Positions 1 through 64,000 of a DNA stretch of 64,000 bases are shown piece after piece. The translations under genes and the position numbers were made by a program. Source of the DNA: Macrostomum lignano (taxonomy: Eukaryota); NCBI GenBank assembly GCA_002269645.1, contig NIVC01000033.1, positions 423,335-487,334 on the forward strand, written 5' to 3'. The notes under the pieces are model-generated. The model saw only the letters and a list, made by a program, of their open reading frames with translations. It had not been told where the DNA came from and did no database searches. Positions within the stretch are counted from its first letter, which is position 1, and each line of letters starts with the position of its first letter.

Positions 1-195
1 ATGTTTGAACTATTTATGAATAACTTTATTATTTTTTATGAATTTCTTTGATTGATTTTTTCACCAGCTTTTCTATCGCCCTAAAGTTCCTATGCTTTGC
101 GCATGATATTATGCAACTTATTACGCAGTAAACTCAACTCTGTTTCATGGAATCGCAACAAAGCAGGGCAACCTAACAAAACTTGGCGATTGCAG

Positions 196-3100
196 TGTGC
201 TGATGAACTCCATGGCCGCCACGCACGTTGACACGGGGCCGGTGCCCGACTACCGCAAGGAGATGGCCATCTTCTACGTCATCTTTTTCATCGTGTTTCC
301 CTTCTTCTTTGTGAACATCTTCGTCGCCTTGATCATCATCACGTTCCAGGAGCAGGGCGAGAATGATCTGGTGGACCAGGAGATCGACAAGAACCAGGTG
401 AGGGCCGCTTGACAGTCGAAGCCAGCTTGATAGTGCCGTTCAACAGGGACCTAAAGAATATTTTGAGAAACATTTTTACAGTCTGGATTATTTCTGTCGG
501 AGATCCAGGCTTCAGTTAAGACAAGGGGCCCAAAATCCTCTAGTTACCGTATCCCGTAGTTTGTTAGTCATTAATCTCAATAGCATGAAAAAAAGCAAAA
601 AAATATGAAATAATTGACAACCTGTTCGATTTGGCCCCTGATGCCAGAAATCCAGTAGCCAAATGGCAATTTTCAACAGTGTGACTTATGAAAACCCAGT
701 CAAAATTGAAGACATTCCAAGAATATTTTAATTAGAAGCCTAGATATGCAGTATTGGTTTGTTATACGGAAAAAGTACACATTGGACTCGCACAAAAGCA
801 ATATGACGTTCCTAATTCGCTCTCCACAACACAGCGCCAGTGCATTGACTTCGCCATCAACGCGAGGCCGCTGTGCCGCTACATGCCCAAGAACAAGAAC
901 TCCATCAAGTATCGAATTTGGCGATTGGTGGTGTCTACACCGTTCGAATACTTCATCATGGTGATGATTGCGCTAAATACTCTAATTCTGATGATGAAGG
1001 TAAGGGCTTGTGTCGTGATAGCCTGACTATTGCTTAAAGCAAAATCACAATTTTTATTTCATGAAAGTGAAATTGTATAAAGCCAGAATGCCTTTCTTGA
1101 ATTTTACTTTAATTGGAATTTAAATATTTTCTCCACCCACCTCACTCCCGTCCCCACGACCCTTTATTTATATACCCACCTCACTCCCGTCCCCACGACC
1201 CTTGATTTCTACACCCACCTCACTCCCGTCCTCACGACCCTTGATTTCTACACCCACCTCACTCCCGTCCCCCACGACCCTTGATGTCTACACCCACCTC
1301 ACTCCCGTCCCCACGATCCTTGATTTCTACACCCACCTCACTCCCGTCCCCCACGACCCTTGATGTCTACACCCACCTCACTCCCGTCCCCACGATCCTT
1401 GATTTCTACACCCACCTCACTCCCGTCCTCACGACCCTTGATTTCTACACCCACCTCACTCCCGTCCCCCACGACCCTTGATGTCTACACCTACCTCACT
1501 CCCGTCCCCACGATCCTTGATTTCTACACCCACCTCACTCCCGTCCCCCACGACCCTTGATGTCTACACCCACCTCACTCCCGTCCCCCACGACCCTTGA
1601 TGTCTACACATACCTCACTTCCGTCTCCCACGACTATTGTTTATTCCATCCACCTCACCTTCTTTTGATTCACCCGTACTTTCTCCACCCCTGACTCCGT
1701 ACCCACCAGCCTCTCAATTAGTTTTTTTAAATGATGACATCTATCAGGCATTATAGATAAAGTATATATTGCTTGTATTTGCTTAATATGCCACTATTAA
1801 AGTGTCTATTGCCAAAAATGCCACATGCTTGCCAACAATTTTAGCAGCTCATTGCTCTATATGCCGTTATTAAGCAATTCAAGATGTGATTTCATTATTA
1901 CCTTATAAAAGTTTCACCACCTGCTTACATAAAAAGATTATATTTACCAAGAGTACCAAGATAAACAAGTCAAACAGTCAAGTCCCCTAGCAGCTTTGAA
2001 ATTGATTAAATATGAAAATAATTTTCAGTTCCACGGTGCCAGTCAATTCTACAGCGATATAATGAGAAATCTGAATATCGCATTCACCGTGGTGTTTAGC
2101 ATTGAATGCCTGCTGAAAATGCTGGGCTTAGATATTAGGGTAAGCCCGAGCAGCCCAAAACACCTGCCGGTCCTTGAGCCTTCAACCATATATGCCGCTT
2201 CCTTCGGCTGTTTCTGTTCAGTTTTTATTCAATTTCTTTTCTGTTTTATATATTTTCTTAAATAATCTTAGAGCAGAATTAGCCAATCTTTTCATCTGCT
2301 CTGCAGCCTTTCCTAAAAAATGGCATTTAACTTTTAGTAGAGCTGCTTGAGCCTCCAACTTCGCTTCGCGAATTTGATTTCGTTTGGAAAGGTGGTCCTT
2401 CAGGCGTTAGGCCCTAAAGGCCCTAAAGGCGCAAAGCCTTTCTATCCGACCCTCGGGACCTTTGAAACTTCACAATAGCAATCTGGCCCGCTCAATGTCT
2501 ATATCTATTCTCAGCGCTCTTCTCTCTAATCTCCTCTCTCCTCTCCTATTTCATCTCTACTCTCTTCTCCTTTATTCCCTCGCCTCTCCAGCCATTGTTT
2601 TGCTTGCTAGCCTCAGCTCTGGTTAATCCAGCTTAACTTTTCTGCTTCAAGGCAGGACAGGGCAGAGTGCTCTCGAGAAAAGGAATTAGTCCTTTGTCAC
2701 GCTTGTTTCATTTCTAAACTTCGTTTTCTGAACTGAAGAGATTTTGCACCAGATCTGCAAAGCATGGCAGAGACCAACTTTCTCAGTAGTTTTGCTCATT
2801 TATTCTTTCATAGACCGTTTTTTCTTTGAATTTTATAATTAAAAAGCAGCAAAGATTGCCGGATGCAAGCAGCGGAGTGTTCAGCTAAGTTGTAGGCTGG
2901 CCCTCCCACCTATCCGACTTTGCTTAACATTATTCATTAAAGCTGAGCGAGAGAAAACTTGTAAAATCTTTCTGTGCATTTATTAACTTTTTTACCTCTT
3001 GGCTATTAAATATTTTTATTGTGCCAGCTGCTCAGTCTGAGCTAGGTTGTGCTCAAAGTAATCCTAACTGCCATCTGGAGCACCGGCCCATGCCGCAGCC

Positions 3101-6100
3101 GTGATGGCCTTCAATTTTTTGCACCGCTAGATTTCAAAGCATGTAAACTACTTATACTACTGATAACTGATTATACTACTGCCTTTGACGTACTTTACTG
3201 TAACTGGCGTACCCGCCGTGCAATTCTTTACCGTTCCTGCGCTCCTCCTCCCTCTCTGCCCCCGCGGTTGCCTGTGTGCAGTACTACAGGCGCGAGACTC
3301 AAACACTGGACGGTCTGGAAGATCCCGAGCACCAGGCGTACAAGCACTATTGCAGTACCCTGGTGTACCTCAACTCAGCCTTCACTGTCATGTTCTCTGT
3401 TGAGTGCATACTCAAAATCCTGGCATTTGGACCCAAGGTACATCGAGTTGCTCCTAACTTGCTGCAACCGGAGCCGTGCTAATTTTTTGTGGTGTCATTT
3501 TTTAATCATGGTTGCGCTGAGTCTGACGTGTTGTCCCCCGCAGTCTCCAGCCTCTAATAGTCTACACCTGTTTGGGATAGTGTTATTAATTTCTAAGCAT
3601 GCAAAACTGCTGGTGAATAATTTACTATTTTGTACATTCGGTTACGGTTATTCTAGTTAACACTCGAAATGGAACCGTTTTATACACAGTATTTACATGT
3701 GATTGACTATCCCAGTGTACCCGACATCACTCACTGTACTCCTGTTTTTCGCACATTTGTGGGGAGTTCAACATAATGACATTACTAATTGCAATTATTC
3801 AAATGCGTAGATTTTGACACAAATAGGGTAGCAAAGGGAATTATACCCAGTGGCTCACCATCGCCCTGAGCATTCATTAAATTTGCACTTGACAGACAGC
3901 CTGTCCATAAAATATCCTGCACATTGGCTGTTTAAGCGCATGCTTTCACACTCGTATGTGAATGATTGAGCGACCCCAGGGCCCTCAAAGTTCACGTTGT
4001 CTGAACCCTGCAGTCTTGACGTCGGCAATGCGTGCTAGTTGTTGTCGCTGTTGTCGCGATAAAGTGTATGCGGATTAACAGTTATGCTGGGCCCTATCTG
4101 ATCCAGCATCCAGCTCTAGATGCAGCACTTTTTACGGATTTTTTCTTTGTTACCAATATCATATGTAGGTGAATAGTGACTTGATAGGGAACATCTATCT
4201 AGTGTTAAACAAGCGAGATATGCGTCATATTCTGATGTCTTACATACATTACTAAAGTTTTCAGGCTGTCAGACACGTAAGTCTTTTTATAGCATAAATA
4301 CCTATTTTATCCGGCATAATATGTTGCTCAATAACTTTTAACAGCCAATCGGCATTCGCTGCACTTTTATGAAAAATTCAAGTTGCAGAAATTTCTGCGC
4401 ATGCCAGACTGTATCTTCTAAAGATTTCCAAACGTCACGTTGCTTCACCAAATTTTAGAACTACTTCCGAGACAGATGGAACATATTCGACTTTATCACA
4501 GTCATTGGCAGCATCACAGATGTACTGGTGTCGGGATTACAGGTAATGCTTCTTGACAGGTGAAGCTCTATCCCTATCCTAGCCACCTTTGTAGAGACTA
4601 GACAAGATCACACCAAACACATCGAACCACATGAAAACCCACCAGACCAGATCACACCAAACACATCGAACCACATGAAAACCCACCAGACCAGATCACA
4701 CCAAACACATCGAACCACATGAAAACCCACCAGACCAGATCACACCAACACCAGACCAGACCAGACCAGACCAGACCAAAATGTCATACCTGCTGCAACT
4801 CACTGCTCAACGCCTCCAACCTCAACCCTGCACCGCACTGCAGCAACAAAGCTTCCTCAATCTCGGATTTCTTCGTCTATTCCGAGCCGCCCGCCTCATC
4901 AAGCTGCTGCGCCAGGGCTACACAATCCGCATCCTGCTGTGGACGTTCATCCAGTCTATCAAAGCCCTGCCGTACGTCTGCCTGCTCATCATCATGCTGT
5001 TCTTCATCTACGCCATCATCGGCATGCAGGTGTTCGGCAACATCAAGCTGGACAATGAGAGCGACATCAACAGGCACAATAATTTCCAGACGTTTCTCAA
5101 GAGCCTCGTGCTGCTGTTCCGCTGCGCCACTGGCGAGTCCTGGCAGACCATCATGCTGGCCTGCTCAGCTGGCAAGGACTGCCAGCCTCCGCCATCCACG
5201 AAGGATAATCCATACTCACCTAGCGATGAAACGGGCAGCACCTGCGGCAACAACATCTCCTACATCTACTTTGTTTCCTTTATCTTCTTTTGCACATTTC
5301 TCATGCTCAACCTGTTCGTGGCCGTCATCATGGACAACTTCGACTACTTGACCAGGGACTCCTCAATTCTGGGCCCGCATCATCTGGACGAGTATAGCAG
5401 AGTGTGGGCCGAGTTCGACCCCGGTGCGACGGGGCGAATCCACTTTACGGAGATGTACGACATGCTCCGCAACATGGAGCCGCCCGTCGGGTTCGGCAAG
5501 AAGTGCCCCTACCGCTTGGCCTACCGGAAGCTGATCCGCATGAACATGCCAGTGGACGAGAACAACACCGTGCACTTCACCACCACCCTGTTCGCGCTCA
5601 TCCGCGAGTCGCTGAGCATCAAGGTGGACGCGGTCGAACTAATGGACAAAAAGGACGAGGAGCTGCGCGTGAGCATCCAGAAGATGTGGCCGCTGCGGGC
5701 AAAGAAATGCCTCAACAAGCTCGTGCCGCCCGACGAAGGTGCGTTAAAGTTTTGCATGTCCTCATGGATAGTACGAAACCCACACGAATAGCAATTCCAA
5801 GCACACATTGAGCATTCTATTGCTACATATTCTTGTAACTGAACGAATTCTCTCTCTCGAAGAAATGGTGCAAAGCAGACACCGATCAAAGCTAGTCCAA
5901 ATGGATCTTATCCAATCCCCTAGGAATATGGAGACCTTTAATTGAATAACTCAACAGAAATCAACTGATCGATAACGGCTGGCAATGACTCAGCTCTCAG
6001 TAATCAAATAACAAGGGTTTCAACAAAGGCTTACCGATCGGTATACACTTCTCCCAGAGATGTAGCCTCGATTTAGGAGTAGTTCTTGATCGGTCTCAAG

Positions 6101-9100
6101 TTTTCCCGAGGCTGCTCAGAGTCTGAGACTTCAGCTCGGATTTTGGCTTGTATTTATAGGAAATTTTCACATGAACAGGGTCATTTTGATGGGGTGATAG
6201 GATCAATTCTTAGGAATTTTACCCCGTGACAGTTGAATAGTATTTTAGGAAATTTAATAGATTTCGGGGCTCCGTTTACCTTTCTAGGGTCGCTATTCGT
6301 TGCTTACGGTATCATATAGTAACATGATTAATAGTTTAAGTTTTGCTGTGCGTGTTTGCGTTACTCTAATTGTAGACGTAAACAGCTTTTAATTGGTTGA
6401 TCCATAATGTACGTTAGTCACTGAAATGTACATGGCAGATTTAGGCTGGGGCAGGGCAGGGGTAGAGGTTCGGCGTGGAGTTTGGGGTTTTAGCTTGGGG
6501 GGGGGGTAAGAGCCAATAAATAAGCCTTGTCTTTAAAAATACATTAAAATGCTTCAGTTTAACTTACTACTGAACTGAAAGTAGCTTGCATGCAAATGTG
6601 CTGAGTGGCCCATCCAGCGTACCAAGCAACGTCAGACGAACTTCCAATCTTTCCAGAGCTGTGCGAGTTCAAAATGACGGTCGGCAAGATCTACGCTGGC
6701 CTGCTGATCCTGGAAAACTGGCGGGCGTTCAAGTCGAGCAGCAAGGACGGCGCAGGGGTGAGTGCCCGATGCTCCAAATCGCAGACACTTTTTTGTTTTA
6801 AATTTGTTTAACCCTTTTAGCTTCCGAAAGAACAGTGTCAATTATTTCCAATTTACAAGTAGAATTTTGCTGTTACTTAATTGTGAACAGCAAAAATGGA
6901 ACTTTCTTTAAGTAGTCTCTCAGAGAGTTTCTGGTGAGCCAAATCAATATCCAATACTCGATCTTCCTGTACGCCATCGTCGCCAGGTAAAACCAACTAA
7001 AGGTGTTCTGGCATCGCCAACAGCTTCACGCACCATCAATGAAGAGGTATTTTGCAATCTCTGTGCAGGCAGTTTTACTCCTTTTCATTATTGTGAGACC
7101 GGTCAGATCTGCATCATTCACCGACAGCAGAGTTGTTTATACAAACTGATGCTTTTATTCGAACACTGGAATCCACGGCGCATTTCAATTTATGAATTCC
7201 TTACCTTTGTTTATAAAAAAGTGGTGTCATTGTTTGTTTCGTTACTTTGTTTTAATTATTCGTCATTTTCTGTTTCTATTTAAATTAAGATTAATTAGAA
7301 GTTTTAATTTCAGTCAGGCTGAATAGTTCTCATAAAATTTACAGAAATCTTCAGAAAGAGTTCTCAATCAATGTTTTTAGTAATCAGATGGAATTGGAGT
7401 AGTCATACGAGCTGCGGATTAACCCAGCAACGGCAGTTATAAATTATGTATAGCGAGCACAAAAATTCCATGAAATTCTGTTAACACCATGTACTTTTTT
7501 GTCTATGCGAAAGATCAGCATCGTAATTTTGTTTTCAGTTGATCATAAAATAACTTTGTTTAAACTCACACAACCAGCCACGCACCAAAACAAAATGGCA
7601 TTTAAAAAACACCGGCGCAATGAGCCCTTTTTAAGTGTGGCACCCGCGCTGCATTTTAAACATGCGAACTAAGATAATCAGATTTTCCGCTAACAGTTTC
7701 AACTTAGGTACCGCACTGTAGTCTTTAATAATAAACCGCAATACGTCGCCCTAAAGGTTAATCGTTGAGAAAAAAATTTAAGCAATGAAGATTTGATTGA
7801 TTGTTTTCTAAAATGTTTTGCTGCAGCAAAAGTATGATTGAATTGGTTTGCGCACTTCACAGTGAAGAATGACAGTTCATGTTTTTTTTCAATTTTAGCT
7901 CAGACTTAAACCTTTTTTGCAAATGGTTACCTGTAGCAAATTATCCATCGGGTTTTCTAGCACTGAGCTACATTTTTTTCAATTAATAATCGAGCTTTCG
8001 TCATTGTTTCCGTCCCAGCAGGAAGACAGATTAACATTGTTTGAAGAGTTGCTAGTAAGCAACCGAATTTAAAAACTCTCATTTTTTGAAACACGGTAGA
8101 AAAATTATCCGGTAGCAAATTAATCGAACTGACAGAAGACGATTTTTTCCAGTTTGTTTTACTCGCTTCACACCGAGTTGCCTTTGCCACGACGGCAGCT
8201 TTCGCAAATCTTGACGCGATTTTGTCGATGTGTTTGCTGATATTTTGAATGGGAACAATTCAGGATGCCATGTTGAGTGATTTTTATTGTATGAATTTTT
8301 GTTTCAAAACTTTCCAGTGGCGAGGCAGCATTCACTCGTCTGAGTTCGACGAGCTCAGCCTGTCCGATTTGAAGTGAATAGAAAATTACTGGGCATCGGG
8401 GACTTTCTATAGATATAACTCGCTTTGCATTGGTGAAGGTGTTTAATTGTTTTAATGCTTAGTGCTTGGTAAAGGGATTTATTGTGCATGGTGAACCACG
8501 GCCTCCCTATCAGCTCCCGCTTGACTCAATCTTGACCCCGCGGTTTCAGGCCAAGCAATCCTCAATTCTGGCCAAGCTGATGGACAATGTCATGCGCGGC
8601 AATGTGAACAGGTCCAGCGAAAGCCTCAATGCTCGCCACTCCTCCGACGAGGACGGTCGAAGGTGACGGGTTTTATCTCATAATTTATAACCATCCGCGG
8701 TTGCTGAGTTCTGGCATGCCTGCTGGACATTTACATTTAGAAATTGTTAATTTTGCTTCTTTTGCACTTTGTCTGCTTTTAGCAACGAATTGCTTTCTTG
8801 CTATCGTACAAGTAAATTAAGTAAACCATAGAAGCTTTTCCTTTCCTGGTGAGTTGCCCGGCCTAGAGTAATAAAAGTAATGCTTCCTGGGGTAAGCAAA
8901 GAGACGATTATGGGAAATTTCCAGTTTCCTCGCTAAATTAGTAGTTAGAGCCTCAACAAAGCAGTCATTGTTGTAATTTTAGGGTAAAAACAGACATGCT
9001 TGTAGCTAGTAATACTTGAGCTACTTAATTGGCGCTTGAAAGGACGAGAGGTAGGGCTGCAGCTGCAGAATGAGTGCTTTAAAGTGATTTTAAGCGCGGT

Positions 9101-12100
9101 CGGATCAGAAACCTTACATAGAGCTTTCTCTAAACCAATGTGTTTTACCTATCTGCATTCTTAGACTTTACTGCCCTTCGGTCCGCCTAAATTTAAGCAT
9201 GTTTTAACCTTAGACCATATTAAATTGCTATTAAATTTTAGCATCGACCGGCAGCCGGGCGAGCCAACCAAGAAGTCATTCTCATTCTTGGGCCGCGGCG
9301 GAGGAGCCGACAGCCGGAACAAGGAGCCCGGAGAGAACCTTACGGCCCAGGTGAGCCACTTGATGGCGAATTGATAGCCAATTGAATAGCACCCAAAGCG
9401 TACTGATAGTGTTACTACAGATATGCCCAGGCTTACATATTTTACAGATTTACAGTAGTTTCGATCTAAGTCTTAAATCATCGAATGGAATCTGAATTTA
9501 CACAATGTGTGAGCGGTGGCTTTGGACCCGGGCCCCTCCTCACTCCGAACAGAGGCTCTCAGCCAATGAACGGTGGCGTTGGACCCGGGCCCCTCCTCAC
9601 TCCGAACAGAGGCTCTCAGCCAATGAACGGTGGCTTTGGACCCGGGCCCCTCCTCACTCCGAACAGAGGCTCTCAGCCAATGAACGGTGGCGTTGGACCC
9701 GGGCCCCTCCTAACTCCGAACAGAGGCTCTCAGCCAATGAACGGTGGCTTTGGACCCGGGCCCCTCCTCACTCCGAACAGAGGCTCTCAGCCAATGAACG
9801 GTGGCGTTGGACCCGGGCCCCTCCTAACTCCGAACAGAGGCTCTCAGCCAATGAACGGTGGCTTTGGACCCGGGCCCCTCCTCACTCCGAACAGAGGCTC
9901 TCAGCCAATGAACGGTGGCTTTGGACCCGGGCCCCTCCTCACTCCGAACAGAGGCTCTCAGCCAATGAACGGTGGCTTTGGACCCGGGCCCCTCCTCACT
10001 CCGAACAGAGGCTCTCAGCCAATGAACGGTGGCTTTGGACCCGGGCCCCTCCTCACTCCGAACAGAGGCTCTCAGCCAATGAACGGTGGCTTTGGACCCG
10101 GGCCCCTCCTCACTCCGAACAGAAGCCCACAGCCAATGAGTGGTGGCTTTGGGCATGAACCATTCGGACTGCAAAGAGGGCCGCAGCCAGTGCAGAGCCC
10201 CATTCATGGGATTGTCCAGTAAGACAGTAAGGATAAAACTGCTTTCAGCTTATTAAATTAAAATGTTGCACAAAACTTTCCAATTGCAGTTGTACAATCG
10301 CATTTGGCAACGGATCGATAGGGTACTTTATTTCTAATCAATCTTCTTCCTAATTCGGTGTTGGGTAGCAAAAGGTCCAATAATTTTAAAGAAAATTACA
10401 TGATATTTGCGCATGTAAACATACATACACATATGTTAGCGTACCTGGGTGTTTATGCGGTTCAATAATTCTCTGTAATTAACGATATGGTATCGGGTAA
10501 ATGCGATGACCTGCACTCTATTGTAACTGCTATTGGCGAGGTAATTCCGTTTCTCTCCTGGGCCCTCCGAATCCACCGACTTCATTGCCGATTCAAACGC
10601 TAAAAACGCAGATTTCCCTGCCGTGGCAGCGACAGCCACCGCCTGCGCAGGATTCGAGCCCTGCAGACGCCTCCACTGAGCAGCGCATCTGAGTCTGAGT
10701 TCGCTTAGGAGCTGATTTTAATTAAGTAGGCGGTGTCTCGAAGAGTTAAAAAATATCCAGGAAAGCTGTTCGTTTTCACAGGTTCGGGAAATTTTTTTAC
10801 AGGAGCCAAGTTTCCTTCAACACAAGCCGCTCCGCCGCTTCTTTGCATTTCTTGAATTTGGTGACGGCCTCAGTTGCTCAGACCCAGCTTTCAGATCAAA
10901 TTCAAAGCGCCAGAAAGTCGCAGACTTCCCGCAATAGGATTTTACACAAACTGAAGTTTCCCCGCTAACCCCTTTCTCCGGCAAATGGTTTTAAGGTTTT
11001 ACTCGATGCTTTGCTGGTCAGTTCACATCTCTGTAACCCTGCTTTTCATATCATGAAACCGCTCGCCGTTCAACAGTACAAGCACGGCAACCTGCGCAAC
11101 TATCTCGACTCAAGCCCGACCCCGTCGCGTCCAACATCTCCGTCGCCTCATTATCATCATCAACCGTATCGTCAACACCAGGCGCCCGCCGGCTACCCCG
11201 GGCCGGGGATGGCCTCGAGTCCGTTCGGAGCCGCTGCAGCAGGTGGGTTCGCGCAGGCGGTGTCGAGCATGATTGACCAGGCCCACCAGCTGGCCGAGAG
11301 GGAGCGGCGGGAGCGCTATTTTGGTGAGTTGGTCGCCTGAGTCCTTATAAGGTTGAGTCTGAACTCAAGTTTGAACCCCTTCGTTCGCTAAACCACCATG
11401 GCACCAATCGCCCCTCGCAAGAAAAGTCGTTGGACGCATATTGATGGACAGCAAGACTATGAGCCACAATCTTTATAAACATCGAAAAATTCTAGTAGAT
11501 ATCTCTAGTCAGCATTGACAAGCTCTAGACAACAATGACAAATTCTAGACAATCGAGACAAGCTCTAGACAACAATGACAAACTCTAGATAACAGGGACA
11601 AGCTCTAGACAACAGAGACAAGCTCTAGACAACAGAGACAAGCTCTAGACAACAGAGACAAGCTCTAAACAACAGAGACAAGCTCTAGACAACAGAGACA
11701 AGCTCTAGACAACAGAGACAAGCTCTAGACAACAGAGACAAGCTCTAAATAACAGAGACAAGCTCTAGACAACAGAGACAAGCTCTAGACAACAGAGACA
11801 AGCTCTAAACAAGAGAGACAAGCTCTAGACAATAGAGACGAGCTCTAAACAAGAGAGACAAGCTCTAGACAACAGAGACGAGCTCTAAACAACAGAGACA
11901 AGCTCTAGACAACAGAGACGAGCTCTAAACAACAGAGACAAGCTCTAGACAACAGAGACGAGCTCTAAACAACAGAGACGAGCTCTAAACAACAGAGACA
12001 AGCTCTAGACAACAGAGACGAGCTCTAAACAACAGAGACAAGCTCTAGACAACAGAGACAAGCTCTAGACAATAGAGACAAGCTCTAAATAACAGAGACA

Positions 12101-15100
12101 AGCTCTAGACAACAGAGACAAGCTCTAGACAACAGAGACAAGCTCTAAACAAGAGAGACAAGCTCTAGACAATAGAGACGAGCTCTAAACAAGAGAGACA
12201 AGCTCTAGACAACAGAGACGAGCTCTAAACAACAGAGACAAGCTCTAGACAACAGAGACGAGCTCTAAACAACAGAGACGAGCTCTAAACAACAGAGACA
12301 AGCTCTAGACAACAGAGACGAGCTCTAAACAACAGAGACAAGCTCTAGACAACAGAGACAAGCTCTAGACAATAGAGACAAGCTCTAGACAACAGAGACG
12401 AGCTCTAAACAACAGAGACAAGCTCTAGACAACAGAGACGAGCTCTAAACAACAGAGACAAGCTCTAGACGACAGTGACAAGCTCTAGACAACAATATTG
12501 GCTATAGTTTATTAGTGCATTATAATAGTATACTCCAATGCTGCCTTTTGTAAATTGGGTTAAAAACTATTCAAGATTCCTACTAAAGTTTCTCAGAGCG
12601 AAAAGTAATCATTAATCAGCATTAAATTTATAGGCCTGCTCAGTAGCAGTGCGCTCATTAAATATATATGGATATTTTTAAAACTAAAAAAAAAACTATT
12701 TTTAAAACGTGCAGTCCGACAGTACTACTCCACATAAAACGCGGTTCATACTACTCATGAAAAACTATTTGCATGAGCCATGCCTGCTATTGTCAGTCAA
12801 GAGAGTCTCAGTTACTGCCGCGTATTAATCGATAGCATTTGCATTGATGAACATGTGACATGCGTCATTAGCTGTTTGTCTGACTTTCGATCCGCTTAAC
12901 GCTTTGCAGTCCACGTCTCTTTCTTGCCGCCCCCAGTCTGTGTTGGTGTTATTTCGAGTACATGATGTTATACATGATCTTTTGCTTGAAGAAGCGACCG
13001 CATTGTTTCTATCATAATTAATAACATTGTGTAAAGCAATTAATTAAATGTTGTGAATCTTCTTTTTAACCTATTTGTTTTACTCACCGCTGATAGGGTC
13101 TCAGATTGAGGTTGTCGCAAACCTTCCGCTAAACAACAGCCCACTTCTAACCTTGTATTTCAGGGGTACCTCCTCGGAGTTGAGTGATGCTTCACTCCGT
13201 GGAATTGCAAGATAATTTAGTTTGAAATTTCCAGTTAAATTTCAAGGGTCTCCTCTCTGAAAATGATTGATAATACTGCACAGACAACGGCATTACTGAG
13301 AGCATTCGATGTCTCATAGAATTTCCTCGATTTTGTTTTAATGCACCGGTTGTTCACGCGTGCTTTCGTCCCGTCACGTCGGTTTAGATACTTGTTTTGC
13401 TGATCAGCTGCAGCGAAGCCCTTAAGGTGTAAAATATGCCAGGAACCTTTCAGGGGCTGGCGGTAGCACCGGGCAGCAGCGCCCAGCAGTGTGGCGTACG
13501 CAGAGGGGGGCAAGAGGGGGCAGAGGGGGCAGAGGGCAGATGGGGCAGAGGGGGCAGAGGGGGCAGAGGGCAGAGGGGCAGAGGGCAGAGGGCAGAGGGG
13601 GCAGAGGGGGCAGAGGGCAGAGGGGGCAGAGGGCAGAGGGGGCAGAGGGGGCAGAGGGCAGATGGGCAGAGGGGGCAGAGGGGGCAGAGGGTGCAGAGGG
13701 GGCAGAGGGGGTAGAGGGGCAGAGGAGGCAGAGGGGGGCAGAGGGGGGCAGAGGGGCAGAGGAGGCAGAGGGGGCAGAGGGGGGCAGAGGGGCTGAGGAG
13801 GCAGAGGGGGGCAGAGGGGCTGAGGAGGCAGAGGGGGCAGAGGGGGCAGAGGGGCAGAGGAGGCAGAGGGGGGCAGAGGGGGGCAGAGGGGCTGAGGAGG
13901 CAGAGGGGGCAGAGGGGGCAGAGGGGGCAGAGGAGGCAGAGGGGCAGAGGGGGCAGAGGGGGCAGAGGGGGCAGAGGGGGCAGAGGGGCAGAGGAGGCAG
14001 AGGGGGGCAGAGGGGGGGCAGAGGGGGGCAGAGGGGGCAGAGGGGCTGAGGAGGCAGAGGGGGGCAGAGGGGGGCAGGGGGCAGAGGAGGCAGAGGGGGC
14101 AGAGGGGGGGCAGAGGGGCCGGTGGGCTCCTTCAAACTCCAAATGAAAGAGGCAGCAAAGTTCGAACTTTACCACCTCTTGGACTTGGCATCCACCGGCC
14201 CAGAGGACAGGGGCGCTCACCAATGTACAGGGGCGCCAACCAGGACCCCGAATACTGGCGCCATTTAGGTTAGGGTCCAATTAAAATCCCTGCATACGCC
14301 ACCAGGCGCTTAGATCTTTGTTTTACTTTTCAACATCGATGTTGTGTCTCGCATAAGCGTAGAAATGTAGATTTACACTCGCAATATGATTATGAATGAG
14401 TAGTTTAGTATTTACAATTTTCACTTTCGTGCACCGTATTTTCTGTCTTGGCCGTCCTGCAGACTGAAATATGCTGCTCGGCTCATCGTCCATTTGCCCC
14501 GACATCAGTTTCCATACATGTGCGCAAAATTCAGCCGTAAGAACTCGCCAAAATTGCTCATTGCTCCTTTGTCTACTTTTGGATATCGGGGAATAAATTC
14601 CTCATATTGGTGACGGTCAGATTTCTAATTTTGCTCATTTCCACGGGAATCCGGCCCCTCAAGGATGCGTTGGTGTACCAGAAATTTTATTCAGAGGCAC
14701 CGCTCAGACACGGAAGCACCGGTGGCTGTAGAGGCACTTTCACCAGCAGACTTTGGTTTCCATGCACTATTATTAGTTACTGACGCTCTGCGCCAGCTGC
14801 CGCCTCTCGCAATACGGCACGAGGTCACTGCAGCTGGCTTTGCGATGCGCACAAGCTTGTTTTAGCCAATTGGCTTCCTTAAACTGGGCCTGCATCGCGA
14901 GACCAGGTTATAAGCACCTTGGCAACACGAATTCTAACTGTACATATTTCCACCTGCCGCGGCACCCCTCAGGTCGCGGTCAGCGGTCCGACGACTCGGT
15001 GACCAGCAGCTACCAAAATCATCATCAGCAGTCCGGCCGCCAGATGCCGCCTCGAAGCGGCTCCACTGCGCGCCAGCAACCGCTCAACCCAAAGCAGCAG

Positions 15101-15388
15101 CAGCAGCAGCAACAACAACAACAACAACAGCAGAAGCAGCAACAACAACAGCTGCAGTTTCAACAACAACAACAACAACAGCAGCAGCAGCAGCCGCAGA
15201 AGCAGCAGCAGTCCCAGTCCCTATCGGCACCGCGGCCCGAGCTGTCTCAGGCGATGCGTGCCACTTCGCTGGAGTCGCGTTCGAAAACGCCCTCGCCGTC
15301 GAACTCGCCGCCCCCGCTGTCGCAGCCGGTGCCGATGCTGCAGCAGCAGTCGCGCCCAGCGCAAACCTTTCAGCATCCGCAGTACCTT

Positions 15389-15436
<48 letters not shown>

Positions 15437-16405
15437 CAACAACAGCTCGCAGCGGCAGCAGCAGCGAGGAAGCCTCCACCACCAAGCAGCTTGAACCTGC
15501 GCCTGCCAGACGACCACGACCGGATGCCGCACGTCCTGCCGTCGCCGACGGTTCAAACTGGCGTCGCTGGCGCCACCGGCGGCCGGCACGGATTTTGTTC
15601 GCCGTCTGGCATCAACTTTCCTCGGCTGAACGCGTCACCGTCTCGACCACCAACACCGCCGTCAATGTCGCCGACGCCGTCGCTGTCCTCGCCGACGCAG
15701 TTTGGGCAGCTGCACCACCGACGACGACAGAGTCGCCGACTCAGGAGGTTGGACCGGGTGCCCAGTCCGCCGCCCGAGCAGCTTCTAGATGATCTCAACG
15801 AGTTCGACGTCGTCATGGAGGAGTACGAGATGGGCGGCATTTCCGGGTCACTTGTTGACGAGGAGCTCGACGCGGAGGTCGACCAGCTCGAACCGGACGA
15901 GGACCTGATGGTTGAAGAGTCGATAGCTTCCGACGCCGACCTACGCCTGGTCATCGACGCTTCAATGGTCGAAGCGGGTGACTACGACGACATGTCACCG
16001 CCCATGATGCCGCGGGCGAGGCGGTCGGTGCAGCAGCCGCAGATGTACCATCGGCAGTCGCAGCCCTATCGGCACCCGGCGCCGCCGTCCCGTGGATATC
16101 AGGCGGCCGCCGAGCGGCACCCCGCCTACCCTCCGTCCTTCAACTCAAGCCGTCATCAAAGCTCTCTCGGCGGAGCGGCCTTGCGATCGTCGCAGGCCTC
16201 CGCAGCCGGTCTGCCGCCGCCGCAGCCGCATCCGGCGAACTTCCCGATGCCATTGGCGCCGCCACCGCCGCCGCCGCGCAGACATCAGCAGCAGCAGCAG
16301 CAGCAGCGGTACCCGTTCTATGTAGCCTCTGGTCGACCGGCGGCCATGACGATGTCGGCACGTACAGTCGAGGCCCCGGATGATGAGGGGGCTTACTGGT
16401 GCTAG
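196..16405 (+). CDS. Cav2: Voltage-gated calcium channel alpha1 subunit, Cav2 type (cacophony/UNC-2/CACNA1A-B-E family), 3' half; 5' part lies outside the window
   Basis: Phase-consistent exons: 196-397 (IIIS6, [18 protein letters not shown]), 835-999 (III-IV linker, IVS1), 2029-2139 or 3282-3437 (IVS2), 4459-4542 (IVS3), 4844-5738 (IVS4 [13 protein letters not shown], pore [12 protein letters not shown]6, EF-hand, pre-IQ) and 6657-6757 (IQ). The IQ region [15 protein letters not shown] is Cav2-type rather than Cav1-type. Less certain exons: 6987-7046, 8550-8662, 9242-9350. Then 11077-11323 ([13 protein letters not shown]) and terminal exon 14973-16405 ending in WC-stop. Confidence 0.95.
1131..1640. 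repeat. About 39-40 bp C-rich intronic minisatellite
   Basis: Unit CACCCACCTCACTCCCGTCCCCACGACCCTTGATTTCTA, about 12-13 copies, in a Cav2 intron. Confidence 0.95.
2029..2139 (+). CDS. Cav2 alternative exon A (IVS1-S2 loop plus IVS2, short loop)
   Basis: ttttcag|TTC...AGG|gtaagc, 111 nt, phase 0-0. Encodes [37 protein letters not shown]. Confidence 0.85.
3282..3437 (+). CDS. Cav2 alternative exon B (IVS1-S2 loop plus IVS2, long loop)
   Basis: gtgcag|TAC...AAG|gtacat, 156 nt, phase 0-0. Encodes [52 protein letters not shown]. Confidence 0.85.
4606..4779. repeat. 44-bp tandem repeat (3 copies) followed by (CCAGA)n
   Basis: GATCACACC starts at 4606, 4650, 4694 and 4738. Confidence 0.9.
9515..10150 (+). 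repeat. 57-bp in-frame tandem repeat, 11 units (GG[F/V][16 protein letters not shown]); possibly coding
   Basis: Perfect 57-nt period with no indels, inside ORF 9485-10222. A degenerate 12th unit continues in frame. Confidence 0.9.
11517..12496. repeat. 20-bp minisatellite
   Basis: Unit GACAAGCTCTAGACAACAGA, about 48 copies, in a Cav2 intron. Confidence 0.95.
13487..14305. mobile_element. Degenerate hAT-like MITE enclosing the G-rich repeat
   Basis: Inverted termini GTGGCGTACGCAG (13491) and CTGCATACGCCAC (14290-14302). Flanks GCGCCCAG and GCGCTTAG match 6/8 as a possible 8-bp TSD. Confidence 0.45.
13501..14117. repeat. (GGGGGCAGA)n-type purine-rich microsatellite
   Basis: Runs of G3-G7 separated by CAGA over about 600 bp. 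Confidence 0.95.
15094..15445 (+). repeat. CAG/CAA polyglutamine tracts in the Cav2 terminal exon
   Basis: Q13-K-Q5-LQF-Q11 at 15094-15200 and 15 uninterrupted CAG codons at about 15389-15433. Confidence 0.9.
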
Positions 16406-18194
16406 GGCTTTTGCGACTCAAAAATCCATTAACAGATACTCCAGCCCATTTGAGAGGCGCGTGCTAAAGCCTGGCGTTTGAAATTGAAATAAGCAAAGCT
16501 TAAATATCGAATGGCATTCGTGACAGAATACAAAGGCCGAGCGCATTCACCACCTCATCAGACGCGATCCAGGCTCCCGCACTCGCCCGATGCTGTTTCT
16601 TGGAGAGGCAATTATAGCTAAATTTGCATAGAAAATTGCTAAAGTATTAACTAAAAACCATTTTCAAAAACCCATCTGCATCCATCTACTACGATGTAAA
16701 CTGGTTGTTGCTTTGGCATCTGAGGTTTCACGCGCTTTGCCATTAATTAGCAGCCAAATAAAAATTGATTCCTTGCTGATCTTGTTTCCCAATTCTGCGT
16801 TGATAAACTTGGCATTAATCCAACTGTTCCTAGCGGCTTCAGTTTCTGCTTGCGCTGCTGCTCCAATAAGCAATCTAGTTCAACTTGCGACTGCATTCAT
16901 CACCATATTCATAGCCAGCATCTTCTCATTCTGTGTTTCTGGTCAAACTATAAAAAAGTATTTTCGCATTGTTATAACAAAAACTGTTTCTCGTATTTTT
17001 TCTCTTGCTTGCTAATCTGCTAATCTGCGTACAATAAATAATCCCTTGTCAGCCAATAGTCGCTAGACTGTGCGGACGGCTTATCGCGTGTATAAAAATG
17101 CTCCCCTTATCCCCCCGCCGCATGCACAGTCCAGGTGTGAAAATGAAAGTCGCACGTCTTTCCGTTTTGCATTGGCTAGGTTTGGACACTGCTAACTAAT
17201 TACCTATGCTAATTAGCCTGCGCGTACATAGGAATATTGTCTTGTTTTGAGCAGCCATGTATTTTATATAATTAATATGCCGCTAAACACTTTCCTTCTG
17301 CCAATTCGAGTATGAATATACAAGCGGGACGCTGGACTCGGGCTGCATCAGGTTGGCATGCCAGAAGCCAACAAGATGCGCTCGAGACACACGCGTCCCT
17401 CACTACTAGCAGTAAGCAGCAGCAATCCCAATAGAGAGTTTTTTCATTGCTTATTGATAACGCATTACTGAAACCGATATAGCAAGCCCTGATTTTCTAT
17501 TTTCCAGTTTAATAAAAGTCTTACCTGTTCATATTGGGCGGCGATTGATAAAAGTTCTGCTAAATATATGCATAAGCCGACTATAAATTCACTAATAATA
17601 ACTGCATTGGTATATACTAGCATATAGCATGAACTTGCATTGTCTGTCTCTCTCTTATTTACTCAAAGCAATAAAATTATAAAATAGTTAGTTTAATTAA
17701 AATCGCAATTTATTATTTGATATTATTACTAAGCGATCAGGATTATAAATTGCTCCAGGTCTTATTATTTAGGTAATATAATTATAATAACACAGTACAG
17801 ATTTTTTCAGTTACTGGTAGATGGAATGTTAAAGCCAGGTGCTGATGGCACAGCCTGAACAGCCCAGATTGGTATAAATTTAGCAGTTACAACGTACACA
17901 AAAGTACACAACTCCCTCTTAGAAACTTTGTAAAACAGATATTTACAAATACAGCCAAAAGCCTATTAGTTTGAAAAGTTTTTCGAATTTTTAAGCAATA
18001 TTGTCTGTTTAGGCTACTACTTTTAACAAAAGTAGCATGATGTGCGTTTACGAAAAAACACATTTTTAGTAGTGAATAAGCAAGAGGGAATGATGAGGCG
18101 AAGGAGAGCAGCATGGTTACACTAGATAAACACACGAGTCACAAGCAGACTTAAACAAGTAAACTTGGTAACATTTCTTTCCTACAACGCCAGG

Positions 18195-19750
18195 GTCAAT
18201 TCAAGTCCCAACAACAGAATCCCGAGTCCCAATTCAAGTCCCAACAACAGAAGGCCGAGTCCTAATTCAAGTCCCAACAACAGAGTCCCGAGTCCCAATT
18301 CAAGTCCCAACAACAGAGTCCCGAGTCCCAATTCAAGTCCCAACAACAGATTCCCGAGTCCCAATTCAAGTCCCAACAACAGAATCCCGAGTCCCAATTC
18401 AAGTCCCAACAACAGATTCCCGAGTCCCAATTCAAGTCCCAACAACAGAATCCCGAGTCCCAATTCAAGTCCCAACAAAAGGATCCCGAGTCCCAATTCA
18501 AGTCCCAACAACAGAATCCCGAGTCCCAATTCAAGTCCCAACAACAGAATCCCGAGTCCCAATTCAAGTCCCAACAACAGGATCGCGAGTCCCAATTCAA
18601 GTCCCAACAACAGAATCCCGAGTCCCAATTCAAGTCCCAACAACAGAGTCCCGAGTCCCAATTCAAGTCCCAACAAAAGGATCCCGAGTCCCAATTCAAG
18701 TCCCAACAACAGAGTCCCGAGTCCCAATTCAAGTCCCAACAACAGAATCCCGAGTCCCAATTCAAGTCCCAACAACAGGATCGCGAGTCCCAATTCAAGT
18801 CCCAACAACAGAATCCCGAGTCCCAATTCAAGTCCCAACAACAGAATCCCGAGTCCCAATTCAAGTCCCAACAAAAGGATAACGAGTCCCAATTCAAGTC
18901 CCAACAACAGAATCCCGAGTCCCAATTCAAGTCCCAACAAAAGGATCCCGAGTCCCAATTCAAGTCCCAACAACAGAGTCCCGAGTCCCAATTCAAGTCC
19001 CAACAACAGAATCCCGAGTCCCAATTCAAGTCCCAACAACAGGATCGCGAGTCCCAATTCAAGTCCCAACAACAGAGTCCCGAGTCCCAATTCAAGTCCC
19101 AACAACAGAGTCCCGAGTCCCAATTCAAGTCCCAACAACAGAATCCCGAGTCCCAATTCAAGTCCCAACAACAGGATCGCGAGTCCCAATTCAAGTCCCA
19201 ACAACAGAATCCCGAGTCCCAATTCAAGTCCCAACAACAGAGTCCCGAGTCCCAATTCAAGTCCCAACAACAGAATCCCGAGTCCCAATTCAAGTCCCAA
19301 CAACAGAGTCCCGAGTCCCAATTCAAGTCCCAACAACAGAATCCCGAGTCCCAATTCAAGTCCCAACAACAGGATCGCGAGTCCCAATTCAAGTCCCAAC
19401 AACAGAGTCCCGAGTCCCAATTCAAGTCCCAACAACAGAGTCCCGAGTCCCAATTCAAGTCCCAACAACAGAATCCCGAGTCCCAATTCAAGTCCCAACA
19501 ACAGGATCGCGAGTCCCAATTCAAGTCCCAACAACAGAATCCCGAGTCCCAATTCAAGTCCCAACAACAGAGTCCCGAGTCCCAATTCAAGTCCCAACAA
19601 CAGAATCCCGAGTCCCAATTCAAGTCCCAACAACAGAGTCCCGAGTCCCAATTCAAGTCCCAACAACAGAATCCCGAGTCCCAATTCAAGTCCCAACAAC
19701 AGAATCCCGAGTCCCAATTCAAGTCCCAACAACAGAGTCCCGAGTCCCAA
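18195..19750. repeat. 33-bp minisatellite directly 3' of the claudin stop codon
   Basis: Unit AGTCCCAATTCAAGTCCCAACAACAGAATCCCG, about 47 copies, with variants confined to a few positions. Confidence 0.95.
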
Positions 19751-19754
19751 AAGC

Positions 19755-20537
19755 TCAAACGGCGCTGTCGCTCTGCCCGCCGCCGCCGACGCCGCTAAAA
19801 TATCGACCGCCGCCGGCCTCCATAAATTTGTCCTGACCGCTAGCGCCGCCGTAGCCGCCCATCGGCTGGGACGCGGCTGCCGCGCCGATGTCAGGGCCGG
19901 CGTCGGTGACGTCGCTGAAGACGAGCTGCTCCTCGTCCTCCTTGATGTACATCATAGCAAGGAAGCCGACGGTGAAGGTGCAGGCCAGGCAGGCGATGAG
20001 AGCCATGGCGTAGGCGAACCCTAGCCGGTTCTGGTCGGGCCGCGGCATCCAGCGGCGGTCGCGGCTCTGGATGGCCATCACAATGAGCTGGAAGGCGATG
20101 CAGGCGCCGGCTAGCAGGTGGAAAATCGTGTTGGCACGCAGCCAACGCTTTGAGTCGCGATTCAGCACGCGGACAAACTGCGAGCCCATGGCGATGGTGG
20201 ACAGCAGGATGGAGATGAAGGCGACAATGCCCAGCATCTGCACAGCGTAGTACCAGGGTGGGATGAGCCAGCTGCTGATGCGGGAGAACTCCGGGAAGTA
20301 GATGTACCAGCAGCCGAAGTAGGCCTTGGACACGTAGTCTGTGGGGTGCAGGTAGCCGTCAAAGCAGACCTCCCACAGGCCGATGCGCAGGAACTGGCTG
20401 TGATACTCCGGCTGCGACTCCAGCCAGTGCGGCGATACGAAAGCTAAGAAATATGTTACCATGGCAACGCAGCAGAACAGCAGGGCCAGGTGGAACATGA
20501 GGTTGCGCTGCCGGTTGTCCGACTGGAGCGCCTTCAT
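19755..20537 (-). CDS. PMP22/claudin family tetraspan protein, Megatrachea/Pickel-like septate junction claudin
   Basis: Four hydrophobic segments. First loop SPHWLES...GLWEVC...GC...WLIPPWYYAVQ carries the claudin W-GLW-C-C signature. C-terminal class I PDZ ligand DSAV. Single coding exon; an in-frame AG lies 27 nt upstream of the ATG. Confidence 0.88.
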   Translation of the reverse strand: MKALQSDNRQRNLMFHLALLFCCVAMVTYFLAFVSPHWLESQPEYHSQFLRIGLWEVCFDGYLHPTDYVSKAYFGCWYIYFPEFSRISSWLIPPWYYAVQMLGIVAFISILLSTIAMGSQFVRVLNRDSKRWLRANTIFHLLAGACIAFQLIVMAIQSRDRRWMPRPDQNRLGFAYAMALIACLACTFTVGFLAMMYIKEDEEQLVFSDVTDAGPDIGAAAASQPMGGYGGASGQDKFMEAGGGRYFSGVGGGGQSDSAV

Positions 20538-20569
20538 TGTGCAGCAGTTCGGGGTGCGGATGAGCTGGT

Positions 20570-21778
20570 GAATTGAAGCCTAATGGCTATTCCTAATTCG
20601 AAGCCTAAGGGCGATTCCTAATTGAAGTTTAAGGACGATTTCTAATTAAAGCCTAATGGCGATTCCTGATTGAAGCCTAAGGGCGATTTCTAATTGAAGC
20701 CTAAGGGCGATTCCTGATTGAAGCCTAATGGCGATTCCTGATTGAAGCCTAAGGGCGATTTCTAATTGAAGCCTAAGGGCGATTCCTGATTGAAGCCTAA
20801 GGGCGATTTCTAATTAAAGCCTAATGGCGATTCCTGATTGAAGCCTAAGGGCGATTTCTAATTAAAGCCTAATGGCGATTTCTAATTGAAGCCTAAGGGC
20901 GATTCCTAAATTAAGTCTAATGGCAATTCCTAAATGAAGCCTAATGGTGATTCCTAATTGAAGACTAAGAGCGATTTCTAATCGAAGCCTAAGGGAGATT
21001 TCTAATCGAAGCCTAAGGGCGATTTCTAATTGAAGCCTAAGGGCGATTCCAAAATGAAGTCTAATGGCGATTTCTAAATGAAGCCTAATGGCGATTCCTA
21101 AATGAAGTCTAATGGCAATTCCTAAATGAAGCCTAATGGTGATTCCTAATTGAAGTCTAAGAGCGATTTCTAATCGAAGCCTAAAGGAGATTTCTAATCG
21201 AAGCCTAAGGGCGATTTCTAATTGAAGCCTAAGGGCGATTCCAAAATGAAGTCTAATGGTGATTTCTAAATGAAGTCTAAGAGCGATTTCTAATCGAAGC
21301 CTAAGGAAGATTTCTAATTGAAGCCTAAGGGAGATTTCTAATTGAAGCCTAAGGGCGATTCCTAAATGAAGCCTAATGGCGATTCCTAAATGAAGTCTAA
21401 TGGCAATTCCTAAATGAAGCCTAATGGTGATTCCTAATTGAAGTCTAAGAGCGATTTCTAATCGAAGCCTAAGGGCGATTTCTAATTGAAGCCTAAGGGC
21501 GATTCCTAAATGAAGCCTAATGGCGATTCCTAAATGAAGTCTAATGGCAATTCCTAAATGAAGCCTAATGGCGATTCCTAAATGAAGTCTAATGGCAATT
21601 CCTAAATGAAGCCTAATGGTGATTTCTAATTGAAGTCTAAGAGCGATTTCTAATCGAAGCCTAAGGGCGATTTCTAATTGAAGCCTAAGGGCGATTCCTA
21701 AATGAAGCCTAATGGTGATTTCTAATTGAAGTCTAAGAGCGATTTCTAATTGAAGCCTAAGGGCGATTTCTAATTGAG
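20570..21778. repeat. 24-bp minisatellite
   Basis: Unit GAAGCCTAAGGGCGATTTCTAATT, about 50 copies, between PRCC and the claudin. Confidence 0.95.
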
Positions 21779-22129
21779 TTATAAGACAAAAATGCTTTAC
21801 TGCAATCAGCGTTTATTTCGGCAGTTTGAATTCGCGCAAAAATGATGCCACACAACTATTACGACTACAGTAGTTAAAGAGCAATGTTACGAGAAAGCAG
21901 AGTTGCACACAAAATATAATAGATTTCCAGTTCAATAATAGAAAACATTAACGTTTAGCGTGAGAATATATTCCATATTTGCACTATACAAGGACGCCTA
22001 AACTCCCGGTTGCTAAGACTCTTTATTCTATACCGCAAAATATACACGAGGCATACAAAGCAAAAGACACGCTACCCACAGAGACAGAAAATGCAAGCAA
22101 AAAGGTAACCAACTCCATAGTCCGGCCAA

Positions 22130-23245
22130 TCAGAAGCCGTACTTCCTCTGACTGCTTCGCTGATTGAAGCGCGCGTCAGACCAGGAGTTCTTCAGCTCCA
22201 GCTCGCGCTCCTTGGCCTGATAGGCCAGATAGGTGATCTGGTGCTTCCGCTTAGCCAGCGAGCTGGGCTCGGGGCCTTCCGGCTTGCGCCTCGCATCGGC
22301 GCCGGCGTTGCGAGTCAGCTGTTTCGTCAGCTCGAGCTCGGCGCCGGCCACCTGGTCAGACTGTCGGATGTCGATGATTCCGCCGCTGCCAGCGTCAGCG
22401 GCGACGTCGGCGGTGAGCGAGGCGCCGGTGGCCTGGCGGTAGCGGTGCAGCTCGCTGGGCGGCAGGACGGCGCCAAGAAGGCTCTGCTGCTGCGGCAGGT
22501 TGGAGTCGGCAGGCTCCGCGGCAAACGGCGCTTCGTCATCCACCATCGAGGATGTCGCCGCTGGCAGTTTCGGCGCCGGCGGACTCGGTGGCCGGATTGT
22601 CGGCCGCATCGGCGGCACGAAGACGCGCCCGGCGCCCTCGCGGACGGCCAGCGCCTTGGGCTTGGGCAGCTGCGCCAGCAGCGACGTGGCGCCGCGCATC
22701 TGGCCGGCGGCGGCGGCCGACGCTATCCGGCGACGCTTGACCGCGTCCTCGTCGTCTTCATCGTCGTCCTCGTCAGCGCCGTTGGCGGCAGCGCTCGGTT
22801 CCAACAGGAGAAGTCGGCGGCGCTTTTGCTGCAGCAGCAGCTGCTGTTGCTTCTGTCTTTGCTGCTTCTGCTGAGCCAGCGATTCGGCCGCCGCGGCTGC
22901 TGGCTCCGCCGAAGTCCCCGACCCGGATGTCGCTGGCGCCTGGGCAGACGCGGGAACGCGCATTCGCAGATTCTCCTCCACAGTGTCGTCCGCGGCTGCC
23001 ATCGCGGCCAGGCCATCGGCTGCCTCGTCGCCGCCACCGCCCGCCGCCTCCTGCTGGCGCTCCGCATCGTTCTGGACTGCTTCGGCTTCGTCATCGGAAA
23101 TGACGGGCGCCTCCTCGGTGTCAGTGCCTGCCGGCTCCTCTGCTGCCTGCCTGGCTGAAGATTCCTTCTCCTCCTGTTTCTGCTGCTGCTGCTGCTCAGC
23201 GTCTGACTCGGACTCCGAGTCACTGTTCTCGTACTCCACAAGCAT
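22130..23245 (-). CDS. PRCC: Proline-rich protein PRCC homolog (spliceosome-associated), single exon, 371 aa
   Basis: N-terminal MLVEYENSDSESE and diagnostic C-terminal RKHQITYLAYQAKERELELKNSW...KYGF. Confidence 0.93.
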   Translation of the reverse strand: MLVEYENSDSESESDAEQQQQQKQEEKESSARQAAEEPAGTDTEEAPVISDDEAEAVQNDAERQQEAAGGGGDEAADGLAAMAAADDTVEENLRMRVPASAQAPATSGSGTSAEPAAAAAESLAQQKQQRQKQQQLLLQQKRRRLLLLEPSAAANGADEDDDEDDEDAVKRRRIASAAAAGQMRGATSLLAQLPKPKALAVREGAGRVFVPPMRPTIRPPSPPAPKLPAATSSMVDDEAPFAAEPADSNLPQQQSLLGAVLPPSELHRYRQATGASLTADVAADAGSGGIIDIRQSDQVAGAELELTKQLTRNAGADARRKPEGPEPSSLAKRKHQITYLAYQAKERELELKNSWSDARFNQRSSQRKYGF

Positions 23246-24204
23246 TTCAATTTCCTGTATTAGATTGCAGAAGTGTTAAAGAATGACAGTTTATTACAAT
23301 TAAATAAAATCCAACTATACTAAAAATGTAATGCAAAAAACTTGTCCCATGGAGTCTATTTAGGCATTATAAAGACCTGCAAAAATGCATCACAGGTGTT
23401 AAAAATATGATTGAAAACTGCATTACATGTCTCAGATTTGTAATATATTGAAATTATTTTGACATTTGTACATGGTAATTCTGTAATTAGTGAAACTAAT
23501 ATCATTTTGAATTATTTGCATTCTTACTTCAAGTACTGCACTGCATATATATGAGCAAATCTAACTATAATAATCATTTATGAAAGACATTTAATTACAA
23601 GTTTGAGTAGACATAATATATACTTTCATATTTTAGTAACAAGCACACTAAGATACTGTCAGGAAGGTGTCTAGTGTATGCCAGAGTTTTTAGGCAAAAG
23701 TTTAGGTACATAAAATATACCAAATATGCCATCAAGTTATAAAGTTATGTTAATATGCCCATTTGTGTAGCATAAAAATTGTATGCATTTAAACATTGAA
23801 AATGTTTGAGAATAATCAAGCAAAACTTAGAGAATATTGGGATAGCTTAAACCTTGAGGCCATTGCAATGATACAAGATAATCAACAACTCAGAAGCATA
23901 AGACAATTTAGAAAGACTAATAGATTCATTATATAGACACATTCTATCTTTAAATTTTAATTTCTATATAGTACAAACTTTTCATTGTTTGTCTTTTTGT
24001 TTATACTACATAGCGCAAAGCATTCTTTGTATGCCAAATATAAGCTACTGAACTATGAAAGGCTAATGTACACTACAAAATTCTAGGATATAGCATTAGG
24101 ATAACTTACTAATAGTAGCAAACTTAGTCTAGTATCTATGTAATTGTTATATTTATTATTATGCCTTCGCTAGGTTGATTATTATAGTTATTAAGCTTAG
24201 GTTT

Positions 24205-24366
24205 TGTTATGTTATGATAGACTCATAGACTCATTCTCTGTGTGTTTGATTTATGTCTATGGACACGACTAATAAACGAGTGTTAAAAGAGCACTTATAA
24301 CTACACAGCTGCTCTATATCCTTACAAGCATCTGGAAACATAAGACTTCTGTGTCGCAACACAACA
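24205..24366 (+). repeat. 5' LTR
   Basis: TGTTATGTTATG...CACAACA, identical by eye to 28624-28785; contains AATAAA. Confidence 0.97.
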
Positions 24367-24380
24367 TGGTGTCAGAGGTG
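24367..24380 (+). promoter_or_regulatory. Primer binding site, probably tRNA-Leu
   Basis: TGGTGTCAGAGGTG directly after the 5' LTR; resembles the complement of the tRNA-Leu 3' end (TGGTGTCAGAAGTG). Confidence 0.75.
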
Positions 24381-24447
24381 CACTTGTGAAGAGCTCTGGA
24401 TTTGAATTGTCAAACGCAGTACTGTGCTCAACTGGATCTGGATTCAA

Positions 24448-27400
24448 ATGGATGGCGGGCTCAAACCCCCAAAGCCATTCTGCTTTGATGAGCACAAGGC
24501 GGAAAACTGGAGTAAATGGATTTCTGCGTTCGAGCTCTATATGACTGCAACCAAGCGTGACGAATCACCGGCTAAAGTGCAAATAGCGACACTGCTAACA
24601 GCCATCAGAGAAGAAGGTCGTGAGATTTATTCAACTTTCGAGAAATCGGAAGGAGACGAAGAGCTGTCGAAAGTGACGAAACTGTTCGAAGAATATTGCA
24701 AGCCGAGTGCGAACGAAACTTTCGAGCGCTACAAATTTCGGCAACGCAGGCAGAACGAGCATGAGAGCATTGACTCATTCGTCAGCGGCCTGAAACAACT
24801 TATCAAGACATGCTCATTCGAGAAGCCAGCCTACGAATTGACGGTGAACGAATCAATAATCAGAGATCAGATTGTCCTCGGAATCAGAGACACAGAGTTG
24901 CGAGAACGGCTTCTACGTGAGCAGGAGTTGACGCTAGATAAGGCTATATCTATCTGCCGTGCAAGTGAATCATCTAAGACCCAAGTGCGGATCATGACGG
25001 GAAACACCTCCGGTGGGATTTCGAAATACATCCAGAGAGAAGTCAGTTCTGTTGTGAAGCCTCGCTCAACAGGCAGACCAGATCTCAAGTACAAGGAGAG
25101 ACGACCGAACAAAAGGTTTGGGTCCAATGGAAAGCCGATGGTAGAAAAGTCGGAGGGTTGCTCATTCTGTGGTAAGAAACACAAGAAAGGTTCATGCCCT
25201 GCATATGGCAAGACGTGCAAATCTTGCGGAAAGCAAAACCACTTCAGCAACGTTTGTCGGAATAAGACCGTAAGAGCCTTGGATCGAAATACAAATGAAA
25301 GCTCAGAATCTGATCGTCAAGATTCGTGGGTCATGTCAGCATCTCTGCGACCGGGTGGCAACGACAGAGACAGTAGAACAACTGTTGGTATCAAAATCGA
25401 AGGTCAGCTGGTGAATTGCAAATGCGACACAGGAGCGGACGCAAATGTACTCCCTGAACATCTGCTTAGGCGGATTGCACCAAACACGTCGATACAAGCA
25501 ACGTCTTGCAGACTCTTTTGCTATAAAAGGTCGCGCCTAACAGTCGCAGGGAAGGTACAATTGAAACTGGAATATGAAGGAGTCAAGCATGAAAATGAAT
25601 TTATTGTGATTAAAGAGAGGCTCATTCCACTCATCGGATGGAAAACTGCAGAAAAGATAGGCCTGGTGAAATTCAACTTCGGAGTTTCTGTTCAACCTGA
25701 AGGGTTTAAGTCCACGTGGACAGATGAAAGATTTCTTCGAGAGTATCCCGATGTCTTTGAAGGAACAGGTTGCTTACCTGGGAGTTATCACATCAGCCTG
25801 CGCGATGACAAAGAATCTTGGACGGATCGCCCTCGAAGAATCCCGTTTGCAGCAATGCAACCTTTGAAGGCTGAATTAGATTGCCTGGTTTCGGATGGAC
25901 TCATCACCAAGTGTGATGAGCCCACGAAGTACGTTTCAAATGTGGTCGTCGTCTGGAAGGCAGACAAGACTATACGTCTTTGCCTAGACCCTCAGCATCT
26001 GAATGCCAACATATTGAGAGAGCAGTATCAGATACCGTCTTATGACGAAATTATTGCAGAAATCGGAAACGCTGCTCTGTTCTCAACTTTTGATGCGACT
26101 GCGAGTTTTCACCAGATTGCATTGGATTATGAAAGTTTGTTGATGACGTGCTTTCACACACCTTTTGGACGATATCGTTGGCTGAGAATGCCCTATGGAA
26201 TTTGTTCCGCATCGGAAGTCTACCAGAAGCGAGTTCGGGAGGAGATCTCGGACAAGATCAGAAACTGCAACAATTTTATTGACGACTTCATTGTTTGGGG
26301 CAAGACTGTTGAAGAACACGATGAAGCTGTGAAGCAGCCTATGGAAATGTGCCGTGCGAAGAATTTGCGCCTGAATTATAAAAAGCGGAAAGTCGGATTG
26401 AAGGAATTGAAATTCCTCGGCAACATACTTTCGCACACCGGAATTAAAGTCGACCCAGACAAAGTAAAAGCAATGCGCGATATGCCCCGACCAGATACTC
26501 TATCCGGCAATGAGAGAAAGCAGCAACTTATGCGATTTCTAGGATGTGCAAATTTTTTGTCCAAATTCATTTCGGATCTGTCATCTAAGGCAGCACCGCT
26601 ACGCACATTGCTGACAAAGAATGCTCAGTGGAACTGGACAAATGAACACGAAAAAGCGTACGAATCAATTTTGCAGAGTCTTTGCGACGCACCAGTCTTA
26701 GCTCGCTATAACCCGAATGCACCACTTACTCTGTCAGTCGATGCTAGTCAACACGGTCTCGGAGCAACTATCCTGCAAGATGGACACCCGCTGGAATACG
26801 CTTCGTCATCACTGACGCCATCCCAACGGAAGTATGCTCAGATCGAAAAGGAACTTTTGGCTATTGTGTTTGGCTGCAAGCGATTCCACCAGTACGTCTG
26901 GGGACACAAGGTAACGGTCGAGAGCGACCACAAGCCGCTAGAGAACATCTTCCGGAAGCCAATTTCAACTCTTACAGCAAGATTGCAGAGACTGATGCTA
27001 CTAGTTCAGAAGTACGACCTGCACATTATATACGTTCCCGGTAAAGACTTGCACATTCCAGACACTCTAAGCCGCGCTTTCTTAAAGAACGTACATGCCT
27101 CTAAACAACTCGAAGATGACATCGAAGGTCACGTGCTCGGTGTTAGAATGTCGGTTGGATTCCCAGAACTGATGCAGAAACTGGAAAATGAAACGGCAAA
27201 GGACTCAACACTGCAACAACTCGCTGAGATCATCGGTGTTGGTTGGCCTCACCACAGAAGCCAGCTCGTGACTGAGCTTCGTTGTTTCTGGAACGTCAGA
27301 CATGATCTGACTGCGCATGGCAATCTGATCTGGATGAAGAACCGAATAGTCGTTCCAAACTCAATGAGAATGGAAGTGCTACAGAAGCTGCATACTAGAC

Positions 27401-28329
27401 ACCCTGGAATTGTGAAGGCAAGCTTAAAGGCGTCAGAGAGCGTCTACTGGCCTGGAATTAGATGTGATATTCAAGAAATGACTTCAGCGTGCATTGCCTG
27501 CCAGGAAAGCCAAAGAAAGCCACAGAAGGAACCGATGGTGGCTCAGTGCCTACCGGACTACCCATTTCAGGAATGTGGCACGGATATTTTCCATATTGAG
27601 GGGAAGAATTTCCTGATATATGTTGATAAATACAGTCGGATGATCAAATACGCTAGGATCAACAATACTTCAGCTGCCTCTGTGATTCCCCAACTAAAGA
27701 AGTATTTCCAGACCTATGGAGTTTGCGAGATTTTAAGATCTGACAATGGACCTCCATTCTCGGGAAGAGAATTTGGTCATTTCGCGAAAGAGTACGGCTT
27801 CAAGCATGCTACATCATCGCCGAAGTACAGCCAGTCCAACGGATTAGCGGAAAGAGGCGTTCAAACGATCAAGAATATTTTAAAGAAGGTTCTGAAGAGC
27901 AATGAAGGCGAGCACATGGCACTGCTGCATTACAAGAACACTCCTATCGAGCATGGAATGCCATCACCCGCTGAGCTAGTCTTTGGACACAAACTGCGCT
28001 ATGATTTGCCGATCCCAAAAGCAGATCTAATTCCTAGACAGGTCATGTCCAGGAAAGTACTGCAGAAGCTAAAGGACCAGCAGAACAAGGCCGAAGAATA
28101 TTACAACCGTGGATCTAAGGAGAGGAGAGAATTTGGTTGTGGAGAAAAGGTTTGGATGCAAGAATCAACACGACGATGGCAGCCAGCAGAAGTGCACATG
28201 AGAGTGAATGACCGTTCTTATATAGTTCGCAATGAACAAGGAAAGCTACTACGTCGGAACAAATCGTTTTTGACTCAACGGACTGGAGCAGCAGAAGAAA
28301 TCGCTGTTCCACAAAGAGAAACCCTTTAA
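24448..28329 (+). CDS. Gag-Pol polyprotein
   Basis: Cys/His knuckles CSFCGKKH...C and CKSCGKQNHFSNVC, protease DTGA, RT FIDD, RNase H DAS/EKELLA, integrase H-H-C-C and D..DNG..E. Confidence 0.95.
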   Translation: MDGGLKPPKPFCFDEHKAENWSKWISAFELYMTATKRDESPAKVQIATLLTAIREEGREIYSTFEKSEGDEELSKVTKLFEEYCKPSANETFERYKFRQRRQNEHESIDSFVSGLKQLIKTCSFEKPAYELTVNESIIRDQIVLGIRDTELRERLLREQELTLDKAISICRASESSKTQVRIMTGNTSGGISKYIQREVSSVVKPRSTGRPDLKYKERRPNKRFGSNGKPMVEKSEGCSFCGKKHKKGSCPAYGKTCKSCGKQNHFSNVCRNKTVRALDRNTNESSESDRQDSWVMSASLRPGGNDRDSRTTVGIKIEGQLVNCKCDTGADANVLPEHLLRRIAPNTSIQATSCRLFCYKRSRLTVAGKVQLKLEYEGVKHENEFIVIKERLIPLIGWKTAEKIGLVKFNFGVSVQPEGFKSTWTDERFLREYPDVFEGTGCLPGSYHISLRDDKESWTDRPRRIPFAAMQPLKAELDCLVSDGLITKCDEPTKYVSNVVVVWKADKTIRLCLDPQHLNANILREQYQIPSYDEIIAEIGNAALFSTFDATASFHQIALDYESLLMTCFHTPFGRYRWLRMPYGICSASEVYQKRVREEISDKIRNCNNFIDDFIVWGKTVEEHDEAVKQPMEMCRAKNLRLNYKKRKVGLKELKFLGNILSHTGIKVDPDKVKAMRDMPRPDTLSGNERKQQLMRFLGCANFLSKFISDLSSKAAPLRTLLTKNAQWNWTNEHEKAYESILQSLCDAPVLARYNPNAPLTLSVDASQHGLGATILQDGHPLEYASSSLTPSQRKYAQIEKELLAIVFGCKRFHQYVWGHKVTVESDHKPLENIFRKPISTLTARLQRLMLLVQKYDLHIIYVPGKDLHIPDTLSRAFLKNVHASKQLEDDIEGHVLGVRMSVGFPELMQKLENETAKDSTLQQLAEIIGVGWPHHRSQLVTELRCFWNVRHDLTAHGNLIWMKNRIVVPNSMRMEVLQKLHTRHPGIVKASLKASESVYWPGIRCDIQEMTSACIACQESQRKPQKEPMVAQCLPDYPFQECGTDIFHIEGKNFLIYVDKYSRMIKYARINNTSAASVIPQLKKYFQTYGVCEILRSDNGPPFSGREFGHFAKEYGFKHATSSPKYSQSNGLAERGVQTIKNILKKVLKSNEGEHMALLHYKNTPIEHGMPSPAELVFGHKLRYDLPIPKADLIPRQVMSRKVLQKLKDQQNKAEEYYNRGSKERREFGCGEKVWMQESTRRWQPAEVHMRVNDRSYIVRNEQGKLLRRNKSFLTQRTGAAEEIAVPQRETL

Positions 28330-28611
28330 GACACATTCGGAAAGGAAACTACCGCACCACTGAAAGCTTCTCAAAGTCAACCGGATAAGCACGAAGCAGT
28401 GGAGGAAAATATAGGCAGCAAACCATCAGCACAAGCACCTAATGCACAACAATGTCAGTCACCTAGGACGACAAATGGCTATACAACACGGAGTGGACGT
28501 GTGGTGAAGCCAGTCGTGCGATTTCAGGCACATTGACTAATGAAAAGGTGTCAGTGTAGAACAGAACTTCTGGAAAGAGGATTTATTTTACTTACACATA
28601 GGAATCCCTCT

Positions 28612-28623
28612 GAAGAAGGGAGA
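28612..28623 (+). promoter_or_regulatory. Polypurine tract
   Basis: GAAGAAGGGAGA immediately before the 3' LTR. Confidence 0.9.
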
Positions 28624-28785
28624 TGTTATGTTATGATAGACTCATAGACTCATTCTCTGTGTGTTTGATTTATGTCTATGGACACGACTAATAAACGAGT
28701 GTTAAAAGAGCACTTATAACTACACAGCTGCTCTATATCCTTACAAGCATCTGGAAACATAAGACTTCTGTGTCGCAACACAACA
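28624..28785 (+). repeat. 3' LTR
   Basis: Identical to 24205-24366. Confidence 0.97.
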
Positions 28786-28992
28786 GGTTTTTTGTGTTTG
28801 TTAAAAATGTCAATTGATAAGCCTAGTTTAATTAAAAGCATATATAATATAGCTTGTATATAAACTCTTTTGCAACCTTTTGCTTTTATTTCTCTTTTAA
28901 ATAACATATTGATATTGGTTGCCAGTTACAGCTTCACATATATATTTAATAGACATTAGAAAAAAATTAATGTGCTATAAACACCTTGCATA

Positions 28993-30300
28993 CGAGGGTC
29001 ACTCTGAAAGTTTTTGCGTTCGACCACTTCCCTGCAAGCCAGCGCCGTAAAATTGCACCAAAACTTAATTCCAGAAGTTTTCAACTTGCATATAAAAATT
29101 CAAGTGCCCAGCTTTAAGAGAAGCAACGCAATCTGCAATTGAAATTCAGTTTTTAGCTGTCTGCCAGCCATGGCCGCCGAACTGTCGAGGCGCGACATCC
29201 GCGCCATAATTTTCTACAACTTCAAGCGCGGCCTCACGACGCAGCAATGCCACGAGGAGATGCAGGCAGCTCTGGGAGATTCTGCGCCTTCGATCCGCAC
29301 CATCCAGAACTGGTACCGCGACCTTCAGGCTGGACGGTGCAGCCTGGACGACGACGACCGAGAAGGACGTCCTGCGACAGCAACGACTGGAGAAAACGTC
29401 GAGCTGGCACGCAGCCTGATCAAAGAGGATCGGCGTGTGACCCACGTGCAATTGGAGCAGCAGCTGGGCATTGGATCTGGGCAAGTGCAGAAGATTTTGC
29501 ACGAACACCTTGGGGTACGGCGACTGTGCGCTCATTGGGTGCCGCATTTGCTGACACAGCAGCAGAAGGATGAACGCGTGCGGTGGTGCCACCAGATGCT
29601 CGCTGACTTCCAGGACGGCGCCGCACGTGGTGTTTTTGACGTTGTGACAGGCGACGAAACCTGGGTGTTCCAGCACAACCCCGAGACGAAGCGCCAGTTG
29701 TCGGTGTGGTGCTTCTTTGGCGAGGAGTCACCAACGAAATTTCGCCGCTCTAGGAGCATCGGTAAAGCCATGGTCGCCAGCTTCTTTGGCAGATCAGGCC
29801 ATGTGGCGACTGTGGTGCTGGACGGGCAGCGAACAGTGACGGCGGAGTGGTACGTCACAGTCTGCCTGCCGCAGGTGCTGCAGGCGTGGCAGGAGCGGCG
29901 TCCCAAACGCAGAATCCATGGCCTTCGCCTGCACCACGACAACGCGAGTTCACACACGGCGCAGCGAACCATCATGTTCTTGGCCGAAAATCATGTTTCC
30001 GTGGTCAGACACCCACCCTACTTGCCCGACCTGGCTCTGTGTGATTTTTTTCTATTTCCGAAGGTGAAGGCCGGGCTTCGTGGACAGAGATTTCCCACAG
30101 TTGAGGACGCGATTCGTGCATACAGGGACGGTGTGGATGCACTGACAAAACAGGACTGGGCTGCAGCCTTTGAGCAGTGGTTTGAGCGAATGCGAAAGTG
30201 TGTGTGCGCGCAGGGCAACTACTTTGAACAGATGTGAGGGGGTTTAGCTCTGGCGAAAGCTGAAAGTGGTCGAACGCAAAAACTTTCGGAGTGACCCTCA
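28993..30300 (+). mobile_element. Full-length mariner transposon, 1308 bp
   Basis: TA TSDs at 28991-28992 and 30301-30302; 37-bp TIRs (CGAGGGTCACTCTGAAAGTTTTTGCGTTCGACCACTT) with 2 mismatches. Confidence 0.97.
29170..30237 (+). CDS. Mariner transposase, DD34D, 355 aa
   Basis: N-terminal HTH region, WVPHLL, TGDETW, HDNA and PYLPDLALCD; 34 residues lie between the second and third Asp. Confidence 0.96.
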   Translation: MAAELSRRDIRAIIFYNFKRGLTTQQCHEEMQAALGDSAPSIRTIQNWYRDLQAGRCSLDDDDREGRPATATTGENVELARSLIKEDRRVTHVQLEQQLGIGSGQVQKILHEHLGVRRLCAHWVPHLLTQQQKDERVRWCHQMLADFQDGAARGVFDVVTGDETWVFQHNPETKRQLSVWCFFGEESPTKFRRSRSIGKAMVASFFGRSGHVATVVLDGQRTVTAEWYVTVCLPQVLQAWQERRPKRRIHGLRLHHDNASSHTAQRTIMFLAENHVSVVRHPPYLPDLALCDFFLFPKVKAGLRGQRFPTVEDAIRAYRDGVDALTKQDWAAAFEQWFERMRKCVCAQGNYFEQM

Positions 30301-30370
30301 TAATTTAAATATGAAAAACAATATAAACTTTTAAAAGTCATTTATCCTTAGGCTCAAAGTACATTTATAT

Positions 30371-30755
30371 TAGAGGTCGGACGAGCCAAAAATTTTGGTC
30401 GGGCATGAAATTTTGTGAAATTTTCAAAGTCAGGCGTGATCGTGAATTTATATTTGCATACACATATTTTGAGCTCGTAAGTTACAAGTGTTGAAAATAA
30501 CAAAACAAGAAAAGAAATATTTATAAATTAATAATAGCTACTCGATAATGCTGTCAAGTCAACAAATTTAAAATTTATTTCTCTTTTACACATTTGTATT
30601 TACATATTTTGGTAAACCAAGTAGAAAAGTTATACTTCTAATAAAAATGTAATAAAGCAGAAATTCACAACTGTCGTGAATGGGTTTCAAGGAAATCATG
30701 ATCGTGAAAAAAAATGGTTGTGAATTCACAAAATCGTGATCATGTCTGGCCCCTA
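30371..30755. mobile_element. hAT-type MITE
   Basis: Termini TAGAGGTCGGACG and CATGTCTGGCCCCTA; 8-bp TSD ATTTATAT (30363-30370 and 30756-30763). Confidence 0.8.
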
Positions 30756-31927
30756 ATTTATATCAAAATTATAAATGTGTTAAACATTTTCAAGTTCTAG
30801 TTATACAGTTTTATAGGCCTAATCCAGATAAATAGAATATACAAATAACAATTATGTTTAGGCCTAGTTTGTTTGCTTTTTTTAAAAGGAATATAAAAAT
30901 ATATAGTATAGGCCTAGTCTAATTCTAAATATCTTTACTTTAGAAATTTCTTTTAAATAATTTAGTACCTAATAACTTATATAAACTATACATATTTAAA
31001 ATTTGAAAAAAAACCCTTGGCCTTATCAATTATCAGCTAGGCTTAAAATAAATGCATAAGCTTGTACATTCTTTACATTGTACATGCAACAATAGCTTAT
31101 TTCATTAAATTATTAAATAATCAAATCATCCATTGCTAAAAGAAAATACACTATCACTAAGAAGCTGTCTTTTTAAAAAGACTAATTGCTATAAATTTCT
31201 AAACCATACCTAAAATTAGGTAGTGTTATTTTAGTCATGACGCTATGTGAGCCATGTCACTCATGTGGTGTTATTCTTTTGAATTGTGTCAGATACAGAT
31301 AAAATTTTATATTTTGAATTTTAAAACCTCACTAGAGCAGCCAATAAATACTGCTAGTCTACTATAGTAAAAATATCTAAATCTGTAATGTCTTTGTAAG
31401 GGCTTGGATGGACCATCTAATCAAAATCGAAAATACAAATTTAGGCCTAACTCACTCGTGAAAATTACAATCACAAAAATTAACTTCCTCATACATAAAT
31501 TCAAATGTAAAGCATTAGAATACATAATGCGTAGTAGAATGAGAAAATCTCTTTTATTAAAAACAATACTTTACATCTTGCAGTATATTTTATTGTTACT
31601 GTTAAATTTCTCTTTTAACTTTAAAACTTTGTTTTAGTTCTGCATTTTTAATTCGCAAACACGGCCAGTTTTTTCAAGCTTTAAATAGTGAGATCGAGAC
31701 GTTTTATGTATTCTAAAAAATACCTTCCTGATTTGTATTTTACGTTTGTTACGGTTTTTACGTTGATTTTTAATAAGCAATTTCAAGCTAACTGGCATCA
31801 GAAGCTCAAATATGCAATACTACTAGTTAATGTAGCTGAAGCCAATGAATGCATATCCCCTTGGCTGTCGGTACTTTGCGTAGTAAAAACGATGGAAAAA
31901 TCGATATAATGATAACTTAGTCGAAAT

Positions 31928-32295
31928 GGGGGGCCGCGTAGCCCAGCGGTCTAGCGCAGGCTCTGCAGTGTGCCAGCGGCCCAAGCTCGATTCCAAGTGC
32001 AGTCACATTAATTTGGGGCTGAATTGGAATCTCAGCTTGGCTCTGCTCGTGCAATTAACAGCCTTAATTGAGAGCCACCCCCAAGGCGCAATGAAGTGTA
32101 CATGCCTAACGATAAAATAAAGTTAGGGCCGCTGTACACTCCTGTGTGTGTGTGCCTGCGTACGTATCCGCGCGCTTGTATGCCTGCTCAGGGGAGTCGG
32201 CGGAATGGGCAGTAATGCCTCTCGCTAGTTGTGTGCCTATGTCGGTTAAAGTGCGCCAGGGTGCACACAAACCCCCTGCCTCTAATAAAAAAATA
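31928..32295 (+). mobile_element. tRNA-derived SINE, copy 1
   Basis: A-box TAGCCCAGCGG, degenerate B-box GCTCGATTCC, body homologous to 63494-63812, A-rich tail. Confidence 0.8.
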
Positions 32296-33127
32296 ACAGT
32301 CGAAAGTTTCTTTACGGTTGTCACCTGGACCTGTCTTCGATTAAATGTGAAAACGACAGAGATATGCTATTTGGATTTATGTTGATGTTTTTACCTCAAA
32401 CCACGGGAGGCATTTATGAGCATATATATTAAACCAGGCAGAGTCGATAGTTTTATTTAACAATAAGCAGATGAAACACGCTTAAAGTGAATCGTATCGA
32501 TGCAAATACGTGTAGATTAAACGGTGAAAAAGCGAAGTTCAAAAAGCGCGTTTGAGTAAATATATTGAATTCTCTAGCTATTAAGCGGGTCACAAGGGTT
32601 ACGAGAAGCATGAAGAAAAAACAGAAACGCACAGGGATATACTAGAAAAATTTGATTAGTAATATTCATAAATATGACACGAAATTAAATATCATAATGA
32701 ATAAAGCGATTTAAGAGTAAGTCAAGACTTCTGGGTGCCGCTTGCCATTGTGGTCTAGAATTATTACCAAATGCAGGCACCCAAGCAGATCGGTTCCGGA
32801 CTGCAGCCTGGGGCTTAAATTAGTAATTTGATGACGCAGAATTTAACAGTTCACCTGCGTAGCGACGAAATTGGAACCATAGATAAGAAAAGAGGTACAG
32901 CATACTCATTATCAGTATCATTATTACATATCATCATAAATTATAAAAACTACGGTAAGCGATAGCTGGTAGCTCACGAAACTGGGGCATAACTTCCATG
33001 ATAAAAATAAGAAAGAAGTTTGGATGAAATTATTTTAAGGGGCGGCGGGATTTAAGGTGGGCAATTATGCTAATATTTGAAAGAATTATCAAGTCCTATC
33101 ACTTGCTTAGTCGTTATTATGCACTTG

Positions 33128-33375
33128 TTATGTCGTTACTATGCGGTTGCTATGCCGTTACTATGCGGTTGTTATGCTGTTGCTATGTTGTTGCTATGTC
33201 GTTACTATGCAGTTACTATGTCGTTACTATGCAGTTACTATGTTGTTACTATGCGGTTGCTATGTTGTTACTATGCGGTTGCTATGTTGTTACTATGCGG
33301 TTGCTATGTTGTTACTATGCTGTTGCTATGTCGTTACTATGCGGTTGCTATGTTGTTACGATGTAGTTGCTATGT
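33128..33375. repeat. 22-bp (2x11) minisatellite just 3' of the THADA stop
   Basis: Unit GTTACTATGCGGTTGCTATGTT. Confidence 0.9.
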
Positions 33376-33511
33376 ATTCTGATGGGGTTTCCAGGCTCAA
33401 GTGGCCGAAAGACCAGATTATATATCAAGCAAGGCAACCGAAGCGGAGCTTTAGCAGCTCGGCTCAAAGTAACAAAAATGCAGCAAATTAAATTATGAAG
33501 AAAGTAATCAA

Positions 33512-36500
33512 TCAGCAAAGCTGGCCAATCAGCAGGTCGCACAGCCGGCCAGCGTACAGTATGGCATGAAACGGAGCCGAGTGCTCCATCACTGCCGAGT
33601 CCACCAGGCTGCTCGGCCAGGCAGCCTCGGCGCTGTCGCCCCTGGCCGAAGCGTTGGCCAGCTGCACCCGAATGTCAGCCAGGGACTCGCCGATGCGGGC
33701 CCGCTCCTGCTTGTCCAGCGTCTGGGTGTTGGATGAAAGAGTTTGGGAGGACATCAGATGTGCGCATAAACTACTTCCAGTAGCAGTTTAATAATTGATT
33801 ACAGCACAGCAACCGACAGCTCAGCCGCAGCTATTGCGCGGCGCATCTGAAGGCTGCGTACGGCTGTTCAGTCCAAAAACTGGGGGGGGGGGGGTCGCCT
33901 CACACCCTCAATTACCTCAGCTAATGCTGGCACCCATTCTACAGCTGGGTGGATTGAAGCAATGCAGAGTATTGCTCAAGGACACAAATTGTTCCGAGTG
34001 GGTCGAGAATCGAACCCCCGACCTTCCAATCGTGAGTCTGACGCTCCTAACCACTAGGGCACAACCCCTACAGAAGAACTGCTCAATCTATAGAAGTTTA
34101 AAAGTTTGGGCCTTAATAGGAGACAGCTCACGAAAAATTAATAAATGCTATAATAAAATAAATGTAACACTCATTCAGAAAACAAAGCTACAAATTTCTT
34201 TACATGCTACTGAGCAGCAAGTAGCAAATAGAAATGAATTCAATGGCTATTTTCTACACCAGCAAGTGTGCAATGCAACACCAGGTCGAACGGCTATTAG
34301 GCGGGTAGCCCTAATTCGACCAACGATTTGCGCACAGCCAAGCCATGCGAGGCTTTGTTAATCTGGCATTCGTTCGACCGCCAAAAGGTCACTTGGTGCA
34401 GTTTCAGCAGCTGGACACAGGGGCGGAGATACAGAATGCCTGATGCTTGTTATTATATCCGTAAGCACATATCAATCAATCTAATGAAAATGTACAAAGC
34501 AACACCAGGCCAATTGGAACCAAACAGCCAATTGACCAACGATTTGTGCTTACAGGGCAGCGAAGCCCAGCTAGTTTAGCATTCTTTCGACCGCTAGAGG
34601 TCACTGCAAGGCCAGCTGGTGAGCTGCGCCAGGCAGACGCTGAAGCGGAGATACAGAATGCCGGCTGCGTGTGATCTGCGCCAGCTGGGTGTGATCTGTG
34701 CCTGCTGGGTGTGATCTGTGCCAGCTGGATGCTGATCTATGCCAGCTGGGTGTGATCTGTGCCAGCTGGGTGTGATCTATGCCAGCTGGGTGTGATCTAT
34801 GCCAGCTGGGTGTGATCTGTGCCAGCTGGGTGTGATCTGCGCCAGCTGGGTGTGATCTGTGCCAGCTGGGTGTGATCTGTGCCAGTTGGGTGTGATCTGT
34901 GCCAGCTGTGTGTGATCTGTGCCAGCTGGATGTGATTCTGTGCCAGCTGGGTGTGATCTGTGCCTGCTGGGTGTGATCTGTGCCAGCTGGATGCTGATCT
35001 ATGCCAGCTGGGTGTGATCTATGCCAGCTAGGTGTGATCTGTGCCAGCTGGATGTGATCTGTGCCAGCTGGACACAGGGGCGGAGATACAGAATGCCTGA
35101 TGCTTGTTATTATATCCGTAAGCACATATCAATCAATCTAATGAAAATGTACAAAGCAACACCAGGCCAATTGGAACCAAACAGCCAATTGACCAACGAT
35201 TTGTGCTTACAGGGCAGCGAAGCCCCAGCTAGTTTAGCATTCTTTCGACCGCTAGAGGTCACTGCAAGGCCAGCTGGTGAGCTGCGCCAGGCAGACGCTG
35301 AAGCGGAGATACAGAATGCCGGCTGGGTGTGATCTGTGCCAGCTGGGTGTGATCTGTGCCAGCTGGGTGTGATCTATGCCAGCTGGGTGTGATCTGTGCC
35401 AGCTGGGTGTGATTTATGCCAGCTGGGTGTGATCTATGCCGGCTGGGTGTGATCTGTGCCAGCTGGGTGTGATCTGTGCCAGCTGGGTGTGATCTATGCC
35501 AGCTGGGTGTGATCTGTGCCAGCTGGGTGTGATTTATGCCAGCTGGGTGTGATCTATGCCAGCTGGGTGTGATCTGTGCCAGCTGGGTGTGATCTGTGCC
35601 AGCTGAGTGTGATCTATGCCAGCTGGGTGTGATCTGTGACAGCTGGGTGTGATTTATGCCAGCTGGGTGTGATCTATGCCAGCTGGGTGTGAACTGTGCC
35701 AGCTGGATGTGATCTGTGCCAGCTGGACACAGGGGCGGAGATACAGAATGCCTGATGCTTGTTATTATATCCGTAAGCACATATCAATCAATCTAATGAA
35801 AATGTACAAAGCAACACCAGGCCAATTGGAACCAAACAGCCAAATAACCAACGATTTGTGCTTACAGGGCAGCGAAGCCCCAGCTAGTTTAGCATTCTTT
35901 CGACCGCTAGAGGTCACTGCAAGGCCAGCTGGTGAGCTGCGCCAGGCAGACGCTGAAGCGGAGATACAGAATGCCGGCTGCGTGTGATCTGCGCCAGCTG
36001 GGTGTGATCTGTGCCAGCTGGGTGTGATCTGTGCCAGCTGGATGCTGATCTGTGCCAGCTGGATGTGATTCTGTGCCAGCTGGGTGTGATCTATGCCAGC
36101 TGGGTGTGATCTATGCCAGCTAGGTGTGCTCTGCGCCAGCTGGGTGTGATCTGTGCCAGCTGGGTGTGATCTGTGCCAGCTGGGTGTGATCTGTGCCAGC
36201 TGGGTGTGATCTGTGCCAGCTGGATGTGATCTGTGCCAGCTGGATGCTGATCTGTGCCAGCTGCGTGTGATCTGCGCCAGCTGGGTGAGATCTGTGCCAG
36301 CTGGGTGTGATCTGTGCCAGCTGTGTGATCTGTGCCAGCTAGATATACTCGGGATCAGCGGGATCGGGACTCTCGGACTCATGAAAGAAATCCCTGGGAA
36401 TTTCTGAATAGAAGTTGGTACATTAAAAAAACTGGCATTTTCAGACAGTGAGCACAAAGAACTCACGGGAGCGGACAGATACAGCTTGTAGAAGCACAGC

Positions 36501-39500
36501 TCAATGAGGTAGCGCCATTCCACGAAGATATTGGCCTCCTCCCGCTGGTACATGGTCTGCTGATGGCACTCGCGCAGACGCAGCCGGCAGGCGGTGGACA
36601 TCCGCTGCACCAGGCCGGCCAGAGTGCGCACCAGCCAGTCGCAGTCGGTGCCGGCGTCCAGCTCCTCAGCGCCAGCCGGCCTGGCCACAATGGGATGCGT
36701 GAGCGCCAGGCCGGAGATGCGGTGGTGGGACAGGGCGGGCAGCCAGCCGCAGCGGTACACGATGGAGCAGGCCAGCACCCGCACAGCCGTGGACTCGTCA
36801 AACAGCATGCGGAACAGGATCTCGCGGACTCGCTCGTCCTCAGTCTGGGCCCGGCTCTGCGCCCACAGCCGGCCGCTTACCAGAATCAGCAGCGCGTTGG
36901 CGGCCGACAGGCGGAGGTCCTCGCTGATCGAGTAGTCGGAGAAGCGGTTCAGGTAGGCCAGGAGGTCCTGGCAAGCGGCCTTGTCGAACAGCGTGTTCAC
37001 CAGGTGGCTCTGCAGCAGGATCAGCGACGAGAACCGCTCGCTCGGGCAGTCGGACGGCAGCTGACGAAGCTGGTCGCTGATGAAGGCCAGGTACTCCTGT
37101 TGTTGGGGACAATTAGATGCCAGCTGGTAAGGTTGAGGCTTTCATATCCCCAAATAGGGAATTCCGATAAATACAGATTCATGAATACTTTCTTAAAGCC
37201 AAGAATCCCATCTCAGAGCCATGAATCTCATCTCAGAATTAAGAATCTCATCTCAGAGTTGAGAATCTCATCTCAGAGTCAAGAATCTCATCTCAGAGTC
37301 AAGAATCTCATCTCAGAGTCAAGAATCTCATCTCAGAGTCAAGAATCTCATCTCACAGTCAAGAATCTTATCTCAGAGCCATGAATCTCATCTCAGAATT
37401 AAGAATCTCATCTCAGAGCCATGAATCTCATCTCAGAATTAAGAATCTCATCTCAGAGTTTAGAATCTCATCTCAGAGTGAAGAATCTCATCTCAGAGTC
37501 AAGAATCTCATCCCAGAATGAAGAATCTCATCTCAGAGTGAAGAATCTCATCTCAGCGTTACGAATCTCATCTCGGAGTTAAGAATCTCATCTCAGAGTG
37601 AAAATCTTATCTCAGAGTCAAGATTGTCATCTCAGAGTCGAGAATCTCATCTTAAAGTCAAGAATCTCATCTCAGAATGAAGCCCACTTCAAAGTCAATA
37701 ATTTAATGGCGAAGCTGAAATTCCAAGTCAAAAATCCCAATGCAGGTCAAGAACTGTATCTTTATCTATAACGTTGGTTTATCTCTAACCGAAACGAAAC
37801 TTCGGGAAATTTGACACAAAAAAGGACACCATATGGCCATAAGTTTTGTTAATGAAATAGAGAGCAATGTACAAAGCAACACCAGGCCAATTGGAACCAA
37901 ACAGCCAATTGACCAACGATTTGTGCTTAGCAGGGCAGCGAAGCCCCAGCTAGTTTAGCATTCTTTCGACCGCTAGAGGTCACTGCAAGGCCAGCTGGTG
38001 AGCTGCGCCAGGCAGACGCTGAAGCGGAGATACAGAATGCCGGCTGCGTGTGATCTGCGCCAGCTGGGTGTGATCTGCGCCAGCTGGGTGTGATCTGCGC
38101 CAGCTGGGTGTGATCTGCGCCAGCTGGGTGTGATCTGTGCCAGCTGGGTGTGATCTGCGCCAGCTGTGTGTGATCTGTGCCAGCTGGGTGTGATCTGTGC
38201 CAGTTGGGTGTGATCTGTGCCAGCTGTGTGTGATCTGTGCCAGCTGCGTGTGATCTGCGCCAGCTGGGTGTGATCTGTGCCAGTTGGGTGTGATCTGTGC
38301 CAGCTGTGTGTGATCTGTGCCAGCTGGGTGTGATCTGTGCCAGTTGGGTGTGATCTGTGCCAGCTGGATGTGATCTGTGCCAGCTGGGTGCTTCTAGGAT
38401 TCTCCACTCACGATTGAGATTCTCCACTTGTGGATTGGGGATTTCCTATTCGAGGATTTGGATTCTCCGTTTGAAGATTGGGATTCTCCGTTTTGAGGAT
38501 TGGGATTCTCGGCTTTGAGATGGTGAGTCTCAGACAGGAGACTGACTTGAACTAGCATAAATCTGATTTTTTTATTTCCGGATGCTTGCCTTGAGATACC
38601 CGGTAGCGAAGAATCCCTGATTATAGGTGACCAGCATAGCCAGCACCCTGACGGCCAGGTTGCTGGTGAGGCACTGCTCAGGCGGCTGCCCAATCGCATA
38701 GTCGATGAGGTCCTGCGGCGAGCAGACGGCCTTCGGCATGTCCTCGTTGACCCCGCGCCGGCCAGACAGAGCCAGCTTCATCCGCTGCTCCTTCAGCTGG
38801 TCCTGCTGGGTGAGGAAGTGCTGAGTGGTCTCCTCGGAGCTGGCGGCCAGCGACTTAAACAGGTAGCCGGGGTCCCAGCGGACATTCTCGAAGATGTTGG
38901 GGTGCTCCATGGACAGCTCGGTGAGCTCCTGGTCGAACATGTCGAAGAAGATGTCGGGCGGAGCCGCTTTCCCAGTCGGCGCCAGGCTGTTCGGCAGGTT
39001 GAGGCTGACGCTGGGGTCGTGGCGCTTCATCAGCAGGCGGAGCAGTCGGAGACTCTCGCGAGCCAGGAACCAGCTCTTAAAGGTGATGAGCACAAGCAGG
39101 AGGTCGACAATGACGGACAGGATGACCGACAGGTCCTGGTGACCGGAGAGGCCGAGGGCCAGTCGCTGACACAGCAGGATGTGGCCGTGCAGCGAGTTGG
39201 CGCTGCGGTGCAGGCTGGAGAGATTGTGCACCTGCGGGGAGTTGGCGGCGGGGCTGCCTCCGTGTACTCAGTGCCTAGTGGCAGTAGACTAATCTCTACC
39301 TTTATTATCTCTAATCTCAGCTAAGTATCTCCTATCTCAGCCAAGTATCTCCGATCTCGGCAAGATATCTCTAATCTCAACCATAAGCATCTCAAATCTC
39401 AGCCAAGTATCTCCGATCTCGGCAAGATATCTCTAATCTCAACCATAAGCATCTCAAATCTCAGCCAAGTATCTCCGATCTCGGCAAGATATCTCTAATC

Positions 39501-42500
39501 TCAACCATAAGCATCTCAAATCTCAGCCAAGTATCTCCAGTCTCAACCGTACTATACGAAATCTAATCTCAGCTAAGCATCTCTGATCTCAGCCAAGTAT
39601 CTTTAATCTCAGCCCAAGTATCTCCAATTTCAGCCAAGCATCCCCAATCTCAGCCAAGTATCTCTGATCTTAGCCAAGTATCTCTACTCTCAGTCAAGTA
39701 TCTCCAATCTCAGCCATGTATCTCCAATATTAGCTAATCATCTAAAAGCTTAGATATTAAAGTATCTGTACTAAAGGTAGATCACACTCAAAGTATTTCT
39801 TGTCACACTAAAGCTGTATTTTACTGTACTTTTTGAATCTCTATAATCCCAAACCCACTACTTCAAGTACATCCCCAGAAGTCGCACCTGGGCGCTGAGC
39901 AGGTCCAGCCGCACTTTGGGCGGAGCGAACGACACCAGGGACTTGGCGGCCATGAGGCGGATGGCGTACACCGGACTGGACAGCAGCGTCACCAGGGGCT
40001 GCCGGAACGGCTCGACATTGTCCAGCAGGGCGGTCGGAGGATCCGGCGATAGCTGCGACAGGAAGGACAGCACAGGCACCGTGGCCTGGTGGGCGATGAA
40101 CTTAGCGCTGCTGGGATTGGCGCCGCGCACCAACACCTCCAGGAAGCAGCGCTGCAACCGAGGATAAGCCGAGAAGAACTCAGTCGGCGTGATGTGCGGC
40201 CGGCCGACGCCCAGCATCCGCTGGGACAGCGCGCCAAGCAGCTGGACGCAGGCGTTGCGCACCGCCCAGGAGCGGTCGGAGAAGTTGGTCAGGGTGGCCC
40301 GGGTGATGGCCTCGTGGTGCCGCGTGGTGGCATTGTACAGGGCCGCTTCGCGAACCACTGCACGCAGCAGGTTCAGGGCGTGCACCTTCGGGCTGTCCAC
40401 CTGGGAGATGGCGAGTGAGGGAATGGAGACAGCTGGAGAAACAGCAATGCAGACCTTCCATTCTCGAGTGCTCTTGCAAAGGCTTTTGGGCCGATTCTTC
40501 TGATGGATAGGGCGATTCTCTGATGGATTGGGGCGATTCTCTGATGGATTGGGGCGATTCTCTGATGGATTGGGGCGATTCTTCTGATGGATAGGGCGAT
40601 TCTCTGATGGATTGGGGCGATTCTCTAATGGATAGGGCGATTCTCTGATGGATTGGGGCGATTCTCTGATGGATTGGGGCGATTCTCTGATGGATTGGGG
40701 CGATTCTCTGATGGATTGGGGCGATTCTCTGATGGATTGGGGCGATTCTCTGAAGGATTGGGCGATTCTCTGATGGATTGGGGCGATTCTCTGATGGATT
40801 GGGGCGATTCTTCTGATGGATAGGGCGATTCTCTGATGGATTGGGGCGATTCTCTGATGGATTGGGGCGATTCTCTGATGGATTGGGGCGATTCTCTGAT
40901 GGATTGGGGCGATTCTCTGGTGGATTGGGGCGATTCTCTTAAGGATAGGGCGATTCTCTGATGGATTGGGGCGATTCTCTGATGGATTGGGGCGATTCTC
41001 TGATGGATTGGGGCGATTCTCTGATGGATTGGGGCGCTTCTCTGATGGATTGGGGGATTCTCTGATGGATTGGGGCGATTCTCTGATGGATTGGGGCGAT
41101 TCTCTGATGGATTGGGGGGATTCTCTGATGGATTGGGGCGATTCTCTAAAGGATAGGGCGATTCTCTGATGGATTGGGGCGATTCTCTGGTGGATTGGGG
41201 CGATTCTCTGATGGATTGGGGCGATTCTCTGATGGATTGGGGCGATTCTCTGGTGGATTGGGGCGATTCTCTTAAGGATAGGGCGATTCTCTGATGGATT
41301 GGGGTGATTCTCTGATGGATTGTCGCGATTCTCTTAAGAATATGGCGATTCTCTGATGGATTGGGGGATTTTCTGGTGGATTTGGGCGATTTTCTGAAGG
41401 ATTGGGCGATTCTCTGATGGATTGGGGCGATTCTCTGATGGATTGGGGCGATTCTCTGATGGATTGGGGCGATTCTCTGATGGATTGGGGCGATTCTCTG
41501 ATGGATTGGGGCGATTCTCTGATGGATTGGGGCGATTCTTCTGATGGATAGGGCGATTCTCTGATGGATTGGGGCGATTCTCTAATGGATAGGGCGATTC
41601 TCTGATGGATTGGGGCGATTCTCTGATGGATTGGGGCGATTCTCTGATGGATTGGGGCGATTCTCTGATGGATTGGGGCGATTCTCTGATGGATTGGGGC
41701 GATTCTCTGATGGATAGGGCGATTCTCTAATGGATAGGGCGATTCTCTGATGGATTGGGGTGATTCTCTGATGGATTGGGACGATTCTCTGATGGATTGG
41801 GGCGATTCTCTGATGGATTGGGGCGATTATCTAATGGATAGGGCGATTCTCTGATGGATTGGGGCGATTCTCTGATGGATTGGGGCGATTGTCTGATGGA
41901 TTGGGGCGATTCTCTGATGGATTATCGCGATTCTCTAAAGGATAGGGCGATTCTCTGATGGATTGGGGTGATTCTCTGATGGATTGTCGCGATTCTCTAA
42001 AGGATAGGGAGATTCTCTGATGGATTGGGGATTTTCTGGTGGATTTGGGCGATTCTCTGAAGGATTGGGCGATTCTCTGATAGATTGGAGTGATTCTCTG
42101 ATGGATTGGGGCGATTCTCTGATGGATTGGGGCGATTCTCTGATGGATTGGGGCGATTCTCTGATGATTTGGGGGATTCTCTGATGGATTGGGGCGATTC
42201 TCTAAAGGATAGGGCGATTCTCTGATGGATTGGGGCGATTCTCTGATGGGTTGGGGGATTCTCTGATGGATTGGGGGCGTTTCTTGGCGTCAGTAATGCT
42301 CGGAGCCAATTTAAACAAAGCTGCGTGGGCAGAACCTTTGAGAGGCCCACCTTATCGCTGCCTCCGGCCTCGTCCTCCGCAGTCGCCTTATCGGCCGTGG
42401 CTGACTCAACGCAGCGCAGCAGCCGGGCCACCGTCCGGTCCAGCAGCGGCTCCGACCACTGGCCGGCGCACACGGCCGACAGAACGGAGGTCAGTAGCAG

Positions 42501-45500
42501 CGGCAGGCCGGCGCTTCGCCTGGTTACCGAATAGCTTGCCGTTTCCATAGCAACCAGCGGCGCGTTGACCAGCTCGCCTGGCAGGTCGGCCAGCTCCTGT
42601 CGCCACCGGATCAGCTGGCAGAATTCGCGCAGCGAGTTGGCCACCGCCTCGATGGTGCCGCGGTGCCGACTGCCCGTCACCACGGCGGCCAGCCGGCGGC
42701 CGACGCGGCGCACGCCGTCCAAGTCGATGTCGGCATCGGCGGCGCGCAGGTGGGCGGCGCACAGCTGGACCAGCAGGTCGGCAGCCATGGCCAGGTTGCG
42801 CCAGGCCCAGGCCAGGATGCGCTGGTAGTGGGGCGACAGCCGGGCGCCGGACAGCAGGTCCTCGTCCAGATCGGCGTCCACCTGATGGCGGTTGGCGCGG
42901 GTGATTGCGTGGGGGCGCCTGAGATAATAGGGCTTGAGTTCGTAGGATTTTTATCTAAATTTATGAGATTTCAGAATCGTGGATTATGGAATCGAGGATT
43001 ATGGGTTATTGGGATTTCAGAATCGAGGATTATGGGTTATTAGGATTTCAGAATCGAGGATTATGGGATATAGGGATTTTGAGAACCAAACGAATGGCAT
43101 GGTTAAGCACCACTTACCCCGGCCGCCTTCTCAATCGCCCGCCCGAGCTCCTCGAACGATGGCGCCGCATCGGCTGACCAGTCTGCGACTTCGCCTCCGC
43201 CTTCGCCGCCGCCGCCTCGGAAGCCCATGACGGACATCAGCGAGGCGATCAAGTCGAAGCACAGCGCGGTGGCCTCGTTGAACAGCTGCCGTTGCACATC
43301 CGGTCCTCGGTTGACCTCGCCGCCACCCCGGCTGAGGTAGAGGCCGGCCGCCAGCAGGTAGCCGTGGCCGGTGCACTCGGAGGCCGCCGCGGCAGGCTCG
43401 GCCTTGGCTTTGGCCAGGGCGGCCGCCACCGCGTCCAGGCAGTAGCGCAGCGGCTCGGCGCCGCCGACATGCACGGCGGAATTGGCCAGCAGGTAGGCGA
43501 GCACACGGCCGGCTCCGTGGAACTGCTCGGCGTCCGGCGAATGGCACCGGCGGAGCAGCAGCGGCAGCAGGCGGTCCAGACTGGCCGGGCCGGCCTGCGG
43601 CAGGCGGGCCATGGGGTAGTGCTCAGTCAGCAGGCCCAGCATGCTGTCCTGGATGTCCCGGGAGCAGTGCAGCGCCGAGCGGAGCAGGCGGCCAACAACG
43701 CGTTCAGCGGCTTCCGGACCGTCCATGGGAGCGCCGAAGCGGCGGAACGCCTCGCGAAGGAATTCAGTCACCTGCGGTGGGAGTGGGGAAGCGTGGGATG
43801 CATGGCGCTCTTAGAGATGGGAAAATGGGATATTAGAATTTCTAGAGTGGGATTATTGGGAATAGACGGGATATTGGGATTTTCAGAGTGGGATTATTGG
43901 GGACGAGTGTGGGGTCTTGGGATTTCCAGAGTGGGATTATTGAGAATATACAGAATCTTAGGATTACCAGAGTGAAATTATTGAGAATATACGGGATCTT
44001 GAGATTTCCAGAGTGGGATTATTGAGAATATACGGGATCTTAGGATTACCAGAGTGAAATTATTGAGAATATACGGGATCTTGAGATTTCCAGAGTGGGA
44101 TTATTGAGAATAGACACGATCTTGGGATTTTCAGAGGGGGATTATTGGGAATATACGGGATCTTAGGATTTCCAGAGTGGGATTATTGAAAATTGGTGGG
44201 ATCTTTGAATTTCCAGAGTGGGATTATAAGAAATGGGTGGGATCCAAAGATGGCCCAGATCGTCAATAAGAGTCACCTTGTCCAGCACTTCGCTAGGATA
44301 GCCGCGTTTCTTCATTCCTGACGAGCTGCCAAAATAGTGCGTGCAGGCGATCTGCAGGTACTCAATGCAGGTGCGCTGGCGCTGGTAGCAGGCCCCAGGA
44401 AACCACACGTCGCTATCCAACAGCTGACGAACGAACTGCGCCAACAGTTTCACGTTGCTAAGCAAAGCGTCCGGCGAAGTCTTAGACGGGTCGTCCTCGA
44501 ACACCAGGAACTCCTCGGCGCTGGCGCTGTCGGTCTTGTCGCCGGAGTTGGCGCCAATCACGGCGGCGGAGGAGACGATGGCGTCGAACTGGGCAATCCG
44601 CGTCGCCACGGAGATGTCGGGCAGCAGGCAGTGCACCAGCCGGGAGGCGCCGCCGCCATCGCCGTACTCCTCTGCCACTTTAGACGCCGCCAGTTCAGCC
44701 GGCGGCTCAGCGGCCAGGCGGGTGCTCAGCTCCGGCAGTGCCTGGATGCAGCCGTCCTTCACCTGCTGGCAGACGGACCGGAAGCAGGCCAGGAGGCGCT
44801 GGCGGAACGGCGGCTGGTCGGAGTTCATGTTGAGGCAGAAGAACTCCAGGATCATCTTCAGCGACTGCGGCGTGATGTGGCACGTCTGTGTGCGGCAAGG
44901 GGACACAGTCTTTATAAAGTTAATTACACAACATATCGGCAATTTCAAACACAGTCAGGGGTAGGCAACTAACCGGCTTGTTGCTCAGACAGAGCACCTC
45001 CAGTGCAGCCGCCCTGGTCTGCTCATCGCAGTGGATGAGGGCCATTCTCAGATCGGCCATGCGCATTCTGGGCAGGCGGCCGCGCAGCTTGCAGTGCTTG
45101 GCCACGCTGCACCAGCACTGAATGTCGAAGAAGTTCCCGTGCGGATTGTTGCCGTCCGGTAGTTCCCGGGCGCTGAAATTGAAACTTGTGTCGGCGGCGA
45201 TGTACACGGGCAGGATCAGGGAGCAGAAGTTGCGTTGCGACAGCTGCGACATGTGGCGCATCCGGTGGCACATGTCCGGGAAGATCTGGGCTAGCAGGTC
45301 GGTCTTGCCGCGCTGGGTCAGCGCCCCGGCGATGACGCCAAAAAGACTGGCAGCGGCGCTGGCGGTGTAGTTGACGTCCAGAGCGTCAACCAGGCGGCTG
45401 CAGAGGCCGATGATGCGGATCTCGTCTAGCAGCGGCACCAGCGCAGACCAGAAGCGCAGGGCGCCGCGGCACAGCATGGGCATTGTCCAGAGCTCGTCAA

Positions 45501-47395
45501 TGAAGGCAGCCAGGAAGGGATTGGGCGAGCCGGAGTCTGTGGACCAGTTAGCCACGATGCAGTGGAAGATCTTCACGGTCAGGTTGGGCACAAAGTACAG
45601 CGGGGAGTCCCAGAAGCCCAGCAGGCGGCGCAGGATCGACTGCAGCACGGCCGGGGCGGTGAAGAAGTTGCGCTGCTGCTGCGAGCCGCCCGCTGCCTCC
45701 GCTGGAGCCGGCGGAGTGGCGGCGGACTCGCCAAGGCTGAGCAGACTCAGCAGGCAGGTGAGGCAGTGGAACACCAGGTCCTGTTGCTTCAGCCCGGAGT
45801 ACAGTGTCTCCAGCAAGATGTCGGCGCTCTCCTCCGTGAGGCTGGGCTCGTGCGCGGTGACCAAGCCCTGGATGAGGCAGATCTGCACCGGCAGCGCGGA
45901 GCCTGGGATGGGACGGGGGTGAAGATTCCACTGACTGACTGACTGAGTGACTGACTGACTGACTGACTGACTGACTGACTGACTGACTGACTGACTGACT
46001 GGCTGACTGACTGACTGACTGACTGACTGACTGACTGACTGACTGACTGACTGACTGACTGACTGACTAGCTAACTCACTAATAAAAATTGCATGAGGGC
46101 TGCAGACACCATGGTGCCCACAATTAGCGCCGAGGCTATTTCTGCTCATTCCGCTGACTCCTGAGCAAAAACAAGGGCGCCAATACTGTACTCAGGCGCG
46201 CACTCACACTCGCTCACACAGGGTGTACAGTGGCCCTGAATTGTTCGGCTTAGCTTAACAAATTAAACAGGTGTCTTACAGGCAAAGTACTCCAAAGCTT
46301 TGGACAGATCGCATCCCAGATAGTGCTTTTTCAAAGCGATGAACGCGGAGCCGGCCTTGCAACGATTGGACAAACTGTTGGTCTGCAATGTCAATGGCGT
46401 AGGAATTGCACATGCTGGGGAATTTGACTTATTCGGGGAAGACTTTTAGAGGCTAAGGCTACATATTTTATGTACAAAACAAAACTTACATCGCTATTCA
46501 AGTAGCACTCAAGGAACTGCAGTTTCTCCTGCACAGCTGCAGAGTCCATGCCAACAGGGCTGTTGTCAGCGCTGGCGTCAGCAGCCTGCTGCTCCTTCTG
46601 CTTGCAGGCGGTGTACACATCCTGCAGTTAAAGAATGGTATTTGGCAGTGTTGTTTTTTTAAATGCCAGCGTCTCCGGTGCTTGATCGGATTAGTCTATG
46701 GGTCAAACTACCAGGGACTCTCGCTATCTTGACTTGACTTAACTGCAGGGCTGTCCCGGAGGGGACACAGCGGGAAGGCGCGGGCGCCCATTCCGCTAGT
46801 CCCTGAACGGCCGACGCTCGCTATCAGTTGGGTAGTCTATGGCTTAAAAGGAACTCTTGCTTTCAGTTGGGTAGTCTATGGCTTAAACTACCAGTTTAAA
46901 TCTTGCTATCAGTTGGTTAGTTTATGGCTTAAAATACCAGGGACTCTGGCTATCAGTTGGTTAGTCTATGGCTTAAAATACCAGGGACTCTGGCTATCAG
47001 TTGGTTAGTCTATGGCTTAAACTACAGGGACTCTGGCTATCAGTTGGTTAGTCTATGGCTTAAACTACAGGGACTCTGGCTATCAGTTGGTTAGTCTATG
47101 GCTTAAAATACCAGTGACTGTGGCTATCAGTTGGTTAGTCTATGGCTTAAAATACCAGTGACTGTGGCTATCAGTTGGTTAGTCTATGGCTTTAACTGCC
47201 ATGAACTCAAGCCATAATTTTGTTAGTCTATGGCTGCTGTAAGCATCGCAGACCCTCAATAAATAGTCTATGGTTCAAGCTGCCAATGACTCAGGCCAAT
47301 AATTACACAAGCAGTTATAAAGCCTACATAAAAAGCAGTCAGCGCAAACTCACATTAATGACCTGTCGAAGCGCCTTATCAATACCCGATGACAT
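33512..47395 (-). CDS. THADA: THADA / Trm732 homolog (armadillo-type partner of the FTSJ1/Trm7 tRNA 2'-O-methyltransferase), about 1639 aa
   Basis: Exons 47395-47354, 46621-46490, 45930-44974, 44885-44277, 43771-43118, 42881-42351, 40400-39888, 39231-38590, 37096-36467 and 33721-33512, all phase 0. Motifs LNMNSDQPPFRQ, WRN, RHRG, TRRSAGLP, VHALNLLR, WAVRNA and NSLHG match the DUF2428 region and flanks. Exons 1-2 are less certain. Confidence 0.88.
33930..34076 (-). mobile_element. tRNA-derived SINE head with CORE-like domain
   Basis: Reverse strand reads GCCCTAGTGG (A-box), GGTTCGATTCT (B-box), then TGTGTCCTTGAGCAA...TCCACCCAGCTGTAGAATGG. The body may extend to about 33790. Confidence 0.75.
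34413..36340. repeat. Three tandem composite cassettes of about 655 bp (about 255-bp unique block plus 20-bp minisatellite)
   Basis: GGACACAGGGGCGGAG starts at 34413, 35070 and 35725. Each block is followed by (GGTGTGATCTGTGCCAGCTG)n. Confidence 0.95.
37200..37680. repeat. 20-bp minisatellite, THADA intron 8
   Basis: Unit AAGAATCTCATCTCAGAGTC. Confidence 0.95.
37866..38390. repeat. Fourth, truncated copy of the composite cassette, in THADA intron 8
   Basis: Begins at AATGTACAAAGCAACACCAGG and matches the blocks at 34413-36340, followed by the same 20-bp array. Confidence 0.93.
39305..39730. repeat. About 20-bp minisatellite with a 61-bp higher-order unit, THADA intron 7
   Basis: TCTCAGCCAAGTATCTCC variants; the 61-bp unit is repeated about 3 times. 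Confidence 0.85.
40490..42275. repeat. 22-bp minisatellite, THADA intron 6
   Basis: Unit GGCGATTCTCTGATGGATTGGG, about 80 copies. Confidence 0.95.
42965..43082. repeat. About 31-bp repeat, THADA intron 5
   Basis: AGAATCGAGGATTATGGGTTATTGGGATTTC variants, 3-4 copies. Confidence 0.8.
43820..44230. repeat. 41-bp minisatellite, THADA intron 4
   Basis: CCAGAGTGGGATTATTGAGAATATACGGGATCTTGAGATTT variants, about 9 copies. Confidence 0.88.
45931..46068. repeat. (GACT)n microsatellite abutting a THADA splice acceptor
   Basis: About 34 units; on the - strand the last CAG of (CAGT)n is the inferred acceptor. Confidence 0.95.
46820..47190. repeat. About 44-bp minisatellite, THADA intron 1
   Basis: CTATCAGTTGGTTAGTCTATGGCTTAAAATACCAGGGACTCTGG, about 8 copies. 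Confidence 0.9.
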
Positions 47396-48049
47396 TTTCA
47401 GTTTAAATTAACAGTTCCAAAGGCGCGGGCGCGTCCGTATCGGAGATCGCAGGAGAGTCAGTGAGCCGATAAGCGTGAAATTAATTTACAACGCTTGCTC
47501 TGGAAAAATGTTTAAAAGTTTATTAGACGACATGCTATAATATTTTTATCACACAACGTATAATTGACTGCAATAAAAAACCAATGAGATAAGAATCATC
47601 ATTTAATTAGTGATAAAGATATTAGTTCACGATATACTTTTTATAAAAAAATGGACCACATTAACGCAATAGCAGCCAAGAAAACTTAACAAGGTACAAA
47701 AATTACAAATACACGAATATGGGCGTACGGCTTTGTTTTGCAAAGTAAAAACTCAAACCTTCTCTAGGAAACTAAGTGACCCGTTTTACTCTGAAATCGT
47801 AATAATTGTATAACTGTCATTGATTCTTAAATCCGTGGGGAATAAACGTGACTAGAAAAACACAGCATGCAGAGTCAGGACGGAATCAGTGCATCAAGCA
47901 GCTCAAACTCAGAAAGCAGTAATTTTCAAGCAGTCTGTTGGAACAGAATTTGGCGATATGTATAGAAATATAGGCACGGAAATTAGTTTATAAGTAAACA
48001 AATAGCTCTTGGAATTTTGTTATTGGGAAGGGAAACAGGACTGGAAAAG

Positions 48050-48625
48050 TGGGGATGAAAGATGGAGACGACAGAGAGAATAGAAGGAAGAAAGGAAGAC
48101 AGAATAGATAGGAGTTACGGAGAAAGGAATAGATAAATAGGTAAGAAGAAGAATAGATAGGAGATGGAGAGGGAGAATAGATGGGAGATGGGGAGAATAG
48201 ATGGGAGATGCAGAGGAAGAATAGATAGGAGATGGGGTGGGAAAATAGATGGGAGATGTGGAGAGAGAATAGATGGGGGTGGAGAGGGAGAATAGATGGG
48301 AGATGGGGAGGGAGAATAGATGGAAGATAGGGAGAGAGAGAATAGATGGGAGATGGGGAGGGAGAATAGATGGAAGATGGGGAGAGAGAGAATAGATGGG
48401 AGATGGGGAGGGAGAATAGATGGGAAATGGGGAGAATAGATGGGAGATGGGGAGGGAAAATAGATGGGGGATGCGGAGAGAGAATAGATGGGGGTGGAGA
48501 GGGAGAATAGATGGGAGATGGGGAGGGAGAATAGATGGGAGATGGGGAGAGAGAGAATGGATGGGAGATGGGGAGGGAGAATAGATGGGAGATGGGGGAG
48601 GGAGAATAGATGGGAGATGGGGGAG
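48050..48625. repeat. Purine-rich minisatellite of about 25 bp, 3' of the TTLL1 stop
   Basis: GGGAGAATAGATGGGAGATGGGGAG variants. Confidence 0.9.
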
Positions 48626-48696
48626 GGAGAAGAGCTACTGTAAGGGGATAAGAGAAGTGAGACATTACAGTAGTTTGAGTATCACAGTTTGCATTT

Positions 48697-55630
<6,934 letters not shown>

Positions 55631-56128
55631 CTACTTTTAGTAGCGAATGTAAATGATTGGATTGTTAACTCGTCTTATGGAATGTGCGATGCACGCTATT
55701 CATGAAAGCCAAGCAATGGTCACTTTGACCTAAAGCAAAGCTGGTGTGTCACTGACACACGCTGTGACCCTAAAGACAGTGCAGCAACTGTTTTGATAAC
55801 TCACAAGAGACAGACATGCGAGCACGATATCAGTGTACATGAGCCAGAATCGACAAATCTCAAAAAACTACCGGCTCATTCCATATAAGCATGGTCGTAA
55901 CATGACAGGTTATTTTTACTTATAAAATGAAATCTAATAATAGAATATACTAAACCAATATTTTAAATGAAAGATTATTTTGTCTAGAATATATTTATAG
56001 AGTTTATAAGAGTACCTGTTTATAAATAACACAAGACACTTGAATAGAGATAAAACACAAAAACTAAGTAGTATATTTCGATCATATCAAAGCCAAGGCT
56101 AAGTCCAAGTAAGCATTTTCGAACAGTC

Positions 56129-56479
56129 TTAAGCCGGCTCCTTCGTGGAGCTGTCAACCCAGTTCAGATAGGCTGGCAGGCCATCCTGAATAGGCAGAGA
56201 AATCACCTCCGGTACATCGTAGCCGTGATTGGCTTTCACATAGTCAGTGAGGCTGGAGAGCAGGCCAGTGCGAGTCTTGATGATGAGCAGCAGTTCGCTG
56301 TCCTGCTCAACCTTGCCCTCCCAGGCGTAGACTGAGGTGACCCCGGGCACAATGTTCACGCAGGCTGCCAGCCGCTCCCCAACCAAACCGTGGGCCAATT
56401 TTTCACCAACCTGCTGATTTGGCACAGTCACATATACTACTGAGTGGCTGTTAGTAGTAGTTGCACTACTAACGGACAT
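56129..56479 (-). CDS. CUTA: CutA divalent cation tolerance protein homolog, 116 aa from the likely ATG
   Basis: YVTVP...LAACVNIVPGVTSVYAWEG...ELLLIIKT...HGYDVPEVI...YLNWV. An AG acceptor 10 nt upstream of ATG 56479 makes the longer ORF start at 56644 doubtful. Confidence 0.95.
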   Translation of the reverse strand: MSVSSATTTNSHSVVYVTVPNQQVGEKLAHGLVGERLAACVNIVPGVTSVYAWEGKVEQDSELLLIIKTRTGLLSSLTDYVKANHGYDVPEVISLPIQDGLPAYLNWVDSSTKEPA

Positions 56480-58257
56480 GCTTGCAATTCTGAATAACTG
56501 ATACCGGTTCCAAATGCACTTATTGTGCAGCTGCTGCGGCTTTACTCTCAGCAGTTGATTAATGACTGTTTGCAGGAGCATAAGGAGAAGCAAGTTGACG
56601 ATTTCCACATAAGCTTCATTTCCAAGTGCTAAACAATAGTCCATGTAAGTTTAGGAATGACTCAAAATAATTGTATCTTGTCCAATTATAAAAATTCAAC
56701 ATAAATGTAGCAATAAATTTCTATTAGAAGCAATTTCAAATAAAAATTTAATGAGCTCTTTCAAGATAAATTGCCTGTTTTGTCACTTTTATTCTTACAA
56801 ATATGCAAAATTAAGGAAGTTCAATTTGATTTTTATAATTTATTAACCTTAATTTAGCTAGGCAGGCAGGTGTTATTCTGGTAGCTACTGATTTTGGCAT
56901 TCAAGGCCTTCAATCAAAATCTTTACTAGACAATATAAATTGCAAAGTATTACAATTATTGTAATTTTTCTTACCAGAAATTGCTGACATTATAGAAATT
57001 AAAACAATTCATTGACCCACTTATTCATTAAGTACACAAATTATTTTTGTAGTATTCTCATTAGGCATCTATGTGGCAAAACAATTCAAGTATGCATTTT
57101 GAACATGCTAAACAAACTGCTAGATAACAAGTTAGCCTCTGAATAAGCCTACACAGGGCCACAAGATAGGAGTAAACAAAAATTTCTTATGCAAAGCTAA
57201 AAAACTTGATGCTTCTATTTAATAGCCCATTTATTGTTGTCTTTTATACAAGCAATATTTTTGTGTTTTAGCTTATGTTTTATGCAGGCTTGTATATTAC
57301 TATCAATCATTTCAACCATGATCTAGAACATTATATGTCATGCAATATGCATGTGCAACCCCCTGATTTACACTGGCCATGGGACTTATTTTTTCTCCAA
57401 AAACATGACCCATAGTTTGGAACATGCATTAGTATACACCATATCCAATGGGAGAAAAATTATAGGGACCACATTTATACACCAGGACTAAAAATGTTTT
57501 CAATTTTACACACCAAAGTTTTATGCTTTTTCATTATTGAATTCATTATTTATGTAGAGCAACAAACTTACAACAAATTATGCACTTTTGCTTTAGCTAT
57601 GTGCACTAAGAAAAGACAATTATGATATAAGCTGAAAATTTTCCACTGTCATATATGCTGGGATATATGTTGATGCAGGCTAAATAATTGCAAGTACCTT
57701 TGTTGTATATGTGATCATGAATTATTGTAAATTGAAGCCTTAGGGGGTTTTACTCTTATCATTTCATTTTCTAGAAATTTTTGTTAAAGAAGATCTTATA
57801 TATCTATTTCATTTATAATCATTTAAATGGGATAAATATATGGCCTATAAATGATTGTGAACCAAAGCTAAGGGGGTTTGATATAAGCAGTAGCGTACCT
57901 AAGGGGGTATGGGGATATATCACCCCCATTTTGCTGAGTAATAAGAATAGATAAAATTCTTGAGAATAAGAATTAAAAAAGTTTCTTCTGCTTTACCAAA
58001 ATCAATAAAAATGATACCATAAAATGTAATAAATTATAATTGAAATGTTTTAATCAATATTTCTGCAAATCCAGATGTAGACCCAGACAACCACTTGAAC
58101 CACCTGCTTGCCACCATCACCGCTACGCACAAGTAATGAAAGTTTGAGTTAAAATACAGCATATCATGCAGTTGGATTGTTGGAAATAGAATAGCCAGAA
58201 GAAAAAATCATCAATTTTTCCAAATTAGTTTTTCTTCATTTATAAAGATATAGCTAT

Positions 58258-58657
58258 TAGAGGTCGGACGGGATTGAAATCTTCGGGTGGGATCGGGATC
58301 GGGAATAATTTTTTTCTTGGGATCGGGATCGGGATCGGGATTTTGGGAATCGGGATCAGGTCTTTTAGTGTATTGTCCATGTAAAGTTAAACAAAATTGA
58401 GAAAAGATTGTCAAGATCAAGAAGTAAAACACAACGAAATTGATATGAAGTTTTGTAACCAACAAAGTAAATAATGTAACGAGTACAAGTTAAAGCAAAA
58501 TACCTTCAAGTAATCACTAATTCTATAAATTATTAATCGAAAGACCTGTTCCCGAATCTCAAGTTTTTTAGGGTCAGGATTCTGGTCCTGCGGGAATTCA
58601 ATTTTCCTCGGGATCCCGAGATTTCGGGATCGGGATCGGGATCCCATCTGACCTCTA
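58258..58657. mobile_element. hAT-type MITE with GGGATC subterminal repeats
   Basis: TIRs TAGAGGTCGGACGGGA and TCCCATCTGACCTCTA; 8-bp TSD ATAGCTAT (58250-58257 and 58658-58665). Confidence 0.88.
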
Positions 58658-58863
58658 ATAGCTATGTCACAGACATAAAAGCACAAGAAAAATGGTTAAA
58701 TTTGTTTAGTTTACACTACAGATTTGTGCTCAAAAAACTTATGCACTATGTACTAATATCAATAATTGGGTATCTTAAAAAACAAATCAGTTTGCAATGG
58801 TTTAAAGCTTAGTAATTACATTTTTGCTCACAATATGAATGCATTTTACAAATTTCAAATTTG

Positions 58864-60504
58864 CAGTGCTGGGCGTTAACTAGTTAATTGTTTAACTAGT
58901 TAATTAACTAGTTAAATTTTTTAAAAAATCGTTAAATTTTCGTTAAATTTTTTATGTATTAACTAGTTAACAAAAATCGTTAATTTTTTCCTGTAAGTTA
59001 AAGTTAAATGACAAAAGTTAATAATTCTGGGAAATGGAGTTCCCCGGGTTCAAAATCCGCGGGTTTCAACAGCTTGCATGCCATTAAAAAGTAAAATTAA
59101 TACATACATAAAATAACTTCGCCTTTCTAAGCATTATTTAATGCGTCACAAACTATTACATGTATATATTTCAGTTACAAGTTATAATGTATAGAATATT
59201 CGGAAGATTCTGGAATCTTCAACTATTATCTATTGATATTCTACCCAAGGACTACTAGAAGTTATCGTTGTACATAGGGATGTCGATTCCCCGGGGAATT
59301 TTCTTATTGGGGACCTGGGGAATTTACTGTCATTCCACGGGGATCCCGGGGAAAAAATAAGTAAAAAACGGCGGATAACTTAGATCTTTATAAGTCACTA
59401 AGTGGCATTTTTTAAACTTTGATTAAAGCTTTGGATGGACTACATATTCAAGGCGCAAGGGTAAAAACTTTAAGCAATGTTTGTTTAAAACTGTATTTGA
59501 CAACATGGCATCACCAAATCGTGTGCACACCTTTATCAGAAAGGGTCCAGACTCCGGAGGCGGAAAATGCATACTCAGCAGCTGCACTCGTGGGAGGATA
59601 ATTAATGAATGAGACTGTTTTTATAATCGGAATTTTAATTTCTTGCAGATACATGTAAATCACCATTTTGTCCTGTCTAATACGGAGTATTTTGTTATTG
59701 TATGACACCCCCCTATGCGTCAGTGACTGACACAGGATATGGCGCTGTGCCTGTGTCAAATCTGTCAAGCCGTCAACGTAGACCAACACAATAGTCAGTA
59801 AGGCTTCTTTTTCCTGACAGGTTTCTACGCTCGTACATTCAATTTGCTTGATTGAAAGACTCATAGTGAAAAAAAACATTCAAACGGGTTGCTAATTTCA
59901 TAAGACCGAAATTTCACAACGCCGAAAATTCTACATGCAATACAATCCTTATTGTAAAGTTTTCTACAATGTGAAATTTTGGTCTTATGAAGTTTCGGTC
60001 TTGTGAAGTATGGTGTTTCGGCGTTGTGAAATTTCAGTCTTCTGAACCCCCCCCCCATTCAAACGTGTGTTGTGTTTGAAATAATACATTGAAATAAGCA
60101 GTTTTGTGGTAAAAAAGCATAGACAGAGTTTCAATCAGCTTTCTGTGAATGATTTTCTTATTTAAATGGCAAAAATTTAGTTAAAAATGCTTTTTTTCTC
60201 CCCAGGGTCCCCGGTCTAATTCCCAGGGGAGTATTCCCTGACAAGCTCCCCAGGGCGCCGCGACCTGGCCACAGCCGCGCCGCGCCGACCTGAAATTTAA
60301 AAAACACGCCGAACACATGTCCAGGAAAATGTCACTTTTTCTGTTAGGGAATTATTAACTTTACTTTAACTTTTAACTTTTCAGAAGTTAAATTTTGGGC
60401 AAAAGTTAAATAATTAACTAGTTACAGTTAATTTTTTTGGAGCAATTAAATTAACTTTTTAACTTTTAACAAGTTAAAAAAATTTATTAACTTGCCCAGC
60501 ACTG
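58864..60504. mobile_element. Non-autonomous hAT-type element, 1641 bp
   Basis: 11-bp TIR CAGTGCTGGGC / GCCCAGCACTG, TTAAC-rich subterminal repeats at both ends, 8-bp TSD CAAATTTG (58856-58863 and 60505-60512). Confidence 0.88.
59886..60055. mobile_element. Nested Mutator-like MITE, 170 bp
   Basis: Inverted arms TTCATAAGACCGAAATTTCACAACGCCGAAA and TTTCGGCGTTGTGAAATTTCAGTCTTCTGAA; 9-bp direct repeat CATTCAAAC (59877-59885 and 60056-60064). Confidence 0.75.
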
Positions 60505-62614
60505 CAAATTTGTAACTAGGCCCTAATCATATTCATAGATTGAAACAGAAAAAATATTGCTCTCTTCATTTGTTTTATAAGATGCTTCGCGTCTCCAAAG
60601 AAGTTTTGAGTTACTACTGTATGATGACAATTTAATGAGTAAAAAGCAGGGTTTATGCGGTCCACGCCTATCAAAAAATTTTTTTTTAATTCAAAATTCT
60701 AAAATGACTGTCAAAATCAATAACAATATTAGATAGTAGATACCAATTAGGCTCAGTTACAGTTAGGACTATATATCGCTTAAATAAAAGAAATAAAATT
60801 TGCATCAGTAAATTGAAACCAAGAAATCAGATAAAGCACCAAGAGCTTAATTAAAATAAGCAAATAAAATAATTCGCTTTAAACTATCGATTGTTGAGAT
60901 CGGTGGCGAAAGTTTGCCTCCTTTAAATGGGTGCTAGAATTTCCAGGAAATCTAAGTCGATTCAAACAAAATGGGAGCAATGGGGAGCTACAGCTTATGA
61001 ATTCTTCAAGCTCAAGAGGAAGGTAGCTTTTGTTGTGGCTTAGTTATTCAAGTTGATTCCATTTTCCACCAGACTGCAAGGCAGGTTGTACACCAGAATA
61101 TGCGGAATTACATGATTTTGAAGATACTTTGTGTTTGTCGGCTTACTCGCTAATGGTTATAGTAGTAAATGGCTACCACCATGATAATTCACGGAGAAAA
61201 AATCCAAAGTGCCTGAGAGCCAGCTCGAACTAGGCCTAACCAACCGAGGACTCTTAATTTTTATGAGATCCTTTAGATCTGACGGTTCCCACTGGAGTCT
61301 GGCCAAGACTGGCAGCGCAGACTCAGACTCTCATGATCGAGCCACCGGGTGGGAATAGCCGGTATACTGGGGGAAAAAAGATCAGGGACCGCCAAGTGGA
61401 GAGGAAATGGAGTGGATGCAGCAAGTGGAAAACGCGGGAAGCGGGATCATGCACTACTGTAGAACAGATAAAAATGCATGGCAGCAGCGCAATAAACGAA
61501 AATTCGGCAGCCGGATACACACTGGCAGTAAAACAAAACCACCAGGGAGGGAACAAAAGAAAAAATGACGTACACGTAGTTTCATTCAGTGGGAAAAGTT
61601 TACCGGAAAACATTTTAGTGGAAGATTTTAGTGAAATCGATCGTTATACACATGTATGTATCTGCTTTACTCGTATGCTTTACACTGAAAATAAATCAAC
61701 TATGTTTTATGGTTATGTTGTTTTTATGTTGTATGCATGTTTCTCTTGATAAAAAAGGCTAAATTTCGTTAATTTTTTGTTTTCCGCATGTCATGTACGA
61801 TGCACATGCCTTTTACATGTACAACTGTACTAGCTACATGTAGTTGTGCATGTTAAGTACTAACTTGTACAGCTGTCTTGTAGGAAAAACACACTGCAGT
61901 GAATACGCAACAAGATAGTACGACCATAAATTTGGCACCAGACACAATCCAACACCTGGTCGTCACGACGTAACGACGTAGCTTTTATTAAAGTCAGTTT
62001 TTTGTGCAGGAAATGCACGAACAAATTAAAATGGTGGACTTCAAACACCCGAGAACTTGAATACCCCAGAAACTTTTTACTGTAGCCTTTGCATAACTCA
62101 GTCTGCCGACAGATTTCAGTCATTTATTTAAAAAGGTGCACTTAGCTCGTAACTTTTGTTTTAACTGTTTTAGGCTGTTATGTCGATGCCATAACAAATG
62201 GCTACAAACGAAAAAAACGGCCCATTACCCAGTTATCGATTTTAAAGTGTATGTACGGTTTGAATCTCTGAAATTAATAAAAGGCTCCAAAAACGGCATG
62301 CAGACAGAAAATTTTGTAACTGAACAAACAATTTTAAACACGGATACTAAACACTTTTATATAAAAACTTTGATTTCGCTTTCGTGAGTAAATTATTAGC
62401 ATCTATTAATGTGTGTTAACACTTGGCGTAGCTTGAAGCAACAGGCAAACGAATTTGCAAAAACTACTGCACTACCAAGTTTCAATGGGTGGAAAGAAAA
62501 CTACTGCGTATCAAATACGCGATTTTGAAAGCAATGAAATTTACAGACCTGTTCGTACCTGCGATCATCGCAACTGCTTTATAAAAGTCTTGGAATACTG
62601 TTGCATAAAAAACT

Positions 62615-64000
62615 TCAATCAATCTCGTCAATCTTGCATTTTTTGACAGATGCGGTCGACGTTCCGTCGCCATCGTCTGTCGTCGAGCGCTTGCCGCTAC
62701 TCAAGCTGGATTTCGGCAAGCAGCCCTGCTTCTCAAGATCTCGGATCGCATCGAGTTCGCGAAGCTTGGCAGCATGCTTCCTGCCCTGCATGTGATCCTT
62801 ATAGGGGCACGGGCCGGCGAATTTCAGGTCGCAAATCTCGCACCGCAGCTCTGCAGACTGCCGATCCTGTTCATCATTTTTCTGCTTCTCCAAGCCGGCA
62901 ACGGCGTTGCGATGCTTCTTACCCGCGTAATGCGCTTTGAGGTTCTCAGCTCCCGTCACGTCGATGTTGCACACGTCGCAGTGAAACGCACTCGGACCTG
63001 CTGACGTCGATGAGGTCGCGGCGGACAAGTCCGGCGGGGCTTTCTGCGGACAAAGGTTCGCGTTGAATACTTCAGCTCTGGCTAATAAGGGGGCAGTGCC
63101 CTCTACCACTTGCTAGAATCTTGATTCTGGCTGACAATTTTTAAAGTTCAACAAGGTACTCTTAATAATGTTGTAAATGCCCGAAAAGTTACTATTTCAA
63201 ACTGTCAGACTATGTAATAATTTACTAATAGCCAGATAAGCTATACAGAGAGTCCCATGTGGCAACCAGTTTCTGAGACTGTTCCGTGACATAATTTGGT
63301 GAAAGCTGCAACATGCAACAAACTACTAATTGAATCACCTACATGGACGTACAGGCATGACACCTGTAGCTAAACTTTTTTCTTATTGAAACTTCATATT
63401 AAAATTAATAATGACTTTCCCAGAAATAATAAGTACAGGTGGGGTAGCAACTACGTTCTTTCTTTGACTTAACTTATCTGCAAGGACCAAATTGAGGGGC
63501 CGTAGTCCAGTGGTCTAGCGCAGCGTTCTGATGTGCCAGAGGTTCGAATCCAAGTGCGGTCGCATTAACTTGGGGCTAAACTGGAAGCTCGGCTTGGCTC
63601 TGCTCGTGCAATTAACGCCCCTGAGGGCCAATCCCCAAGGCGCAGAGAAGTCTAAATGCCTAAAGATAAATAAAGTTAGGGCCGCTGTACACTCATGTGT
63701 GTGTGCCTGCTCAGGGGAGTCGGCGAAATGGGTAGCAATGCCTCTCGCCGGTTGTGTGACAATGTCGCTTCAAGTGCGCCAGGGTGCACACAGCCGCTGC
63801 CTCTGATATGAAAAGGACCAACATGCCAAGTAGCACCAATCCACACCGAAGCGCTCCCTTACCTTTGCCTTCGGTGCAGCCTCTCCAAATGAAACCAAAG
63901 CAGCAGAACGGGAATCCGACTCGGCAGTCAGCCTGACGTTCTCCCCGACAACAATGCCGGCAAACGCGGCGGCCTTCCGGTGCTGCCTGCCGTCCAGATG
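62615..64000 (-). CDS. Matrin/U1-type C2H2 zinc finger protein (ZNF385/ZMAT/JAZ-like), 3' part; begins beyond the window
   Basis: Exon from beyond 64000 to 63863 starts HLDGRQHRK (end of a finger) with donor AAG|gtaagg. Terminal exon 63043-62615 has CDVC...HYAGKKH and CEIC...HMQGRKH plus a bipartite-NLS-like tail. Confidence 0.88.
63494..63812 (+). mobile_element. tRNA-derived SINE, copy 2 (intronic, antisense to the zinc finger gene)
   Basis: A-box TAGTCCAGTGG, B-box GGTTCGAATCC, body collinear with 31928-32295. Confidence 0.85.

Follow-up and report, generated by a model that had tools for sequence, protein, structure and literature searches.

Does the Cav2 calcium-channel gene of the flatworm Macrostomum lignano carry two interchangeable versions of the exon that encodes helix S2 of domain IV (IVS2), and how old is such an arrangement? 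The question is raised by two exons, termed A and B here, which follow one another on the forward (+) strand of the window, i.e., the 64,000-nt stretch of genomic DNA to which all positions below refer. We consider it likely that A and B are two real, alternative versions of one Cav2 alpha1 exon that are spliced in a mutually exclusive manner. The Macrostomum pair is a new example of a design that has already been published for molluscs.

The Cav2 locus and its two IVS2 exons

The portion of the Cav2 alpha1 gene from IIIS6 to the IQ region is found at positions 196-5739, and all of its exons are read from the forward strand. The translation of exon 196..399 contains IIIS6 and the first part of the III-IV linker and, in tblastn, matched residues 1160-1226 of the M. 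lignano protein A0A1I8J3F4 with 100% identity. The window covers the gene from IIIS6 onwards, and the four-domain span is seen in the near-identical A0A1I8J3F4, which is an imperfect automated model. A constitutive exon at 835..999 (RQCIDF..., ending ...LILMMK) encodes the end of the III-IV linker and IVS1; its counterparts at seven other flatworm loci share 80-89% identity with it. The constitutive IVS3 exon, identified by translation and tblastn, is located at 4459..4542 and starts with NYFRDRW. It is followed by a large exon (4844..5739) for IVS4-S6, the pore loop, the EF-hand/GPHH region and the IQ start, the translation of which contains the selectivity-filter sequence TGESW in the domain IV pore loop and exceeds the cut-offs of the Pfam families Ion_trans, GPHH and Ca_chan_IQ (positions 4844-5737). 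Among solved structures, domain IV of the A isoform matched human Cav2.2 best (7mix, 506 bits), followed by Cav2.3 and Cav2.1, with lower scores for Cav1 (395 bits or less) and for Nav and Cav3 (approximately 250 bits). The B isoform gave the same ranking order, with domain IV of Cav2.2 again as the best match. By its sequence, the channel gene in the window is assignable to the Cav2 family, in agreement with the first-pass annotation.

Both exons fit between the IVS1 and IVS3 exons. Exon A (2029..2139; 111 nt, 37 codons, phase 0-0) encodes a canonical IVS1-S2 loop, the complete IVS2 helix and the beginning of the S2-S3 linker, and ends with ...GLDIR. Its borders are ttttcag/TTC...AGG/gtaagc, with a strong, consensus-like donor and a modest to weak polypyrimidine tract. 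Exon B (3282..3437; 156 nt, 52 codons, phase 0-0) encodes a long-loop form of the same segment and has the borders gtgtgcag/TAC...AAG/gtacat; its polypyrimidine tract is good and its donor weak. All introns at this site are of the GT-AG type, and both exon lengths are multiples of three. The intron 5' of exon A (1000..2028) carries a 39-nt tandem repeat of 12.8 copies at 1128-1634; the other two introns separate A from B (2140..3281) and follow B (3438..4458). Over IVS2 the two exons are 52-54% identical, and a search of positions 1-6000 with a canonical-IVS2 profile found exactly two IVS2-like exons, A and B, and no third. The first-pass annotation had described two phase 0-0 exons, about 1.1 kb apart, each encoding a full IVS2 with the pattern N..FT..FS.EC.LK, a short canonical loop in A and 15 additional residues in B. 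The coordinates, AG/GT borders and translations all hold, the pattern is present in both translations, the difference in length is exact (52 vs. 37 aa), the A-B intron measures 1142 nt, and exon A aligns without a gap to domain IV of human Cav2.2.

Because A and B each contribute a complete S2 helix, there is room for only one of them in a working channel, and this topological argument of the first-pass annotation stands. Most likely, the IVS1-exon donor at 999 (AAG/gtaagg) is joined to either A or B, and then to the IVS3-exon acceptor at 4459, so that this donor and this acceptor would be common to both alternatives. The two resulting channels would differ solely in voltage-sensor domain IV. 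Isoform A would have the short canonical S1-S2 loop and the S2-S3 linker MLGLDIR; isoform B would have a loop extended by 15 residues and the linker ILAFGPK, and its conserved D...Q.Y..YC..L motif probably lengthens the S2 helix outwards. AlphaFold2 models of the isolated sensor showed four helices for A alone and for B alone, with S1 and S2 extended in B; with mean pLDDT values of 68.8 (A) and 60.7 (B), these models serve as secondary-structure hints only. As both exons retain the S2 gating residues (F and E of FS.EC.LK), the effect of the exchange is likely modulation rather than loss of function, and its targets may include domain IV gating, the extracellular surface and cytoplasmic contacts of the S2-S3 linker. 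We infer that Macrostomum uses A and B in a mutually exclusive way. The two isoforms may also differ functionally, although the differences in gating, toxin sensitivity or extracellular partners put forward by the first-pass annotation are speculative.

Relatives of exons A and B in flatworms and other animals

An exhaustive search of 1.84 billion proteins with exon A alone returned 54 matches at E<=0.001, and those inspected were S2 segments of four-domain channels. The best matches were single-exon genomic ORFs with the same borders from other invertebrates, and the sole near-identical match was to A0A1I8G0I3/A0A1I8J3F4 of M. lignano. In these UniProt models, which represent another assembly or copy, the exon A protein is identical and two residues elsewhere differ from the window. 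Two word-indexed protein searches with peptides of the A and B isoforms yielded no Macrostomum sequence, but as they also missed these UniProt models, that result carries no information on transcripts. Exon A contains no stop or frameshift and keeps all the near-invariant residues of canonical exons (N, T, F, E, L, and K), and it is of the canonical animal IVS2 type.

Exon B can be placed, by sequence, in a conserved long-loop class ending with AFGPK. It shows the pattern of this class, i.e., a [FY][YH] start followed by ..Y..Y[CSA]..L...N..FT..F..E..LK..AFGPK, with a loop longer than that of the 37-aa type, and matches all 20 columns that are invariant among eight aligned flatworm B exons. 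Judged by these conserved residues, both A and B look functional. Over its full length it is 58-64% identical to the sole IVS2 exon of Hymenolepis, Schistocephalus, Paragonimus, Protopolystoma, Schistosoma and contig L004, and it shares the invariant motif D..Q.Y..YC..L...N.AFT..F..E..LK..AFGPK with the Cav2A/Cav2B exons of parasitic flatworms, of which it is clearly the counterpart. In contrast to the Macrostomum pair, the exon in these parasites is single and constitutive. The first-pass annotation had suggested that both exons be sought in related flatworm Cav2 genes. The comparison comprised seven to eight loci from Hymenolepis, Schistocephalus, Paragonimus, Protopolystoma, Cichlidogyrus, Schistosoma and a Logan contig, and the outcome was divided: a B-type exon was the sole IVS2 exon at all eight loci, including both neodermatan Cav2 paralogs, whereas tblastn and profile searches of these seven to eight loci found no A-type exon. 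In the parasitic flatworms the introns between the IVS1 and IVS3 exons, which measure 0 to 4.5 kb, contain no A-type exon. Apparently, A was lost in the parasitic flatworms and B alone was retained.

Outside the flatworms, A-then-B tandems with clean splice sites were found in two metazoan contigs, L017 and L020. The exons of the AFGPK class, including B and those of the non-flatworm contigs L013-L022, form one cluster (64% bootstrap), separate from the A exons found at those loci. The Cav2 locus of the sea slug Elysia (L012) has three tandem IVS2 exons in the order short-short-long before the IVS3 exon, and gene models of the stick insect Timema contain two tandem IVS2 exons. The tandems of L017, L020 and Elysia suggest that the pair is older than the flatworms. 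That B was invented by flatworms through duplication of A is ruled out, because AFGPK-class exons occur in non-flatworm contigs. The exons are homologous, as the term "duplicated" in the first-pass annotation implied, but the duplication is ancient rather than a recent local event, since B clusters with the AFGPK-class exons of other animals. We regard A as the ancestral animal type and B as a second class common with non-flatworm animals.

The first-pass annotation named no known IVS2 pair, but one is on record: "splice site 4" of Aplysia Cav2 is a mutually exclusive IVS2 pair confirmed by PCR (Dunn et al., 2018, Sci Rep 8:3263, PMC5818475), and IVS2 pairs are also listed for Crassostrea and Octopus (PMC5818475). 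Similar to the Macrostomum pair, that of Aplysia lies in a Cav2 gene between the borders ...LMMK/ and /NYF.D, comprises the S1-S2 loop, the whole of S2 and the start of the S2-S3 linker, and consists of a canonical 37-aa exon ending with R and a longer, charged-loop exon ending with K. The Aplysia pair is proven by transcripts and PCR, whereas the exclusive use of the Macrostomum pair is predicted from genomic sequence. In Elysia genomic DNA the short exons also precede the long one, but there are three exons instead of two. The molluscan long exons (FDP.../FEP...YGLGF/YALEF...CA[YF]GK) lack the AFGPK-class motif of Macrostomum B and show only 35-52% identity to it across the S2 core; a clade of these exons with B received 9% bootstrap over 34 aligned positions.

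Tandem homologous exons that swap one voltage-sensor helix are also found in vertebrate Cav1.2 (CACNA1C), in which exons 21/22 (IIIS2) and 31/32 (IVS3) are mutually exclusive. Compared to the Macrostomum A/B pair, they belong to the Cav1 family, affect another helix or domain and are of equal length, without a loop extension. Mutually exclusive exons also diversify another invertebrate Cav2 gene, Drosophila cacophony, which has just two such pairs, IS4A/B and I-IIA/B, of which the voltage-sensor pair alters activation voltage and localisation (PMC11828482). These two pairs lie in domain I S4 and in the I-II linker rather than at the IVS2 site of Macrostomum.

Enforcement of exon choice and rival readings of the tandem

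The first-pass annotation had suggested looking for complementary docker/selector elements in the introns, and no significant pairing came to light. An inverted-repeat scan of positions 1000-4458 revealed just short AT-rich arms that were 74-92% complementary, and the longest perfect Watson-Crick/GU runs between introns, 13-14 nt, were equalled or exceeded in 3-16 of 30 shuffles. Among the enforcing mechanisms considered (i.e., a steric intron, U2/U12 mismatch, competing RNA pairing, and frame-shift with nonsense-mediated decay), none was detected. At 1142 nt, the A-B intron is too long for steric exclusion, and because both exons are multiples of three, inclusion or skipping of both would not trigger nonsense-mediated decay. 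The choice between A and B may be regulated by proteins. It could also be leaky, with productive A-only and B-only mRNAs accompanied by unproductive both-in and both-out forms that lower channel output. The results on enforcement are consistent with such leakage, as aberrant combinations would be in frame and not removed, but in Aplysia the two single-exon forms alone were reported (PMC5818475), and we consider leaky choice improbable.

A different reading is that exon A is a relic, dead or close to it, that almost every transcript, if not every one, skips, with B constitutive as in parasitic flatworms. The absence of A at all eight other flatworm loci indicates that B alone suffices for a working channel. 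Exon A also has an odd S2-S3 linker (GLDIR), which deviates from the usual AFG/GFG motif, a weak polypyrimidine tract and a GC3 of 0.57, the lowest among the exons with a valid GC3, a comparison that leaves out the IIIS6 exon; the GC content of the three flanking introns is 0.41-0.45. Against this reading, A retains an open frame, an intact AG and consensus-like GT and the near-invariant canonical residues, its protein is the same in the M. lignano UniProt models, and canonical exons with a similar ending, GLGLR, are present in other animals (P0224). Moreover, the A/B tandems of L017 and L020 mean that exon A has been recognisable since before the flatworm radiation, and an unused 111-nt exon would not persist so long; its conservation supports use. 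Thus, we judge a relic to be unlikely, and a very recent loss of exon A function is possible. A recent arrival of exon A as a copy from elsewhere is unsupported: no A-like sequence closer to it was found in the 1.84 billion proteins.

Joint splicing of A and B, which would add a surplus helix to domain IV of the channel, may seem to be favored by A0A1I8J3F4 and A0A1I8G0I3, in both of which exon A is directly followed by B. The join is in frame, and the strong donor of A and the good acceptor of B would make it easy. However, with one transmembrane helix too many, S3-S6 of domain IV would be inverted and the 24-helix architecture established for these channels would be lost. Both entries are plainly automated models: A0A1I8G0I3 continues through the exon B donor into the intron, and A0A1I8J3F4 has a second duplicated segment strung together in domain II and contains six Ion_trans stretches instead of four. 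The Elysia and Timema gene models show the same type of tandem merge, and PCR in Aplysia detected one exon or the other (PMC5818475). We therefore regard joint splicing as very improbable and mutually exclusive splicing as the preferred reading of the tandem.

Implications for Cav2 channels of flatworms and other animals

At the A/B site, the public M. lignano Cav2 models are in error, since they fuse two alternatives. The same error occurs in the Elysia and Timema models. Cloning and modelling of these channels need the isoforms to be kept apart. To our knowledge, nobody has measured the effect of swapping IVS2 and its loop on a Cav2 channel. In Macrostomum, a flatworm amenable to laboratory work, the canonical sensor could be compared with that of the flatworm type against a single genetic background. 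Parasitic flatworms have only the long-loop form, with a conserved, cysteine-containing extracellular motif that is absent from vertebrate Cav2 channels. An exposed part of a neuronal channel therefore differs between host and parasite.

The data hint at an old alternative-exon module that was repeatedly lost or divided among paralogs. It is quite possible, if somewhat short of probable, that the A/B splicing module goes back to the spiralian, possibly the protostome, ancestor, which makes it hundreds of millions of years old, and that different lineages resolved it in different ways: kept as alternative exons in Macrostomum, L017, L020 and probably molluscs, reduced to B alone in parasitic flatworms, and with its two types seemingly spread over separate Cav2 genes in annelid-like genomes. 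If this is true, S2 of domain IV would be a selectable site for the tuning of presynaptic calcium channels, one of long standing and missing in vertebrates.

Exon anatomy of the Cav2 gene and its surroundings

Positions 196-5739 (+) of the window hold successive exons of a voltage-gated calcium channel alpha1 gene. Translation placed an IIIS6 exon at 196-399, an exon for the III-IV linker and IVS1 at 835-999, an IVS3 exon at 4459-4542 and a large exon covering IVS4 up to the IQ region at 4844-5739, all on the + strand; Pfam Ion_trans, GPHH and Ca_chan_IQ domains were present in the large exon. Between the IVS1 and IVS3 exons lie a canonical IVS2 exon (exon A; 2029-2139, +; 37 aa) and a long-loop IVS2 exon (exon B; 3282-3437, +; 52 aa), which were the only two IVS2-like exons found in the first 6 kb of the window with a profile made from canonical IVS2 exons. 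The exon coordinates, shared motif and 15-residue length difference reported in the first-pass annotation were all confirmed by translation. Each exon is phase 0-0 with AG/GT at all four borders, and the two are intact, conserved, mutually homologous and flanked by the same two constitutive exons. A 39-nt tandem repeat (12.8 copies, 92% matches) occupies 1128-1634 in the intron that precedes exon A, and a 44-nt repeat (3.4 copies) followed by (ACCAG)n occupies 4600-4778 in the intron preceding the IVS4 exon.

For either isoform (i.e., the segment spliced with exon A or exon B between the IVS1 and IVS3 exons), the best relatives of solved structure were domain IV of human Cav2.2, Cav2.3 and Cav2.1, with Cav1, Cav3 and Nav far behind. 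The A isoform aligned to human Cav2 domain IV without a gap; for the B isoform, a gap of 15 residues was needed within the S1-S2 loop. Mapping the long public model A0A1I8J3F4 back onto the window located further 3' Cav2 exons out to ~11.3 kb. The public M. lignano Cav2 model stops at ...ERYFD (mapped at 11074-11322), before a long polyglutamine-rich ORF at 14840-16405 (+) that ends in ...DDEGAYWC*. This ORF has no Pfam match; judging by its ...WC end, the usual PDZ ligand, it is apparently the genuine C-terminus of Cav2.

Elsewhere in the window, long ORFs of short peptide repeats (e.g., SPNSSPNNR units), open on both strands, occur at 9485-10222, 13422-14280, 18165-20024 and 34601-38427 and are most likely minisatellites, not genes. 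An unbroken 1301-aa retrotransposon polyprotein ORF with RVT_1, RNase H and integrase domains (24424-28329, +) adjoins a 355-aa mariner/Mos1-like transposase ORF (29170-30237, +). Neighboring genes on the minus strand encode a claudin/PMP22-like protein (19755-20537), a PRCC homologue (22130-23245), a tubulin-tyrosine-ligase-like protein (exons at 48697-55196), CutA1 (56129-56644) and a zf-met zinc-finger protein (62615-63109). The large minus-strand ORFs at 35.8-46.1 kb had no Pfam match.

Distribution of the two exon types among animals

Exon A is similar to the vertebrate FYGASVAYENALRVFN... and to numerous invertebrate single exons that share its borders; it retains N, T, F, E, L and K, which are near-invariant among canonical exons, and is, by its sequence, recognizable as the canonical animal IVS2 exon. 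Exon B-type exons were found in annotated proteins of Hymenolepis, Schistocephalus, Paragonimus (three species), Protopolystoma, Cichlidogyrus and Schistosoma mattheei, in both neodermatan Cav2 paralogs. Twenty columns were invariant among eight flatworm B exons (Y1, D14, Q18, Y20, Y23, C24, L27, N31, AFT, F38, E41, LK and AFGPK). In these exons the first part of the loop was variable but polar or charged throughout, and the portion adjoining S2, including the cysteine, was fixed. Exon B can be identified on this basis as the ordinary flatworm IVS2 exon. The search of related flatworm Cav2 genes for both exons suggested in the first-pass annotation had a divided outcome, as the B type was found in all flatworms sampled while an A-type exon was found in none of the orthologous DNA between the IVS1 and IVS3 exons at seven other flatworm loci (L001-L007), where the IVS1-IVS3 introns ranged from none (Cichlidogyrus) to 4.5 kb.

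A scan of publicly available metagenome contigs, with the alignment of B exons as query, returned 30 loci, many of which had an exon of 42-43 aa fitting the pattern [FY]Y...[AS]Y..Y[SAC][DE][TS]L.[YL]LNM.FT..F[ST]IE[SC].LK.LAFGPK. These exons are assignable to a non-flatworm branch of the long-loop class ending in AFGPK, to which exon B belongs. In two metazoan contigs, L017 (JAAUXT010015290.1) and L020 (Ga0081606_1008909), an A-type exon is followed in tandem by an AFGPK-type exon, with clean phase-0 borders. In a neighbor-joining tree built from the last 34 residues of IVS2 exons, all AFGPK exons, flatworm and non-flatworm, formed one clade (64% bootstrap). Outside this clade, among the canonical exons, were the A-type exons of both L017 and L020; only that of L020 grouped with Macrostomum exon A (24% bootstrap). 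Molluscan long exons adjoined the AFGPK clade with a bootstrap value of only 9%. The A/B pair appears to predate the flatworms. Several of the JGI series among the scanned contigs may be gutless-oligochaete symbiosis metagenomes.

The JGI metagenome contigs (L008/L009, L016/L019/L021/L022, L023-L028 and L031-L037) contained at least three distinct Cav2-like genes separable by their IVS1 exons. Each gene had a single IVS2 type different from that of the others, i.e., canonical ...GFGLR, AFGPK class or a 42-aa FYDGPRKEKYQTYN...GFGIR, and the genes may be paralogs that share out the exon types. L029 (3498-3542) and L030 (4347-4391) each contain, ~250 nt ahead of the real IVS2 exon, another stretch that matches S2 weakly (14.5 bits) and may be a decayed alternative exon.

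A mutually exclusive IVS2 exon pair has been described in Aplysia Cav2, where both forms were confirmed by PCR, and counterparts were listed for Crassostrea and Octopus (Dunn et al., 2018; PMC5818475). The two Aplysia forms read TIVLMMK|FDPKESRQSRRREKGEDAARILHLINTVFTSLYGLGFLLKLCAYGK|NYFHD and TIVLMMK|KYGTSDTYKEVLKYLNAGFTALFTIECTIKILGTGAR|NYFHD (PMC5818475, supplement). Their exon borders match those of M. lignano exons A and B; the short exon has 37 aa and a terminal R, as exon A does, and the long one resembles exon B in its charged loop and terminal K. Unlike exon B, the molluscan long exons lack the AFGPK motif. The observation made in the first-pass annotation stands, and its reading as a mutually exclusive pair is supported in part; such an IVS2 pair, not known to the first-pass annotation, was already documented in molluscs (PMC5818475). 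We conclude that the M. lignano pair is a flatworm instance of a kind of Cav2 IVS2 alternative-exon pair known from molluscs.

In Elysia marginata (L012, BMAT01000582.1), three tandem IVS2 exons (1941-2048, 3270-3380 and 5901-6026), short-short-long, lie upstream of the IVS3 exon (12170-12244). The two short exons end in R and the long exon in K, which is one exon beyond the published Aplysia pair; the annotated protein GFR68872.1 (96 aa) fuses two of the three. Two Timema stick-insect Cav2 gene models (P0254 and P0225) contain two IVS2 exons of 37 aa in tandem, the first ending in AFGVR and the second in AFGYK. In Drosophila cacophony, mutually exclusive pairs were reported only at IS4 and I-II (PMC11828482).

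Proposed isoforms and the public gene models

Each transcript would carry one of the two exons. AlphaFold2 built a four-helix S1-S4 sensor from either isoform alone (mean pLDDT 68.8 for A and 60.7 for B); in the B model, with a mean pLDDT of only 60.7, S1 and S2 are extended and connected by approximately eight residues. The two isoforms share the gating residues of S2 (F and E in FS.EC.LK) and would be distinguished by the S1-S2 surface outside the cell and the S2-S3 linker on the cytoplasmic side (GLDIR vs. AFGPK). The swap would be expected to shift the gating of domain IV or to alter contacts, not to act as an on/off switch.

None of the features checked (intron length, splice-site type, exon length and intron pairing) was found to enforce exclusivity. 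The A-B intron is 1142 nt long, all sites are GT-AG and both exon lengths are multiples of three. Complementary docker/selector elements, as envisaged in the first-pass annotation, were sought between the introns, and pairing was no better than in shuffles. The donor of exon A is strong and its acceptor modest; exon B combines a weak donor with a good polypyrimidine tract. Speculatively, these strengths would fit control by splicing factors. Conceivably, the A/B choice is leaky.

An exhaustive phmmer search of 1.84 billion proteins with exon A alone returned one near-identical match, the M. lignano UniProt model A0A1I8G0I3, a cluster mate of the 1889-aa Cav2 model A0A1I8J3F4. A word-indexed protein search listed proteins only up to ~420 aa, near-identical M. 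lignano models were absent there, and its negatives are little informative for long proteins or M. lignano. Two S/T swaps separate the two UniProt models from the window, and their source must be a different allele, copy or assembly, belonging to the same species or one very close to it. Both run ...LILMMK-[A]-[B]-..., and they show that the raw sequence itself does not preclude an A-to-B join. Inclusion of both exons in one transcript nevertheless contradicts the Aplysia PCR result (PMC5818475) and channel topology: it would add an extra helix to domain IV, which is incompatible with the 24-helix architecture, and the fusion is therefore treated as an annotation artefact. Both models are automated; one reads through the exon B donor into the intron, and the other has six Ion_trans stretches, not four, with a second duplicated segment, in domain II, also strung in. 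In A0A1I8J3F4 (P0257), this second tandem duplication, in domain II S3-S4, lies at residues ~545-625, outside the window, and is probably another alternative-exon pair fused by the predictor.

Exon A could instead be a relic skipped in every transcript, as exon B alone suffices in parasites, but the intact frame and splice sites of exon A and the conservation of its residues over so long a period speak against this. This work adds evidence that the IVS2 alternative-exon pair is ancient, that the canonical exon was lost in parasitic flatworms and that public gene models mis-annotate the IVS2 site.
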